NCBI GenBank assembly: GCA_963833425.1
Contig: CAWHXP010000015.1
Coordinates: forward strand, 134,817 to 198,816
From: an uncultured Methanosarcinaceae archaeon
Lineage (GTDB): Archaea; Halobacteriota; Methanosarcinia; Methanosarcinales; Methanosarcinaceae
DNA: 64,000 bases
Reading direction: 5' to 3'
Position numbers and translations under genes: made by a program. The notes beneath the pieces are model-generated. The model was given only the letters and a program-made list of their open reading frames with translations. It ran no database searches and had not been told where the DNA came from. Below, one piece after another: positions 1-64,000 of this stretch. Each line of letters begins with the position of its first letter. Positions within the stretch are counted from its first letter, which is position 1.

Positions 1-769
1 AATATAATCCGGTAAACAAACTGAAATTTTTCGGTAGACTATGATAGAATTTTAGCTTTAATGGAGCTATATAAGAAAAATGAGATTTTGTTGCACAGAA
101 TCAACAATTAAATTTTTGAATCCTATTTTTGATTTATTGATAAAGCATTTACTTTTAATAGTTTTTGAAATGCACCAGATATGAAAGCTTTTATACATAT
201 AAAAGACAGAGAAAGTTATTCGGAATTCATTGCACAATTTGCATTTATACACAATTCAGTCATCAATAGTTTTCACAAAAGATTAGTAGAGAAGTCCGAT
301 CTTATGTTTGACTTCACAACAAACTTGTACAAAAAAACAGATCTAAAAAAGCTCACTATATTTTTCCAACTGAAGATTTTTAACCTAAATGAAGTGCTGA
401 TGGATATTTTTTTGCAAGGCTGGCAGAGAATTCTACCAGGAATCTCTTAGAGTAAGCAGATTAATCAGATAGTAGAAAATATTTCTACAAATGCTCGTAG
501 AAAAAAACATTCAGATAAGAGAAATTCTAGACATAGAAATATCTCTCAGCATTGTATTCAGGCTTCATTAAATGTCTGAATATCATAAAATTTTTGGTAT
601 TAAAAATGAAATTTTACATGGATAAATTTTCAATTTATGCTCATTGGAAACACGAACTTGAAATGAGTACTATTAATGTCAATTTGCGATATTGAAGAAA
701 GTGATGCTGCAACTAGAATTTCTGAAATAGGCAATTATCATAATTTTTCTGCAGGATATCAGCTTGATT

Positions 770-963
770 GGAATTGAAGCTATGAATATGATTAAAAAAA
801 GACAAGTCAATAATTTAAAATACTCTGTTCTCAATGAAGTCAAATACATTGATCACTTATTAAGTATAGTTTTATAATGTTAGTACATTTTCCTTGAATA
901 TTTTGATTTTTATTCATTACTAATAGATTTACATGCTTATTTTGAAATTTTTGCAACAGAACC
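770..963 (+). mobile_element. IS6-family right-end remnant (transposase 3' tail and terminal inverted repeat)
   Basis: Ends in TTTTTGCAACAGAACC (948-963). The preceding ~190 bp closely match the IS6 3' end at 36130-36314. Confidence 0.8.
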
Positions 964-1542
964 GCTTGATTAATAGCTTGAAGCTGTTCCTAATATTTAC
1001 CAATTTGCTGATAAATTTTATATCAGGAGATCACAAGAATGAAATCAATATAGAAAAACTCAATTTAACGCAGATTATCCAGGCAGATCAAGAAAAAAAA
1101 TAACACGTTTAAAGAGTTTTTAATCTAAAGAAAACGTCAATTGGTCATGTAAACATAATTATTAATCTAGAAAGGAAAATTACCAAAACGATATGCATCT
1201 TCTTACAAATGATGAGGTATAATGAAGATAAAATAGGGCCTGAAAAGGAGAAATTCAGATGAATAGATTGTTGAGATTGAAAACTTTTCGGTCGATGGAC
1301 AGATAAAAACAATTTGTGAAATAATCGAAATTTTAGAAAAAAAGGATTAGAAGAGTGCGCAAGGAAGATCCTATCATGTACTTCCACGCCAAATCCCGTT
1401 ATCATTATGTACCATTGACTCGTATATATGATGTAATTAATAAGTGCATAAACACATCCATAAAGTACAAAAAAGACAGTCTACAGGGAGAGGAAAAAGA
1501 AATAAATCTCAAAAAAGTACTTTTGACCAGCGTTCAGACTTT

Positions 1543-1632
1543 AGAGAATTTCGTTAAATCTCTGATTTTCATGAGTCATTTATATACCCTTCAGAAGTAT
1601 GTGACGAAATTTAGAGTTTATCGAAATTTTCT
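1543..1632. mobile_element. ~90-bp MITE, family A (IS5-like ends)
   Basis: AGAGAATTTCGTTAAA...TTTATCGAAATTTTCT ends match the termini of the IS5 at 17809-18955. Confidence 0.75.
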
Positions 1633-1807
1633 TTAAAAAACTTATAGTTGCAAGCCTTAATTGAATTTAAAAATTAAAATAATCTGATTGTTTTTCACAG
1701 GAAACCTTCCACAATAATTTTTCAAAAAGAAACTGGAAATTTGAAAAGATTTGGTACTGTAAAATGCCGGTTTTTAATATGCTTAAGTTAAAAAGGGATG
1801 GCAATCA

Positions 1808-2437
1808 ATGGTAGACGACCCTGAAAGAGAAGCATGTGCTGACATTCACTACAAAGAGATTGAAAGAGAGATCTCAGTTGCTGAAGTCATGAATAAAACA
1901 ATCATAGTAATGGATATCAACTCAGCTATTCCATCTATTGCTAGGGAGATGATTCGTTGTGAAGCAGGTAGCGTTATTATTACTAAAAACAGAAAAGCCA
2001 TCGGGATAATAACTGAAAGGGATTTTGTGAAGAATATAGTTGCAAAGGATAGGAGACCAAGTGAAATGATTGCAAGCGAAATCATTTCAACTCCACTGAT
2101 AACCATCGAACCTGACAAAAGTGTCGTAGAAGCTTCAGAAATCATGTTGAAAGCAAATATAAAAAGGCTGCCAGTTCTGGAGAAGGATACAATAATAGGA
2201 GTGATCTCAACTACTGATATTTTGATGGTAACCCCTGGGCTCAATACTATACTCAAAGATCTTATTGATATGAACCGTGAGACTCTACTCTCCATTCCCT
2301 CAATCGAAGATATTTCAGAGGAATTCAGTACAGGAATATGTGAATCCTGTGAAACTTATTCATCTGATCTTAAATTAGTGGACGGTAAGTACTTATGTGG
2401 AAAATGTCAACAAGAAGAAGGAGAGTATTACGAATGA
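1808..2437 (+). CDS. CBS-domain protein with C-terminal CxxC...CxxC zinc-ribbon
   Basis: Two CBS motifs (GIITERD, KRLPV..GVIS) and a CESC...CGKC tail. Confidence 0.9.
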   Translation: MVDDPEREACADIHYKEIEREISVAEVMNKTIIVMDINSAIPSIAREMIRCEAGSVIITKNRKAIGIITERDFVKNIVAKDRRPSEMIASEIISTPLITIEPDKSVVEASEIMLKANIKRLPVLEKDTIIGVISTTDILMVTPGLNTILKDLIDMNRETLLSIPSIEDISEEFSTGICESCETYSSDLKLVDGKYLCGKCQQEEGEYYE

Positions 2438-2498
2438 ATGATATATTTAGCTCTCAGTCATTGATATGGGATCTCAGTGTAATACAGGGCGGTAAAAA

Positions 2499-3293
2499 AT
2501 GAACGTAAATGAAATTATGTCATGTGAACCTGTAAGTGTTAAAGCGGGGGACTTCATAACTCACGCCCGTCAGCTGATGCGTGATCACTTTCTTCGAGGT
2601 ATTGTTGTTGTTGACGACGAGAACAGGCTTGTGGGAATGCTGAACGACCAGGACATTCTTCGAGTCACATCCACTCGCTCGAACGTCACTGTGGGAGGAT
2701 ATGCAAGGCAGACCCCAACAGTCACTCCAGATATGGATGTCATGAAAGCTGCAAAGCTGATCGTACAATCAAAGCAAAACAGGTGTCCAATTGTCATATC
2801 AACTAACGAACATACAGTTGTCGGGATTCTGAGTGATGTAGACGTTCTCAGAAATGTGGAAATCCCAAAAAACATTCCTGAAACTGTAGAAGCGATCATG
2901 ACAAAAAAAGTCCAAACTTGCTCTCCGGAGGAGAGGGTCAGCAAAGTTTGGGGGCATATGCTCGAAACAGATTATACAGGCATTCCAGTGGTTTCAAATA
3001 AAGGAGAACCTATTGGGATGATAACCAGGAGAGACATAATCAAATCAGGAGCTGTACGAATTTCGCTGGAAGATGAGCGAGCAAGTAGACCCAATGACAG
3101 TCCAAAGGTTAAAAAGGTTATGTCAACTCCTACATACACTCTTTCAGAGAGTGATTCCGTCCAGAGTGCAATTGAGATGATCATCCACTATGATATCGGA
3201 AGAGTGACTATAGTAAATATAAATGGAAAAATATCCGGAATCATTGATAGACAGGACCTTCTTGAATCTATTGTCAATGCCTGGAAGCAATAA
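2499..3293 (+). CDS. CBS-domain protein (four CBS domains)
   Basis: Repeated V.EIM/IM motifs, GIPVV and GMITRRD. Confidence 0.9.
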
Positions 3294-3468
3294 CCTTTAG
3301 AAAGCCGCTTTTTGAAAGAAAAGCTTTCACACAAAAAGATTGCAGAATTAAAGAGTGTCACAAAAAAATATAATTGACAAATAAAGGAAACCTTTCGGAA
3401 AAATTCACTGAAAAATTAACTTCAGATTCCAAGGAAATTCCTGCAAGTAGGCAGGAAAAAAAAGGCAT

Positions 3469-4518
3469 ATGAAAAAAGCAATTAACTGCAACTTGAACTC
3501 GGTGGTCCAATTGAAAAAAAATACAACGTTTTCGTCAGCCGAAAAAATTAAAATTAAGGGAAAACTGAACAAAGAGGACAGGGGAGTGCAGCGGAATGAC
3601 CCGAAGATGGCAAGCAGTACAGGCACAATGGACATGGGTCCACTGGAGTTTAAGTCACGCATTTCGGAACATGAAGGGCGCATCCTAGCTTTAGCAACAA
3701 GGAATGTAGTGACTCTTCCTCCCACAGCAACCATTATGGAAGCAATTAAGATTATGACTGAAAAGAGATTCAGGCGCATTCCGATTGCAAATGCTGGAAC
3801 ACAGAGACTGGAAGGAGTCGTTACTTCCGTAGATATTATCGATTTTTTGGGGGGCGGTAAAAAAAATTTGCTCGTCGAAAAACGCTTCAAGGGTAACTTG
3901 CTGGCTGCAATAAACGAGGAAATAAGGCAAATAATGGAAACTGGTATTGCCTATCTCCACGAACAGGCAGACTTTAAAGAAGCTGTTTCAATGATGCTTG
4001 AAAGGAGGACAGGGGGTCTGCCAATTGTAGACAGTAACATGCATGTTGTTGCAATTTTTACCGAAAGGAACGCAATAGAACTTATGGGCGGGCTCGTGAC
4101 AAATAAAACTGTTGATGAGTACATGACCAGGAACGTAAAGATGGTGTCAACTGATACACCCATAGGACACGCAGCAAAATTGATGGTAGAGAACAAGCTC
4201 CGAAGACTCCCTGTAGTTAAGAATGGAATCTTTGCTGGAATAGTTACAGCCTCTGATATTGTCCATTTCCTTGGGAGGGGAGACGCTTTCAGCAAACTGA
4301 CAACAGGAAATATTCATGAAGCTCTCGACCAGCCTGTAGGTTTTATTGTCTCAAAAGATCTGATATGGACAAATTCTGGCACAGACATGGGAAAAGCGAT
4401 GGGAATTATGCTCGAGGAAAAAATAGGTTCACTCCCGGTACTGGAAGAAGGATTGCTACGTGGCATAATTACAGAGAGTGATTTCCTGAAACTTTTGAGT
4501 TCTGAAAAGCATATCTAA
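3469..4518 (+). CDS. CBS-domain protein (four CBS domains; true start possibly 3607)
   Basis: RRIPI, GGLPIV, RRLPVV, GSLPV..GIITESD motifs. Confidence 0.9.
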
Positions 4519-4540
4519 CAAATGATCCAAAGCTAAATTA

Positions 4541-4631
4541 AGAGGATTTCGACAAACCTCAATTTTTGGATGGTGGGATATAAAGCTTATAAAGGCAAGT
4601 TAGTGAAATCGGAGATATGTCGAAATTTTCT
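4541..4631. mobile_element. ~90-bp MITE, family A
   Basis: AGAGGATTTCGACAAA...ATGTCGAAATTTTCT inverted ends, intergenic between CBS genes. Confidence 0.7.
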
Positions 4632-4931
4632 AAATTGACTGCAATTAAATTGAAATTTAGAAGAATTTTTAGCTTAAATTTTCAGAATTTAGAGAAGAAA
4701 AAATTCCCTTGCTGGATAGATTAAGAAAAAAAATCTGTAGCTCAGGTATTCAATATTTTGGAGTGTTCTAATTTTAAATAAGAACCTTCTCAAATTAGTT
4801 TTAACTCCAGCAAAAAATATGCATTATTATCTAAACTATAACATTTACGGTTACAAATTATGAATTTCGCATCCGATTCAAAAACTGTAATTGTCAACAC
4901 TTATATATAGTAAAAATTAAGGAGGTATTCC

Positions 4932-5777
4932 ATGAATGTGGCGGACATCATGAGTTCACCTGTGTATGTCATAAACGCAGATGAGCCCGTATCACATGCA
5001 AGAAAATTAATGTTAAAGCATAGAATTAGCACGTTGCTGGTTCTGAATGAGAGCAAGATGGTGGGAATCATAACTAAATCAGACATTAGCAACCGTCTGG
5101 CTCAAGCTGAACCCCTCTGGAGAAGAAGGCCAATAGACCAGATTCCTATAAAGCTGTTGATGACAGAATCGGTCATTACTATCTATCCCGAAGCCTCCAT
5201 TTCCCAAGCATCCGCCTTAATGCTTGAGAACAGAGTGCATAACATCCCAGTGGTAAAGAACAATATTGTAGGTATTGTCACCAGGACAGACCTCGTGCGC
5301 TATGTTGCGGAAAACACTGAAGAAATGAAAACAAAAGTTTCTAAATTAATGACTGAAGATGTTGTTTCTGTTCACAGACATCATACAATCAACCATGTAA
5401 TCGACGAAATGAACAGAAACGAGATCGAAAGAGTAGTTGTTAAGGATGATACAGGGAAATCTGTAGGGATCATTTCCAGGAAAAATCTCGCTTTAAACCT
5501 CTTAACTGACAATGAAGGAGGGCTTTCCACAAAAAATATCAAAATGGCCCGCAAATCCTCACCTGCGGGCCAGAAAATCTACAGATACGTAAAAGAAGTT
5601 CCTTTGACCGCAGAAGACATCATGGTTTCCCCAATAATTTCAATTGAAGTGAACGAAAATGTCAGTGCAGCCGCAAAAAAAATGATTGAAGAAAGAGTAA
5701 CTGCCCTTCCTGTCAGTGATGGAGAAGATATAGTGGGCATACTAAGCAGAACAGACATTATGAAAGCTATCATCTAA
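4932..5777 (+). CDS. CBS-domain protein (four CBS domains)
   Basis: [11 protein letters not shown] start, [31 protein letters not shown] upstream. Confidence 0.9.
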
Positions 5778-6052
5778 AACACAGCCAATGTAGATACACT
5801 AGCAAGAAAAAAATAATAACATGAAAGACAACAAAAGCAAAAAAAGGATGCTAAGTAAAAATATGAGATTTTTTATCATTTTGTTTGATTTTTAATTTAT
5901 TAGATTCGCAAAATGAGGGGCATGCTTTATGAATTTTTATAATCCCAGAAAACATTTAAAAGTTTCGGGATCTCGAAAAACGGATGATGAAAACACGCAA
6001 AAAAATTGCGAAAAAAATAATGAAAATTATGGATACGCATAAGGTGAATTGC

Positions 6053-6829
6053 ATGCAAGTTAAAGACATTATGGTACAGCCACACAGGATTGACAAGTCA
6101 GACACCATTTCACACGCTCTAGACCTTATGGAGAAAAAGAATACAAAAAGACTGCTAATAGTCCACGGTGATCAGGTTCTTGGAATACTTACCATGAGAA
6201 GTCTGACAGAGCAGCTCGGAACTCGAAAGAAACTGAGCAAACCGGCATCATCTCTGCATGTTGCAACAGCCGTATCCGACAACTTTGTAAAGGTTCTGCC
6301 AGATACCGACGTTAAAGATGCCCTTACCCTGATGAAAAAAAACGGCGGCGTGATCATCATCACTGATGAAGGGAACGTAACTGGTTGGGTGACTCCCCAG
6401 GAATTTATGAAGATAAACCGTTTCAAAGGCTTTGTAGGGGAAGTAATGGAAAAAAATCCTATCACTATTAGCCCTTTGGATCGTGTGAGTCATGCCAGGC
6501 ATCTAATTCTTGATAAAAATGTGGGAAGGCTGCCAGTCACTGAAAATGGGAAGCTCGTAGGTATTGTTGCAGAAGATGATATCGCTTTTGCTATGCGCTC
6601 TTTCAGGGATCTAGTGGCTGCCAATCAACAAGATTCAAGAATCAAGAACTTACTGGTGGGAGATATCATGACTCGCAGTGTAGTCAGTGTCTATACCAAT
6701 ACCCCTCTTTCCGAAGCTGTTCAGACTATGCTGGAACACGATGTCGGAGGTGTTCCAGTCCTTGACCTTGAAGAAGAACTTGTTGGTTTTTTGGCCCGCA
6801 GGAATGTCATAAATACAATTACAGAGTGA
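6053..6829 (+). CDS. CBS-domain protein (four CBS domains)
   Basis: MQVKDIM start after a GGTG RBS (the ORF track begins at 5984); GRLPV and GGVPV motifs. Confidence 0.9.
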
Positions 6830-6844
6830 ACAAAATGAGAAAGC

Positions 6845-6981
6845 CTACATTCCGCAGTTGTACACAAATGGAGAATTTGTTTCCCTATTTGCCAGTATTA
6901 TTATTGAAAGCTAGACCAATTTTGAAGCTATTTTTATATTGAGAAAATAGAAGGCCTTTTGTGTGCATCTGTAGAAAGTGA
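6845..6981. mobile_element. ~135-bp MITE-like repeat, family B
   Basis: CGCAGTTGTACACAA...TTGTGTGCATCTGTAG inverted ends; interior similar to copies at 25256, 36341 and 40145. Confidence 0.6.
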
Positions 6982-8028
6982 ACTAGAGAAAAAACTTGGA
7001 GAAAAAAGAACTCGAGAAAGACTAAACTAATAAAAGTAGATAGCTATTCAGCCTGGGAAAAATAATATCAAGTGCCATCTTTAATAGGATTCAATGAACG
7101 AATTTTAGTGGACTAGTCTTAGATTACTATCGGCTGTTGATAATGTTTTTATTTCTTCACCAGTTAGTAACCAGAAGTATCTATTGCATCAAAATGTATC
7201 AAAAAGCTCGATGAACTTGAAACCCAAAATCAACTTCATGACGAATGGAATTAAGAGCACATTTTTGCTAATTTTGACAATATTAATAGTTTAATTATAA
7301 CAAAAATGGGGGCTACGAAATATAAAATACAATAAAATAATATATATTCATAAATTTATCGAATCAAATTTAGCTAAAAACGGATTGATTTTCCAATGAT
7401 AACAGTAGAGGATTCATCGATAAATCACAAATAAGAAACCAAAAACCACTTACAGATTCATATGCAACAATATAATAATTTTCTAATATTACCTAATTTT
7501 TAAAAGCCAAAATTCCGTCGTTATCTTCATCTAAAAGTTGTTATTTTTTTATCAGATATACCGAAGATAGCAGTGGGAAAAAAGTTTATGAATGTCAAAA
7601 CTAAATGAATTTTTATCATTTTTGACAATTTAAATCACACTTATAGAGCTGTGAAATTGCCTAAAAGGACAATTTAGCATCAATAATAAAATTTACACTT
7701 GAATTTTCTATAGTAATTCCATGATCAATTTTTAAACTATTTTTAAAAATCAAATCTAAGAAACCTTAGACAAGATAATGATGAAATCGATGGTTTAAAA
7801 AGAGAGTGTAAAAAGTATTTTCATTTGTTTGTGCCTGTTATTCGAAGAATTCCAAGCTCGCTTTCGAAGATAATAAAGAGTTCTTGATAAATCGAATGAA
7901 GCTCTACTATACCCACTTTAACTTCTGTGGAAACAAGAGAAGTTAAGATTGTGAAGATAAATAGTTTTGAATCTAGTCGATTCCAAAACCATTTCTACAA
8001 ACAAAAAAATATTAAAAAGTATAGAACC

Positions 8029-8316
8029 TCAGGATCTATCTAAGAAATCATACACGTTTCCTGTGGCTTCCTTAAACGTGACATCAAAATTATCCACACG
8101 TGAAATAGTTGGGCCTTTACGGAGTTCATCCATCAGAATTTTGATGGCTTCACACCTACCTTCGGCTATCACTAAAACTCTTCCGTCTCTAAGGTTTATA
8201 GGATTGCAGTCCACAAAAAGTTTCTGGGCAGCGTTCTTAGCAAATCTACGAAAACCAACGCCTTGTACTCTTCCTGATACATAGATTTCCGCACGAACTG
8301 TATATCCAGAATTCAC
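8029..8316 (-). CDS. acyP: Acylphosphatase
   Basis: Signature VSGRVQGVGFR, N..DGRV and LRKGP. Confidence 0.9.
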   Translation of the reverse strand: MNSGYTVRAEIYVSGRVQGVGFRRFAKNAAQKLFVDCNPINLRDGRVLVIAEGRCEAIKILMDELRKGPTISRVDNFDVTFKEATGNVYDFLDRS

Positions 8317-9380
8317 ATCTGACTATTATTGAATGAAAACTTATAAAACCATTTGCTCTTCTACAGTATTTCCGAATCTAGTCAGTTCCGAAAACGATTC
8401 CTAAAAGTCAGAATAAAATCAAAAAAATTCTAATATAATGGAGTCGTTGAGTATGATGACTAAGAATGACTCTCTTTTTCTGAAGAAAAAAGATCCTGAT
8501 TGATGGACACCGGTGAAAAACTACTTTAAGGGCAGCTATTCTTGGAAAGTATGTAATATATACAGAATTTTAGGCGAGGGAAACTCAAAGTTGCATTTCA
8601 GCTAACAGAAGAAAAGCTTGAAATTTCGAAATCTTCCATACAGAAAGATAATGCCCGGATTCCAGACACTTCTCCAATCATTTTAGAAATAGAAAGCATC
8701 TTCAAAACTGTACAAAATTATGAGAATATTCCTGAAACTTAAGAGGATCATAACTATCAAAAAATTGAAAATTTTATAAAGATACTCAAAAATAACTTAA
8801 TCTGATTGAGCAAGATTCTGATTTGAACATTGAAACTGTGACTTAAATTTTCGTGCGCATAAATTTCAAAGGAGTTACGCGAGTCAGGCTGATTTTGCGA
8901 TGTCCAAGATTGCTGCAATGAAACTTATAATGGATATAAGATCAGGAAAGAGATTGATGTTTCTGTCATCTGGAAATTGCTCCGGAATTTTATAGTTAGA
9001 TGTTGATGTTAACAGGTAATTTGCTTCTACATAATATTTCCGGAAATTACTTGGCTAAAGAATGAGAATAGAATGATGATCTCTATGATTCGAACTATAC
9101 GGATTTACTAAGAATCTTCTTTACATCTGGATACCGTAGGAAGAAACTATCTGATTTTATTAGTACTCTTTCGGGAGGAATTTTGAAACAAGGATGTACG
9201 AAGAAAAAATTGCTCGTGGATCTTTGAAGAAGCTTGAAGAGAGATAGAACTTATAAAACGACATCATGTTAAAGTGTAGAACAAAAAATGGGAGTTAAGT
9301 TTAGAAAGCCAGATAATCAATGTTTATAAGCTTCATGACTAAAAATTTTTCTTAACTAAAAATAATCTCTTTTAGAAAAA

Positions 9381-9453
9381 CGCCCGGACCGGGATTCGAA
9401 CCCGAGTCGGAGCCTCGACAGGGCTCCATGATAGGCCTCTACACTATCCGGAC
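9381..9453 (-). tRNA. tRNA-Asp (GTC)
   Basis: Reverse complement folds as a cloverleaf: GAGCC-CTGTCGA-GGCTC anticodon arm, GGTTCGAATCC T-loop. Confidence 0.95.
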
Positions 9454-9563
9454 ACTTTGATGTCTTTAATTGCTGTTTTATTCGCGCTTTGAGTAAAGCA
9501 TAGACGTTTTTCTAATATATTAATCATTCTATCAAGGTTTTAAATCCTGCTAAATATTTTATG

Positions 9564-9678
9564 TCCCGCCTCCCAGACTCGAACCGGGGACATCGCGGTG
9601 CCTGCGCAGAAATTACGGGGAGTTTTTCCCGCATGAGCCGAACTACAGCCGCGCACTCTACCACTGAGTTAAGGCGGG
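9564..9678 (-). tRNA. tRNA-Tyr (GTA) with 43-nt intron at 37/38 (9600-9642)
   Basis: C1:G72 acceptor CCCGCCT/AGGCGGG-A and anticodon CT-GTA-G. The intron boundaries form a bulge-helix-bulge (CTGT/GCAG helix, AGT and GCA bulges). Confidence 0.93.
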
Positions 9679-10404
9679 ATGATGGATGCTTATTCAGTGC
9701 TGCACAAGGCTGCGCTGCTTTATTGCACCATCTTCATATATGGTGATGATATTTATGTTTTTCGCTGAATGAGAGCATCTTTTTTCACATTTTTTAGAAA
9801 TTAATTTAAAAAAGTGAAGTAAAAAAATGTATGAAAAGAACTATACAGCCTATTTTGTCAATGGCAGTTTAATTTTCCCTACTTTAATCGGTTTAAATTT
9901 TCCCATTTTGTGCTATAAAATCTAGATGATCCTGATAAACTCCAATTTTGACTGATCGCTATTAAAAGATATATAAGCAATTTGTTGAAATTAGAGATTT
10001 TCGGAATTTTCTTTACTTAATATTTCATAGATTACCAAAGAGAACATTAAATTCTCTAATAACGAGGCAAATAAAAGAAAGTACCTTCAAGGTTAACAAT
10101 GACTTTCATGACAAATCCAAAACTCTTTGAATTCAAATTTTATGGTACCCTAAGTAACGTTTAATCCCAGAAATATTTCAATATTGTATTACTCACTAAC
10201 AAAATTAAAAGCACAATTTTAACTCTTTGAACAAGGATTGATAGCTGACTTCTTGAGTTAATTAATTTAATCAAAAGAAAATTCTGTCAAATTACCAGAA
10301 ATGAAATCCTATTAAAGATTTACAGAGCTTATACTTATCCCGAAACCTATAAATATATAAAAATACATTGTGAGGTTCGCTCATTCAATGAGAATATTCT
10401 GCTT

Positions 10405-10478
10405 GGGCTCGTAGCTTAGTCAGGCAGAGCGATGGACTCTTAATCCATAGGCCGGGGGTTCAAATCCCTTCGAGCCCG
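10405..10478 (+). tRNA. tRNA-Lys (CTT)
   Basis: GGGCTCG/CGAGCCC acceptor, ATGGA-CTCTTAA-TCCAT anticodon arm; TATA-like box upstream. Confidence 0.95.
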
Positions 10479-10687
10479 CTATTTTCTTAATTTTTTTTCA
10501 AAGCTTCTTTTGGCGAGTCAAGCTTCTATTGATAAATTCCAAAAAATTGTTGAGACTAAAACATTCTCGGGTATGCATGTATAAAAATAATAGTTGATTA
10601 ATCAGAATTTGCAAAAAAGGAAACATAAAGTCATGAGAAAATAATCTAATTTACTTTTATGTTAAATTAGAAGGAACAATGAAAATA

Positions 10688-10709
10688 ACCCCCTTGTTTC
10701 CACTGCACT
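10688..10709 (-). promoter_or_regulatory. Isolated ORB-like box
   Basis: Reverse complement AGTGCAGTGGAAACAAGGGGGT resembles the archaeal origin recognition box with G-string. Confidence 0.55.
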
Positions 10710-10905
10710 TTGGAATCTTTTGGGTTTTTTGGATTAATTATATATTATAGCAAGATTCTAATTAAATGAGATATTAAGCCTGATATTCCTGTTAAAAAGT
10801 CTTGTTCACGACTCTTTTTTGGCATCAAACATAAAATATTAATTCAAACTATTGACTTCCTAGTATAGATCTTACAAAAAATAAACTGTTAAAAAATTTT
10901 AATGT

Positions 10906-11940
10906 TTACATAGATTTCCTGAATTCATTTATACCCTGCGCCACGTTAGAGAGCAAAATAGAAGCTATCTTCTGGTTAGGCCAGGAACCCAACCCGCAGT
11001 CAGGACCTATATACTTAATTAGGTTTCCGAAACGTCTGTAAGCAAGGAGGAGCCTCTTTGCTATAACATCCGGGGTTTCAAGTTTTGTAACGACCTCAGG
11101 AAGATACTGCTGATCTTTCCAGACATTAGTACAGTACATTTCATTAAGTATTCCTACTAGGCTAAAAATATCAGTTCTCGCAATCCCAAGCCTCAGGAAA
11201 GAATCAGTGTCTTCAAGTACCTTTTTGTCGATTAGATTCATGTAAGAAGGAGTCCCTGCTGATTCTATTCCTATAACATTGATTGTAGAAGCCTCGCAAG
11301 CGAAACTATAATAAAGAGCAGAATGAAGGTGAATCTCCACATCAGCTCCCCACTTACTTGCTGCCTTAGAGGCATCGTTTAATGCAGAAATAATATCATT
11401 TTCATCAAAAGCAAGCTCAGGGTTCAACCCAATGCTTGGTTCATCGATGGAAACAGTTGTAATCTTAAAGTGCTTTGCAAACCTCATAGAGTTTCTGACG
11501 AAATTGTTCACACTTTTCGCAAGAAGAGAATAGATGTCAGTGTACCGAGTACCTCCAAATTTTTTCAGGTAAAGTTCGGTTGGACCTGTTACACAGATTC
11601 TGACTTTCAACTTCTCCCCAAACTTTTCCTTATAGGTTTTTGCAACCTTTTCTATAGCTTCAAGTTCTTCGATTCGAGCACATTCAAGTTTCACCTCGAA
11701 GGGACTGTAACAGCAATTTGGATCCCAGATAACCTTCAAGAACTGCTCATTCATGTCCTGGTACTGAGGATAGGTAGAAACTTCCACTCCTGCATCTATT
11801 TTCTGCTGGAAGGCATCGTTGATTACCCCAAAAAGTCTCTCATCTTCTGTTCTCGTTTTAAAGGCGTTTCGGATCCATTCTTTGCTAACTCCTTCAGGAA
11901 GGGGATAGCTTCCGATATCATCATAAATGATTTCTTCCAT
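10906..11940 (-). CDS. Core (folate-independent) MetE-like methionine synthase, paralog 1
   Basis: DIGSYP, YPQY, C.TGP, SIDEPS, IHLH and GPDCGLG; catalytic-domain-only length (344 aa). Confidence 0.85.
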   Translation of the reverse strand: MEEIIYDDIGSYPLPEGVSKEWIRNAFKTRTEDERLFGVINDAFQQKIDAGVEVSTYPQYQDMNEQFLKVIWDPNCCYSPFEVKLECARIEELEAIEKVAKTYKEKFGEKLKVRICVTGPTELYLKKFGGTRYTDIYSLLAKSVNNFVRNSMRFAKHFKITTVSIDEPSIGLNPELAFDENDIISALNDASKAASKWGADVEIHLHSALYYSFACEASTINVIGIESAGTPSYMNLIDKKVLEDTDSFLRLGIARTDIFSLVGILNEMYCTNVWKDQQYLPEVVTKLETPDVIAKRLLLAYRRFGNLIKYIGPDCGLGSWPNQKIASILLSNVAQGINEFRKSM

Positions 11941-12074
11941 ATCTTCTTAGTAAACCTCTAACAATTTAACATTATTGAAAGACAAAAAATTTATAAAAAA
12001 ATAAAACATAAAGCTCTGAAAAACTTCATTATTAAGAAAAACTTTTTAATTAATTTACTTATTCGTTCACTAGT

Positions 12075-13133
12075 TCAGTCATTATAATTACTCGAATAAT
12101 TTATTTTCTCGGCATTGAATTCATTGATACCTTTTGCGGTATTCTCAAGTAGCTTGAAAGCAAGATCTTGATTTGGCCAGAAGGCAAGTCCGCAGTCTGG
12201 ACTTGCATATTTTATGCGGTCTCTGAGAACAGAAAAAGCCATTTCAAGCCTTTTTTTTATGATATATGGAGTCTCAAATTCAGTAACGATTTTTTGCATG
12301 TATTCCTTTTCCTTCCAGGCATTAACCCCATATGTTTCATTGATAATACCTATGAGGCTTGAAATGTCAGTTCTCGATACTCCAAGCCTGATATAAGTAT
12401 TCGAGTCTTCCAGCACATTTCTATTCAGGATATCAATGTAAGAAGGAGTTGCTGCATACTCAAACCCAATGACATTTATAGGAGTCTCACATATAATTTT
12501 ATACTTCAATGGAGAATGGAGATGAATTTCCATATCAGATCCCTGTTGCCGAGCATAAGTGGAAGCTAGAGTGAGAGCAGAAATAATGTCAGCGTCAGAA
12601 AACTGAATCTTATCGTTAATTCCAAGGCTGGGTTCATCCAGGGCTACAACTTTGATTTTGAAATTCTTAGCGGCTTTGAAAGATTGCTTTATGAAATTTT
12701 CAATATCTAGTGCCAAGATATGGTACGCATCCACAAAAGCCGTTGTTCCGAATGCCTGAAGATATAGATCTGTGGGACCTGCAACACAAACTCTAACTTC
12801 AAGAATTTCTCCTGTCTCTTTCTTGTATTGCTTTGCAACCTCATCAATTATTTCAAGTTCCAAAATTTTTGCATTCTCCTCTTTCAATACGTAAGGTTCA
12901 TAGCAGTTCTTTTCATCTTTGATTATATCCAGAAACTGGCCAATTTTGTCTCTGAACTGGGGATAAGTGGGGACGTGTACTCCCCCATCAACTTTCCTCA
13001 GAAAAGCTCCCTTTATCATTGAAAAGAGTTTTTCGTCTTCATTTCGATTTTCAACTGCAGCCTTTACCCACTCCCTTGTAAAACCCTCAGGTGTTGGAAG
13101 GCTTCCTCCATCGATAAAAATGATATCCTCCAT
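12075..13133 (-). CDS. Core MetE-like methionine synthase, paralog 2
   Basis: Colinear with paralog 1 (YPQF, C.AGP, ALDEPS, IHLH, SPDCGL); start placed at MEDIIF by alignment to paralog 1. Confidence 0.82.
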   Translation of the reverse strand: MEDIIFIDGGSLPTPEGFTREWVKAAVENRNEDEKLFSMIKGAFLRKVDGGVHVPTYPQFRDKIGQFLDIIKDEKNCYEPYVLKEENAKILELEIIDEVAKQYKKETGEILEVRVCVAGPTDLYLQAFGTTAFVDAYHILALDIENFIKQSFKAAKNFKIKVVALDEPSLGINDKIQFSDADIISALTLASTYARQQGSDMEIHLHSPLKYKIICETPINVIGFEYAATPSYIDILNRNVLEDSNTYIRLGVSRTDISSLIGIINETYGVNAWKEKEYMQKIVTEFETPYIIKKRLEMAFSVLRDRIKYASPDCGLAFWPNQDLAFKLLENTAKGINEFNAEKINYSSNYND

Positions 13134-13536
13134 ATCTATTATGTAGGACAGATGAAGTATTATAATTATTCCAGTCAAATACCTCACATCTTGCTTGGGG
13201 ACTGAAACTTCTTCGGGAACCGCTATTAACCAATTTTTGTATCTTTTAATCTATTTTTGCATTATAAAATGGAACAAAGTCATACGAACCATAGTGTCCG
13301 TAGAATAAGATATCAAATTATTTTTTGTGTAAAATCTGTAAAAAATTTAATTTTAATAATTACATCATCAACTATTTGAAATATATAGCTTTGAAATTGA
13401 TAGCAGGCACTATTTTTAAGTTTTATTGAATCGGCATTGTGGTAATCATGCACATTTTTATACTGAACCAAAATACTTTTCTTCAAGTGTGATGTGGATT
13501 ATAAAATTATCACAAAGAAAAAAGTCTTAAAAAAAA

Positions 13537-13621
13537 TGCGAGGGGTGCGATTCGAACGCACGAATTCCTACGAAAATGGGTCCTAAGCCCATCGCCTTTG
13601 ACCTAGCTGGGCAACCCTCGC
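13537..13621 (-). tRNA. tRNA-Leu (TAG)
   Basis: 85-nt cloverleaf with long variable arm; ATGGG-CTTAGGA-CCCAT anticodon arm. Confidence 0.95.
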
Positions 13622-13690
13622 ACTCGTGTTCTGTTTTGTTTAACGTGAAATAAGAAAAGAAAAAAGTCATATTTTTATTAGAGGTTTAAA

Positions 13691-13762
13691 TGCGCCGACC
13701 GGGATTCGAACCCGGGTTTTGGGCTTGGAAGGCCCAAGTCATAGCCGCTAGACTATCAACGC
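13691..13762 (-). tRNA. tRNA-Gly (TCC)
   Basis: TGGGC-CTTCCAA-GCCCA anticodon arm, GGTTCGAATCC T-loop. Confidence 0.95.
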
Positions 13763-13979
13763 GTAATGCAACACATCTAGAGGTATTTGATACATATAAT
13801 GTTTTCGCTTAATATATTTTGTTTCGACATTCTACACACTATCATAATTTTTTTTAATAAATATTTAGTTTTTTTATTGTAGTGTTAAATTCTTTATTAT
13901 ATCTTGTTCTCTCATTTTTCAAAAATTTTTAAACTTATATTAATTATGTGAAAAGTGCCATTTTCTTGCCAACATCAAA

Positions 13980-15043
13980 ATTTTAATTCGATAAAAGCAA
14001 AAAGGATTCCAATTTATTTTTAATTTCTCTATATCCCATTTTTTTATTTTCTGGTTCATTATTCTTTTATTTAAAATAAATTCGTATCCTGAAAATACTC
14101 TTTTTATTTTAATGAATCAATCGTTAGAGATTATAATCAAAAGCTGTACACAAAACATTTAGATTCACTCTTAAACAGTAGTTGAAAGAACTTTTCCTGC
14201 TTTGAATATTTTTTAATTAATGAATAAACTAGTTCCCTTGAAGCTTTTTTTAGCTTGTTTTCTTGTTTTGTAATATATTATTTATTCCTAAGGATATTCT
14301 TTTACTGCTTTTTATCGTTGCATCATAATCTGTTTATTTTTCTCAAAAGTATCCTTTGCCTCTGTAAACCACTTCATTTTTTCCTGATAAATCTACATAC
14401 GAATCATGTACTTACGCAGTTGTTGTTTTGAATCTTCTGATCAACTCACAATCCTCTATTATGCTATGAAATTTATATCAAAAGTACAACTATTATAATT
14501 TTTTATCTAATTTTGATCTATACTTCTCCTTACTTTTGCCTCCGAGGTTTATACACTTTTGCATATCCTGAATCACTCCCCTTTTTAGTTTCAAACCAAG
14601 GTAATCATGTTACTTTTAACTGTCTGCATATTTCCCCTCCTTAACAGTTATCAATAATTCTTTTTCTGAATAAACAAATTGTGGCACAGTCTAATAGATA
14701 TTAAGAAATTAAAAAATTTCCTGAAAGAAATATTATCAATAAATTACTTCTCAAGTTCAAAGTAAAAAACCGTGTTATTGATGTAAAACAACCATTTTAA
14801 AAATAACGATTACTTTAGTTTTAAATTTGTCTTACTAATACTGTTTCGTTAAAATATATAGACTCAAAAATAATATGAAAAGATTTCCAAGCAATTAAAA
14901 AATCAATTTTGTCTCCAACTGACTGAAATGCTTGTATTCACCTTTAAACACAAAATCAATAAAAGTTTTTATGAGTAAAAATCATTGTTAATAGATTTTA
15001 ACTTTCCAAAAATCAAATGCAAAGGAATTTATTGAAATTCTCT
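13980..15043 (-). mobile_element. Heavily degraded IS5-family copy
   Basis: 14340-14490 is the reverse complement of the IS5 transposase segment at ~18420-18560 (IRRFKTTTA.VHDSYVDL..NEVVYR.KGYF). A left terminus-like ATTGAAATTCTCT ends at 15043. The right boundary is approximate. Confidence 0.7.
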
Positions 15044-15152
15044 ATAAATCAATTAGTATTAACATTTTTTAGGGATGTTTTCATTTCCACAGCTTGCTAT
15101 GCGATTTTATTGGAATAAATGAAAAGAATTAATAATATAGAAAATTGAAAGC

Positions 15153-15504
15153 ACCCCTTCATTTCCGATGGAATGTTTATATAACCCCCGGACCCCATTG
15201 TTTCCACTGTACTTCCAAAGCTGGCGTGTCACAAAATTTGTCTTATTTTTAAAGGTAGCAAAATATTGATGTATCTATTGAATTTATAGTATATATAATT
15301 ATAGTCTTTGTTATAATCTATTATAGCTCAGAATAATTACTTTTATTAATTTACAATTTTTCCTAATGATTTTAAAAAAATATTATCTATGTATTATAAT
15401 CATATTATAATTATAATATACTTATATATTTTCTTGTTACTACATTTCAAGTCTATTTCCCCTCCTAAAATTTACTTAAAAATCTCCATTAGAAATGAAG
15501 GGGT
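15153..15504. other. Candidate archaeal replication origin (inverted ORBs flanking an AT-rich DUE)
   Basis: ORB-like boxes at 15153-15174 and 15192-15213 (minus) and 15483-15504 (plus), with a very AT-rich ~270-bp spacer. Confidence 0.75.
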
Positions 15505-15761
15505 CTCTCTCTTCTTTAATATGTTTTTTTAGATAAATTATCTATTATCTCTGTTTTTGCGCAAGTTATAATCATGAGTACTAATATATATCAAGTAGTA
15601 TAGAAATCTGTATGAATTCACTTACTTTTTCATGTAGAGTTATCTAAAATAAATTTTCTTATGAATTTAATAAATTTTATACATTTCTTTAACGACACTT
15701 AAATAGTTTCAAAGTTAAATTCCATAAGTATTTTAAATAAAACTGGTTGTACCTTATCTAT

Positions 15762-16949
15762 ATGAATTATCAGGGTCTTTCTGAAAAAAAGATATTTTCC
15801 TATCTGGAAACTGTAAAATCAGAAGATACAGATTACTATCGGGTTTTAAGTTCGATGTGTACCCACCCTCATAAAATCGCAGTTGAAGCTCACAGACTCT
15901 TTATTGAGACTAACTTGGGTGACTTTGGACTTTTTGCAGGAGCTCACAGGCTGGAAAAAGAAGTAATCAGGATGTTGGGAGAACTTCTTCATGCTCCGTC
16001 TCTTGAAATCTTTTCCGGAGAATCCAGTGAGAATTCAGTTAGCGGTTACCTTACAACTGGAGGTACAGAGTCAAATATCCAGGCTATTAGAGGAATGAAA
16101 AACTTTGTAATTGCAGGAAATAAAAAATTGGGGGAAACTCCCAATATAGTAATTCCCGAATCGGCTCATTTCTCATTTGATAAGGTCGCCGATATGATGG
16201 GTATTGAAGTTAGAAGAGCTCTTTTGGATTCCGAGTTTAAAGTGGATACGGCCTGTGTTGAAGGTTTGATAGATAATAGTACCATAGGGCTCGTAGGCAT
16301 AGCTGGAAGCACGGAATTTGGTCAGGTAGATCCTATAGAGAAATTAGCAAAACTTGCCCTTGAAAATGAGCTTTTCCTCCATGTTGATGCAGCTTTTGGG
16401 GGCTTTGTGATCCCATTCCTTGAAAAATCATATCCTTTTGACTTCAAAATCCCTGGAGTAACTTCTATTGCAATAGATCCCCATAAAATGGGTCTATCCA
16501 CGATTCCATCAGGTGCTCTCTTGTTCAGGTCTCCTTCTTTTCTGGATTCTCTAAAAGTAAATACTCCGTACCTGACTACAAAGTCTCAATATACTCTTAC
16601 AGGCACACGGAGTGGGGCTTCAGCTGCTGCCACCTATGCTGTTATGAAGCATTTAGGTCGTGAAGGTTATGTAAAAAATGTTCAGTACTGCATGAAACTT
16701 ACAACAAAAACTGTCAATGATATTCGGAAATTTGGTTTCGAAACCCTGCTTGAGCCTACAATGAATGTAGTTGCCTTGAGAATTTCGGATCCTGACCGTG
16801 TCCGCGAACAGCTCCTCAGTAAATTTGGCTGGAACGTCTCAATAACCCGTGCTCCCAGGTGTCTCAGATTGGTACTCATGCCTCATAACACGGCCCAAGA
16901 TATCAAAGAATTTCTGCAAGATCTAAAAAAGGTGACTTCAGAACTTTAA
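15762..16949 (+). CDS. mfnA: L-tyrosine/L-aspartate decarboxylase (methanofuran biosynthesis)
   Basis: Group II PLP decarboxylase motifs SSMCT.PH, GGTESN, HVDAAFGG, IDPHKMG and TGTRSG. Confidence 0.92.
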   Translation: MNYQGLSEKKIFSYLETVKSEDTDYYRVLSSMCTHPHKIAVEAHRLFIETNLGDFGLFAGAHRLEKEVIRMLGELLHAPSLEIFSGESSENSVSGYLTTGGTESNIQAIRGMKNFVIAGNKKLGETPNIVIPESAHFSFDKVADMMGIEVRRALLDSEFKVDTACVEGLIDNSTIGLVGIAGSTEFGQVDPIEKLAKLALENELFLHVDAAFGGFVIPFLEKSYPFDFKIPGVTSIAIDPHKMGLSTIPSGALLFRSPSFLDSLKVNTPYLTTKSQYTLTGTRSGASAAATYAVMKHLGREGYVKNVQYCMKLTTKTVNDIRKFGFETLLEPTMNVVALRISDPDRVREQLLSKFGWNVSITRAPRCLRLVLMPHNTAQDIKEFLQDLKKVTSEL

Positions 16950-17020
16950 AATCATCATTCATAATTTTGTTTAATTTTTTTTGGTTCTTCTCTAAATTTA
17001 GAAAAATGATGAAAATTAGG

Positions 17021-17131
17021 TCGTGTCCATAATTTACTTAAAAAACTGGGCTTAGAACTTTCTCTACATTTATCCTAAAGGCAGGAAGTGTAATCGTTTT
17101 TTTAAAAATGGTAAATAATTTACAGACACGG
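17021..17131. mobile_element. Possible ~110-bp MITE (third type, single copy)
   Basis: Imperfect inverted ends CGTGTCCATAATTTA / TAATTTACAGACACG. Confidence 0.4.
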
Positions 17132-17608
17132 TATGATTCACTTATCGACTTTTAGCTTGACATTGTAAAATTAATTTGTATTTGCAGGTTTTCCAATCAA
17201 CTTTTACTCAAATTTATATTATTTTGAAAATTTTTATCCTACCAATTTTGTTTTCTTCTATTTCCGTCTTGGTAGATACTTCTAATATTTTCAATGTCAT
17301 AAATTTTTTCTGTCAAAATTGCACAGTTGTTAGTAACCAAAACAAGAATCAAGTTTTTCTAACAAAAAGTTGTCCTAAATATTTTTCAATTCGCTTACTT
17401 TTACCATCATTCTCAGTTAATTATCTTGATTTAAGATTTTTGCAGTTTTCCAAGCATCGATTCTTTGGTAATGTACGTGAATTATTGATCAGTTCCGGGA
17501 AGTGGATACAAACATATTATTTAAGGAAAAATATCTACAAACTTTCTAAATCACGATTTTCGATAATAAAATTTATTATCGATTTTTTTTAAGGGATTAT
17601 GGTACTTT

Positions 17609-17696
17609 AGTGTATTTCGATAAACCGTGATTTCACGATCATTTGTATATGATTTATAAACATATGACGAAATTAGAGAATTTATTGAAATACTAT
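17609..17696. mobile_element. ~88-bp MITE, family A (degenerate)
   Basis: AGTGTATTTCGATAAA...TTTATTGAAATACT ends; interior matches the copies at 1543 and 41061. Confidence 0.65.
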
Positions 17697-17808
17697 ATTA
17701 CATATTCATAAGTTTTGTCAAATCAAATCGCTAAAAATGGGATTAGTTTTCATTTGAATTACTGGATGATATTAAATTTAGGATGCAATGTTGAAGAGTA
17801 TTAATTTT

Positions 17809-18955
17809 AGAGAATTTCGATAACCTCCATGCTCTTGAGCACGGTTGACTTTAAATTTGTCAATATTTATGTATATTCATGAAAACTCTTATTGATTTTG
17901 CTCTTAAAGAAGAGTATAAACGTCTTGAATCTGTTGGATATAAGCTTGCTGAAATTGCTTCCTTAATTGATTGGAAAACTTTTCTTATTATTCTTGAGTC
18001 TATGTATATTAACAAAACCGTTTCATGAGGGAGACCTGAAACTGATGTCATTGTGATGTTCAAAATGCTTGTTTTACAACAATGGCATGAGCTCTCTGAT
18101 TTTGAACTTGAGAAACAGTGTATAGATCGAATTTCTTTTAGGAAATTCCTTGGATTTCCGGAATACGTACCTGACAGTACTACTGTATGGATATTTAGGG
18201 AGAGAATTATCGAGAATTTCAAAGAAAATATGGGGAAAGTTGCAAAGCCAACTTGATACTCTGGGTTTACAGATAAAGCAGGGAATGATTCAGGATGCTA
18301 CTTTTATCCATTCAGATCCAGGACATGCAAAAGGAGATAAACCTCGAGGAGATGAGGCAAAAACAAGAATAAGCAGAGACGGAACATGGATAAAGAAGGG
18401 AGGTAAGTCTCACTTTGGATATAAGCTTCATAATATAATAGACAGAGATTATGAGCTGATCAGAAGATTCAAAACAACAACTGCGTCAGTATATGATTCG
18501 TATGTAGATTTGACAGAGGAAAATGAAGTGGTTTATAGGGACAGAGGATACTTTGGAGCAAAAACTAAAGGGTATAATGCAACAATGAAAAGAGCAGTCA
18601 AAGGACATACGCTGGGAATAAAGGATATATTAAGAAATAAGAGAATTAGCTCAAAAGGAGTCCCAGGGGAAAGAGTTTATTCAGTAACGAAAGAAATTTT
18701 CAAAGCAGGAAGAGTTTTTGTTACTACTGTTAAAAGAGTAAATCTAAAAATGTTGTGTACGGCTTTTTGTTATAATCTCCATCAATTGAGGACATTGAAA
18801 ATAAAAAAAGTATATTGAAGATAGTGGAAGCTATCTTTAAAATCAAAGAATTGAGAATAAGTAAAGCCAAAAAGATGAATTAAATAGAGAAATTGAGTGG
18901 AATATCTGAGAAATATCTGCTAAGAAATAAAATCCGAAGTTTATCGAAATCCTCT
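17809..18955 (+). mobile_element. IS5-family insertion sequence, full length, transposase inactivated
   Basis: Terminal inverted repeats AGAGAATTTCGATAA / TTATCGAAATCCTCT; the element abuts the nrdG stop codon. Confidence 0.9.
17879..18818 (+). pseudogene. IS5-family transposase pseudogene
   Basis: MKTLIDFALKEEY start, in-frame TGA near 18026 and a frameshift near 18220; IQDATFI, HFGYKLH and YRDRGY DDE motifs. Confidence 0.88.
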
Positions 18956-19726
18956 TTAGATAATTTCTTCTCCGGTTTCTATTGTCCTTATTCGAACGTT
19001 TTTGAGGAATTTATTTGCTATTTTTCCCAGATCATATAGCTCTTCCCTTTCTAAAATTCGTGTTTTCCTGAGATTTTCCTGAAGACTGTATTCCGGAATT
19101 CCCTGTTGCAGTACATAGATTACTTCCCTATTTTTCACATGCCCCAAAATCCAGGCAGCAATTTTGGAGATTTCCTCTTTGCTTCCGATAAAATCTCTGA
19201 TTACAGTTGTACGGAGTTCCAGTTCCAAACCACAGGAATCCGCGATTTTAATCGCTTCTATAACCGCTGCAGTTATTTCTCCCGGATTTTTTTTTACAAT
19301 TTTGTATTTTTTCCAGCCTGCAACTTTTCCATAAAGCTCTGGAACATCCGGGGGAGCTTTTATATCAATGAAAAACTTATCAACCAATTTTCTTTTAATC
19401 AGTTCTTGTTCCATTTCCGGATAGCAACCGTTTGTGTGAATTCCGACTAAGAATCCGAGTTCTTTTGCAAACTCTGCGAGTGGCAAAATTGCTGCCTGCA
19501 TCAGAGGTTCCCCTCCAGAAAAAACAACTGTGCTTACGAAATCCCTTGATTTTTTAATCCGCTCTTTTACGAAGTCGAGTTCCACAAGGTCAGGTTCTTC
19601 TAGATAGGGATGGTTCTGGCAGTAGAGGCATCGAAGGGGGCATCCTCGAAAAAAAATGGTTATTGCAGCTTTTCCTCTCCAGTCCAGAGTTGAAAGAGAA
19701 ACTGTATCTGCATAGTTTACTTTCAT
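18956..19726 (-). CDS. nrdG: Anaerobic ribonucleotide reductase activating enzyme (radical SAM)
   Basis: GCPLRCLYCQN CxxxCxxC, SGGEP, HTNG; directly downstream of nrdD. Confidence 0.92.
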   Translation of the reverse strand: MKVNYADTVSLSTLDWRGKAAITIFFRGCPLRCLYCQNHPYLEEPDLVELDFVKERIKKSRDFVSTVVFSGGEPLMQAAILPLAEFAKELGFLVGIHTNGCYPEMEQELIKRKLVDKFFIDIKAPPDVPELYGKVAGWKKYKIVKKNPGEITAAVIEAIKIADSCGLELELRTTVIRDFIGSKEEISKIAAWILGHVKNREVIYVLQQGIPEYSLQENLRKTRILEREELYDLGKIANKFLKNVRIRTIETGEEII

Positions 19727-19779
19727 GACAGTTAAACTTCTCACCCTATTGAGTATAAAATGGTGGGGGAAACCTTACT

Positions 19780-22161
19780 TTAGTTTCCTTTTAGACTGTA
19801 TCTTTTTCTGTCAATGAGCTCCTGGCGCTTGCCTCTGTTCCAGCCCTCTACTGATTGGAGATACCCTGTTATTCTTGAGAGATGTTGCACGTTTTCAGAC
19901 CTACATTTTGGACATTTGTCCAGAAGGCCGGATGCTACATATCCCTCGTCAGTGCACACAGTCATGTCTCTTGTAAAAGCAAAGTAACCCGTTTGAGTGT
20001 TTCTTGCTATATGCATGGCAAGCTCCTGCAGGCCCTCAGGATCTGGCTTTCCTTCTCCAAGCCAGATATGCATTATATTTCCACCGTCTACGATCGGAAA
20101 GAAAGTGTGTTCGTACTTTATCCTGTCAGTCAGGGAGATATCGGCCCCAGGAGGAATGTGAGTCCCATTGGTATAGTAAATAGGTAGATCGTGGGTTTCA
20201 TTTAACTTTCTCTTTGCAGTTTTCATGTCTCCTTTAATCGTGTGTTCTGCCTTTTCAGCATATTCACTATGCAGGAGGTCTGAGACTGCGAAGCGTTGGG
20301 CTGTTGTTTCTGCCGGCGTTCTTGCAAGAGCTATTTCCATATCTTTTTCCTTCGAGAGCTTCTGAGCGTGTATTTTCATCTCGAGCATAGCCCTGATGGC
20401 AAGCTTATACGCAGCAGGAGACTCATGGATCTGGTAGTTTGTGTGGTATTGTACCATCTCATTAATTCCTATTATTCCAATGGTATACACTAGACTATCA
20501 AAATCCACAGCTGTTGCCCCTTTTTCCCCAGTATTCGGGTCCTTTGGACACTGGGCTGCAAAGGGAATTCTGTTTTTCTTAATCAGGCTGTTCATCCATT
20601 TTTGTTTGATCTTGAAAGCTTCTACCCCCTTATTCATGAGGGTCTTAAGTTCATCGAAAAGTTTTTCATCATTATGTTCGGCTCTGTATGCTGCTCTAGG
20701 ACAGTTTAAGGACAGGACCATCCACGAGCCCATTGAAAAGTGTTTTCCATCTATAAAATGGAGTTTGTCCTCGAAATCTTTATCATCAGTAGGATTTACA
20801 GAAAATTGATAGGCGCAGCATTGATAACATGAGATTCCTTCTCCTGCCCCTCTGTAATCGGGGAGCTGGTTATCAAAGTACGGGGTTCCGAATTTGGCGG
20901 CCAGTTCGAAGCTCATTCTGTAAAGCTCCTTATAAGTGGGAAGATCAAGATGAGTCTTATTGAATTTTTCATCTTCTTCCATAAAATCAGGTTCTATGGA
21001 GATCTCTGGCTTCGGAAAGCTGAAAGGTTTGCCCCATGCATCTCCTTCAAGCATAACATCCATCAGAGCTTTGAACCCGAGACGAACTTCTTTTTCTAAT
21101 TCTCCATATGTTCTGAGGGGAGCCTGTTTGCCATCCCAGACCTTACCCATAGCAACAATTGGAATGTTTTTCCAGAGCTTTGGAACACCTGGGGAAAGTT
21201 GCACGGATGAAAAGACAGTCTGGCCGCCCCTTGCACACATCATCTGCATCATTTCATAGACGAACATCTGCATGAGTTGCCTGATCTCAGCTTCAGACTT
21301 GTCTTCCAGATAAGGAGCAATAAAAGTTAGAAAATTATAAAAACCCTGTCCACCTGCAAAATTTGTCTGAGCTGATCCCATTGCTTTTACTGCGTGAAGA
21401 AAAGCTACTTCTGCATTTTTTGCAGGCTTTGCCACACTGGATTGGGTTCCAACCCCGTCAGGCATGAGTCCATAATAAAAGAAGTAGCGGAGGTCCCAAT
21501 CCTGACAAAAAGGTCTTGTGCCCATGTATTCTAGGTCGTGAATGTGGAAATCCCCATTCAGATGAAGGTCAGCAAGCTCTTTTGGCATCAAAAGAAGATT
21601 TTGCTCCTTAGACATCTTGTCGGCTTTTCTTTTGTGTGAAGTTTCGGCATTATTTAGTTGGTTTGCATTATCGTTTGCTTCAAAGCCATATCCTGTATCA
21701 ATTTCGTAGGCATCGTAAACAGAAGCCCCGACTCTTGTCATTATGTTTCTCCATTCTACATGCCCTCTGTCAAGAAGAATATTATTCACTATTTCACGGA
21801 TAAGTGGGCCTGAGAGAAACTTGATATTCATCTTTTTGATGATTTTTTCAGCTTCTTTTGCTATATGAATTGCTTCTCCTTTCGTGATTGTAGGTTTGTT
21901 GTAAAAGATCTCGCTTAATTTTGTTTCCTTTAGAAGCTGATTCACAATAATGTTCCTGTCCCAGTTAACCATGAAACCGTCTGTAGTCCTTACTTTTGGG
22001 AAAGGAGGGACTGAAAGCCCATCAAGTGTTTTTTGCACTTGCTGATGGTCAGATAAATGGTTATCTTTGGATAGAGTGGATGTGGAGATTTTATCCAGTG
22101 TCCTTTGAACTGGCCGGTTATCAGATAAATCACTATCTGGTAAAAGAATATCGCTTATCAT
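19780..22161 (-). CDS. nrdD: Class III anaerobic ribonucleoside-triphosphate reductase
   Basis: ATP-cone, HIHDL, TPAE, YYTNG, CPKC, and the C-terminal glycyl-radical motif SRITGYL. Confidence 0.96.
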   Translation of the reverse strand: MISDILLPDSDLSDNRPVQRTLDKISTSTLSKDNHLSDHQQVQKTLDGLSVPPFPKVRTTDGFMVNWDRNIIVNQLLKETKLSEIFYNKPTITKGEAIHIAKEAEKIIKKMNIKFLSGPLIREIVNNILLDRGHVEWRNIMTRVGASVYDAYEIDTGYGFEANDNANQLNNAETSHKRKADKMSKEQNLLLMPKELADLHLNGDFHIHDLEYMGTRPFCQDWDLRYFFYYGLMPDGVGTQSSVAKPAKNAEVAFLHAVKAMGSAQTNFAGGQGFYNFLTFIAPYLEDKSEAEIRQLMQMFVYEMMQMMCARGGQTVFSSVQLSPGVPKLWKNIPIVAMGKVWDGKQAPLRTYGELEKEVRLGFKALMDVMLEGDAWGKPFSFPKPEISIEPDFMEEDEKFNKTHLDLPTYKELYRMSFELAAKFGTPYFDNQLPDYRGAGEGISCYQCCAYQFSVNPTDDKDFEDKLHFIDGKHFSMGSWMVLSLNCPRAAYRAEHNDEKLFDELKTLMNKGVEAFKIKQKWMNSLIKKNRIPFAAQCPKDPNTGEKGATAVDFDSLVYTIGIIGINEMVQYHTNYQIHESPAAYKLAIRAMLEMKIHAQKLSKEKDMEIALARTPAETTAQRFAVSDLLHSEYAEKAEHTIKGDMKTAKRKLNETHDLPIYYTNGTHIPPGADISLTDRIKYEHTFFPIVDGGNIMHIWLGEGKPDPEGLQELAMHIARNTQTGYFAFTRDMTVCTDEGYVASGLLDKCPKCRSENVQHLSRITGYLQSVEGWNRGKRQELIDRKRYSLKGN

Positions 22162-22208
22162 TTTCTCATCCTCGTTGTTTTAAGGGTGAAATTCGCAAAT
22201 TGCTTAGT

Positions 22209-22487
22209 TCATTCTGAAGTTTCAGAAGGTTGTATCAACAAAATCCCCAGAATTTTTTCCGTGTTTATTTCTTCCCTAATGAACAATTCTTCATGGGTCA
22301 GAAAGATATCATTGATCTGTAAAACAGGCGCTGTCAATGTAAAAACTCCATTGAAACGTAGTTCTGTCAGAGCTTCCGGAGTGGCCATTTCTGCTTCTTT
22401 GAAAGTCACTGAATTAGCTTCTAGAAATTTTTTTAATTTATTGCATTTCGGGCAACTTTCCATTGTATAGACGATTATTTTTGCCAT
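22209..22487 (-). CDS. nrdH: Glutaredoxin-like NrdH redoxin
   Basis: YT..CPKC and APVL cis-Pro motif; first gene of the nrd operon. Confidence 0.85.
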   Translation of the reverse strand: MAKIIVYTMESCPKCNKLKKFLEANSVTFKEAEMATPEALTELRFNGVFTLTAPVLQINDIFLTHEELFIREEINTEKILGILLIQPSETSE

Positions 22488-22761
22488 GCTTTGCGCCTCT
22501 CTGATTTTTCACTACTCAATATGTAACGATTTTATTTTAAGTGTTTTAGGTATGAACGCGCTGGTCCAGAGCGCTTCGCAGCAAGAGAACAAAATTCCAT
22601 ATGGATTACTATAATCAGCTAGTCTTTATATTTTATATATATATTTTCAAACATGTGTTTTTTTAAAGCATCAGTCAAAGTATCGGAAAAAGGTGAAATT
22701 TCTAAAAAATATTCCTTTAAATAATTTCCCACTTTATTTAATAAACATCTTTTTTGTTCCA

Positions 22762-23058
22762 AGTAAATAATCTAAACGGTTTAGCAGTTAATAATGTTTT
22801 TTCACCCCAAAGCTGAATTTAATTACATTATATATTTGTCTACAAAGATGTTTCTTTGTTAGTAAATAATCTAAATGATTTAGCAGTTAATAATGTTTTT
22901 TCACCCCAAAGCTGAATTTAATTACATTATATATTTGTCTACAAAGATGTTTCTTTGTTAGTAAATAATCTAAATGATTTAGCAGTTAATAATGTTTTTT
23001 CACCTCAGATCTGGATACAATTACATTATATATTTGTCTACAAAGATATTTCTTTGTT
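22762..23058. repeat. Tandem direct repeat, 3 x 99 bp
   Basis: Units start AGTAAATAATCTAAA at 22762, 22861 and 22960; units 1 and 2 are near identical, unit 3 is more diverged. Confidence 0.95.
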
Positions 23059-23391
23059 ATCAGACCGGGTAACAAAGTTAAAACATTCTGTTTTTTTGAA
23101 AACTGCCTTATTCAAGAGAACATTTTTAAGTACAGAAGGTTTATCGAGCACAAGCAAGCTACTATATGGGATACGGATACGGCTGCCATATATAATGTAT
23201 TCTTTTCTGAATACCGAAGCTTTTTATTATTTTCTGGATTATTTTGGGAACCCTGGAGGATATTCAAAAATCTCTATAATATTTTGCAATGTATTGGTAA
23301 TTTACGACTTCGTCTAAGGGTGATAGTGTATAAACCTATCTTCTGTCGTAATTTAATGTTGTGTGGTTGCCAGTGATTTTATTAAGGGTAT

Positions 23392-23937
23392 TTATTTCCT
23401 ATCGAAGAAGATGTTTTTCCCTGTTACACTCAGAGGAATTCCAAAAACAACATCAGCATCCAGCAAGCCCGACACCCTTGAAGCTGCACCAATTGTGTAC
23501 ATAACTCTGTTGTCGATACAGAAATCTTTGGCTTTTGCAACAGCTGCACCTACAGCAATTCCCAGGTCTACATGCTTAAACATACAATTTGGGCCTTTAA
23601 ACTCTGCTTCTAACTTTTGCTGGTTCAACATCTCTACACAGGTTTCAAATCCACAGGCTCGGCAATCAAGACCTGCAGCTCCGCTAGTTTTAACGCCTAT
23701 AAGGATCGCGACCCCAGCGTTTCTGAGGTTTACAGCATCCCTTTTCAGGAAATCGAAGCCTGCGCCTTTTTCATCTGCCAGCTTTTCCATTGTCAGGGCA
23801 AGGACTTCGATATCATCTTTTTCAACAAAGGCAGTTACGATGTCGTCTATTCCTTTGGTTTTTGGGGCAGTCCGTGCAGCCAGCAGGATACTCTTTGCAA
23901 GTGTCTCAAGGGTCTCAAATTCAGGATTCAGGATCAT
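23392..23937 (-). CDS. Ferredoxin-domain (DUF2148-like) protein
   Basis: AARTAPK, CRACGFETC, GPNC..DLGIAVG and GKNIFFDR; start placed at MILNPE. Confidence 0.85.
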   Translation of the reverse strand: MILNPEFETLETLAKSILLAARTAPKTKGIDDIVTAFVEKDDIEVLALTMEKLADEKGAGFDFLKRDAVNLRNAGVAILIGVKTSGAAGLDCRACGFETCVEMLNQQKLEAEFKGPNCMFKHVDLGIAVGAAVAKAKDFCIDNRVMYTIGAASRVSGLLDADVVFGIPLSVTGKNIFFDRK

Positions 23938-24019
23938 ATCCAGATAATTGAATTTTTTGAGGTTTAAGTGTTTCGCAGGTTTTTGAAAGGACTGTACATT
24001 CTTTTGTTTTTTTTTGAAA

Positions 24020-25215
24020 GTTAAAATACTCCCAGCTTGAAGATGAGTATGAATCCACACGATTTCTTCCGAAATCCTCTGCGAAAAAACTTCAGTTTTA
24101 TTCCCATGTATTACAAAGACTCTGATTGTGTCTTTTTTGCAGAAATCTTTACAAGCTTCTTGAGTTCACTGTTCATCTGTGGTGGAAAAGTCGTACTCTT
24201 TATTTTGGCCTAGAGTGTAAGGACCTCTTCTTTTGTTAAATAATTCTATTTTCAAGAATCAGTCGTCCATTTGTGCCTTTAACTTGGTAGCCGGTAAGAG
24301 TATTTTTGATATGGGATCTTTATAAGGTGGCTCAGATAATAAAGAGCTGGTCCCAAGTCCAACATCCCAGCTATCGTGCTAATAACTGAAGGCTTTTTAA
24401 TGACTAAATCCCTCTGCTGGACTTTTACGGGAATCGCAAGTATTAAAACCCTATAAAAAGCTCAGGGTTTCTCCGGTATTCAGAGTATTTTGTAAGCATT
24501 TTTACATCCAGGTCCATAGGATCTATAAGCCCTGATAGTGTCTTCAAGGAGCATCAGGACCTCCTGAGTCTTACCTATTGTAAGGGCGGTACACTTTCTC
24601 TTAGAGTATCTGGGACTGATTCGATGAACCGTTCTCTGGTTAATTTTCGTGGGACATATTCTTACTCGAAATACGTGTTCTGGAGCACAAAAATGTCTGC
24701 TTCAGGAAATTTGTCTGTACATGTACGAACCTTGTTTCTTTCAGGCTGAAATCTCCTTATGAATAGACTTTCTCTGTTTTCTGATTACATCTAGATTCCC
24801 GAAGCACCAGTGATATGACCCGTATTGTAAAAGCAAATTCTGTATCCTTTTGTTTTTAATGTATCCCCATAATCAATTTTTCGTGTCCTGCGGCTAAGTT
24901 GATGGAGATCTTTAGGACTAAAAGGGGATATAATGAAAGTGTAGTCTTTGCGAGTTTGAGGGTGTTTCTCCCTAGAAGGTTGGTAAACCCTGAGTCTTTG
25001 GATTCATGTAGATCTCTGGATTCTGGTACATCAAGTAGGCACTGCTGCACAATTGTCAAGGCGTCAATGTGAAACAAGAACTGTCTTGGGTCCAATGTCG
25101 TTGAGAGGATATTAGAGTACGTCTCTTACTTTCATTACATAATCACCCAGTATTTCCACATTTACGAGTAAACCAGAACTTCCGACTTTCCTATATCAAT
25201 TTTTAAAGGCCAGTT
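24020..25215 (-). pseudogene. Degraded MBL-fold beta-CASP ribonuclease (aCPSF2-like)
   Basis: Broken-frame fragments in the expected order: PKTVLVSH, GH(I).GA, IG.TQE, AGML..GP, LTGYQV.GT.GR, YDFS.H and VFVIHG; many stops and indels. Confidence 0.75.
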
Positions 25216-25255
25216 ATAAAATAAAAAAAATCTTTAACTTTATATTACGAAATAG

Positions 25256-25396
25256 CCATTCCACAGATATATATAACTGGAGAATTAGTTTGCCGATTTG
25301 CCCATAATTCTTCATTCAAAATTAGATTTAATTCTTAAGTTACTTCCATATTGAGAAAAATATATAGAATTTTTGTGTACATCTGCAAAACACGGG
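25256..25396. mobile_element. ~140-bp MITE-like repeat, family B
   Basis: Right end TTTGTGTACATCTGCAAAACACGGG; interior matches the other family B copies. Confidence 0.6.
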
Positions 25397-25563
25397 ATCA
25401 TTTTGATTTAGTCGCAACTTTCTTGTTAATAAATGATTTTATTTCTTATATTTGGAGATGATCAAAAAGTTCACAAATATAAAAAATCCCATGGCTCTTT
25501 CACGTTATAAATTACAATGCTATTATATTCCTTCCAAAAATGGACGAAAATTGAGGATTTTAT

Positions 25564-26028
25564 ATGAAAATAGTTGATTATAAGAAAATAATGATTGCAA
25601 CCGATGGCTCAGACTGTTCCAGGCTGGCTATTGACAAAGGAATAGAGCTTGCTAGAATAAGTGGGGGAACAGTTTATGCAGTCCACGTGATACCAACAGC
25701 CTACTTATTCCCTATAGATGGAGATTATTTTATGGGTATGAATCCTTATTGGGAGTCGATACATGAGGCGTTGAAAAATCAGGGTCAAAAGGCTTTAGAT
25801 TATATAAAAGACTTAGGAGGAGTAAAAGGAATCAATGTGGAATCTATTCTGCTTGAAGGCAATCCCTCAGAAGAATTGATTCAGTATGCTGATAAGGAAA
25901 AATTGGATATCATTATTATTGGCACTCTCGGAAAGACAGGATTAAATAGAATGCTTATGGGCAGCGTTGCGGGAAATGTGGTCCGGCACTCCAGAGTTCC
26001 TGTCATGATTGTAAGAAAAAAAGTATGA
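25564..26028 (+). CDS. Universal stress protein (UspA family)
   Basis: KIMIATDGS, GNP.EE, IIIGTLGKTG..RMLMGSVA..VVRHS.VPV. Confidence 0.93.
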   Translation: MKIVDYKKIMIATDGSDCSRLAIDKGIELARISGGTVYAVHVIPTAYLFPIDGDYFMGMNPYWESIHEALKNQGQKALDYIKDLGGVKGINVESILLEGNPSEELIQYADKEKLDIIIIGTLGKTGLNRMLMGSVAGNVVRHSRVPVMIVRKKV

Positions 26029-26056
26029 GCTATAAGACTGATTTAAGGTGAACTAT

Positions 26057-26146
26057 AGAAAATTTCGATAAATCATTAAATTTCATCATATTCTTATAGT
26101 GCTATCTAAATGTTTAATGAAAATAAGAGATTTATCGAAATTCTCT
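26057..26146. mobile_element. ~90-bp MITE, family A
   Basis: AGAAAATTTCGATAAA...TTTATCGAAATTCTCT inverted ends. Confidence 0.75.
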
Positions 26147-26222
26147 AACAGATTGTAGCTTCTGTGTTTTGCTTTTTTTCAGATTTGTACTATGGATCTA
26201 GAATCAAAATTTTCTTTAGCAG

Positions 26223-26515
26223 GATACTGCATTAGCGTTAGGCATAATTATCGACTAATTTATTTAAAATATCTCAAATATGCTTTAGCTGACGGAAATA
26301 ATTGGATAATTAAAAAAAATTTTGCAGAAGTAAATCCAAGAGCATAAACATATTGGAGCAAGAAATAATAATGGTTGATTAAAGGGACAAAAGTTTTATT
26401 TTGAGATTATCAGATACTGGAACAGTTTTGCTTAAAAGTACTGATCTGGAAAATTCTGATAGTCCTATATACAGCTTCCAACTAACCTTGTAGCCCAGTT
26501 AGATGTCGAACTCGT
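26223..26515 (+). pseudogene. Histidine kinase (HisKA_2/HATPase) C-terminal remnant
   Basis: Broken frames read DTALALGIII.., KYA, FILRLSDTG..DLENSDS and LVAQLD, typical of Methanosarcina sensor kinases. Confidence 0.55.
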
Positions 26516-27344
26516 ATTTCTCATCTATTTTTTGAGATTTGTTAGCAAAATAGATGGAATCGCAACATCAGACAGAAATAAAAGTATGCTACTGCAAATT
26601 CCACGATTAGACCTACGGTATTCTCTATATAATGTCTTTTTTGTCAATATAATCGGAATTACGATTTCTATAAGAACTGCATTAATTAAAATGATTTAAT
26701 CAATGATATGTAGTGGATAATAGACAATGGATTGTTAAAACTTTGGATAAATGAAGTTATAAAAATCTCTATCATGTTTTTTAGATACCGGTATACACGC
26801 TTGAATTTTCTTTTTCTCCAATTGGCATAATTCAAAACTAATCTGAAATATTTAAAAATATTCAAAAAAATCCAAGTCAAAAATTGAATATTCTAGCATT
26901 CAAAATATTAATCAGTTGTAAGAAAAATCTGGATATTGAAATAAACTAAATGATAATTATTTAAACTTGAAAGACTGCTTATTATGTGTACATTGTTGTA
27001 CAAAAAATTCATTACAAATGAGTGTGAAAACATAAGATGCTCCAATGTTTAATTAAAAAAATCAAAATATTATAAAATAATTATCCACTTTTTTATTGAT
27101 TTAAAATCATTATAGTTCAGGTGCATTAGATTTTGACTATGCGTCAAAATCGACAGTAATTCAGGAGATATTGAATTTAGAACTCAAATATCTACATTAT
27201 TATCAAAAATATCATAGAATTGTATGTCATCAGATTTAATTCCTTATGGCTAGTCTTGTAAATAGAATGTTTCGGGGGAGACTAAACGCATACAAATAAA
27301 CGACCTTTAAGAGATTCCTTAGGATCCATGGGAGTTGAGAATGC

Positions 27345-29429
27345 ATGAAGAGGACGGGAGTAATATGTTTATTCTTTTTTGGCATTTCACTAATTATTGC
27401 ATTGAACATTGTAGCTTTTGGTTCTTCTGAAACCTCGATGCATAACACAATCATCTCAGGACATGAGGAGGCCTTGGATCCCAGTAGCATAAATTTATCA
27501 GTAAAACCTGGGGATGATTTCTATGAGTATGTCGATGGAGCTTGGATAAAAAACAATTCAGTGCCTGCGGACAAATCAAGTTATGGGGAGTTCGTGATAG
27601 TAAATGACAGAACTTACGACCGCGTCAAAAAAATAGTGGAGAACGCAGACAACAATGCTTCCGCTCCTGAGGGAAGTCTCGAGCAGAAGATCGGCAAGTT
27701 TTACTTTGTGGGAATGGATAATGCCACCCTAGAAAGGCAGCATTTGGATCCCATCAAAGGCGAGCTGAAGATGATAGATAGTATCTCCAACGCCTCAGAT
27801 GTCCTGGATGTATCGACGCAAATGATGGACCATGGTATAAATCCCTTCTTTTCTGCGTATGCCGCACCAGACCAAAAGAATAGCAAGGTCATGATAGCCA
27901 CCCTAAGTCAGGGAGGTCTAGGCCTCCCAGATAGAGATTTCTATCTCAGGCAGGATAACGAATCTATCCAGATCAGAAAGCAGTACCTGACCCACGTTGC
28001 CAAGATGTTAGTCTTGATCGGCGACAGCTCCGAGGTTGCTGAAAATAATGCCAGAACCGTAATGAAGATAGAGAAAAGGCTAGCCAATGCATCCTTTACT
28101 AATGTGGCCGACAAAGATGCGGTCAAAACATATAACAAGATGAACCTTGATGAACTTCAGGCCTTTGCTCCAGGTATGAGTTGGTTTCATATCTTCAGTG
28201 TTCTTGGTCGCTCAGACGTGGCTGAGGTCAATGTGAGAAATCCGTCCTTTTTCAAGGAATTGAGCATCTCTCTGCAGGAGGAGAGTGTAGCTGACTGGAA
28301 AACTTTTCTTCGCTGGAAGCTGATATCAGCCACGTCCCCCTATCTTAGCTCCGACCTAGAGAAGGAGCATTTTGATTTCTATGAGAAAAAACTCAATGGC
28401 CAGCAGGTGATGAAGCCCCGCTGGAAGAGGGTCCTTGATGCAGAATATGAGGCCATAGGTGAGGCCGTAGGCCGCGTTTATGTGGAAAGGTATTTCGACT
28501 TAAGTTCCAAGGCCAGGATGCAGGAGATGGTGTCTAACTTAAAAAAGGCCTTTAGGGAAAGAATTAAAAATTTGACATGGATGGAGCCTGAAACCAAGAA
28601 AAAAGCTCTCATGAAGCTTGAGGTCTTGGATATCCAGGTAGGCTACCCCGAAGAATGGCTAAATTATTCAGATCTTGAAGTGAAGAACGATTCGTATGTC
28701 ATGAATTTCCTTAATGCTTCTAAATTTAAGTTTCATCACGGTCCAGATGGGTTGGATAGGATAGGCAAGCCAGTAGATCGTAAGCTCTGGGAAATGAACC
28801 CCCAGGAAACTAACGCTTATGCTGATGTTAATAAGGTTCTTATAGTCTTCCCAGCGGGTATTCTTCAGCCTCCATTCTTCAATAAAGATGCTGATGATGC
28901 CGTCAACTACGGTGCCATAGGTGCTATTATAGGACACGAAATGACTCATCATTTCGATAGCCAGGGTAGGAAATTCGATATAAATGGGAATTTGACGGAA
29001 TGGTGGACGCCAAAAGATGCTGATAGCTTTAATAATAGCACAAGGATTTTGGTGAACGAGTACAACAGGTTTGAGGTCCTGCCAGGCCTGCACGTCAACG
29101 GCAACCTGACCTTGCAGGAGAACATAGCAGACTTCGGCGGATTGACCATGGCCTACCACGCCTATAGACTTTCATTAAAAGGGGAACCGGAGATGATAGA
29201 TGGATTCATTGGGGATCAGCGGTTTTTTTTAAGCTTCGCCCAGATGTGGAGTGAGTCTGATACTAACGAATTCCTAAGGACGCGAGCACTGACAGATTCC
29301 CACTCTCCCAACAGGTTCAGAGTCAATGGCGTTGTCTTCAATATTCCTGAATTTTACAAGGCGTTTCCTAGCGTAAGGTCAATGGATAAACTCTACAGGC
29401 TAGAGAGCGAGAGGCCTGTGATATGGTAG
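27345..29429 (+). CDS. M13-family (neprilysin/PepO-like) zinc metallopeptidase with N-terminal signal/anchor
   Basis: PGDDFY, NAY, FPAGILQPPFF, HEMTH, ENIAD.GG and HSP motifs. Confidence 0.93.
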   Translation: MKRTGVICLFFFGISLIIALNIVAFGSSETSMHNTIISGHEEALDPSSINLSVKPGDDFYEYVDGAWIKNNSVPADKSSYGEFVIVNDRTYDRVKKIVENADNNASAPEGSLEQKIGKFYFVGMDNATLERQHLDPIKGELKMIDSISNASDVLDVSTQMMDHGINPFFSAYAAPDQKNSKVMIATLSQGGLGLPDRDFYLRQDNESIQIRKQYLTHVAKMLVLIGDSSEVAENNARTVMKIEKRLANASFTNVADKDAVKTYNKMNLDELQAFAPGMSWFHIFSVLGRSDVAEVNVRNPSFFKELSISLQEESVADWKTFLRWKLISATSPYLSSDLEKEHFDFYEKKLNGQQVMKPRWKRVLDAEYEAIGEAVGRVYVERYFDLSSKARMQEMVSNLKKAFRERIKNLTWMEPETKKKALMKLEVLDIQVGYPEEWLNYSDLEVKNDSYVMNFLNASKFKFHHGPDGLDRIGKPVDRKLWEMNPQETNAYADVNKVLIVFPAGILQPPFFNKDADDAVNYGAIGAIIGHEMTHHFDSQGRKFDINGNLTEWWTPKDADSFNNSTRILVNEYNRFEVLPGLHVNGNLTLQENIADFGGLTMAYHAYRLSLKGEPEMIDGFIGDQRFFLSFAQMWSESDTNEFLRTRALTDSHSPNRFRVNGVVFNIPEFYKAFPSVRSMDKLYRLESERPVIW

Positions 29430-29436
29430 GATTAAA

Positions 29437-29940
29437 GGTTCCGTTGCAAAAAATCCTTTCTAATGATACTATAGAATAAAAAGAAAATCAAAGATAGTAA
29501 CATGCTATCTAATTCCTTTAAATGGAAGCATTATGAAGGAGAAATTATCCTATTGAATGTAAGATGGTACTTAAAATACCCATTGAGCTATAGAAATTTA
29601 AAGGGAATGATGATAGAAAGAGGAATTCAAGTTGATCACAGTACTATAATGAGATGGGTACATCAATATTCACCTGAGATAGAAAAGAGGATAAGAATGC
29701 ATTTAAGATAACAAATGATTCATGGAGAGTTGATGAAACCTATATCAAAGTAAAAGGTGAATGGAAATATCTTTACCGAGCAGTTGACTCAGATGGAGAC
29801 ACAATTGATTCATGTTAAGTTCAAAACGAGATCTAAAAGCAGCAAAGAGATTTTTTAAGAAAGCTTTGAGTTCTAATCATAACTAAATTCCCTAAGTAAT
29901 AACCGTTGATAAGAATCCAGCTTATCCATCCGTAATAAAT
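29437..29940 (+). mobile_element. IS6-family 5' half (left IR plus frameshifted transposase)
   Basis: GGTTCCGTTGCAAAAA left IR; FKWKHY..IILLNVRWYLKYPLSYR, then WRVDETYIKVKG and TVDKNPAY in shifted frames. Confidence 0.88.
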
Positions 29941-30019
29941 ATCTGCTGTCTCACCAAGTCGGAAATTATTACCCACCTAGGTTTAAAAGACGATTTAATT
30001 GAGAAAATCCAAAAATCCT

Positions 30020-30102
30020 GCTTCGAAGGAGTTGATCTTGAAGGAGTTGAATTTAGAGAAGCTCACTATTTAACATTTGACCAGCTTTCTAAAGTGAAGA
30101 CA
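30020..30102 (+). pseudogene. Pentapeptide-repeat protein C-terminal remnant
   Basis: Translates FEGVDLEGVEFREAHYLTFDQLSKVKT. Confidence 0.45.
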
Positions 30103-30169
30103 TGATCTCTTTCCTTTATCACGAGAATTTAGTTCTGTATCAACTAACTATAGTAGAATTACCATATTT

Positions 30170-30496
30170 GAAAATTTTGGCGATGCCAGTAGATATTAAA
30201 AAGTCTCTGAGTTAACAATTTGTTAGCTTTCTTGATGCTAAAATTATCGGTGAGCTTATAGCTCACTAATTTTATCAATAAGCTATTGAAATCTAAACTC
30301 CTGCTTTTACGCTTGTTAAAAATATCATAAAAATTAATTTTTTCATAAAAGAATTGAACAGCAAATATCGGTCCTATAGGAACACATATATTCTTGTTGT
30401 GAATAGTGAAAGTGCTCTTATTTTTGTTTTTGTATTCATTGAACCGAATAGAATTAAACAAAGAGCACTTATTTTTATCTAATTATCAAAGTCAGG
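30170..30496 (-). mobile_element. IS1634-like 5' remnant
   Basis: NKNICVPIG..AVQ.FYEK.NF..IF.K.KS..LD.NSL...LVSYKLTDNFSIK resembles the N-terminus of Methanosarcina IS1634-type transposases; putative left end CCTGACTTTG at 30496. Confidence 0.65.
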
Positions 30497-30529
30497 TTCT
30501 TATGCCATATTGAATCAAAGGGGTGTTCG

Positions 30530-33379
30530 ATGGAGACAAAATTGACTGGTAGCAAAAGCAAGATTTGTTCTCCGCAAGGCGATGAGCATAAAATCTCTCT
30601 TCCAGAGTTCCTTCAAAGATTAGAAATTGACGAAAGCGGAATCACCGAGCAGGAAGCTGCAAGGAGGCGTCAGGAATGTGGACCCAACGTTCTCGAAGAA
30701 ACAGCGAAGGAGAGCATATTACGCAAGTGTATGAGGCAATTTCGGAATTTTTTCTCAATTTTGCTTATTATAGGAGCCATTCTGTCCTTCCTTGGAGAAT
30801 ACCTTGATCCTGGGAAAGGGAATCTGTATATTGGAATTGCTCTTGGTGTAGTTGTAATCCTTAATGGAACTTTCACATTCGTGCAGGAATACCAGGCTGC
30901 AAAAACGATGGAAAGTTTTCGGCAGCTTCTCCCTCCCCGTGCAAAGATTTTAAGGGAAGGTAAAGTCAGAGACGTTTTGGCGTCAGAACTTGTTGTAGGA
31001 GATATCATCCTTCTTGAGGAAGGAGATAAGGTCCCGGCTGATGGGCGCTTAATTGAGACAAATTCTCTAAAAGTTGATCATTCGACCATCACAGGAGAAG
31101 CAGAGCCTCAGCTGCGCTCTCTTGAATGCACTAGCTCGAGTATACTTGAGTCCCGAAATATGGTTTTTTCCGGGACGCTAGTACAAAGCGGAAATGGAAA
31201 AGCTATCGTCTTCGGAACAGGACAGGATACCCAGATTGGAAACCTTGCGATACTCACAGAACAGGTTGTGAGCGTAGATACTCCCATCCGGAGAGAACTC
31301 AACCGCTTTATAAAAATCATTTCTGCAATTGCGATTTTTATGGGGGTAACTTTCTTCATTCTTGCGTTTTTTCTTAAGAATACCTTTCTTGCAAGCCTCA
31401 TCTTTGCGATCGGAATTATCGTTGCAAATGTGCCTGAAGGGCTTTTGCCCACGGTAACTCTTGCACTTAGCCTAGCTTCCAGGCGAATGGCTTCGCAGAA
31501 TGCCCTTATAAAGAACCTCGAATCCGTAGAAACTTTGGGCTCGACTACTGTCATCTGCACTGACAAAACCGGAACTCTTACCCAGAACAGGATGGCAGTA
31601 AATTCTCTCATCGTTGGTTTTGAAAGTCTCGTGCCTAAAATACCTTCAGGTCTTAAAAAAGTGGTTGCAGAGCAGGAGGCAGAAGAAAGTGCAAAACAAG
31701 GCATTGCAGGAAAAGTTACAAGGTCAGGAGCAAAAAGGATTTATATTGTAGAAAGTCCCATGTGGGATCCTGAAAAGGTGTCTCCTGCTTTAATAAGGGT
31801 CGCAGGACTATGTAATAACTCAAAACTTCGCGAATTGCCCACTGGATATACCGGCGATCCTACCGAAGGAGCACTTCTTGTTTTTGCAAATAGTTTCCAG
31901 GATATAAAAACGCTTCAGAGTGATTATCAAAGGCTGAAAGAGTTTCCTTTTGATTCTTTTACCAAGAGAATGGAAGTTATCTGCCGCACTCCTGAAGGTA
32001 AACTTGAAGTATACCTTAAAGGTGCTCCCGAAGTGGTTGTGGAAATGTGTGTAGCAATTATGGAATCAGGAGAGACGGGGGAACTGACCAAAGACAAGAA
32101 AAAGGAACTCTTTGACCAGCATCTTAGACTTGCAGAAAGAGGAGAACGTGTAATTGCCCTTGCATACAGGCAAGCAGAAGAGCAGAAAGAGTATACCGGA
32201 GATTTTGTTTTCCTGGGATTTATCGGGATTGTAGACCCTCCACGTCCCGAAGCCAGAGATGCTATTGCAAAATGTCATACAGCCGGGATAAAAGTTGTTA
32301 TGATAACCGGTGATCACCCGGTCACTGCAGAAGCAATCGCAAAGAATGTGGGACTTGCGGATTCCGAAAACCTTGAAATAATTACCGGAGACGAGCTTAA
32401 GTCTCTCTCAAGTATAGATCTTTCTTCAAGATTGAAAAACCCAAGCATTGTATTCGCCCGTACTTCTCCTGCACAAAAACTGAAAATCGTGCAGCTTTTC
32501 CAGGCTGAAGGAGAGATTGTGACCATGACAGGAGATGGTGTTAATGATGCGCCTGCTATCAAGAATGCAGATATGGGGGTCGCAATGGGAAGCGGCACAG
32601 ACGTTGCCCGAGATGCTGCGGATATGGTGCTTCTGGATGATAACTTCGCTACAATCGTATATGCTGTAGAAGAAGGCAGAACCGTTTTTGATAATATAAA
32701 AAAGTTCATTGTGTATATCATTGCTCATACTATTCCTGAAGTTCTACCTTTTATAGCTTTCATCCTTTTTGCCCTGCCTCTTCCTATGCCAGTACAGCTT
32801 ATTCTGGCAATTGATCTTGGTACAGATATGCTGCCTGCGATTGCTCTTGGGGTGGAAAATGGAGAAGAGGGTATTATGAAAAGACCGCCCAGATCCAAGG
32901 ATGAAAAATTATTAACTCCTCAGGTACTTCTTACAGCTTACGGACTAAAAGGACCTATAGAAGCTCTTGCAGGCTTTTTCTGTTATTTTGCCGTACTTTT
33001 TGAAGGAGGTTGGAATTTCGGCGAGCAGCTTGCAAATAACAATCCTCTTTATATGCAGGCTATAACAGCTTTCTTTTCAGCGATAATAATCTGCCAGATA
33101 GCCAACGTTTTTGCATCCAGAACCAGGTTCCAGTCAGTCTTCACAATGGGATTATTCAGCAACCATATGATTCTTTTAGGGATTGCAAGTGAACTTTTGA
33201 TTCTAGCTTTTATTATCTGGAATCCATTTGCCAATCTTATTTTTAATACTTCACCCCTTGATCTAAGGTATGTATTGCTTTCCACTCCTTTTGCAATTTT
33301 CCTGCTTGGAATCGACGAGTTAAGGAAGTATTTGCTTAGAAAAAACGTGAGCTTGGTGACTAGATTTTTAAAGTGGTAA
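30530..33379 (+). CDS. Cation-transporting P-type ATPase (type IIC-like)
   Basis: ANVPEGLL, ICTDKTGTLT phosphorylation site, KGAPE, DPPR, GDGVNDAPA and LAIDLGTD. Confidence 0.93.
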   Translation: METKLTGSKSKICSPQGDEHKISLPEFLQRLEIDESGITEQEAARRRQECGPNVLEETAKESILRKCMRQFRNFFSILLIIGAILSFLGEYLDPGKGNLYIGIALGVVVILNGTFTFVQEYQAAKTMESFRQLLPPRAKILREGKVRDVLASELVVGDIILLEEGDKVPADGRLIETNSLKVDHSTITGEAEPQLRSLECTSSSILESRNMVFSGTLVQSGNGKAIVFGTGQDTQIGNLAILTEQVVSVDTPIRRELNRFIKIISAIAIFMGVTFFILAFFLKNTFLASLIFAIGIIVANVPEGLLPTVTLALSLASRRMASQNALIKNLESVETLGSTTVICTDKTGTLTQNRMAVNSLIVGFESLVPKIPSGLKKVVAEQEAEESAKQGIAGKVTRSGAKRIYIVESPMWDPEKVSPALIRVAGLCNNSKLRELPTGYTGDPTEGALLVFANSFQDIKTLQSDYQRLKEFPFDSFTKRMEVICRTPEGKLEVYLKGAPEVVVEMCVAIMESGETGELTKDKKKELFDQHLRLAERGERVIALAYRQAEEQKEYTGDFVFLGFIGIVDPPRPEARDAIAKCHTAGIKVVMITGDHPVTAEAIAKNVGLADSENLEIITGDELKSLSSIDLSSRLKNPSIVFARTSPAQKLKIVQLFQAEGEIVTMTGDGVNDAPAIKNADMGVAMGSGTDVARDAADMVLLDDNFATIVYAVEEGRTVFDNIKKFIVYIIAHTIPEVLPFIAFILFALPLPMPVQLILAIDLGTDMLPAIALGVENGEEGIMKRPPRSKDEKLLTPQVLLTAYGLKGPIEALAGFFCYFAVLFEGGWNFGEQLANNNPLYMQAITAFFSAIIICQIANVFASRTRFQSVFTMGLFSNHMILLGIASELLILAFIIWNPFANLIFNTSPLDLRYVLLSTPFAIFLLGIDELRKYLLRKNVSLVTRFLKW

Positions 33380-33972
33380 CTTAAAAGCTGTCTATGAATT
33401 ACCTATCAGGCTTACAATGTGATACACTTGTGGCTTTGTAGAAAACCTGTTTTAATCAGCTGCAAGAAGCTGAAAATGAATGAGTCAAAATATATCAGGT
33501 AATTCAGTTTTAATTAACAGAAATTAGTTATTTTAGAGAATTTCTACCTAATCCATATTTTGCATTCTCAAATATTCAAAATCAGGATAAAGAGCCAATC
33601 ATATTTACAGAACTTTCGGTACACTACCAGATCTATATAATTATTTTTTTCTTATTTTTCTATTTACGACGGGTGCTTGGGCTAATTAGTTCCAAGTGTT
33701 CCATGAGCTCCAGATGTCCTATAAGTCTCACAAGCTCCATGAGAAATAAATTCATATATTTTTTATTTTTTGTGGAACTTCGGAAATGAAGAGATTTTGA
33801 CACAAAAACTATGTATCAGTGAATTATAGTTTACAAAGCATCCGGTACATTGCCTGCACAGCTATTTATAATAGACAACCATTATTTAATTTATTTATAT
33901 TAAAGTGTTTTAACTTAATTTAAAATATTGTTCAATTGGCTCAGTTGTCTAGCCAGTATTGATGGGTAAATA

Positions 33973-35439
33973 ATGAAATTAAAATTGATAATTTCTCTGT
34001 TAGTACTACTATTAGCTTTTTCTATTGGATCTGCATTGGCACAAACTAACACATCTGGAAACGTGGATAAATCCATGATCGGAAGCACATATAAGGCGGC
34101 TGAGAGTATTGATAAAGCTATTGTAGTCATGGCTGGAAATGTAAATGGAACAGCTAGTATGCAAAATGAGACCAGCATGCAGAACATGGATTCAGTGCAT
34201 GGTAGCATAGCTCTATCAACAAACCCAGCCCTTGTGAAGGACGAGATCGTTATCCCCATGAAGAACGGGACCGAGATGGAGTGGCGTCACATAATCCTGA
34301 AGGGCAACAACACACAAATAGGTATGGCCCTTGGAGATATCACCCAGAAGGATTACGGATTAACATGCTTGAGTAAGTATGCCGACCCAATATACGGCAA
34401 AGCCAGACAGGAGTATATGGAGAGGAACTATCCTACAATGCTTGCTAGGATGAATGGGATAGCCGCTGCCTACGGGATATCCCCTGGAAACAGTAGCTTC
34501 GACACAACAACTCTGCCCTACGACATCGGATCAACAGCCTGCTCCATGATATACTTCCCACCAATGTTAACTGTTAGCGGCCATGCATTATCAGTCAGAA
34601 GCATGGACTTCGCCAGAGTGCCTCTTGGGGTTTACTTTAATAGAACTAACAATATGAATGAGAATCTAAGTCTCTCGCGGCTGTTCTTACTGGAGATTTA
34701 TCCCGATAAAGGTTATGCTACCATGGTTATAGGTGGTCATGATATCAACTCATTGTTCGACGGCCTGAACTCAGAAGGATTGGCCATAAATTTTCTGGAG
34801 GATCCCAGCATAGAGCCGGTGTTTAATACGACCGTCTCAGGAGGTAGAAATAGTGGGATGTTCGCCTTGCAAATGGGAAGGCTAGTTCTTGAGACCTGCC
34901 GTACGGTGGAAGAGGCCAAGATCGCTTTTCTTAACAATAAAGCGTATATGATCATGGGAGGATTCCATTGTATGGTCTACGATACCACCGGAAGATCTAC
35001 GATCGTGGAATTTAACAAGGATGACGGCAATATATATTTCACAGACGGCAACATCAGTCAACTGAGTATCATGACCAATCACCCCATATTCAAATACGCT
35101 AAGGTTGCTCCTAAAGACCTGCCAAGAGCTAACATAATTCCATACAACACCTTCAATCGCTATAGAACACTGTATAACTTCACCAGCAACCATCATGGTA
35201 AGTTTTCAGAGAGTGATCTCGCCGATGTGATATCTACAGTTACAGTCAACTCAATTCTCGAATACCATGGATTCAGACCTCAAGTGACCACGCGCTACAA
35301 TGTCATTCTGGATCTGACAGATAGAAGCCTGAAGGTGAAGTGCTTTCTCAAGTCCGGACATGTCGATAAAGCGACCAATGAGGGCACTATGGTGTTCACA
35401 CCATACTTGACGTTCAAGATGGACAACTCAAGCCTCTAA
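33973..35439 (+). CDS. Secreted Ntn-hydrolase (C45 / choloylglycine hydrolase-like)
   Basis: Signal peptide; internal A|CS autocleavage site, RSMDF, DGLNSEGL, MTNH and RY motifs. Confidence 0.8.
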   Translation: MKLKLIISLLVLLLAFSIGSALAQTNTSGNVDKSMIGSTYKAAESIDKAIVVMAGNVNGTASMQNETSMQNMDSVHGSIALSTNPALVKDEIVIPMKNGTEMEWRHIILKGNNTQIGMALGDITQKDYGLTCLSKYADPIYGKARQEYMERNYPTMLARMNGIAAAYGISPGNSSFDTTTLPYDIGSTACSMIYFPPMLTVSGHALSVRSMDFARVPLGVYFNRTNNMNENLSLSRLFLLEIYPDKGYATMVIGGHDINSLFDGLNSEGLAINFLEDPSIEPVFNTTVSGGRNSGMFALQMGRLVLETCRTVEEAKIAFLNNKAYMIMGGFHCMVYDTTGRSTIVEFNKDDGNIYFTDGNISQLSIMTNHPIFKYAKVAPKDLPRANIIPYNTFNRYRTLYNFTSNHHGKFSESDLADVISTVTVNSILEYHGFRPQVTTRYNVILDLTDRSLKVKCFLKSGHVDKATNEGTMVFTPYLTFKMDNSSL

Positions 35440-35690
35440 GGGGATAAGTAGCTCAGGAGAATTTAGCCCCTAGGCTCTCCAGTGGAATAGCTGCCTAAAT
35501 CTGGATATTATCTAAGGGAATATTATGTTTTTGATTCAAGTTCGAGATCTTCTGATTTCATTTTAGTTCGCTTTATAAAATTAATAACTTCTTTAACTCC
35601 ATTGCAATGTTAGATGATATCGCAGCCTTTGATTTATTTTTAGCTGCAATTTAAAGGTAGGATTTCAGCAAGTTAATGGGCACAAATAAG

Positions 35691-35760
35691 GGTTCCGTTG
35701 CAAAAATTTCAAAATAAGTATATAAATCTATGAGTAATGAATAAAAATCAAAAGATCCAA
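35691..35760 (-). mobile_element. IS6 right-end fragment, inverted
   Basis: GGTTCCGTTGCAAAAATTTCAAAATAAG... is the reverse complement of the IS6 right ends finishing at 963 and 36314. Confidence 0.75.
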
Positions 35761-35880
35761 GAGTCACTCAGATTTTACAGGACTTTTGGTGCATTGCTGC
35801 AGATATATCTTTTTAATATGGTAATTCTACTATAGTTAGTTGATACAGAACTAAATTTCAGATTAAAAATGAATCATGTC

Positions 35881-36314
35881 TTTAAGAACGCTTTGAGTTC
35901 TAATCATAACCAGTTTCAGGAGTAATGTCAGTTGATAAGAATCAGCTTATATACCTGCTATAGATAAACTGAAAGACGATAAAATACTACCTAAAAACGT
36001 AGGCATTCTACAAATAAAGTATTTGAATAACATTATAGAACAAGATCATAGATCTATAAAGCGAATCGTTAATCCAATGTTAGGATTTCAGTCTTTTCGA
36101 TCTGCTAATAAGACTTTAAAAGGAATTGAAGCTATAAATATGATCAAAAAAGGACAAGTAATCGATCTAAATTACTCTGTTCTTAATGAAGTCAAATACA
36201 TTAATCAATTATTTGGTATAGCTTTATAATGTTAGTACATTTTCCTTAAATATTTTGATTTTTATTAATTACTTATAGATTTACATATTTTTTTGAATTT
36301 TTTGCAACGGAACC
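35881..36314 (+). mobile_element. IS6-family 3' half (transposase C-terminus plus right IR)
   Basis: KYLNNIIEQDHRSIKR..MLGFQSF..A..TLKGIEA..MIKKGQ; ends TTTTTGCAACGGAACC. Confidence 0.88.
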
Positions 36315-36340
36315 GTTTATTACGATGAATAATAAATAAA

Positions 36341-36561
36341 CCACATTTTTCGCAGATCTACACAAGAAGGTAATCCATTTTTTCAATATAACATAGCTTA
36401 AAAATTAAACCAATTTTCAATGAATAACAGTGGGTAAATGGCAAACAAATCCTACTTTGCGTACATCTACAAAATGTCTGATTAAAAGTGAGATTAACCT
36501 TTAAGCTACTTTCATATTAAAAAATATATGCAATTCTCATGTACATCTGTGAAAAATATAG
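36341..36561. mobile_element. Family B MITE (reverse orientation, 36341-36477) plus adjacent partial copy
   Basis: CCACATTTTTCGCAGATCTACACAA...GCGTACATCTACAAAATG, followed by a half copy ending TGTACATCTGTGAAAA. Confidence 0.55.
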
Positions 36562-36583
36562 CTTATAATCCTAATCGACCCTT

Positions 36584-37099
36584 TTATTTGGATTTACTCG
36601 CCCCCTCCTGAAGAAGAGCAAGATCTATAATCTTTTCAAACACTTTTTCATCGTCATTACCGTTTAATCCAATAATTCTTGCCTGAGACCTATCCATGCT
36701 AACTTTTCCGTTCTCCTGCATGTAAACGTATTTTCCATTTTCAATGCCCACTATCACAAATGAATCTGGAATAGATTTCACTCCGAAATATTCTCCAAAT
36801 TCCGGGCTCTTATCCACATCTACAGACGCGATAGTAGCTTTTCCTCGATATTTTACTGCCAGTTTTTCCAGAATTGGATTCATAGACCTGCATGCAGGGC
36901 ACCATCTTGATCCTATTTTCACAAAGATCGGGCCTTTCTGTAGGGATGTGTTTATATGATCCAGCTGGGTGATTATTAAAATCGCATTTTTCTCCAAGCC
37001 TACCTCAGAATTCGTGGAATTTCCCAGAATTTTTTCAGAGCAGCCAGCCGTAGATACCAAAGCTGCAAGTAGGAACAATAATACAACTAATTTTTTCAT
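36584..37099 (-). CDS. Thioredoxin-family lipoprotein
   Basis: MKK-hydrophobic-AGC lipobox; WCPAC active site; GVKSIP cis-Pro. Confidence 0.88.
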   Translation of the reverse strand: MKKLVVLLFLLAALVSTAGCSEKILGNSTNSEVGLEKNAILIITQLDHINTSLQKGPIFVKIGSRWCPACRSMNPILEKLAVKYRGKATIASVDVDKSPEFGEYFGVKSIPDSFVIVGIENGKYVYMQENGKVSMDRSQARIIGLNGNDDEKVFEKIIDLALLQEGASKSK

Positions 37100-37959
37100 A
37101 TTGGTCGTCCACAAATAATTATACTATTGAGATTTTAAAATTCGTAAGTGTAAATGTATCAGCAACTTATATCTATGACATTAACATTAATTAATTTTTT
37201 TAACTATTAGGATTAAAGTAGTTTATTTTTAGACATACAAATCCAAATTATCATTATTAATATACTAGAATATCTAAGTAGAATATCTGAGAATATAGCA
37301 ACATACTCGAACTAATTTTCCTCATCATTAATCTTTTTAGATGCTAATAAAAAATTATTACCCGATTTAAACCTTGCTAGCTTCCTATCTGCCTCTTATT
37401 TGAATCGGAGTTTTCATCGATGAAAGTGCACCTTTACATATTGTGATCACAGTAATAAAAATGTATAATGATCTTCTGTTAGGCGATTAGTATTTAACTT
37501 GTCTCAGTTTCCCATAAATTATATGAGTATATTTTCGCCCATACATTCAGATTTCTGTAATTTCCCTAACATCATATTCGAAAATATAACATTATCTTCA
37601 CCAAGCTGCCATTCCTTTAAAAAATACTCCAGCTTCCAGTTTATGAATTATAAATTAATGAATTAATAAACCATTAAAAGAACGTAAAGGAAGCAAACTG
37701 TTTAAGTACCTTCTGTTCTTCCGTATTTTTTGTGATTTATCTCCAAGCCTAAGATCGGGAATCAATTCTAATACGAACGGAAGTACATTTTTTTCATTTC
37801 TCAAAGTAACGATTTTAACTGTAGAACCATGTTTCATATATGCGATGTTGGAATTTTTCACACATACAAACATGCTTTAGCATATTCCTACATTCTTTAT
37901 CTTTCTGTAAAATAAGATTTTTACATTCTAGGATTTTGATAAACATCTGATTTTCACAG

Positions 37960-38305
37960 GTAATTCAAGGAATCAATTTCAGCAAGTTCGTATACAATTG
38001 AATGAAAAAATTTATTTGCTCTTTGAGAACAAAACCATTAAGGGTTTTAATAATTAAAAACTAATGTTAAAAGATTTAAACTCTCCAATACTCGAATGTA
38101 TAGGAGTTTACGAAATTCTCTCTAATTTCTATCAATTGACAAAATTGAAAATAAGAGGAATATTTGAGGATAGAGGGAGCTTTCTTTAAAATCAAAGAAT
38201 GACGATCAAGAAAAGGAAAATACAAGGTCAAAAACAGAAATTTGTGAGAAAGATTTGGACAGGACTCCCACGAAGAAAAAAATCCGAGGTAAATTAGAAT
38301 CCTCT
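37960..38305. mobile_element. Adjacent IS5 end remnants (left end on minus 37960-38121; right end on plus 38130-38305)
   Basis: The reverse complement of 37960-38121 aligns by eye to 17809-17975; 38130-38305 aligns to 18780-18955. Confidence 0.65.
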
Positions 38306-38809
38306 TTAAAATCTAAGCCCTATAGACAACTATAACTTCATCCCCAGTCGCTGCTAATATATGCGTTAGCCGAGACAATTTATTGATTTTTTAAACAGGG
38401 CATTAATAGCAGTGTTAATCGTGTTAATCAACGATAATATCTACTTGAATTTGTGGTGATGATATCGATTGAGATTTTAGTTTTCACATCTTTAACTACT
38501 AATATGACTGTTTTTTTCCTTAACCACAAGGGTTCCTGAGCTTACTGTTGCAACGGTCACGGACATTAAAAAACAAACTATTAGCAAAATATCAAATGTC
38601 TTTTCATTTGTTTTAACACTTTATACCACTCTTTATATTACCTTGGATCCACACAGTTAAACAGAAGAATAAGTAACTTTGAACTTCAAAAAAGTCCCAT
38701 TCATTTCACTCCTTCCTAGTGTCCAAAAAATCAGAGTAAATTGGGATCCTTAAACTTGGAGCATATTAAAAACAGGGATTTTCAATGCTTTAGTCGCAAA
38801 ACTAACATA

Positions 38810-39022
38810 TCACCATGCTACCTTATATCCGAAAACCGTGTCCTGACATTCTTGACACATCCCAGAATTCTTGAATTCTCGCATGAACACTTCATATCTG
38901 AATTCGCCTTTGTTTACCCTCTCTGTGCAGACTGGACACCTATAATCTTTAACCATCGCAATTTTTTGCCAAAATCTTAATTTTCTTAGAAAGCGATTTT
39001 TTTCTATATTCATACCCATCAC
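38810..39022 (-). CDS. Small CxxC...CxxC zinc-finger-like protein
   Basis: CPVC and CQEC pairs in 70 aa; GGTAGGTG RBS-like sequence at the start. Confidence 0.65.
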   Translation of the reverse strand: MMGMNIEKNRFLRKLRFWQKIAMVKDYRCPVCTERVNKGEFRYEVFMREFKNSGMCQECQDTVFGYKVAW

Positions 39023-40144
39023 CTACCCACTTAATACTAAGTTCTTTATATCCGACGGCCCATCAGCAGGTGCACCGCAGAAACATCAAGGTCAACTAGT
39101 CTTTTAACTAATGGTTTTAATTTCGTATCTGACTATAAATTGTAATGTTCGTGCATACAAAAACTAATATGTGATCTCATTTGAGTGCTAGTTCATTGTC
39201 TTTCAACTTTAATAATATGTGTATAAAGTTGATTACTATATATTTTAGAATATATTTTAGAGAATATACTTACGATACCTATTCCATATTTTCACATGAT
39301 TTTGCAAAAAGAGTGCATGAAAAGTGAATTCAAGACCCATATATCAAAAATTAGAATAAGTAAATTTGATCTTAACGTCGATAGTACCTGATTTTACTCA
39401 TTATATGCGTAAGTCCTACTATTGATATAACTCGTTTCCATTTTTGTTTGTATATATATATCATCAGTGCAGAATTTTGACAGGATCCGAACTGAGTAAA
39501 AAAAGTTATTGTAGTATTGAAATTTTCATGGACATACGTTATACCTAATTCTTCGACAACTGCACATCCAAGATGGCCATGCTCATATGTATGATACCTA
39601 TCCTTCTTCCTTGGAAATAACGTTCTTCGATGTTTGCTGGGCTCAAATTCTCTTGAAGACTAGATCCTAAGCTTGCGGGATCTTCGCACAACCCTAAGGA
39701 TTGAAGCCTCCAATTATAATTGGTTCACCTATCCTTCGCAAAAGCTTCAAAAATTATTTCATTTGTGTGACAATTTTTCAGAGACAAATGCATTTTCTCT
39801 GCATAATTGAAAACAACTATGCTGTAACGAACTATATTTGTCCAATCAAAATTTCGATAATTTCATTTACAATCATAAGCAACAACTGACTCTTAAGATA
39901 TCCTAGAGCATTTCCTCTTTGTCATTCCTAAGATTTTCAACCTTTTTGTAAAGATTCTTTCGTGAAATTTTTCGAGGTTTAAGATGTCGATAATTCCTTT
40001 ATGATTTAACTATTTACCAGTTACTTGATACTAAAATTATATGTCCGCTTATAACCACCAAGCTTATTAATAAATTATTGAGATCCAAACCATTTCTTTT
40101 TATGCTTGCCAAGAATCTCACAAAAATTATGCTTTTCATAAAAA

Positions 40145-40281
40145 CCCATTCTCAAGATATCTACAGTGTAAAATTTGTTTTCCATTTACTCACTAATTCA
40201 TTGAAAATTGGATTAATTTTTAAGCTACTGCTATATTGAAAAAATAGATGGCATTCTTGTGTACATCTGCAAAAAATGGGG
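40145..40281. mobile_element. ~137-bp MITE-like repeat, family B
   Basis: CCCATT...TTGTGTACATCTGCAAAAAATGGG ends; interior is near the reverse complement of 36341-36477. Confidence 0.65.
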
Positions 40282-41026
40282 TAAAAGAATAAAACAGCAA
40301 GAATCTATTAGACAGAAGCGTATATATTTTTGTTAGAAATTGTAGATAATATTCCTTTCCTTGTGTTGGCATTCATTGAGCAAAATAACACAAACAAAGA
40401 TACTTATTTTCACTAACTGTCAAAGTCAGTTATATGGGATCAGCTGGTTTGCATGATAGATATGCACAGAAGAATCTGAAGTATTTCACGGATAATTTTT
40501 TATGCAGTATATTTGTATATCTTTTCTGCAGAAGCCTTCTCTCCCCTAGAGCACTCCCACCAAATAACATACTCACATTGTTACCCAGCTTCCAGCGTAA
40601 AAATGTTCAAAGAATTGAGGTTCGATTTGGATGAGTATCCTGCTCCCAAAAGCCTTATTTGGAAGATTCTGCCTAGAGTAAAGTCAAATGATCCAAAAGA
40701 TTCGAAGTAGAAATTACCTTTTTTGATTTATTCTTCTTTCAAAAAAGTGAAGCTTCCAAAATCTACTTGGTTCAAAAAAGCTGAAGCTTTTACTCTTTCC
40801 TCAGTAGTAACCATGTCCTTCCAGGTTTACTTTGTCTGCATAACCAGCCGTTAAAGTGCACTGGAATTCACTTGCTTTAGCTAGTCTATCGTTGAATCTC
40901 AAACCACATAAGTTTCTCTACTTACAAGAGCTAGGTCAGCTTTTTCTTTCCAAAAGCACAGGGTAGGATAAAAGCGCTATAGAAACAAATTATATTTCCT
41001 ACGATCCCAATATCAATATCGAATTT

Positions 41027-41048
41027 ACCCCTTCATTTCCACTGGAGT
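41027..41048 (-). promoter_or_regulatory. Isolated near-consensus ORB box
   Basis: Reverse complement ACTCCAGTGGAAATGAAGGGGT. Confidence 0.65.
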
Positions 41049-41060
41049 GAAAAAAAGTTA

Positions 41061-41148
41061 TAAGAATTTCTATAAACCCTTGATTTTTATGGGTCATTTA
41101 TAAACATTTATAAACATAGGACGAAATTTAAGTTTATCGAAATCCTCT
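41061..41148. mobile_element. ~88-bp MITE, family A
   Basis: AAGAATTTCTATAAA...AAGTTTATCGAAATCCTCT; the right end is identical to the IS5 right terminus. Confidence 0.75.
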
Positions 41149-41160
41149 TCAATTTCATTT

Positions 41161-42639
41161 TTACTTACGCTTACTATTTTCTTTTTCCCTCATATTTTGA
41201 ATTGCAGCTTTTACTGCCGGTCGTAAAGGATCTATGAGCATTGAAACCGGGGGAGAATAACAAGTTTCCAAGTCTAGGAGATCCTTGATCGTTGATTTCT
41301 TCCTGATTGCAAGGGAGAGAGCATCTATTCTCTCCTTTATCCCCTCCCCTCCAACAAGTTGTGCACCTATTAGGCAATCATCTTTAAACAGGAGTTTAAT
41401 ATATAGATCTTTTCTATCTGGGTAATAAGAAGCTCTTGTATATCCCCTGGAAAATCCTGTAACCAAACTCATTCCCTTACTTTCAGCTTTCTTCGAGGTA
41501 ATTCCCACTCCACCGAACTGCAAATTACCTGCTAAAGCCACCCAAGGATCTGCAAGAGGCCCGAAAGCGATGTGCTTTCCGGTAATATTGTTGCCGATTA
41601 CATAGGCCATACTCCGGGCTGTCGTGCCCAGTTGACTTATTCTAGCCTCCCCTGTTATAAGGTCCTTTACTTCGACACATTCTCCACATGCATACACATC
41701 TGGAAGGAACTCCTCTCCTGCTTTTACCTGGAGCATTTCGTTTACAACTATTCCTCCAGCTTTTCCAATTTCGATTCCAGCTTCCATGGCAAGAAAAATT
41801 TCGGGTTTTACCCCGCTTGCCAGGAGCACAGTGTCTGCAAAAAATAACCTGTCTCCAACTTGCAGAGTTTTTTCTGTCCAGAAACTTTCAGGAATAACAA
41901 TATGCTCACCTAAAATTACTTCAATTCCCAGACTTTCCAGGTGTTTTCTTATAATTTCAGCAACTTCGGGATCAAACTGTCTGGAAATCAGATTTTTGCT
42001 TCTGCTTATGAGTACAGTTTTAATTCCCCTTCTCACAAGTGCTGCAGCACATTCAATTCCTATTGTCCCCCCACCTATGATGCAAACTTTTTCGGCAGTT
42101 TCCAGAGCTTTGTCAAAGAGCAAACCATCATCAAAGCTCCTCAAGGTAAAGATGCCATAAGGTAGAATGTTGATAGTGTGATCTTTTTTAGGTATAAATG
42201 GCAGACTTCCTGTGGCAATCACCAATTTGTCAAAAGGATAAATTCCTACCCTTGTCTGGACAGTTCCTGAACCAATATTAATTGACCTAACGGCCTCATT
42301 TAGCTTAACATCTATCCTGTTTTTCTTGAAAAAATCCAGGGGTTTTACAATAAGTTTTTCAAAACTATTAATTTCCCGACTCAAAACAAAAGGGATTCCA
42401 CAGTGACTGTAAGCAGTATGGGAATCTCGTGAAAGTACTGTTATCTCAAAATCGCTCTGTCTCCTAATTTTGGTAGCAATTGCCATGCCACAGGCTCCCC
42501 CTCCAATAATGACTACTTTTAAAAGACCCTTTTTTCCTTGATTTTGTGCGAAAACTTTTCCTGGAGATTCTTTCTCTACTCCATCTGCTTTCTGGATTTT
42601 TTTATCTAAAGATTCCTGAGTTCTGAAATCGCTTTTCAT
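41161..42639 (-). CDS. FAD-dependent pyridine nucleotide-disulfide oxidoreductase (NADH oxidase / CoA-disulfide reductase-like)
   Basis: IIGGGACG FAD motif, YSHCGIP redox Cys, ATGS, GGGTIGIE, ACGEC and C-terminal YSPP. Confidence 0.9.
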   Translation of the reverse strand: MKSDFRTQESLDKKIQKADGVEKESPGKVFAQNQGKKGLLKVVIIGGGACGMAIATKIRRQSDFEITVLSRDSHTAYSHCGIPFVLSREINSFEKLIVKPLDFFKKNRIDVKLNEAVRSINIGSGTVQTRVGIYPFDKLVIATGSLPFIPKKDHTINILPYGIFTLRSFDDGLLFDKALETAEKVCIIGGGTIGIECAAALVRRGIKTVLISRSKNLISRQFDPEVAEIIRKHLESLGIEVILGEHIVIPESFWTEKTLQVGDRLFFADTVLLASGVKPEIFLAMEAGIEIGKAGGIVVNEMLQVKAGEEFLPDVYACGECVEVKDLITGEARISQLGTTARSMAYVIGNNITGKHIAFGPLADPWVALAGNLQFGGVGITSKKAESKGMSLVTGFSRGYTRASYYPDRKDLYIKLLFKDDCLIGAQLVGGEGIKERIDALSLAIRKKSTIKDLLDLETCYSPPVSMLIDPLRPAVKAAIQNMREKENSKRK

Positions 42640-44015
42640 ACTCTTAACAATGGTGTTTACATCTATTATAGGTTTTTAAAGAGCTTTAAGATTTCAGCTT
42701 TATAAAGAAAGAATTTTTCAGGAAACGAAAAAAAATATTGATGCTATCGTAAGTAGTTCTAACAGCATTAGTTCAGGAATTATTTCTACAAATCGAAAAA
42801 ACATATAAAAACTATTTAAGATAATTAAGTTGTTGAGTATAGCAAAGAAAAATGACTTCGCCTCTGGTATAAACAAAGATAGTTTCTTTGGGTATCTTCC
42901 GAATTTGTAGTATCTTTGATAAAATTACTTTACCTTTATGGAGCAAAATAGAACTCCAAGAAGTTATTAATGTTTTAGCTCATGCTACAACTTCTCCTAC
43001 CAATTCTCTTGAACCTGCAACCAATTATCTAAAATCAAAAATACCAAAAATAGGAATTCTCTCAGAGGATACCATCTTTGATCATATAAAATACAATTTA
43101 AAACTAACGTTGTTTATTATCCAATTTTAGAAATTGTTTGAGTTTTAATACAACTCCATTTTCATACTACATGCGTCCAAACAATTTTATTTTGTGACTT
43201 ATGACGTCAATTTTATGTCTTACCAACATCTACTAATTTATAGTCCCGAAATTAGCTAGCTATAAAAATGCACAACACCAGTAATTTCAGAACAGAGGAT
43301 TTCCCCTTAAAGTTAAACCGCACTCAAAACACCCTTAAATGTTACGTTTTCTGGCAAATCTGCAATTTCTGGAAGTATTTTCATGTTCACAGACCTACTA
43401 GTAACCAGCATACCTGTAAATTTCCTTAATTGAGATTGGGGCTCTGAAGTTTTTCCTCAAATCGACACAGAAAAAAATATAATGACAGAATCAGAATTAT
43501 TAATCATTGTAAGAGCAGTTACTTGATGACCTTCTTTATCCCCAAATCTTTTACAACTCTTTTTGCAAAGGCTCTTAGATTGGGGATTTTTACAGAAAAT
43601 TCAGTTGAAGATGGTTTGCTATTTTGAGACTGTTTTAATTTAAGCAAGATTTTAAAACCTTTACACGTCCCTCAAGGGCAGTGCTTTGAATAGGTTGCTC
43701 TTCTAAAGTAGTCTCAAGTCTACGGATTACAGAAACAATATTCTCAGAAACAACTACACGGATTTAAGGATTTCTTCGCATGTAAGCACAATAACAAAAC
43801 AATATGAACTTCAATTGGTATACGATTTTTTTTCTTTTTTATAAATAAAATTATAGTATCCAAAAGTTACTTGAGTATTTACATTTATTTTAGTGTTAAT
43901 TGAATTCTGATAATAAAAGTAATGTTGTAAAATCAGAATTGCTAAAAATAAAATTGACTTTGAGATCAACTAAAAAATATAATATTTAATTAGTGAATTT
44001 GCCGAGGGACATTTA

Positions 44016-44360
44016 GTGGAAAACCAACGGTATGAAAATAAAATGATATTGGGTTACAGCCTAAAGAAGATACTGTCTATTTTGCTGATAGTCTTCTTTG
44101 TAGTGGTATTGACAACTGCAGCAGTAATCGTATGGGGTCCAAAAAGCCCTCACTACGAACGAGGTTATGCAGCCGGCTATAGAGCCAGCTACCAAGCCGC
44201 TTTTAATGGTAATTTTTATGACATCAAATCCGGTTTAAGTCGTAATAGCACTAACGAAGGCTACACAAATGGCTATGATGAGGGCTACAGGAATGGCTAC
44301 GATGAAGGCTACCCTGATGGACAAGGAGATCGTAAAAGCGGCTATCAAGGCGGCAATTAA
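44016..44360 (+). CDS. Small secreted/membrane-anchored protein with GY-x-x repeats
   Basis: KK-hydrophobic leader; EGYTNGYDEGYRNGYDEGYPDG tail. Confidence 0.65.
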   Translation: MENQRYENKMILGYSLKKILSILLIVFFVVVLTTAAVIVWGPKSPHYERGYAAGYRASYQAAFNGNFYDIKSGLSRNSTNEGYTNGYDEGYRNGYDEGYPDGQGDRKSGYQGGN

Positions 44361-44670
44361 TAATAGTGACATTATTAGAAAGGGAATCGTTCACAATATG
44401 ACTTATGCACAAGGGAATGTAATTTTTATATAATACCAAATATCGCTCTATATAGAGATATATATATTTCTTTAAATGTCATTATATAATATTTCGGCAG
44501 TCAACTGTTTTAACATAAAAGTATGTAGTAACCGACTTTATTATATACTTTAATGCTAATTAGATACTTCGATACCAACTTAATATATAATTATATAATA
44601 TATTTTTTTCATACAATATAGGACTTAAATAAATGAATATTGCTGATTCTAGTCCTATTCATCTAAAGGA

Positions 44671-45603
44671 GTGTCTTTTAATATGAGAGATAAATCAAAA
44701 AAATACAAAATCCTTATAGTAGTTATAATTGGGCTTGTGTTTCTGGGCATTGGTTGTGCTGGGAAAAATGGTGAAAGTTCTTCCGTTGCTCAGAATAACT
44801 CTTCAGGCGGAACACCAGTCCAGGAAACTACTGCTGTAAAATCACAGAGCATTTCTGTGAAAGGTTCTGATACAATTCTGCCGCTTGCACAGGCTGAAGC
44901 TGAAAAATTTATCAATGAATCCAATGGGAAAAGCGTGTCAGTTACTGGAGGCGGAACAGGTGTTGGAATTGCAGCTCTAATTGACAAAGGAGTGGACATT
45001 GCCACTGCATCCAGAGAAATGACGGCTGACGAAGTCAAAAAAGCTAATGAAAATGAAATCAAACCAGTAAAGTATGTAATTGCTTATGACGGCATTACAG
45101 TAGTCGTAAATCCCAAGAATCCTATTTCAAAACTTACCTTCAACCAACTGCGAGGCATCTATAATGGAAGTATCAGTAACTGGAAACAAGTTGTTGGTGA
45201 GGACAGACCAATTTCTGCAATTTCTAGAGACAGCAGTTCTGGAACTTATGCAGACTTTAAGAAAGATGTTTTGTTAGGTGACGAATTCCGGCCTGATGCA
45301 CTTACCCAGGCTACTACGGGAGGAATAGTTACTGAAGTAGCGCAGAATCCAAATGCAATTGGCTACATAGGCTTCGCATACATCGATAACAGCATAAAGG
45401 TCTTAAGCCTGGACAAAGGAAATGGTTCCGTATTGCCAAATACTCAAAGCATTTTAAGTGGTACATACCCACTTTCCAGATCTCTTTACTTCTATACAAA
45501 TGGTGAACCTGCAGGGCTCACAAAAGAATTCACTGACTTTGTGTTGAGCGAAAAAGGGCAGAACATTGTGAGTAAAGTTGGATTCATCCCGGTGAAAAAG
45601 TAA
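44671..45603 (+). CDS. pstS: Phosphate ABC transporter substrate-binding lipoprotein
   Basis: IGC lipobox, KGSDT, GGGTGVG, ASR, AYDGI, RDSSSGT and YPLSR.L motifs. Confidence 0.92.
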   Translation: MSFNMRDKSKKYKILIVVIIGLVFLGIGCAGKNGESSSVAQNNSSGGTPVQETTAVKSQSISVKGSDTILPLAQAEAEKFINESNGKSVSVTGGGTGVGIAALIDKGVDIATASREMTADEVKKANENEIKPVKYVIAYDGITVVVNPKNPISKLTFNQLRGIYNGSISNWKQVVGEDRPISAISRDSSSGTYADFKKDVLLGDEFRPDALTQATTGGIVTEVAQNPNAIGYIGFAYIDNSIKVLSLDKGNGSVLPNTQSILSGTYPLSRSLYFYTNGEPAGLTKEFTDFVLSEKGQNIVSKVGFIPVKK

Positions 45604-47114
45604 GAGTTTAGAAGAACAATTATAAGGAAAATATATTGACAGCAATTGTGAGAGAACGATTCGCAATCATTGTCCTTACAGTCATTATACCTTTCCTTAT
45701 CTGCATTTTTTTGTGGCATATAACAAAATTATTTATTCACTCCCAAGATAGCTGAATAGTTTTAATTTTTTAAAAAATGCCTAAAATTAAAAACCAGTTA
45801 TTATGCAGTGAACTCGGGAGTGATAGAAATTGCATTGCAATTCTGAACGCTGATAAAATTTACTATATCATAAAGGAAACTAAAGTAGCCTCTAAATTGT
45901 ATCATACTCTTATAAATAGTATATAAATGACTGTGAAAATCAGAGATCTGCCAGAATTTTTTTAAAATGTCTTGACAATATAAGAGAAAACAAAAAAGAA
46001 AAAGAGTCATATAGCAAATTAAAATATTTGATTTGGGATCATTTATTTATAGCCCAACAGTGGCATCGATATATACAATTGCTTGCAGAGGAGCACTCGA
46101 TCTCAATTTTCATTGATTTTTAATAAACCAAATCTTTGGAATTTTGTGCACCCGATGGGAATTTTTAAATTTTATCAAAATATTTTTATATTTTTCAGTA
46201 ATTTTTATGAGACATCTTTTAAATTCCTGTTTCCTTTTTTCTAAGGACTATGTATTATATTAGTATTAGGCTATAACTATTTAGAGTACATAAAAAACAT
46301 ATCATAAATTATATCTCGCAATAAGTCAATTATAAAATACTTTTAAACAAAAACCTCCTACTGGCTGCAGGATATCTTCACTTGCAGCTCACAAGATTAA
46401 CTTTGAGACATTTCCATTCATTGATGACTACAAAAAGTCTCAAGGATTTCGCAAAGATAGCAGTATATAAGTAAAAATGCCTTCAAAGTTCAGGTAGTAA
46501 AAGACCCGAATCCAGGACCATGATAATATGATCGTTTTAATTCAAATTTGATACAAGACAAACAAAAATTTTGAAGTAAAGAAAAGAGGTTACTTCATCA
46601 ATGAAATTAAAAAGCTAACTTTAGTGAAGGTAAAATTGAATAGGCTGAGCATAGGGAATAAACCTATCTGACGCAAGAAAATGCCTTAAATCACTCCATA
46701 ACCATTCAAGATTGAATAAAAAAGGAAAAAATTCAAAATCAGGAGATCGTTTACGTTTTCTCAACATATTCCAAGATATAATACAGACCAGGTTCGAAAA
46801 ATTCTGCGGCGCTTTAATGATGCTTCTGAAGCTAGAAACTGTCAAGTTTGCAATGTAGATTTTGGAAAGACGTTTACTTGAAGAATACGGCAGATGTGAA
46901 TATAGAAAAATTACTGCAGTTTCAGAAATAAAAACGAAAATTTTGAGTCAATAGTTGATGATATAGATGGAATTAAAAAAGAAATTTAGCGAAGTTTGCT
47001 CTTGTTAGAGAAAGGAATGAGCAATCAATTTTTAAATGTTTTCATCGAACTCGACCTATTTTTACTAGAAGATTTCTGCTCTTGATTTTATTCTGTGCAT
47101 GATTGTAGCCGAAG

Positions 47115-47510
47115 TTACCAAAATCGCCACCAAGGCTTCTTCACTCCTATTGATTCGATTTGCTTTTGGGTAATCAATGTCTGCATTTGCATCATGTAAT
47201 TTCTATGCGTTTCTTGACTATTCTCAATATCTCTTTTCAATGTTTCGATATGTTTTTCCTTTTCCTCTATTTGTTTATCTTTTTCTTCGATCCTTGCCTT
47301 CAATTCTAAATTTTCAGCAGATCCCTTTGTGCCCTGTGAGATCCCTTCGAGATCCCCCTGAGATCTAGTAGAATTACCCAGTAATAACTCAATGGCTTTA
47401 GTCATTGCAAGCTTTGGACTAGTATATCCTGCTGCCTCTATTTGCTCCCAGGTAGACATTGATATCCAACAGCATTGAATCTTTTTAAGTCCTCTGTGGT
47501 CATCTGTCAT
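47115..47510 (-). CDS. Hypothetical coiled-coil protein ending KKPWWRFW
   Basis: Heptad-rich ARIEEKDKQIEEKEKHIETLK segment and amphipathic WW tail. Confidence 0.7.
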   Translation of the reverse strand: MTDDHRGLKKIQCCWISMSTWEQIEAAGYTSPKLAMTKAIELLLGNSTRSQGDLEGISQGTKGSAENLELKARIEEKDKQIEEKEKHIETLKRDIENSQETHRNYMMQMQTLITQKQIESIGVKKPWWRFW

Positions 47511-47939
47511 ACATTCCCGATTAATCCCACTATATTCAAATGTGATGATTTGGATCCCAAAAATATATAATTTATTATATACTCAAAAATTTATGATAAT
47601 CAATGTGGTGTTCCCAATTGTAAATGATATCGCAAATTTGCTGTAAATTAAAAAATTTTCATGCGTAAATAAAGTTTATTCAAACAATATTATAAAACAA
47701 TGTTAATATAAATTTATTGTTTGATGTTAAAATGTCTTACGGGAAAATAAGTTTTATTCAGAAACTATTTTTCTTATAATCAATTTAAAATAACTCATTG
47801 AACTCAGTAAGTATTGCAGTCAATCGAAATTTGTTAGTGTACAGAAAAGATATCAACCAACTAATTTTTCGTAGCTTGAATGGTTGCCAAAAACAAGTTC
47901 CACATAATCATTAATTTTAGTCAAAAAGGAGTGAATTGC

Positions 47940-48060
47940 ATGTTGAAACAATCATTTAGCAGAATAAAAAAGGTACTGACTATTTCGCTTGCAGCCCTAT
48001 TTGTAGTAGCATTAACAGCCACGTCAGTGAGCGCTAGTTTAGTTACAGAACAGTCAGTGG
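47940..48060 (+). CDS. N-terminus of small secreted archaeal protein, truncated at junction
   Basis: GGAGTG RBS; MLKQSFSRIKKVLTISLAALFVVALTATSVSA signal peptide, then an abrupt change in sequence character. Confidence 0.55.
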
Positions 48061-48064
48061 TAGC

Positions 48065-48142
48065 GGGCACGATGCGGCGAAGGAGCTGGGGATTTCGGAA
48101 AGGACGTTGTACAGGAAAATAAAGGAATACGACCTTGAGTAA
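48065..48142 (+). CDS. C-terminal Fis-type HTH of a bacterial sigma54 activator (5' truncated)
   Basis: Translates HDAAKELGISERTLYRKIKEYDLE*. Confidence 0.8.
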   Translation, partial: GHDAAKELGISERTLYRKIKEYDLE

Positions 48143-48158
48143 GTAAAATGGCAAAATA

Positions 48159-48465
48159 GCGGACGAGCGGACAGGCGGACGAGCGGATAAGAGTATCAGA
48201 GGTCAAAAGGCGGACAAGCGGACAGTTGGACGGGCTGCAGGCAGCAGTCGGCAATCAACTTCAAGCTCCATCTTCCATTCTCTATCCTCTATTTTCCAAT
48301 TTACATTCTTTTTCTTCTGAATTCCTGCATTTCTGCATTCTGAATTCCTGCATTTTCCGCCTTCCGTTCTCTGACTTCTGCAATTCCGGCGCCACGGATG
48401 AGATGGGTCAGGGGGATAGGTTATCACACTTTTGCCATTTTACCATCTTACCATTTTGCCATTTA
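48159..48465. repeat. Low-complexity short tandem repeats (GCGGACGA, TTCTGCAT, TTTGCCAT types)
   Basis: Visible ~8-bp periodic runs between convergent bacterial genes. Confidence 0.6.
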
Positions 48466-50015
48466 TTTATTCACTACAATCTTTCTCGCCACCTGGTTCT
48501 GGCTGGTTTTAAGGATCACCGTATAAACTCCACTTGCCACAGGTTTCAGGTCAATTACCTTTTGGAGTGATCCGGGTACTTTTACATTTGTTTCTTGGTA
48601 GATATTGACTCCAAGGGTGTTGTAAATGGTGATGGTGAAAGTTTCTTCTGAGGAGGTGGTGATTGTAATATTAAATTTGCCGTCGTTGGGGACCGGATAT
48701 ATGTTGATAACAGGTGAAGAGTGGAAATTGATGCCAAGATAGCTAATAAATATATGGAACGATGTATCGGAAGAACAGCCGTTCAGGGTAACCATATCCC
48801 AGTACCAACCAATCTAAGTCATAACATAAATCTGGCCGGTAGCACCTGGAATCAGATTACCTTCGAAGTACCACTGGTTTCCTGCAGGAGCACTACTGTG
48901 GAGGCTGTCCCCTTCAATGTTAACAACCGGTGTTGGAGGAACAGGATTCACTGTTACAGAGAAGTTTGGGGAAACGGGTCCGTTTCCACAAGAATTGCTG
49001 CCGTAAACGGTAATATTCCCTGAAACTGCAGTAGTGCTATAATCAACTGTTATAGAGTCGGAATTTGAGCCGCTTCCTGCTGTAGCGCCTGTGGGGAGTG
49101 TCCAGATATAACCAGTGGCGCCATATATTGGAGGAAATTTATAAACTTTGCCGGAAGAGCCCTGGCATACCGAATCGGGCCCGGTGATGTTTCCTGCGGC
49201 AGCGGGCAATTGAGTAACTGTTACGCTAAATGGTGGCGAATCCTGGCCATCGCCGCAAATGTTGTTACCCCAGACAAAAACATCACCACTGGAGGCATTG
49301 GCTGCAAAGTTCACCGTTATTGAGTTTGTTCCTGCACCGGAGGCGATTGTGACATTTGGCGGTAAAGCCCAGACATAAGTGGTGGTGTTCGGGATCGGAT
49401 AAACAGAATAAGCTACGCCAGTGGCTCCGGCACAGACGTTGGCAGTTCCGGTAATAGATCCAGCTGCACCCGGCAATGGATTGATCGTAACATTCAGTAC
49501 AGTAGGTGATATTGGATTACAACCTGCACCGCTTGTATAGGTGACACTTACCGTTTGCGGGCCGGCCATGATCCAGGAGACCTGGATCTGGTTGGTGCCG
49601 GAACCATAGTTTATAATTCCACCTAAAGAAACTGTCCATATATAATTTTGCATTCCGGCTTCAGTCGTATAGTTGTAATAGCCTGAATTGACGCACATGC
49701 TGGTTTGACCGGTAATGGTTGGAACTGGCAAGTGGATTGACTGTAACAATGTTATACACGTAGGTGTTAAAGCGGTGCAGCCATTGGCGTTCGTGTAGTT
49801 CACGCTTACTGTTTGAGAGCCTGCAGTATTCCATGTGACGGTGACGGAACTGCTGGTTGAAGTGCCTCCCGCCGTGATCATGCCTCCAGAAGAAACTACC
49901 AACTGTAGTTAGTCATGCCTGACTGCGTTGTATAGACATTTCCTGTTGATGATGCACAAACCGGTGACGGGCCTGCCAAAGCAGGTACCGGCAATGCATT
50001 GACAGTAATGGGGTA
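48463..50015 (-). CDS. Bacteroidota T9SS cargo protein (PKD/Ig-like repeats plus Por C-terminal sorting domain), 5' truncated and frameshifted
   Basis: ITG...VC..Y..W repeats across ORFs 48814-49902 and the tail of 49896-51083; CTD IYPVPNDG.F..IYN.LG..GVY.V...RKIVVNK. Confidence 0.8.
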
Positions 50016-51083
50016 TAGGCCACAGGTAATGCTGGAGCATGGAGAGCGCATCCGGATCGATATCGTCCATCGGCTTCTGGAACATTTGCCCATACTGGCG
50101 CAAAAAATGCCGGGCGATACCGGGATATCCTCGGGATGCTCACGAAGAGAGGGCGATTCGACCCGCATCACGTTGATACGGTAGAAGAGATCCTGGCGGA
50201 ACTTTCCTTCGGCCACCAGCTTGGATAGATCCTGGTGCGTGGCGAAGACCAGGCGTGCCTTCAGAGGGATAAGACGAGTGCTGCCAAGGCGGCTGAACTC
50301 CATCTGCTGCAAAACGCGCAGCAGCTTGACCTGGGTAAAGAGGCTCAGGTCGCCAATCTCATCTAAAAACAGCGTGCCGTCGGCGGCCTGCTCGAAGTAA
50401 CCCTCGCGCGATCCGACCGTCCCGGTATAGGCGCCTTTCTCATGGCCAAACAACTCGGCCTCAATCAAAGTCTCTGGAATGGCTCCACAAGAGACGGCCA
50501 CAAATGGCTTGGCAGCACGCGAACCCAGATTGTGGATGGCCCGCGCAATCAACTCTTTGCCGGTTCCGCTTTCGCCGGTGACCAGCACGGCGGCATTCAG
50601 ATTGGTAACGCGATGCACCAATTGATAAACCCGCTGCATCTGGGGGCTGGCGCCAATCAGCTTGTCGCAACTGGCGGGAACATCCAACTGCTGCTGCACC
50701 GTCTCCAGTTGCTGCCGAAGCGTGGAGTTCTCATACGCCCGGCATAGCATCGTCTTGAGATCGCGAATCGAAGGCGGCCGACGGCAGTACCCGAAGGCTC
50801 CGGTGCGGACTAATTCAAAAGCCGTGGAGCGCAGGCCGTCATCGGCCATAATCACAGCGGGAACGCGGGTGGCGATCAGGCGCTGGGTGCATCCGATGCG
50901 CTCCTGCAGTGAATCATGATTCGAATGCAAGTCAAGAATCATGACATCGCAGTCACCGGCGGCCCGCATGACTCGCATCCCGTCCTCATCGGACTCCAAT
51001 AGGACTTCAAACTCGTTACCGAGAGCGGACGCAAGAAGGGTGTGGAGCGTGCGGTCTTCCGAATATAGCCCGACTTTGATCAT
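50016..51083 (-). CDS. Sigma54-dependent response regulator (NtrC-like), 3' truncated
   Basis: Receiver domain, GESGTGKE, GAYTGT (GAFTGA variant), LFLDEIG and FRQDLFYR; breaks off at HYLWP. Confidence 0.88.
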
Positions 51084-51785
51084 TGATCGACCTGCTCCAG
51101 ACAGTATGCGCTACCCACCCTTAATCGTGAAAGTAGCGGCACTCCTCTTACGGTATCAGTGACGGAGCGCCAACAGCGCATCGAATCCCCAGAGCGAATA
51201 TAGCTCGCAGAGCCTGACTCCGTGCAATGATGCTAATGACAAATCAATTGCGTGTCGATCTTACTTTAGTAACTCATCTCCGTTATTAGGCCCCGTGTCC
51301 CCTTGTCAAAAAATGGGACAAACAGGAGAACGCTCACACGGAATCGCATACAACCCGCAATCCGCGAGAAGACATATTTCATCTATCTGTTTGTTATCTG
51401 TATCTTGCGGGCGTCTTCCGATCTTTGTCAAAAAGTTAACAGGATGAATAGCGGCTGATTGGCCGTAATATACTGCCGCATATCCGGCGCGTCAGTAAGA
51501 ATATCCGGCATACAGGTAACTTTTTCAGGGGTACTTAATAATTTGGTTCTGGGCTCTCAAATTCGACGAATCCATGCCGATTGAAGCCTGTTTTGCACAT
51601 CTTTCTGTTGAAAGCGCGATGAGGAGCGCGCGAAAAGCTTTACGGAACGGGTGTATACCCTGCGCTTCACCGGAGAGAAACCCCGCCGTAAACATCTGTC
51701 TACACATTTCCGATCCGCTCAGGTCGACTATCCAATATTCAGTCACTTTTGGCTTAAATCGAGACATTTTTGACTTTAGAAACTT

Positions 51786-51801
51786 TGGTCAGGGAATTGC
51801 A
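51786..51801 (+). promoter_or_regulatory. Putative sigma54 (-24/-12) promoter of the cpa/tad operon
   Basis: TGGTCAGGGAATTGCA has GG-N10-GC spacing and lies ~70 bp before the prepilin peptidase ATG. Confidence 0.5.
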
Positions 51802-51869
51802 ACAAGGCTATTGCAACAGCAATTATCCGTCTCTCCCTGAAGCTGGGAGACGAGAAGGGAGGACTGAGA

Positions 51870-52475
51870 ATGCACTGGTTAGCGTGGTGGCCGACAATGA
51901 TAGTTCTCTGTGTGGCAACGATCACAGATCTGCGCAGCCGCCGCATCCCAAACTGGCTTGTCCTTCCTTTTCTTGCAACTGGGATATTGGTCTCCCCTTG
52001 GCGTGTGGACTGGACAGAAGTGCACAAGAAGCTCTGGATACCAAGAGATTGGTCCAGTTTTCGTCAGGGCATTTGGCCGGGAAGCGGCTCCGGATTTAAT
52101 TGGCACGGATTGGAACAGAGCCTGGGAGGCGCGGGGCTTGGCTTTTTGTTATTCGGTATTCTCTATTGGAAGTTTGGCATGGGGGCTGGCGATGTGAAGC
52201 TCGCCGCCGCGATCGGGGCCTGGATTGGCCCGGAACAGTTGATGTTTGCGCTCTTTTTTACCAGTCTGGCAGGAGGAATCATCGTGCTGGGCTGGATGGC
52301 CTACCTCAAGATTTTCAAGAATCTGGCGCAGAGCACGGCAGATCTGATCTTGGGACGGAAGAAGATGGAGATGCAAGGCAATCCGGAGAATTCTGTAGCC
52401 TCATTGCTGAAGCGCTCGATTCCATATGCTCCAGCCATCGCAGTGGGTACGTTCATGTCTTTTTTCGCTTATTAA
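51870..52475 (+). CDS. cpaA: Prepilin peptidase (A24; CpaA/TadV)
   Basis: TDLRSRRIPN, MGAGDVKL and IPYAPAI motifs. Confidence 0.9.
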   Translation: MHWLAWWPTMIVLCVATITDLRSRRIPNWLVLPFLATGILVSPWRVDWTEVHKKLWIPRDWSSFRQGIWPGSGSGFNWHGLEQSLGGAGLGFLLFGILYWKFGMGAGDVKLAAAIGAWIGPEQLMFALFFTSLAGGIIVLGWMAYLKIFKNLAQSTADLILGRKKMEMQGNPENSVASLLKRSIPYAPAIAVGTFMSFFAY

Positions 52476-52493
52476 GCCTTGGGGGCCAGTAGT

Positions 52494-55400
52494 ATGACCG
52501 AATCATCCTCGACCTATCATTCTTACGAAGAACGGCAAGACAAGTCTAGCGCGTCAGGGGGTAAAAAACCCGTGAATTCAGACACATCTCAGTATCTCGA
52601 CGATCAGTACCCGGATTCTCTTGGCGCAGATCTTCTATCGATTGCGCTGATCGGCCCGGACGAAGGACGCCGCAAGGCGGCAGCCACCGCTCTGGCCGGA
52701 TGCCAAGGTGGGGAGATCCGCGAATTCTCCACTTATCCGCCCAGCCTGGACGATGTACCCAAGCTGCTGGAGCAGCGGTACGACGTCATCATCATCGACT
52801 TGGACAGCATGCCCGAATATGCCCTGGAGCTGGTGGAGAGCATCTGCGCCAACGGGACGGCAACGGTGATGGTTTACTCGGTGAAGGCCGATTCGGAGTT
52901 GCTGGTCCGCTGCATGAGAGCTGGCGCACGCGAGTTCCTCACCTTGCCCTTCACGCACAGCACCATGGCCGAAGCGCTGGTGCGGGCTTCGGCCCGGCGT
53001 CCATCGGCACGCCCCTCAAAGAAGACCGGCGGCAGGCTGATGGCCTTCCTCGGCGCCAAGGGCGGTGACGGCGTGACCACGCTGGCCTGCAACTTTGCCG
53101 TTTCCATGGCCAAGGAGTCGGGCCAAAGCACGCTGCTGATCGATCTTGATCTGCCGCTGGGCGATGCCGCGCTGAATCTGGGCGTGGTGGCAGAGTACTC
53201 GACGATCAATGCGCTGCAGAATGCTGCCCGGCTGGACTCAGCCTTTCTTTCCAAGCTGCTGGTCAAGCACAGCTCGGGCGTTTCGGTGCTGGCCGCGCCG
53301 GGCAAGTTTCCGCAGTTCCCTGCCACCAATGATGCGATTGACAGGCTGCTCGCCGTGGCGCGGCAGGACTTTGACAATGTTGTCATCGACATGGGTTCCC
53401 GGCTGGATCTGATGGGGACCAGCCTCTTCAAGGATGGCTCCACGGTTTACCTGGTCATCCAGGCGGGCATTGCCGGATTGCGCAACTCGAATCGCCTGAT
53501 CTCGCAGTACTTCGCGACGGGAATTCCCAAGCTGGAGATCGTGCTCAACCGCTATGAGCCGCGCACTATCGGCGTGGCTGAGGATCAGATCACCAAGGCG
53601 CTGACGCGGCCGGCGCAGTGGAAGATTCCCAACGATTATGCCGCAGTGCGGCGTATGCAGACCACGGCCATTCCGCTGGCGCTGGAAGATTCGCCAATCT
53701 CCCGGCTGATCCGGCAGATGACCCGCACGGCTGCGGGAATGCCGAATGTTCAGGAGAAGAAGGCCGGATTCAGCCTCAAGAGCCTCAGCCGCAGCTTTTC
53801 GGGCAGGTCGACAACTGCCCGAAGAAAGTTCCAGCTTCACGCAGCTTGGCCTGGCGTCAGGGCCAGATCATCCTGTCGCAGCACGGCCTGTGAAGGATAC
53901 GGAAACGCCGGTGGCGGCGAAGTCCGCCTATGCCGCGCCCGTTCAGCCGCCGCCTGCTGCGTCCGCGCCGTATGCGCCACAGGAGATCGTGGACCGTCCT
54001 GCTCAGCCCAAGCGGCCCGCACCGAGCGCGCCTGTGCCCGCCCCCGTCAAGCAGCAGGGTCCGCTCGAAACGCGCACCTACAAGGGTGCCACATACGTGA
54101 AGGGCACGGACGGTGAATGGCACATCCAGCAGGCTCCATCCAGCCGGTTCATGAACCCGTCGCCGCCGCGCCGATCCCCCCTCCACCAGCCCCGATCAGG
54201 GCGGTTGCACGGGAGACACCCGTTGAAAAGGAAACGCCTGTGGAAAAGGAGACACCGGCGGTCGCGTGGTCGACACCCGCGGCGATCACCTATGGCACTC
54301 CGCTGACCACCACGCAACTCCGGGCCATGGCGTCGGTTCCCGGAAAGTTTGCCTACACGCCAAGCATTGGCGAGATGCTCCCGGCGGGTACGCATACGCT
54401 TTCGGTTGCCTTCACGCCCAATGATTCCGCCGGTTACACGACGGCACAGGCCACCGTTACGCTAATCGTCACCAAAGCCACGCCGGCGATTATCTGGCCT
54501 GCGCCGGCGCCGATTCACTACGGCGCTCCGCTCAGCGCCGGGCAATTCAACGCCTCGGCCTCGATTCCGGGAAAATTTGCATATACGCCAGCCGTTGGTG
54601 AGGTGCTTTCGGCGGGAACGCATACCCTTTCGGTCACTTTTACTCCAGCCGACTCCGAGGGCTACTCAACAGCCCAGGCTACCGTCTCGCTGACCGTCAC
54701 CAAGGCCACTCCGACTATCGCATGGCCCACGCCAGCGCCGATCGTCTACGGCACCGCGCTCAGTGCCTCTCATCTCAATGCCGAGGCAACGGTTCCAGGG
54801 CTAAGTTTCACCTACACTCCCGCCGTCGGTACGGTGTTGTCCGCCGGCGTCCAGACACTTTCGGTGGTCTTCACACCGGCCGACTCGACGAATTTCGCCT
54901 CGGCGCAGGGCACGGTTTCCCTGACCGTCACCAAGGCAACGTCGACGGTTTCCTGGCCCAAGCCCGAGCCGATCGTTTATGGAACCGCACTCAGCGCCAC
55001 GCAACTCAACGCCACTTCGCCGGCTCCCGGCAAATTCACGTATATTCCTTCCGTCGGTGCTGTCCTGGCGGCAGGAACGCATACGCCTACCGTGACCTTT
55101 ATTCCGGCTGACGCCACGAACTATAATCCGGTGCAAACCGCCATTACACTGACGGTCACCAAGGCGACGCCAATCATCACCTGGCCCGCGCAGGCCTCCA
55201 TCACCTATGGCGATGCGCTCAGCGCTACACAGCTCAATGCCACGGCATCGGTTCCCGGCAAGTTTGTATACTCGCCGGCCGCGGGCGAAATTCTATCGGC
55301 AGGAACGCACACTCTGTCTGTGCTCTTTACACCGACAGACAGCGCGGACTACGCCTCGGTGCAGAGTTGTGTCTCGCTGACGGTGACCAAGGCCAAGCCA

Positions 55401-56269
55401 ACGGTGATCATGTGGCCTACACCCGCTTCGATCACTCAAGGCAAGCCGCTCAGCGCCGAGCAGTTGAATGCAACGGCGCCGGTTCCCGGCAAATTTGTCT
55501 ACACACCAGCGGAAGGCGAAGTGCTTTCAGCAGGAACGCATACGCTGTCCGTGCTCTTCACGCCGGCCGACAGCAACTTCCCTCCTGCCCAAGCGGCCGT
55601 CTCGCTGACCGTTTCCAAGGCTACACCCACAATCACATGGTCAACGCCAGCCCCCATCTCGTACGGCACCACGCTCGGCGCAGGCCAGCTTAACGCGAAA
55701 GCGTCGGTTCCGGGCAGCTTTGTCTACTCTCCAGCGGCGGGCGAAGTGCTTCCCGCAGGAACGCACACGCTGACGGCAACCTTCACTCCAGGGACACTGC
55801 GGATGTTGCTACCGCGCAGGCCGAGGTTTCGCTGACTGTCACCAAGGCGACTCCTATCATCACCTGGCCAGCGCCTGCCGCCATCTCATACGGCACTTCA
55901 CTCAGCGCCACGCAATTCAATGCCACGGCGCTGGTTCCCGGATCCTTCGTTTATACTCCTGCTGCCGGCAACGTGCTGACAGCGGGCACGCAAAGACTTT
56001 CAGTAACCTTTATCCCCAAGGACACAGAGGACTACACCTCCGCTCAAGCCACGGTTTCGCTGGTCGTGGAAGGGTTGCCGAATATCGCAAGCCTCATGCC
56101 GGCGACGATCGAAAGCGATGCAGATTACAATGAACTCGCCGATGCAAAGCAGGGAGTGCAGCCCAGCGGCAGCACATCTGAGCAGCAGGGCAAACTTGAA
56201 ACACGCACTTACAAAGGTGCTACTTACGTGAAGGGAGCCGATGGACAATGGTACCTCCAGAAGAAATAG
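52494..56269 (+). CDS. cpaE: CpaE/TadZ (receiver-like plus MinD-type ATPase) apparently fused to a Pro-rich linker and eight Ig-like repeats; three frameshifts
   Basis: MRAGAREFL, GAKGGDGVTT, LIDLD and VLNR motifs; continues through ORFs 53746, 54117 and 55973 via shifts near 53815, 54140 and 55790. Confidence 0.7.
54252..56068 (+). repeat. Eight ~76-aa coding repeats (TP.I.WP.PA.I.YG..LSA.QLNA..VPG.F.Y.P..G..L.AGT.TLSV.FTP.D)
   Basis: Counted directly in the translations (seven in ORF 54117, the eighth after the shift). Confidence 0.9.
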
Positions 56270-57303
56270 AATTGAACGCACCCACAACACTTCCCGCGGA
56301 TTTCGGTGAATGGGATAGCTCGGATCAGCCTGCCGCTCAACCCGCTGCCAAACCCGGCGGATTCGACGGTTTTCCTGGATCTGTTGCCGCTCCCAAGCCG
56401 CCGCCAAGCCTGCGACTGCGCGTGTTGCCGTTCTGCCGGTTGCGCCCAAGACGCCGCCCCCAGCTCCACGGCGTCCGGTGCCCGTCTACGCTGAAACCGA
56501 GCAGGTCCATCAGAAGCCGCAACAGTATTCCGCGAAGGCGGCCAGTCAGGACGAGCAGCCCGAAGAGAAGAAGAAGACAGGGTTGTTTGTTGGCATCGGC
56601 ATCGTGGCGGTTCTGTTGATTGGCGGCGGCGGCTATGGCTACCTCCACATGCACTCCGGCACAGCCGTACAGAAGGCAGCAGCAGCCTCGCAAACGGCAT
56701 CGAGTTCATCGACCGAGCTGAAGCCGACGCCATCGAGTCCAACGGACACGGAAGCGCCCAAGGCTTCAACGACGGCCAGCACAACAGCCGATACCACGGA
56801 TACCACCGCAAGCAGGAGTCACGCCGATTCCGAGGCGATGGATCATCAATTGAACGCACCCTCGCGGATATCCAGTGACTTGAAGACATTGGCCGGAGGA
56901 AGGAGATGCGCCGCCAGCGGCCGGCTTTGGCGCGGGCGACCTGGGAGGCGTCAGCCAAAACAGCAGTGTCTTCGCGGGGCAGTCCGGTCCCAAGGTCAAA
57001 GTCGCAGCGCCGCAGAGGGTGAACATCTCGGCTGGCATCGCAGTTGGATTGTTGATGCAGAAGACCGCCCCTGTCTATCCTCCCATTGCCAAAACCGCTC
57101 GCGTGCAAGGCACGGTGGTGATTCAGGCCAACATCTCCAGGAGCGGATCAATCGAGAATCCGCGTGTGGTCAGCGGCCCGGTAATGTTGCGTCAGGCGGC
57201 TCTGGACGCGGTCAAGAGCTGGCGTTACAGGCCCTATATGCTGAGCGGAGAGCCTGTCGATGTGGAAACGACCATCAATGTAAACTTCGCGCTGGGTGGA
57301 TGA
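56248..57303 (+). CDS. TonB C-terminal-domain membrane protein (frameshifted)
   Basis: Single TM LFVGIGIVAVLLIGGGGYGY, Ser/Thr/Pro linker, PVYPPIAK.ARVQGTV...AALDAVK.WRY.P domain. Confidence 0.75.
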
Positions 57304-57388
57304 GTGGCTTCGCGCCGCCTCCGCCCTTTGTCGACTGGCTATAAGATGGTAGTGTGCATGATAAACAACTCGCTTTGGAAGGTAGAAT

Positions 57389-58666
57389 GTGGAACTTCTG
57401 AATCTGGAAAAGTATAAAGCTGAAATTCATCGGACACTGATCTCTAAGCTGGACTTGGAAAAGCTGTCGCGTGTCAATTCCAGTCAGGCACGTCAAGCGG
57501 TAGCCGGCATCGTCAAGGAGATTATCTCCGATCAGCGCGTGCCTTTGAACTTTGACGAGCAGGAGAAGATTCAAGCTGATCTGCTTGACGAAGTCTTTGG
57601 GCTGGGTCCGCTGGAGCCGCTGCTTCGTGATCCAAAGATTTCAGACATCCTGGTCAATGACAAGGATCATGTTTTTGTGGAAAAGGGCGGACTGCTGCAA
57701 AGGGTCGATACGACCTTTCGCGACGACCGCCATTTGTTGCAGATTATTGACCGCATTGTTTCGCGGGTTGGACGCCGGGTGGATGAATCCTCGCCGATGG
57801 TTGATGCGCGTTTGCCGGATGGCTCCCGCGTGAACGCGATCATTCCTCCACTGGCTCTCGACGGCCCCTCGTTGTCGATTCGCCGCTTTGGAACAGGCCC
57901 TCTTGCCGCGAACCAGTTGGTTCAGTTGAAGAGTGTTTCAGCTGAGATGATGGAAGTGCTCTCTTCCGCGGTGAAAGCCCGGATCAGCATTCTCATCGCC
58001 GGCGGCACCGGCGCCGGAAAAACGACGTTTCTCAATATTCTCTCGCAATACATTCCGCGCAATGAGCGTTTGGTCACCATCGAGGATGCGGCAGAACTCC
58101 GTCTGGCGCAGGAAAACATCGTGCGCCTGGAGACCCGCCCTCCCAATATCGAAGGCTTGGGAGCGGTCAAGCAGCGTCAACTGCTGATCAACTGCCTGCG
58201 TATGCGCCCGGATCGCATTATCATGGGCGAGATCCGCGGCGAAGAAGCCTTCGATATGCTTCAGGCCATGAATACCGGCCACGAAGGCTCGATGACCACC
58301 ATTCACGCCAACACGCCCCGCGACGCTATCTCCAGACTTGAATCGATGGTTGCCATGGGCATGACTCTGCCCGAAAAATCGGTTCGCCAACAGATCGCTT
58401 CCGCTATCACGATCGTCGTTCAGGCCACCCGCATGAGCGATGGCACGCGCAAGGTGACGAGCGTTGCCGAGATCACTGGAATGGAAGAAAGCGTTGTCAG
58501 TATGCAGGAGATATTCAACTTTACGAAAAAAGGAATTGGACCCGATGGCAAGGTTATCGGCGTATTTCAGCCGACGCATATTCGTCCCCGGTTTCTTGAG
58601 CGGCTCCGCGTCTCAGGCATCGTCCTGCCGCCGATTCTTTTCGAACGCGAAACGCCAGTAAATTAA
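57389..58666 (+). CDS. cpaF: Tad pilus assembly ATPase CpaF/TadA
   Basis: [41 protein letters not shown] and AMNTGHEG. Confidence 0.95.
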
Positions 58667-58687
58667 GCAGAAGGGAGAACCAAGGTT

Positions 58688-59664
58688 ATGGGTACTGGAA
58701 TGATTGTTCTTATCTTTCTGCTTGTCTTCGGTTTCGTGGCGATATTCGCTGTCGCCCTCGGCAGCGGAGCATCCAAACAGGCCAAGCAGGTCCATGCCAC
58801 GCTGGACTCAGCCTTGGCCACCGAGAGTCCGGAAAAACGGGGGCCTCTGCTCGACCTTCGCAAGTCAGAGCAGTTGAGCAGCATCCCATGGCTCAATTCC
58901 AAACTGCTGCAATTTGAATTGACGCCCCGCCTGCAGTCCCTGCTCTATCAGGCAGATCTCAAGTGGAGTCCTGGAGGCTTGCTGGCTGGCAGCGTGCTTT
59001 GCTTTATAGTCCCAGCTTATCTGGTTTATCTGCGCTTTAGCTCGATCCCTATCACGATTGGAGTCGGTTTTTTTACGGGTTCCTTGCCTTTTCTTTGGGT
59101 TCGCCACAAACGCAGCAAGCGCCTCAACGTCTTTCAACAGGGGTTGCCGGAGGCGCTGGATCTGATGGTCAATGCGATGCGCGCCGGACACAGCCTCATT
59201 GCCTCGATCGGGTCCGTGGCGCGCGAGTGCGCCGATCCGATCGGCTGCGAATTCAGATCCTGTTTCGAGGAGCAGAACTACGGCCTGGAAATGAAGACTG
59301 CCATGGACAATATGGTGAGCCGGGTTCCTCTTCAGGATCTTCGTATTGTCGTTACCGCAATCATGATTCAGAGGGAGAGCGGCGGAAATCTGGCCGAAGT
59401 TCTTGACAAGACCTCGCATGTGATCCGGGAACGGTTCCGCCTGAAGCGGCAGGTCGGGGTTCATACCGCCCAGGGGCGCATGACCGGGTGGGTGCTGACG
59501 TTTCTTCCGGTGGGACTGGGAATCGCTTTGTACATGGTCAACCCTGAGATGATTAGCATCTTGTGGAAGACTCCGATTCGGCCTCAAGATGCTCTGGGCT
59601 TCGTCGGATCATGATTTTTCTTGGCGGCTTAATTATTCGCAAGATTGTCAACATGGATGTTTAG
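58688..59664 (+). CDS. tadB: Tad pilus inner-membrane platform protein TadB (frameshift near 3' end)
   Basis: LPEALDL...MRAGHS, IQRESGGNLAEVL and TAQGR; a shifted frame ends IIRKIVNMDV*. Confidence 0.88.
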
Positions 59665-59671
59665 GTGACTT

Positions 59672-60222
59672 ATGGGAAACATGTTTTATGTGTATTCTGG
59701 CATTCGTTGGCGTCTTCCTGATGATCCTCAGCGGAGGGCTGCTTCTGTTTTACCGCGAGGAGATGCTACGCCGCATCTCCGAGGCGATCAATCCGCAGCC
59801 CAAGGAGAAACCCTGTTAAGCACCATCCAGAAGACCGGCCTTTCGATCGGCGGCGTCATCGAGCACTTCGAGAATGTCCTGCCTAAGAGTCAGGCCGAGG
59901 TCTCGATTGTCCTGCAGCGCCTTCACACGCTGGGTTTCGCAACGAGTCGGCAAAAAGGCCTTTTACGGCGCAAAGGTCTTGGTTCCCATCGTGATCTGCA
60001 TCCTGATATGGGCATCGGGACTTGTGAGTCTCGAGAGGCCCTTTTCGCTCTTTTCATCGGTGCCCCGTTGGGCTTTCTGGGCCCTGATTTCTGGCTCGCA
60101 ACCGGATCAAGAAACGCCAGAGCAGGATTCGGCGCGGCCTGCCTGATGTCCTCGATCTGCTGGTGATCTGTATCGAGGCCGGACTCAGCTTGGACCATGC
60201 GACCGCGCGCACCGCAGTGGAG
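59672..60222 (+). CDS. tadC: TadC, frameshifted and 3' truncated at junction
   Basis: Follows tadB; fragments GP.FWL and RIRRGLPDVLDLLVICIEAGLSLDHA. Confidence 0.8.
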
Positions 60223-60563
60223 TTTGTCTCTATTACCGAGATACGGGCCTTCAGGGGATTGAGCGCTCTCATTTGCCGATCTTCCGATTGAGTGTCTTCA
60301 ACGCGCCTCATCTGAAACTGCAGGTCAGTGACCTGAGTCGACAACTGATTGACGCCCTTGGCTAAGGGGTCAACTTCTTTACGTATCTTGCCGGACAACT
60401 CTTGCGCGGGGACTGCGCCTCGTCTATCGAGGAACGATCCAATTTGGTCTCTGAAACGCGCTGCTAACCAAACTAAGAGAACGAACAACAGAAAAGGCCA
60501 GTCCATTAGGTGATCGATGACCTTACCTACAAGTCTGATCAAAGAGTCGACAATACTAAACAT
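60223..60563 (-). CDS. Hypothetical membrane-anchored coiled-coil protein, 3' truncated at junction
   Basis: AGGAG RBS; TM WPFLLFVLLVWLAA followed by a heptad segment; the frame runs into antisense tadC. Confidence 0.55.
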
Positions 60564-61770
60564 TTCAATCTCCTGAGTGTGCTGTTACAGAACCGGGCCT
60601 GCGCGGTTGAGCTTGCCGAGCCCCATGCGGCGCCCTATCTCGATGGCTAAATTATTGGTCCGTGTGGAACGGCATTATATGTGAGTCATAACGGAATACG
60701 TCAAGGATTATCTTACCATTATAATAAAAAGGTAAGCTTCGGATGATCCCGAAATCCGCCGTTCAAGTAGTGACTATTCTTGGCTTTTGTCGACTTTGAT
60801 CTTTAGGGTCGCAGCAATATCCTTTTATATCAATGAGGTGCAACTGCCTACATTAGGAATCGAAAGCGCCGTTTTCCAAGAAACCGTGAGGGCGTAATCC
60901 GCGCCTGGTGTTCTCGACACACTGGATGGCGCAGATTGATTAGGAGTTGAGGCTACGGGCAGGGCTCCACAAGGCACTAACCTTGGAAACTGCGAATAGA
61001 GAAGCGCAGCGCGGAAATACCCGCGCGTTTGTTTGCCCGTTGACGCTGCGTCGCTCACTGCGTGACCACACATCTCAGGGGCGTCATTAGCGAAAGAGCC
61101 CTTGACTGATATCTATTCGGTTACGCGCGGGGAATTGCTTCGCTGCGCTGGCGACGGCATGCCAAGCCGCCTTTGCGAGAGCTGAAACGACGGAACAATC
61201 TCAGCGTTCCCCGCTTATAACTGAATGATTGTCCGGCCTAAACACTGCCGGTCGCGTCGACTTCCTACCTGCTGGTAATGTGGCCAGAGATTTTCCGACA
61301 TTTCCGTAGCTTATTGGGGGGCCTCCGTGGTCCCGGCCCCGTTTTCAAGGCAGGTCAGTTTGTGGCACGATTCGTGCTCAGCTTCATCCCCATAACGATC
61401 GGGCAGTCGTTACTACTTTTTCTCCTCCCAAGGGGCTCCGGGTCATGCCACCTCCGGCCTGGAGTTCCTCCCAAGATCGCAGAATCTTCCGACCGTCGGC
61501 ACATTTCGCAAGCTCTACTGCGGGTTCAGGCTACCTCCCAAAAAACTCCGGCTCCAAATGATTCTTGAAGACGAGCGTAAAGCGCCCCGCTCGGAAGTTC
61601 AGTGTCAGCCCAGCCGGCGCACGAGTTTTCTCTTCACCCTACTCCGATTGAAAGGCTGCGCGGTCGCCCCTCCGAGGCCTACGCCTCCAGGCCGTTGGTT
61701 AGCTTAGTGGTCTTTGGCGTAAATACGGTGACGTATTCATGATCAAAGCCCCGGTCAGGCGGACAGCCAA

Positions 61771-61853
61771 ATAGGATGTGGAGCCAAACGGGAACCGCAT
61801 CGTTCGAGGCCTTTTCTCGACAGATGCGGTTCGCTTCGCTCACCACATCCTAT
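61771..61853. repeat. REP/REPIN-like palindromic element
   Basis: ATAGGATGTGG...GAACCGCATC-(spacer)-GATGCGGTTC...CCACATCCTAT nested inverted repeats. Confidence 0.65.
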
Positions 61854-62310
61854 AAGAATACGTGACCAGAATTGCTCCATAGAGCAATGAGTAAGAGGCG
61901 CGAACGGAATCCACTTCAGTTCGTGACTTCAAGCCATCAATGTGGCTTGTTCCGCTCACGGAGACCTGCCGGAATATTGTGAGCGCTTTAGGAAACGGAG
62001 CGCTGGGCCAACAGGAATACGTTATTTTGTAATTTTGTGAAGATATGGCAAATCGCCGTGGAGAAAATAGTAGGTAGGACGAAAAAAGTTGGAACTTTGC
62101 CGAATGACAGAGAACTTAGTATAATTATAGGGTGATATTTCATCCGCGCTTAGGCGGCGCGAACCTGACCAAATTTCTGGAAAAATCCCGAAAATTTTTC
62201 AGCCTTCGACGTGTTGCCCGGAAAAGTTTATGCCGGACACCAAGTTTTTCTTTCCTCTTGAGCGTTAAAAGAGTATCATCACAGAAATTGTTTAACAATT
62301 GGAGGCTTCA

Positions 62311-62781
62311 ATGAATAGTGGAATGGGTCGGCTTTCCATAGCTTTTTCCTTATTCCTTCTCCTTTTGACAGGTGCGACGGTTCATGCTTCGGCCAAAGTG
62401 CCTGAAGGCTATAGAGATATTAAACTTGGGATGAACCGATCTCAGGTCGTGGAACTACTCCAAAAGAGCCCGATTCATTTTTCATATGATGAAATAGGAG
62501 GAGAAATCGGTGAAATAGTCCGGGGTGATGATCTGTTCCGGTTTGCCACATATAAGTTTGACAAGGAAGGCGTTCTTGTTGAAATTGGCCTGCAAATGCG
62601 CGAAGTCCTGGGGCGAGATCGATGCTTGGAGCTTTATAACACCCAGCATGGCCTTCAAGTGACCCCGCTTAAGAGCACGAGCGATTCGAATGTCACACTG
62701 GAAGTTAAAGACAATAGCCTAATTATGAAGAAGAATACAGGTAAGGATACTCGTTCGGCCTCCAGAGGATCAGCATCCTAA
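62311..62781 (+). CDS. Hypothetical secreted protein
   Basis: GGAGG RBS, signal peptide ending VHA, GYRDIKLGM motif. Confidence 0.7.
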   Translation: MNSGMGRLSIAFSLFLLLLTGATVHASAKVPEGYRDIKLGMNRSQVVELLQKSPIHFSYDEIGGEIGEIVRGDDLFRFATYKFDKEGVLVEIGLQMREVLGRDRCLELYNTQHGLQVTPLKSTSDSNVTLEVKDNSLIMKKNTGKDTRSASRGSAS

Positions 62782-63039
62782 GAACCGGCGGGAGGGCCTG
62801 TTTATAGACGGATAGGCGCCTGTGATTGCTTTCCGACGCTGTAAGCGCCTAGTTCAAAATGAAAGAGTTAATTACCTGATTGTGAAACTCGACGTACGGC
62901 GCGGCCCTGACAACTGCCGCGCCGTATAACGTTAGTGCTCATGGCGTGTGTCATGGCGCTGGAGCAAGAACTCGGGAGGCGTGTCGCCACCCGTCTTAAT
63001 TACAAGTAGAGTACAACAACGTTCCAGTCATCGTCAAAA

Positions 63040-63509
63040 AAGAGTCCTCCCACCTGCTAGGGCATTAGAGAGAAATCAGAATCATTCCCTTGGTAAACAA
63101 ATCCTGGACGGCAAACTCAAAGGCGCTTGTGTCGGAACGCTTCGGTAAAGTCGGTCCCGGAGGAAAAGCGCAACATCTGAGCCTCTTGCAAAAGTCTCTC
63201 TCGGGGCAGGGAATTGCGAAGCGTACTTGAACGATCGTTGATGTTATCCGACGGGCACAATTTGAACGTTGCGCTCCCCTTGACTCACGCAGCAAAAGAA
63301 AGCGGTCTTACGTATCCAGTTTTCCGATACGCGAGCGCTCGCTTCACGATGTGACGGATGAGGTGATCAAATCCCTTTGCTTGGAGGCCCTGCGGCGCTG
63401 CGAAGGCAATAAGAGATGCGCTGCTCGCATGCTTGGCACAGCCCGAGACTCTCTGTATCGCCATATGAAGCGTTTCGGAATTGATGGGGACAATCCGACC
63501 GAGGATTAA
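63040..63509 (+). pseudogene. Degraded sigma54 activator C-terminus with Fis-type HTH
   Basis: RELRSVLERSLML and EALRRCEGNKRCAARMLGTARDSLYRHMKRFGI* in broken frames. Confidence 0.65.
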
Positions 63510-63702
63510 TTCGATAGCCCGACTTTAAGACACGCCGTGAATGTGTAGCCTACTGATAACACGGGGACAGCAATTCTTCGGTCCGTTATTAGGACACCTT
63601 CGCATTCCTTGCCGACCCTTCGCATCTCACTCCCACTGCATCACTGTGGCTAACTGCCTACTATTACAGCTTTTATATGCACATTCATCCGCTGACCATA
63701 AT

Positions 63703-63718
63703 TGGCACGCAAACTGCA
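63703..63718 (+). promoter_or_regulatory. Putative sigma54 promoter upstream of azoR
   Basis: TGGCACGCAAACTGCA matches TGGCAC-N5-(T/C)TGC. Confidence 0.65.
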
Positions 63719-63891
63719 GAGATGCGCTGCAAGGGTTAATAGAGTTCCAGTCGAATTATCCGAAACGCTTATGCGTGTTGTACAGGAAGCGTCAAGACAG
63801 CAAGGAGAACCAGGCTGCCATGTGTCGGATGCCGGCGGTGGATTTAAGACATGCCCAACTCACAGGGACAACACCATCTGAGGAGGTAAGA

Positions 63892-64000
63892 ATGAGCAAA
63901 CTACTTTACATAAAGGCGTCTCCTCGTGGAGAGCGATCTTATTCCAGTTCTGTCGCGGAGGCTTTCATAGGCGCATACAAGAAGCAACACCCGGATGACG
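63892..64000 (+). CDS. azoR: FMN-dependent NADH-azoreductase, N-terminus (runs off window)
   Basis: GGAGG RBS; MSKLLYIKASPRGERSYSSSVAEAFIGAYKKQHPDD. Confidence 0.85.
   Translation, partial: MSKLLYIKASPRGERSYSSSVAEAFIGAYKKQHPDD

Follow-up and report, generated by a model that had tools for sequence, protein, structure and literature searches.

Of the core components of Tad pili, CpaE/TadZ, which positions the machine, is understood least. Its usual form is a protein of about 400-450 amino acids that ends after a membrane helix. In CpaE of Caulobacter crescentus and TadZ of Aggregatibacter and Eubacterium rectale (3FKQ), an atypical receiver-like domain (ARD) precedes a MinD/ParA ATPase whose Walker A motif reads KGGxGx[ST]T, and the gene lies beside cpaF-tadB-tadC and a prepilin peptidase gene. 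According to the published account, Caulobacter CpaE forms a membrane-associated ring around the CpaF motor (PMC13170226). Bdellovibrio bacteriovorus possesses a natural fusion that extends TadZ: as described there, TadZA ties the Tad machine to a spatial cue, its TadZ-linker region binding RomR (bioRxiv 10.64898/2026.07.08.737194).

Trans-envelope connections are known from other machines. GltJ and GltG of the Myxococcus Agl-Glt system are described as bitopic inner-membrane proteins whose long cytoplasmic N-termini carry small adaptor modules and linear motifs; a single transmembrane (TM) helix follows, and on the periplasmic side a disordered region leads to a domain like the TonB-CTD. The two proteins join a cytoplasmic platform, which includes a receiver-domain protein, to the envelope (PMC11135422, PMC11761067). 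TonB of the ExbB-ExbD-TonB system has a TonB_C domain, a single TM helix close to the N-terminus and a periplasmic linker rich in Pro, Ser and Thr. Finally, surface adhesin arrays (Rib domains, cadherin EC repeats, SraP) are beta-sandwich domains strung like beads.

Positions 52494-56269 of the window (the whole 64,000-nucleotide stretch of DNA analysed here) encode one elongated CpaE/TadZ of a Terracidiphilus-type acidobacterium. The protein, CpaE-Ig, comprises in order the atypical receiver, the MinD/ParA ATPase, a basic-hydrophobic segment, a Pro/Ala linker, a YKG motif, eight Ig-like domains, an acidic linker and a second YKG motif:

52494..56269, + strand: cpaE/tadZ-Ig8-YKG gene, about 1,255 codons, with three 1-base shifts (frames 0, 1, 0, 2)
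52638..52991, + strand: ARD (Pfam Response_reg, AF2, Foldseek)
53034..53732, + strand: MinD/ParA-type ATPase domain, deviant Walker A GAKGGDGVTT at 53052-53081 (Pfam, PDB, Foldseek)
53757..53807, + strand: KKAGFSLKSLSRSFSGR, basic-hydrophobic segment, candidate membrane-targeting helix, sited where unfused relatives end
53817..53820, + strand: frame shift 1, one extra base, frame 0 to 1, in ..actgCCCgaag..
53821..54066, + strand: Pro/Ala-rich linker in frame 1, dN/dS against L024 of 0.15
54067..54129, + strand: internal YKG motif (ETRTYKGATYVKGTDGEWHIQ)
54141..54146, + strand: frame shift 2 (frame 1 to 0), where one base is lacking
54255..56062, + strand: eight tandem Ig-like domains of about 76 aa each (repeat starts, AF2, Foldseek, dN/dS)
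55788..55792, + strand: frame shift 3 (frame 0 to 2), where one base is lacking in ..ccaGGGac..
56063..56197, + strand: conserved VVEGLPNIASLMP segment, then acidic disordered linker (alignment; AF2 pLDDT <50, residues 178-206 of the model)
56198..56266, + strand: C-terminal YKG motif (ETRTYKGATYVKGADGQWYLQKK), 15 invariant columns in an alignment of 35 sequences

The first two domains are those of a normal CpaE, as the original prediction had read from the receiver-like domain and the deviant Walker A motif. The ARD scores slightly below the Pfam Response_reg cut-off (29.8 bits against 30.2); it matches CheY chains at E 2e-04 in a sequence search of PDB chains and is modelled by AF2 as an alpha/beta fold (residues 49-166, pLDDT 83-94). 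The ATPase domain is recognised by Pfam AAA_31 (6.1e-11) and CbiA (2.5e-07) and matches PDB entry 3ea0 both by sequence (8.9e-23) and in Foldseek (TM 0.83 on target). Furthermore, Foldseek aligns both core domains to 3fkq, a two-domain TadZ entry, over 372 columns. CpaE-Ig is not a member of the equivalog TIGR03815 of NCBIfam (CpaE_hom_Actino / Ssd), scoring 63.8 bits against a cut-off of 154.45. The basic-hydrophobic segment, which may resemble the membrane-targeting sequence of MinD, is assigned a pLDDT <50 and just a 3-residue helix by AF2. Unfused CpaE proteins in loci L101-L103 have the C-termini ..KKKGFRLFG, ..KKKRFSFFGSK and ..KKKKAFSLFG, and a KK.GFSLK segment is conserved at the same point in the fused protein; this is also the place of the CpaE membrane helix (PMC13170226). 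Since some 820 residues follow the usual end of a protein that otherwise has a deviant (K/R)GGxGx(S/T) Walker A ATPase, an N-terminal ARD and a tad locus with cpaF/tadA, tadB, tadC and a prepilin peptidase, we regard CpaE-Ig as a variant of CpaE/TadZ. It differs from described members in these additional residues (linkers, two YKG motifs and eight Ig-like domains) and in its paired TonB-like gene; furthermore, no secretin, cpaB or pilin genes were found in the fused-type locus. It differs from Bdellovibrio TadZ too, which is joined to the motor protein TadA and has no receiver domain, Ig array or TonB-type partner.

By Pfam, the gene is flanked by Peptidase_A24, T2SSE and T2SSF genes, in the operon order cpaA, cpaE-Ig, tonB-like, cpaF, tadB, tadC, which is the same in locus L024:

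47900..64000, no strand: high-GC tail of the contig, GC 0.42-0.66, foreign to the 36%-GC host assembly
50018..51083, - strand: divergent sigma-54 activator with one frame shift, without its C-terminal ~116 aa; Terracidiphilus homology starts at 50018
51870..52475, + strand: cpaA/tadV prepilin peptidase (Pfam Peptidase_A24, 3.1e-22)
56248..57303, + strand: TonB-like partner gene, with a 22-nt overlap at the cpaE-Ig stop; interrupted in the window by two frame shifts (tblastn HSPs in frames 1, 3, 1)
57389..58666, + strand: cpaF/tadA secretion ATPase, intact, 99% aa identity to L024
58688..60224, + strand: tadB (T2SSF) and truncated tadC, the latter broken into at least three frames; Terracidiphilus homology ends at 60224, inside tadC

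Translation follows a sense path through frames 0, 1, 0 and 2 to a stop codon at 56267-56269; the frame-shift sites were placed against the intact orthologue in L024, which at the first site reads uninterrupted as ..SGRSSSATDESSSFTQLGL... A single intact ORF of 1,233-1,377 aa, ending ..GADGQWYLQK[KNE] before the stop, was present in 20 of the 26 Terracidiphilus loci checked, and because the architecture recurs in this way in relatives it lies far beyond chance. A database search returned 636 matching proteins (694-2,211 aa, E<=1e-5), with Ig-type Pfam families in each of the 120 matches listed and CbiA, AAA_31 or REC in most of them. Thus, the expectation that CpaE has no stop at its usual end and continues as one gene over three indels is upheld, and the intact CpaE-plus-repeat homologues proposed as a check do exist in Acidobacteriota. 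We assign next to no probability to two genes, that is, an ordinary ~430-aa CpaE with its own stop and a separate exported Ig-repeat protein, united by a frame-joining artefact. A stop (table 11) at 54114-54116 is indeed followed at once by an ATG at 54117 that opens a 572-aa ORF, and another Terracidiphilus ORF carries the same repeat type directly behind a lipoprotein-like signal (..LVLASC), bearing out the predicted likeness to large acidobacterial surface proteins. However, the final ~100 aa of the 545-aa frame-0 ORF (52479-54116) are out-of-frame nonsense, rich in Arg, Cys and Ala past ~53816, and the sensible frame continues beyond its stop; the ORF from 54117 lacks a signal peptide; in unfused relatives the next gene is cpaF and not one for Ig repeats; and a separate pair is already contradicted by the uninterrupted ORFs of relatives and a fusion common to hundreds of database proteins.

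A Terracidiphilus-like block of 10.2 kb, 77-81% identical in nucleotides and syntenic, has its ends inside the sigma-54 activator and tadC, and homology stops ~3.8 kb before the contig end. Because genes are cut at both ends of this block, and because its 36%-GC archaeal contig, from an mcrA-bearing assembly (MCR_alpha at 227.9 bits), carries it in a high-GC tail (GC 0.50-0.62, against 0.36 for the genome), it is an assembly chimera, a bacterial fragment mis-joined to the end of an archaeal contig. The flanks of the block are of non-host composition, with no match in 25 host relatives or 5 Terracidiphilus genomes; other contigs of the host assembly likewise have high-GC ends, and no CpaE orthologue was found in 40 relatives (best match 23% identity). 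Although the block is contiguous with 36%-GC sequence, true residence in the archaeal genome through horizontal transfer is most improbable in view of these features, of a CpaF that is 99% identical in protein to that of Terracidiphilus, and of a block that relies on sigma-54, TonB and outer-membrane functions of bacteria. In turn, very probably long-read indel errors, rather than decay, account for the three frame shifts. A true pseudogene, whose shifts would be genuine mutations of a locus in decay or inactivated not long ago, seems unlikely to us: frame shifts do occur in several block genes (at least nine in all), the sigma-54 activator and tadC are truncated, and public reads gave no coverage at the three indel sites, yet CpaF retains its near identity in a block of ~80% nucleotide identity, and the truncations match the ends of homology, as expected of a chimeric join. 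Moreover, between the window and L024 dN/dS is 0.06 in the core and 0.12 in the Ig region, equal to that of intact orthologue pairs, with zero in-frame stops in four segments. Of the shifts, two coincide with runs of three C or G (CCC, GGG), whereas nothing longer than doublets is present at the remaining one (tcc ag cc), and the fraction of the host assembly covered by ORFs of 300 aa or more is 0.29, against 0.48 and 0.57 in two closed same-genus genomes, a deficit across the whole assembly. Given that the copy in the window is chimeric and riddled with indels, the final ~16 kb of the contig should be excluded from the archaeal genome and not read as part of it.

Each of the Ig repeats opens with W (54267, 54495, 54723, 54954, 55182, 55413, 55638 and 55865), in keeping with the eight ~76-aa beta-rich repeats that had been predicted within ~1,250 aa; the total found is ~1,255 aa. 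Summed Pfam scores are significant for Ig_CFAP65_4th (7e-19) and HYDIN_VesB_CFA65-like_Ig (1.6e-14), no single stretch passing alone, and the repeats had no match in NCBIfam. The AlphaFold check returned confident Ig-type domains for Ig7-Ig8 of the L024 orthologue (pLDDT 94-98), and Foldseek matched the Ig domains to tandem Ig, cadherin and Rib arrays (E 3e-06 to 1e-04), so that these two methods confirm the beta-sandwich fold. The Ig region, indel-free over 601 codons in 7 of 7 orthologue pairs, has a dN/dS of 0.09-0.17 (~0.1); judged by codon substitution it is under purifying selection, and the extension is therefore taken to be functional.

Unlike those of surface adhesins, this array lacks an export signal; a cytoplasmic ATPase precedes it and, in fused relatives, a TM helix comes after it. 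Neither a signal peptide nor a TM segment was found in CpaE-Ig, for which the Kyte-Doolittle 19-aa mean reaches a maximum of 1.41 in the intact L024 orthologue. Windows above 1.6 occur in 7 of 35 intact orthologues: those in L104-L107 (1.9-2.1) are the LLIDL..P.GD strand of the ATPase fold, and the remaining three are marginal (1.62-1.66), in VVEGLPNIASLMPA after Ig8. Because no TM segment or signal peptide is present and 14 covalent fusions place the array between the ATPase and a TM helix, a cytoplasmic location of the rod is supported, as is the earlier view of a cytoplasmic extension that lacks an export signal.

The C-terminus of CpaE-Ig is a conserved three-strand mini-motif, ETRxYKGAxYxKGxDGQW[YH]LQ (YKG), for which AF2 predicts three short strands at pLDDT 70-75; it is a candidate new peptide-binding mini-motif. 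The motif also occurs elsewhere. In P0265 it follows Ig domains behind a PP2C phosphatase, P0121 and P0122 are arrays of 4-5 YKG motifs, and in class-2 paralogues (L039, L082, P0172, P0196), which have no TonB gene, YKG motifs precede a histone-H1-like KAPAKK tail.

The gene overlapping the cpaE-Ig stop encodes an N-terminal MVPPEEIELNAPTTLPADFGEWDS, a single TM helix, a Ser/Thr-rich linker and TonB_C, with a 19-residue Kyte-Doolittle maximum of 1.92 at GLFVAIGVTAVLLAGGGFG. In the L024 partner TonB_C scores 67.5 bits (1.4e-18), and the window copy is 86% identical to it over 132 aa; a C-terminal TonB_C behind one TM helix and a periplasmic linker places the protein in the TonB family. It differs from TonB in a cytoplasmic N-terminus of ~110 to 270 aa with a conserved peptide, and some of its relatives carry a CpaE-type receiver domain or a whole CpaE-Ig protein in front. 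No exbBD genes were found among the scanned L024 ORFs. The partner resembles GltJ/GltG in layout; the adaptors there are ZnR, GYF and FHA rather than YKG and DFxxWD, and that different machine has no Ig rod.

A TonB-like gene with the 22-nt overlap follows in 34 of 35 C-terminal-YKG loci, the 35th stopping at a contig end; this set was chosen by the C-terminal YKG itself, and all loci in the comparison are close kin, so that co-occurrence counts overstate independence. By the same downstream-gene test, which admitted only ATG starts within -60 to +120 nt, none of 22 loci without YKG has such a gene, L101-L103 running straight to cpaF. Partners at YKG loci begin MVPPEE..LPADFGEWD, in which conservation of MVPPEEI is partly imposed by overlap with conserved QWYLQKK codons. 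In 14 protein clusters, CpaE, the Ig array, one TM helix and TonB_C form one polypeptide; all 14 have a single strongly hydrophobic segment between the array and TonB_C, and none has YKG or DFxxWD. The two motifs thus occur exactly where the CpaE-Ig/TonB peptide bond is missing. In P0219, P0228 and P0248 YKG and TLPxDFxxW[DE] lie 8-10 residues apart, each within one ARD-..-TM-TonB_C polypeptide. YKG copy number (1-3) does not follow that of DFxxWD in the partner. Among 38 ARD-TonB proteins 35 carry D[FI]xxW[DE], with YKG in only the 3 picked for it; the LPADFGEWD-type peptide may therefore have another or additional receptor.

Given YKG, the gene overlap and the 14 covalent fusions, the end of the rod would be anchored to the inner membrane by the TonB-type protein, and the fusion clusters show that such an attachment has been selected for. 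Taken together, a CpaE-Ig gene of error-ridden, chimeric origin and a TonB-anchored cytoplasmic tether form a reading that we consider reasonably probable. The CpaE core would sit, by analogy with Caulobacter, in a membrane-associated ring around the CpaF motor, with the Ig array as a cytoplasmic rod, about 30 nm if extended. The co-translated TonB-like protein, with its long cytoplasmic N-terminus, one TM helix and periplasmic TonB_C, would hold the far end of this rod at the inner membrane. The C-terminal YKG and the partner's N-terminal LPADFGEWD peptide would form a putative non-covalent joint, for which a peptide bond would substitute in the 14 related clusters; spokes would thereby connect the ring at the Tad motor with anchors that extend as far as the cell wall or the outer membrane. 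The array may instead be a free cytoplasmic spacer or scaffold whose YKG binds something else, for instance the CpaE ring itself, a polar hub, the nucleoid or a further YKG, the TonB-like gene being merely co-regulated. We judge this rather unlikely: the class-2 paralogues, P0265, the YKG arrays of P0121 and P0122 and the many ARD-TonB proteins that have the DFxxWD peptide without YKG all speak for it, but the 14 covalent clusters that dispense with both motifs, the contiguity of the motifs in three proteins and the recurrent gene overlap argue for the anchored tether. The original prediction of a 'spacer, ruler or scaffold' is accordingly refined: the rod-like extension stands, as a tether held at its far end by a dedicated TonB-like membrane protein, whereas the spread in rod length between lineages, with about 5 up to 17 Ig domains, speaks against a ruler of set length.

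It is tempting to speculate further, although we regard the following as possible at best. Some Terracidiphilus Tad-type machines might bear an accessory structure of up to 12 Ig spokes, one per CpaE subunit, around the CpaF ring, each tied through YKG/LPADFGEWD or a peptide bond to its own long-necked TonB-type protein; such a stator, cage or corral could couple the motor mechanically or energetically to the envelope. Ig plus YKG might then be a general cytoplasmic tether, serving also the PP2C phosphatase and the histone-tailed CpaE paralogues.

No description of the CpaE-Ig-TonB architecture was found in the literature searched. In that sense the architecture is as unfamiliar as first supposed; in the databases, however, hundreds of automatically annotated entries already hold CpaE-Ig. 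New here are the C-terminal YKG motif, the TonB-like gene with its 22-nt overlap and the 14 covalent CpaE-Ig-TM-TonB_C clusters. One lineage links the end of the rod to a trans-envelope protein of the TonB type through overlapping genes, another through a peptide bond. If our reading is correct, the long Ig rod on CpaE would offer a testable handle on how the cytoplasmic ring connects to the envelope, and would be a rare case of tandem Ig-like domains at work in the bacterial cytoplasm.

Translation of 52479-56270 in all frames places a CpaE/TadZ core with the Walker A motif GAKGGDGVTT in frame 0. The core matches the Pfam families AAA_31 and CbiA, its receiver domain falls slightly below the cut-off, and its NCBIfam matches (MinD/Ssd-type) are all sub-threshold. 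Beyond ..KKAGFSLKSLSRSFSGR, frame 0 turns to Arg/Cys/Ala-rich nonsense with a stop at 54116; a Pro/Ala-rich linker ending LETRTYKGATYVKGTDGEWHIQ lies in frame 1, seven Ig-like repeats occupy frame 0 again from ~54147, and frame 2 runs through repeat 8 and then an acidic linker to reach ..LETRTYKGATYVKGADGQWYLQKK before it stops at 56267-56269. The genes and shifts are as follows, the shifts being relative to the intact orthologue of a Terracidiphilus locus, L024.

52494-56269, plus strand: gene 1, CpaE/TadZ core, eight Ig-like repeats and the three-strand C-terminal mini-motif YKG
~53817-53820, plus strand: shift 1, +1
~54141-54146, plus strand: shift 2, -1, doublets only
~55788-55792, plus strand: shift 3, -1
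56248-57303, plus strand: gene 2, the TonB-like partner

The original prediction of a CpaE core running through three single-base shifts into a linker and eight repeats was correct in every particular, and both the all-frame translation and the L024 comparison establish the gene model. Programmed frameshifting is ruled out as the origin of the shifts because the orthologues read straight through. As between decay and sequencing error, the four in-frame pieces contain no stops, and dN/dS between window and L024 (core 0.06, linker 0.15, Ig1-7 0.12, Ig8 and tail 0.16) equals that between intact orthologues. Shifts affect other genes of the 10.2-kb Terracidiphilus-like piece, the Tad block, as well: one in the sigma-54 activator, two in the TonB-like gene, at least one in tadB and no fewer than two in tadC. 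CpaF nevertheless retains 99% protein identity to L024. Three-base runs of C or G occur at two of the three shift sites, ~54141-54146 being the exception. ORFs of at least 300 aa make up 0.29 of G000, the archaeal MAG, versus 0.48 and 0.57 in samples from two closed congeneric genomes. Long-read indel errors are very probably the cause of all three shifts. In four public soil/peat runs, 0.05-0.10 of sampled words are present; the reads give a few near-identical short contigs over parts of the Ig region at a depth of 2-3.5, and bins at the three indel sites are empty or hold relatives only, with no indel rows there.

Scanning one genome per species for the CpaE core yielded 80 loci with 65-95% protein identity to the window, each carrying the label Terracidiphilus, Acidobacteriaceae or Acidobacteriota. 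Intact single-ORF homologues joining CpaE to the repeats, whose existence in Acidobacteriota had been put forward as a check, are indeed present: one open frame of 1,233-1,377 aa ending ..GADGQWYLQK[KNE] and a stop is found in 20 of the 26 loci examined first, the remaining six holding a longer paralogue or copies themselves shifted or cut. Against 5.8 billion proteins (length limited to 694-2,211 aa, E<=1e-5) the L024 protein gave 636 matches; among the 120 matches listed, Ig-type Pfam families occur in all and CbiA/AAA_31/Response_reg in most, under the source names 'Flp pilus assembly CpaE family ATPase', 'AAA family ATPase' and 'hypothetical protein'. The architecture is conserved. Over 601 codons the Ig part aligns free of indels in 7/7 orthologue pairs at a dN/dS of 0.09-0.17 (core, same pairs, 0.03-0.14); judged from these codon alignments, the Ig part evolves under constraint.

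G000 comprises 21 contigs of 34-39% GC and is a 36%-GC, mcrA-bearing archaeal MAG with too few long ORFs assembly-wide; it matches methyl-coenzyme M reductase alpha at 227.9 bits, a family matched among the control genomes in the two methanogens only. On contig C15, whose last 64 kb form the window, GC climbs to 0.42-0.66 from window ~47,900 on. The match to Terracidiphilus DNA (77-81% identity, syntenic) is confined to 50018-60224, beginning inside the sigma-54 activator, of which the last ~116 aa are lost, and stopping inside tadC. The CpaE orthologue is absent from 40/40 relatives of G000 (best match 23% identity), and the flanking DNA at 47000-50020 and 60230-64000 has no match in five Terracidiphilus genomes. 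With both ends cut, and placed within a foreign, high-GC terminal stretch of an archaeal contig, this sigma-54/TonB/Tad fragment is almost certainly an assembly chimera. The window locus is an artefactual, damaged fragment. A further ORF lies upstream:

48814-49902, minus strand: 362-aa ORF with a PKD_6 domain, ~0.5 GC, absent from 25 host relatives

The 3.8 kb past the Tad block (60230-64000) is likewise of ~0.5 GC and also lacks a match in the host's relatives; the contig tail may contain DNA of a third origin. High-GC contig ends number at least three in G000, namely C15:182700-198816 (window 47900-64000), C3:617000-624181 and C12:1-13000, and all three may be chimeric joins. Further high-GC patches lie inside C2, C3, C8, C10 and C18, that at C2:122000-126000 overlapping an SSU rRNA match.

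Of 201 genomes sampled evenly across the order, 136 have a CpaE match (E<=1e-20), a tally that takes in six genomes flagged unpublished (G082, G128, G066, G054, G076 and G068) and excluded from later use. Among the matches listed, the close clade (>=49% identity) consists mostly of 400-460-aa frames, and frames of 892-1,679 aa occur at nine places in eight genomes (G041 twice, G216, G134, G129, G114, G063, G242 and G208). Unfused relatives (61-67% identity) end ..KKKGFRLFG, ..KKKRFSFFGSK or ..KKKKAFSLFG, and this basic-hydrophobic terminal segment is kept internally in the fused type. Their loci are canonical (cpaA-cpaE-cpaF-tadB-tadC-PilZ-tadE-tadG, with cpaB further downstream in L102). Repeat number varies by lineage, from five in L105 through eight in the window clade and L104 to ~13 in L108 and 14-17 in the protein clusters P0070/P0107. 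A regex for Flp pilins found no match in L024 or in window 48000-64000.

Several features of the surrounding sequence may be recorded here. An AT-richer region of ~800 bp (51084-51869; L024:8585-9373) separates the divergent sigma-54 activator from cpaA and contains no ORF of note and no Flp-pilin motif; a sigma-54 promoter consensus (up to two mismatches) gave no hits there and 23 in the window versus 27.9 expected. After tadC, fused-type and ordinary loci alike encode a 364-372-aa protein (L024:18694-19788 and L101:6799-7917, 55% identity) with a DUF192-like N-terminal part; its C-terminal PilZ-domain match in L101 hints at c-di-GMP control. The Ig repeat type fills many other large ORFs at 45-60% identity, one of which in Terracidiphilus (L130, G041:C2:1734879-1738589) bears a lipoprotein-like signal. 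The archaeal host has a 1,900-aa ORF of its own (C3:426088-431790, minus strand) with Ig and YVTN-type repeats behind an N-terminal hydrophobic segment.

YKG terminates the CpaE-Ig ORF at 35 loci, and a downstream gene was sought at each of them, with ATG starts only. At 34 the last 22 nt of that ORF, stop codon included, open with an ATG, and the 35th locus ends there; the same test found a TonB-like gene downstream in 0/22 loci without YKG. In the window this ATG lies at 56248, the same bases giving QWYLQKK and the stop of gene 1 and MVPPEEI of gene 2. The partner (319-505 aa) opens M(V/A)(P/S)P..(I/L)....P.(T/I)LP(A/E)(D/N)F.(E/D)WD, with M1, P12, L15, P16, F19, W22 and D23 invariant in 35 sequences; after this come a lengthy cytoplasmic region of low complexity, a single TM helix, a region rich in Ser/Thr/Pro and, last, TonB_C. 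The conservation of MVPPEEI is due in part to the 22-nt overlap. Between the closest pairs, dS is 0.26-0.37 over the last 68 codons (L024:13585-13792, window 56063-56269) versus ~0.8-0.9 upstream; the overlap is probably responsible for this too, with perhaps an RNA element for translational coupling besides. No canonical slippery heptamer for a -1 shift from gene 1 into the TonB-like gene occurs in the overlap (..CAGAAGAAATAG).

The topology of the pair is illuminated by proteins in which both halves form one chain. Searching long proteins with the C-terminal 334 aa of P0070 recovered 14 clusters of 1,134-2,041 aa, from sources including NCBI, JGI, ENA and Logan and in one case on a 618-kb contig, that read CpaE core, KKKGFSLKG, Ig array, ~70 aa, one TM helix, linker and TonB_C. 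Walker A is present in 13/14, the other being cut N-terminally, and a single strongly hydrophobic segment lies between Ig array and TonB_C in 14/14. TonB_C is periplasmic in every known TonB. Because the ATPase is cytoplasmic and only one TM helix separates it from TonB_C, the Ig array of the fusions must lie in the cytoplasm, as had been proposed for the extension from its lack of an export signal. It also follows from the fusions that attachment of the rod's far end to this membrane anchor is selected for. YKG or DFxxWD, the conserved peptide of the partner N-terminus, occurs in 0/14 fusions; the two are found exactly where the peptide bond is missing, and this is the best available argument that they may form the joint. 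A complex prediction for the C-terminal 60 aa with the N-terminal 60 aa of the partner scored 0.02 versus a mark of 0.32, the fold of the partner itself being uncertain, and carries no weight in either direction.

A profile of 105 YKG motifs, run against 1.84 billion proteins (E<=0.001), matched 162 representatives, of which the 48 of at least 300 aa were scanned. Most are CpaE with Ig, or Ig-only pieces with a terminal YKG; P0265 (892 aa) joins a PP2C phosphatase to six Ig domains and a C-terminal YKG, and P0121 (755 aa) and P0122 (633 aa) hold arrays of 4-5 YKG motifs and no Ig domains. P0239 and P0262 bear a single C-terminal YKG on otherwise unrelated proteins of no known family. In P0219, P0228 and P0248 a single chain carries a CpaE-type atypical receiver domain (ARD), linker, YKG, 8-10 residues, (T/A)LP.(D/E)F..W(D/E), linker, TM and TonB_C, so that the counterparts of the end of gene 1 and the start of gene 2 are contiguous. 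The P0219 family comprises ~100 clusters with ARD and TonB_C, named at source as TonB family proteins of Terracidiphilus; D[FI]xxW[DE] is present in 35/38 members read, and YKG only in the three picked for it. In this family (P0270-P0357) the ARD stands at the cytoplasmic N-terminus and D[FI]xxW[DE] ahead of the TM helix. It is a second way to wire TonB-type anchors to Tad-ring components. A search of the ESM Atlas with L024 residues 1225-1263 gave no usable match, and Pfam (E<=5) gave chance-level matches only for 35 tails and 35 partner N-termini (DUF6461 in 9/35, best E 0.009).

A second class of CpaE paralogue (L039:9284-14587, L082:9974-13960; P0172, P0184, P0196) is ordered core, YKG, 4-6 Ig, a duplicate of the C-terminal half of the ATPase domain including its KKKGFSLKG, YKG and a Lys/Ala/Pro tail. 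At these loci no TonB-like gene lies downstream. The tail is long and histone-H1-like (..AKKPAKK..), which suggests DNA or polyanion binding.

AlphaFold2 and Foldseek confirmed a beta-sandwich Ig fold. The model of L024 Ig7-Ig8 with the tail (34 sequences) contains two beta-sandwiches (pLDDT 94-98), a short helix at the conserved segment EGLPNIASLMP, an acidic linker disordered at 178-206 (pLDDT <50) and YKG as three short strands (70-75); Foldseek matched it to tandem arrays of Ig type, namely cadherin EC1-2, Rib domains, SraP and chitinase Ig domains. The window core (39 sequences) folds as a receiver domain plus a MinD-type domain, with 3ea0 and the two-domain entry 3fkq as top matches and low confidence over the first 45 residues and across KKAGFSLK... 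According to PMC13170226, six Caulobacter CpaE dimers were fitted as a ring round the CpaF hexamer, a C-terminal amphipathic helix is thought to reach the inner membrane, and receiver domains may touch neighbouring dimers. The gene model, its conservation, the co-occurrence, the covalent fusions and the folds are established by the data. By analogy, we infer for Terracidiphilus the ring location, rod geometry, YKG-DFxEWD binding and function alike: every subunit of the ring would bear an eight-Ig rod leaving from the membrane surface. With Ig domains of ~4 nm each, the rod would measure ~30 nm, linkers excluded, and the TonB-like protein, which spans the periplasm, would hold its far end at the membrane. 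Such spokes might fix the motor mechanically to the cell wall or the outer membrane, serve as a spacing or caging corral for the machine, or provide a TonB-type route for energy or signal.

Tested as a CpaE/TadZ, the window protein agrees with the family in its ATPase domain, receiver domain and tad locus and departs from it in its size and C-terminal end; the internal basic-hydrophobic segment is a candidate membrane-targeting helix. The nearest described oddity is the TadZA fusion of Bdellovibrio (bioRxiv 10.64898/2026.07.08.737194). The nearest functional analogy is GltJ/GltG of Myxococcus, which PMC11135422 and PMC11761067 describe as bitopic and TonB-CTD-like, with cytoplasmic adaptor modules that bind a receiver-domain scaffold. 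Among the hits listed from open-access full text and bioRxiv, none describes Ig-like domains on a CpaE/TadZ or a TonB partner for it, and CpaE-Ig proteins are already in public databases under automatic names. As Terracidiphilus biology, these findings are of real interest.
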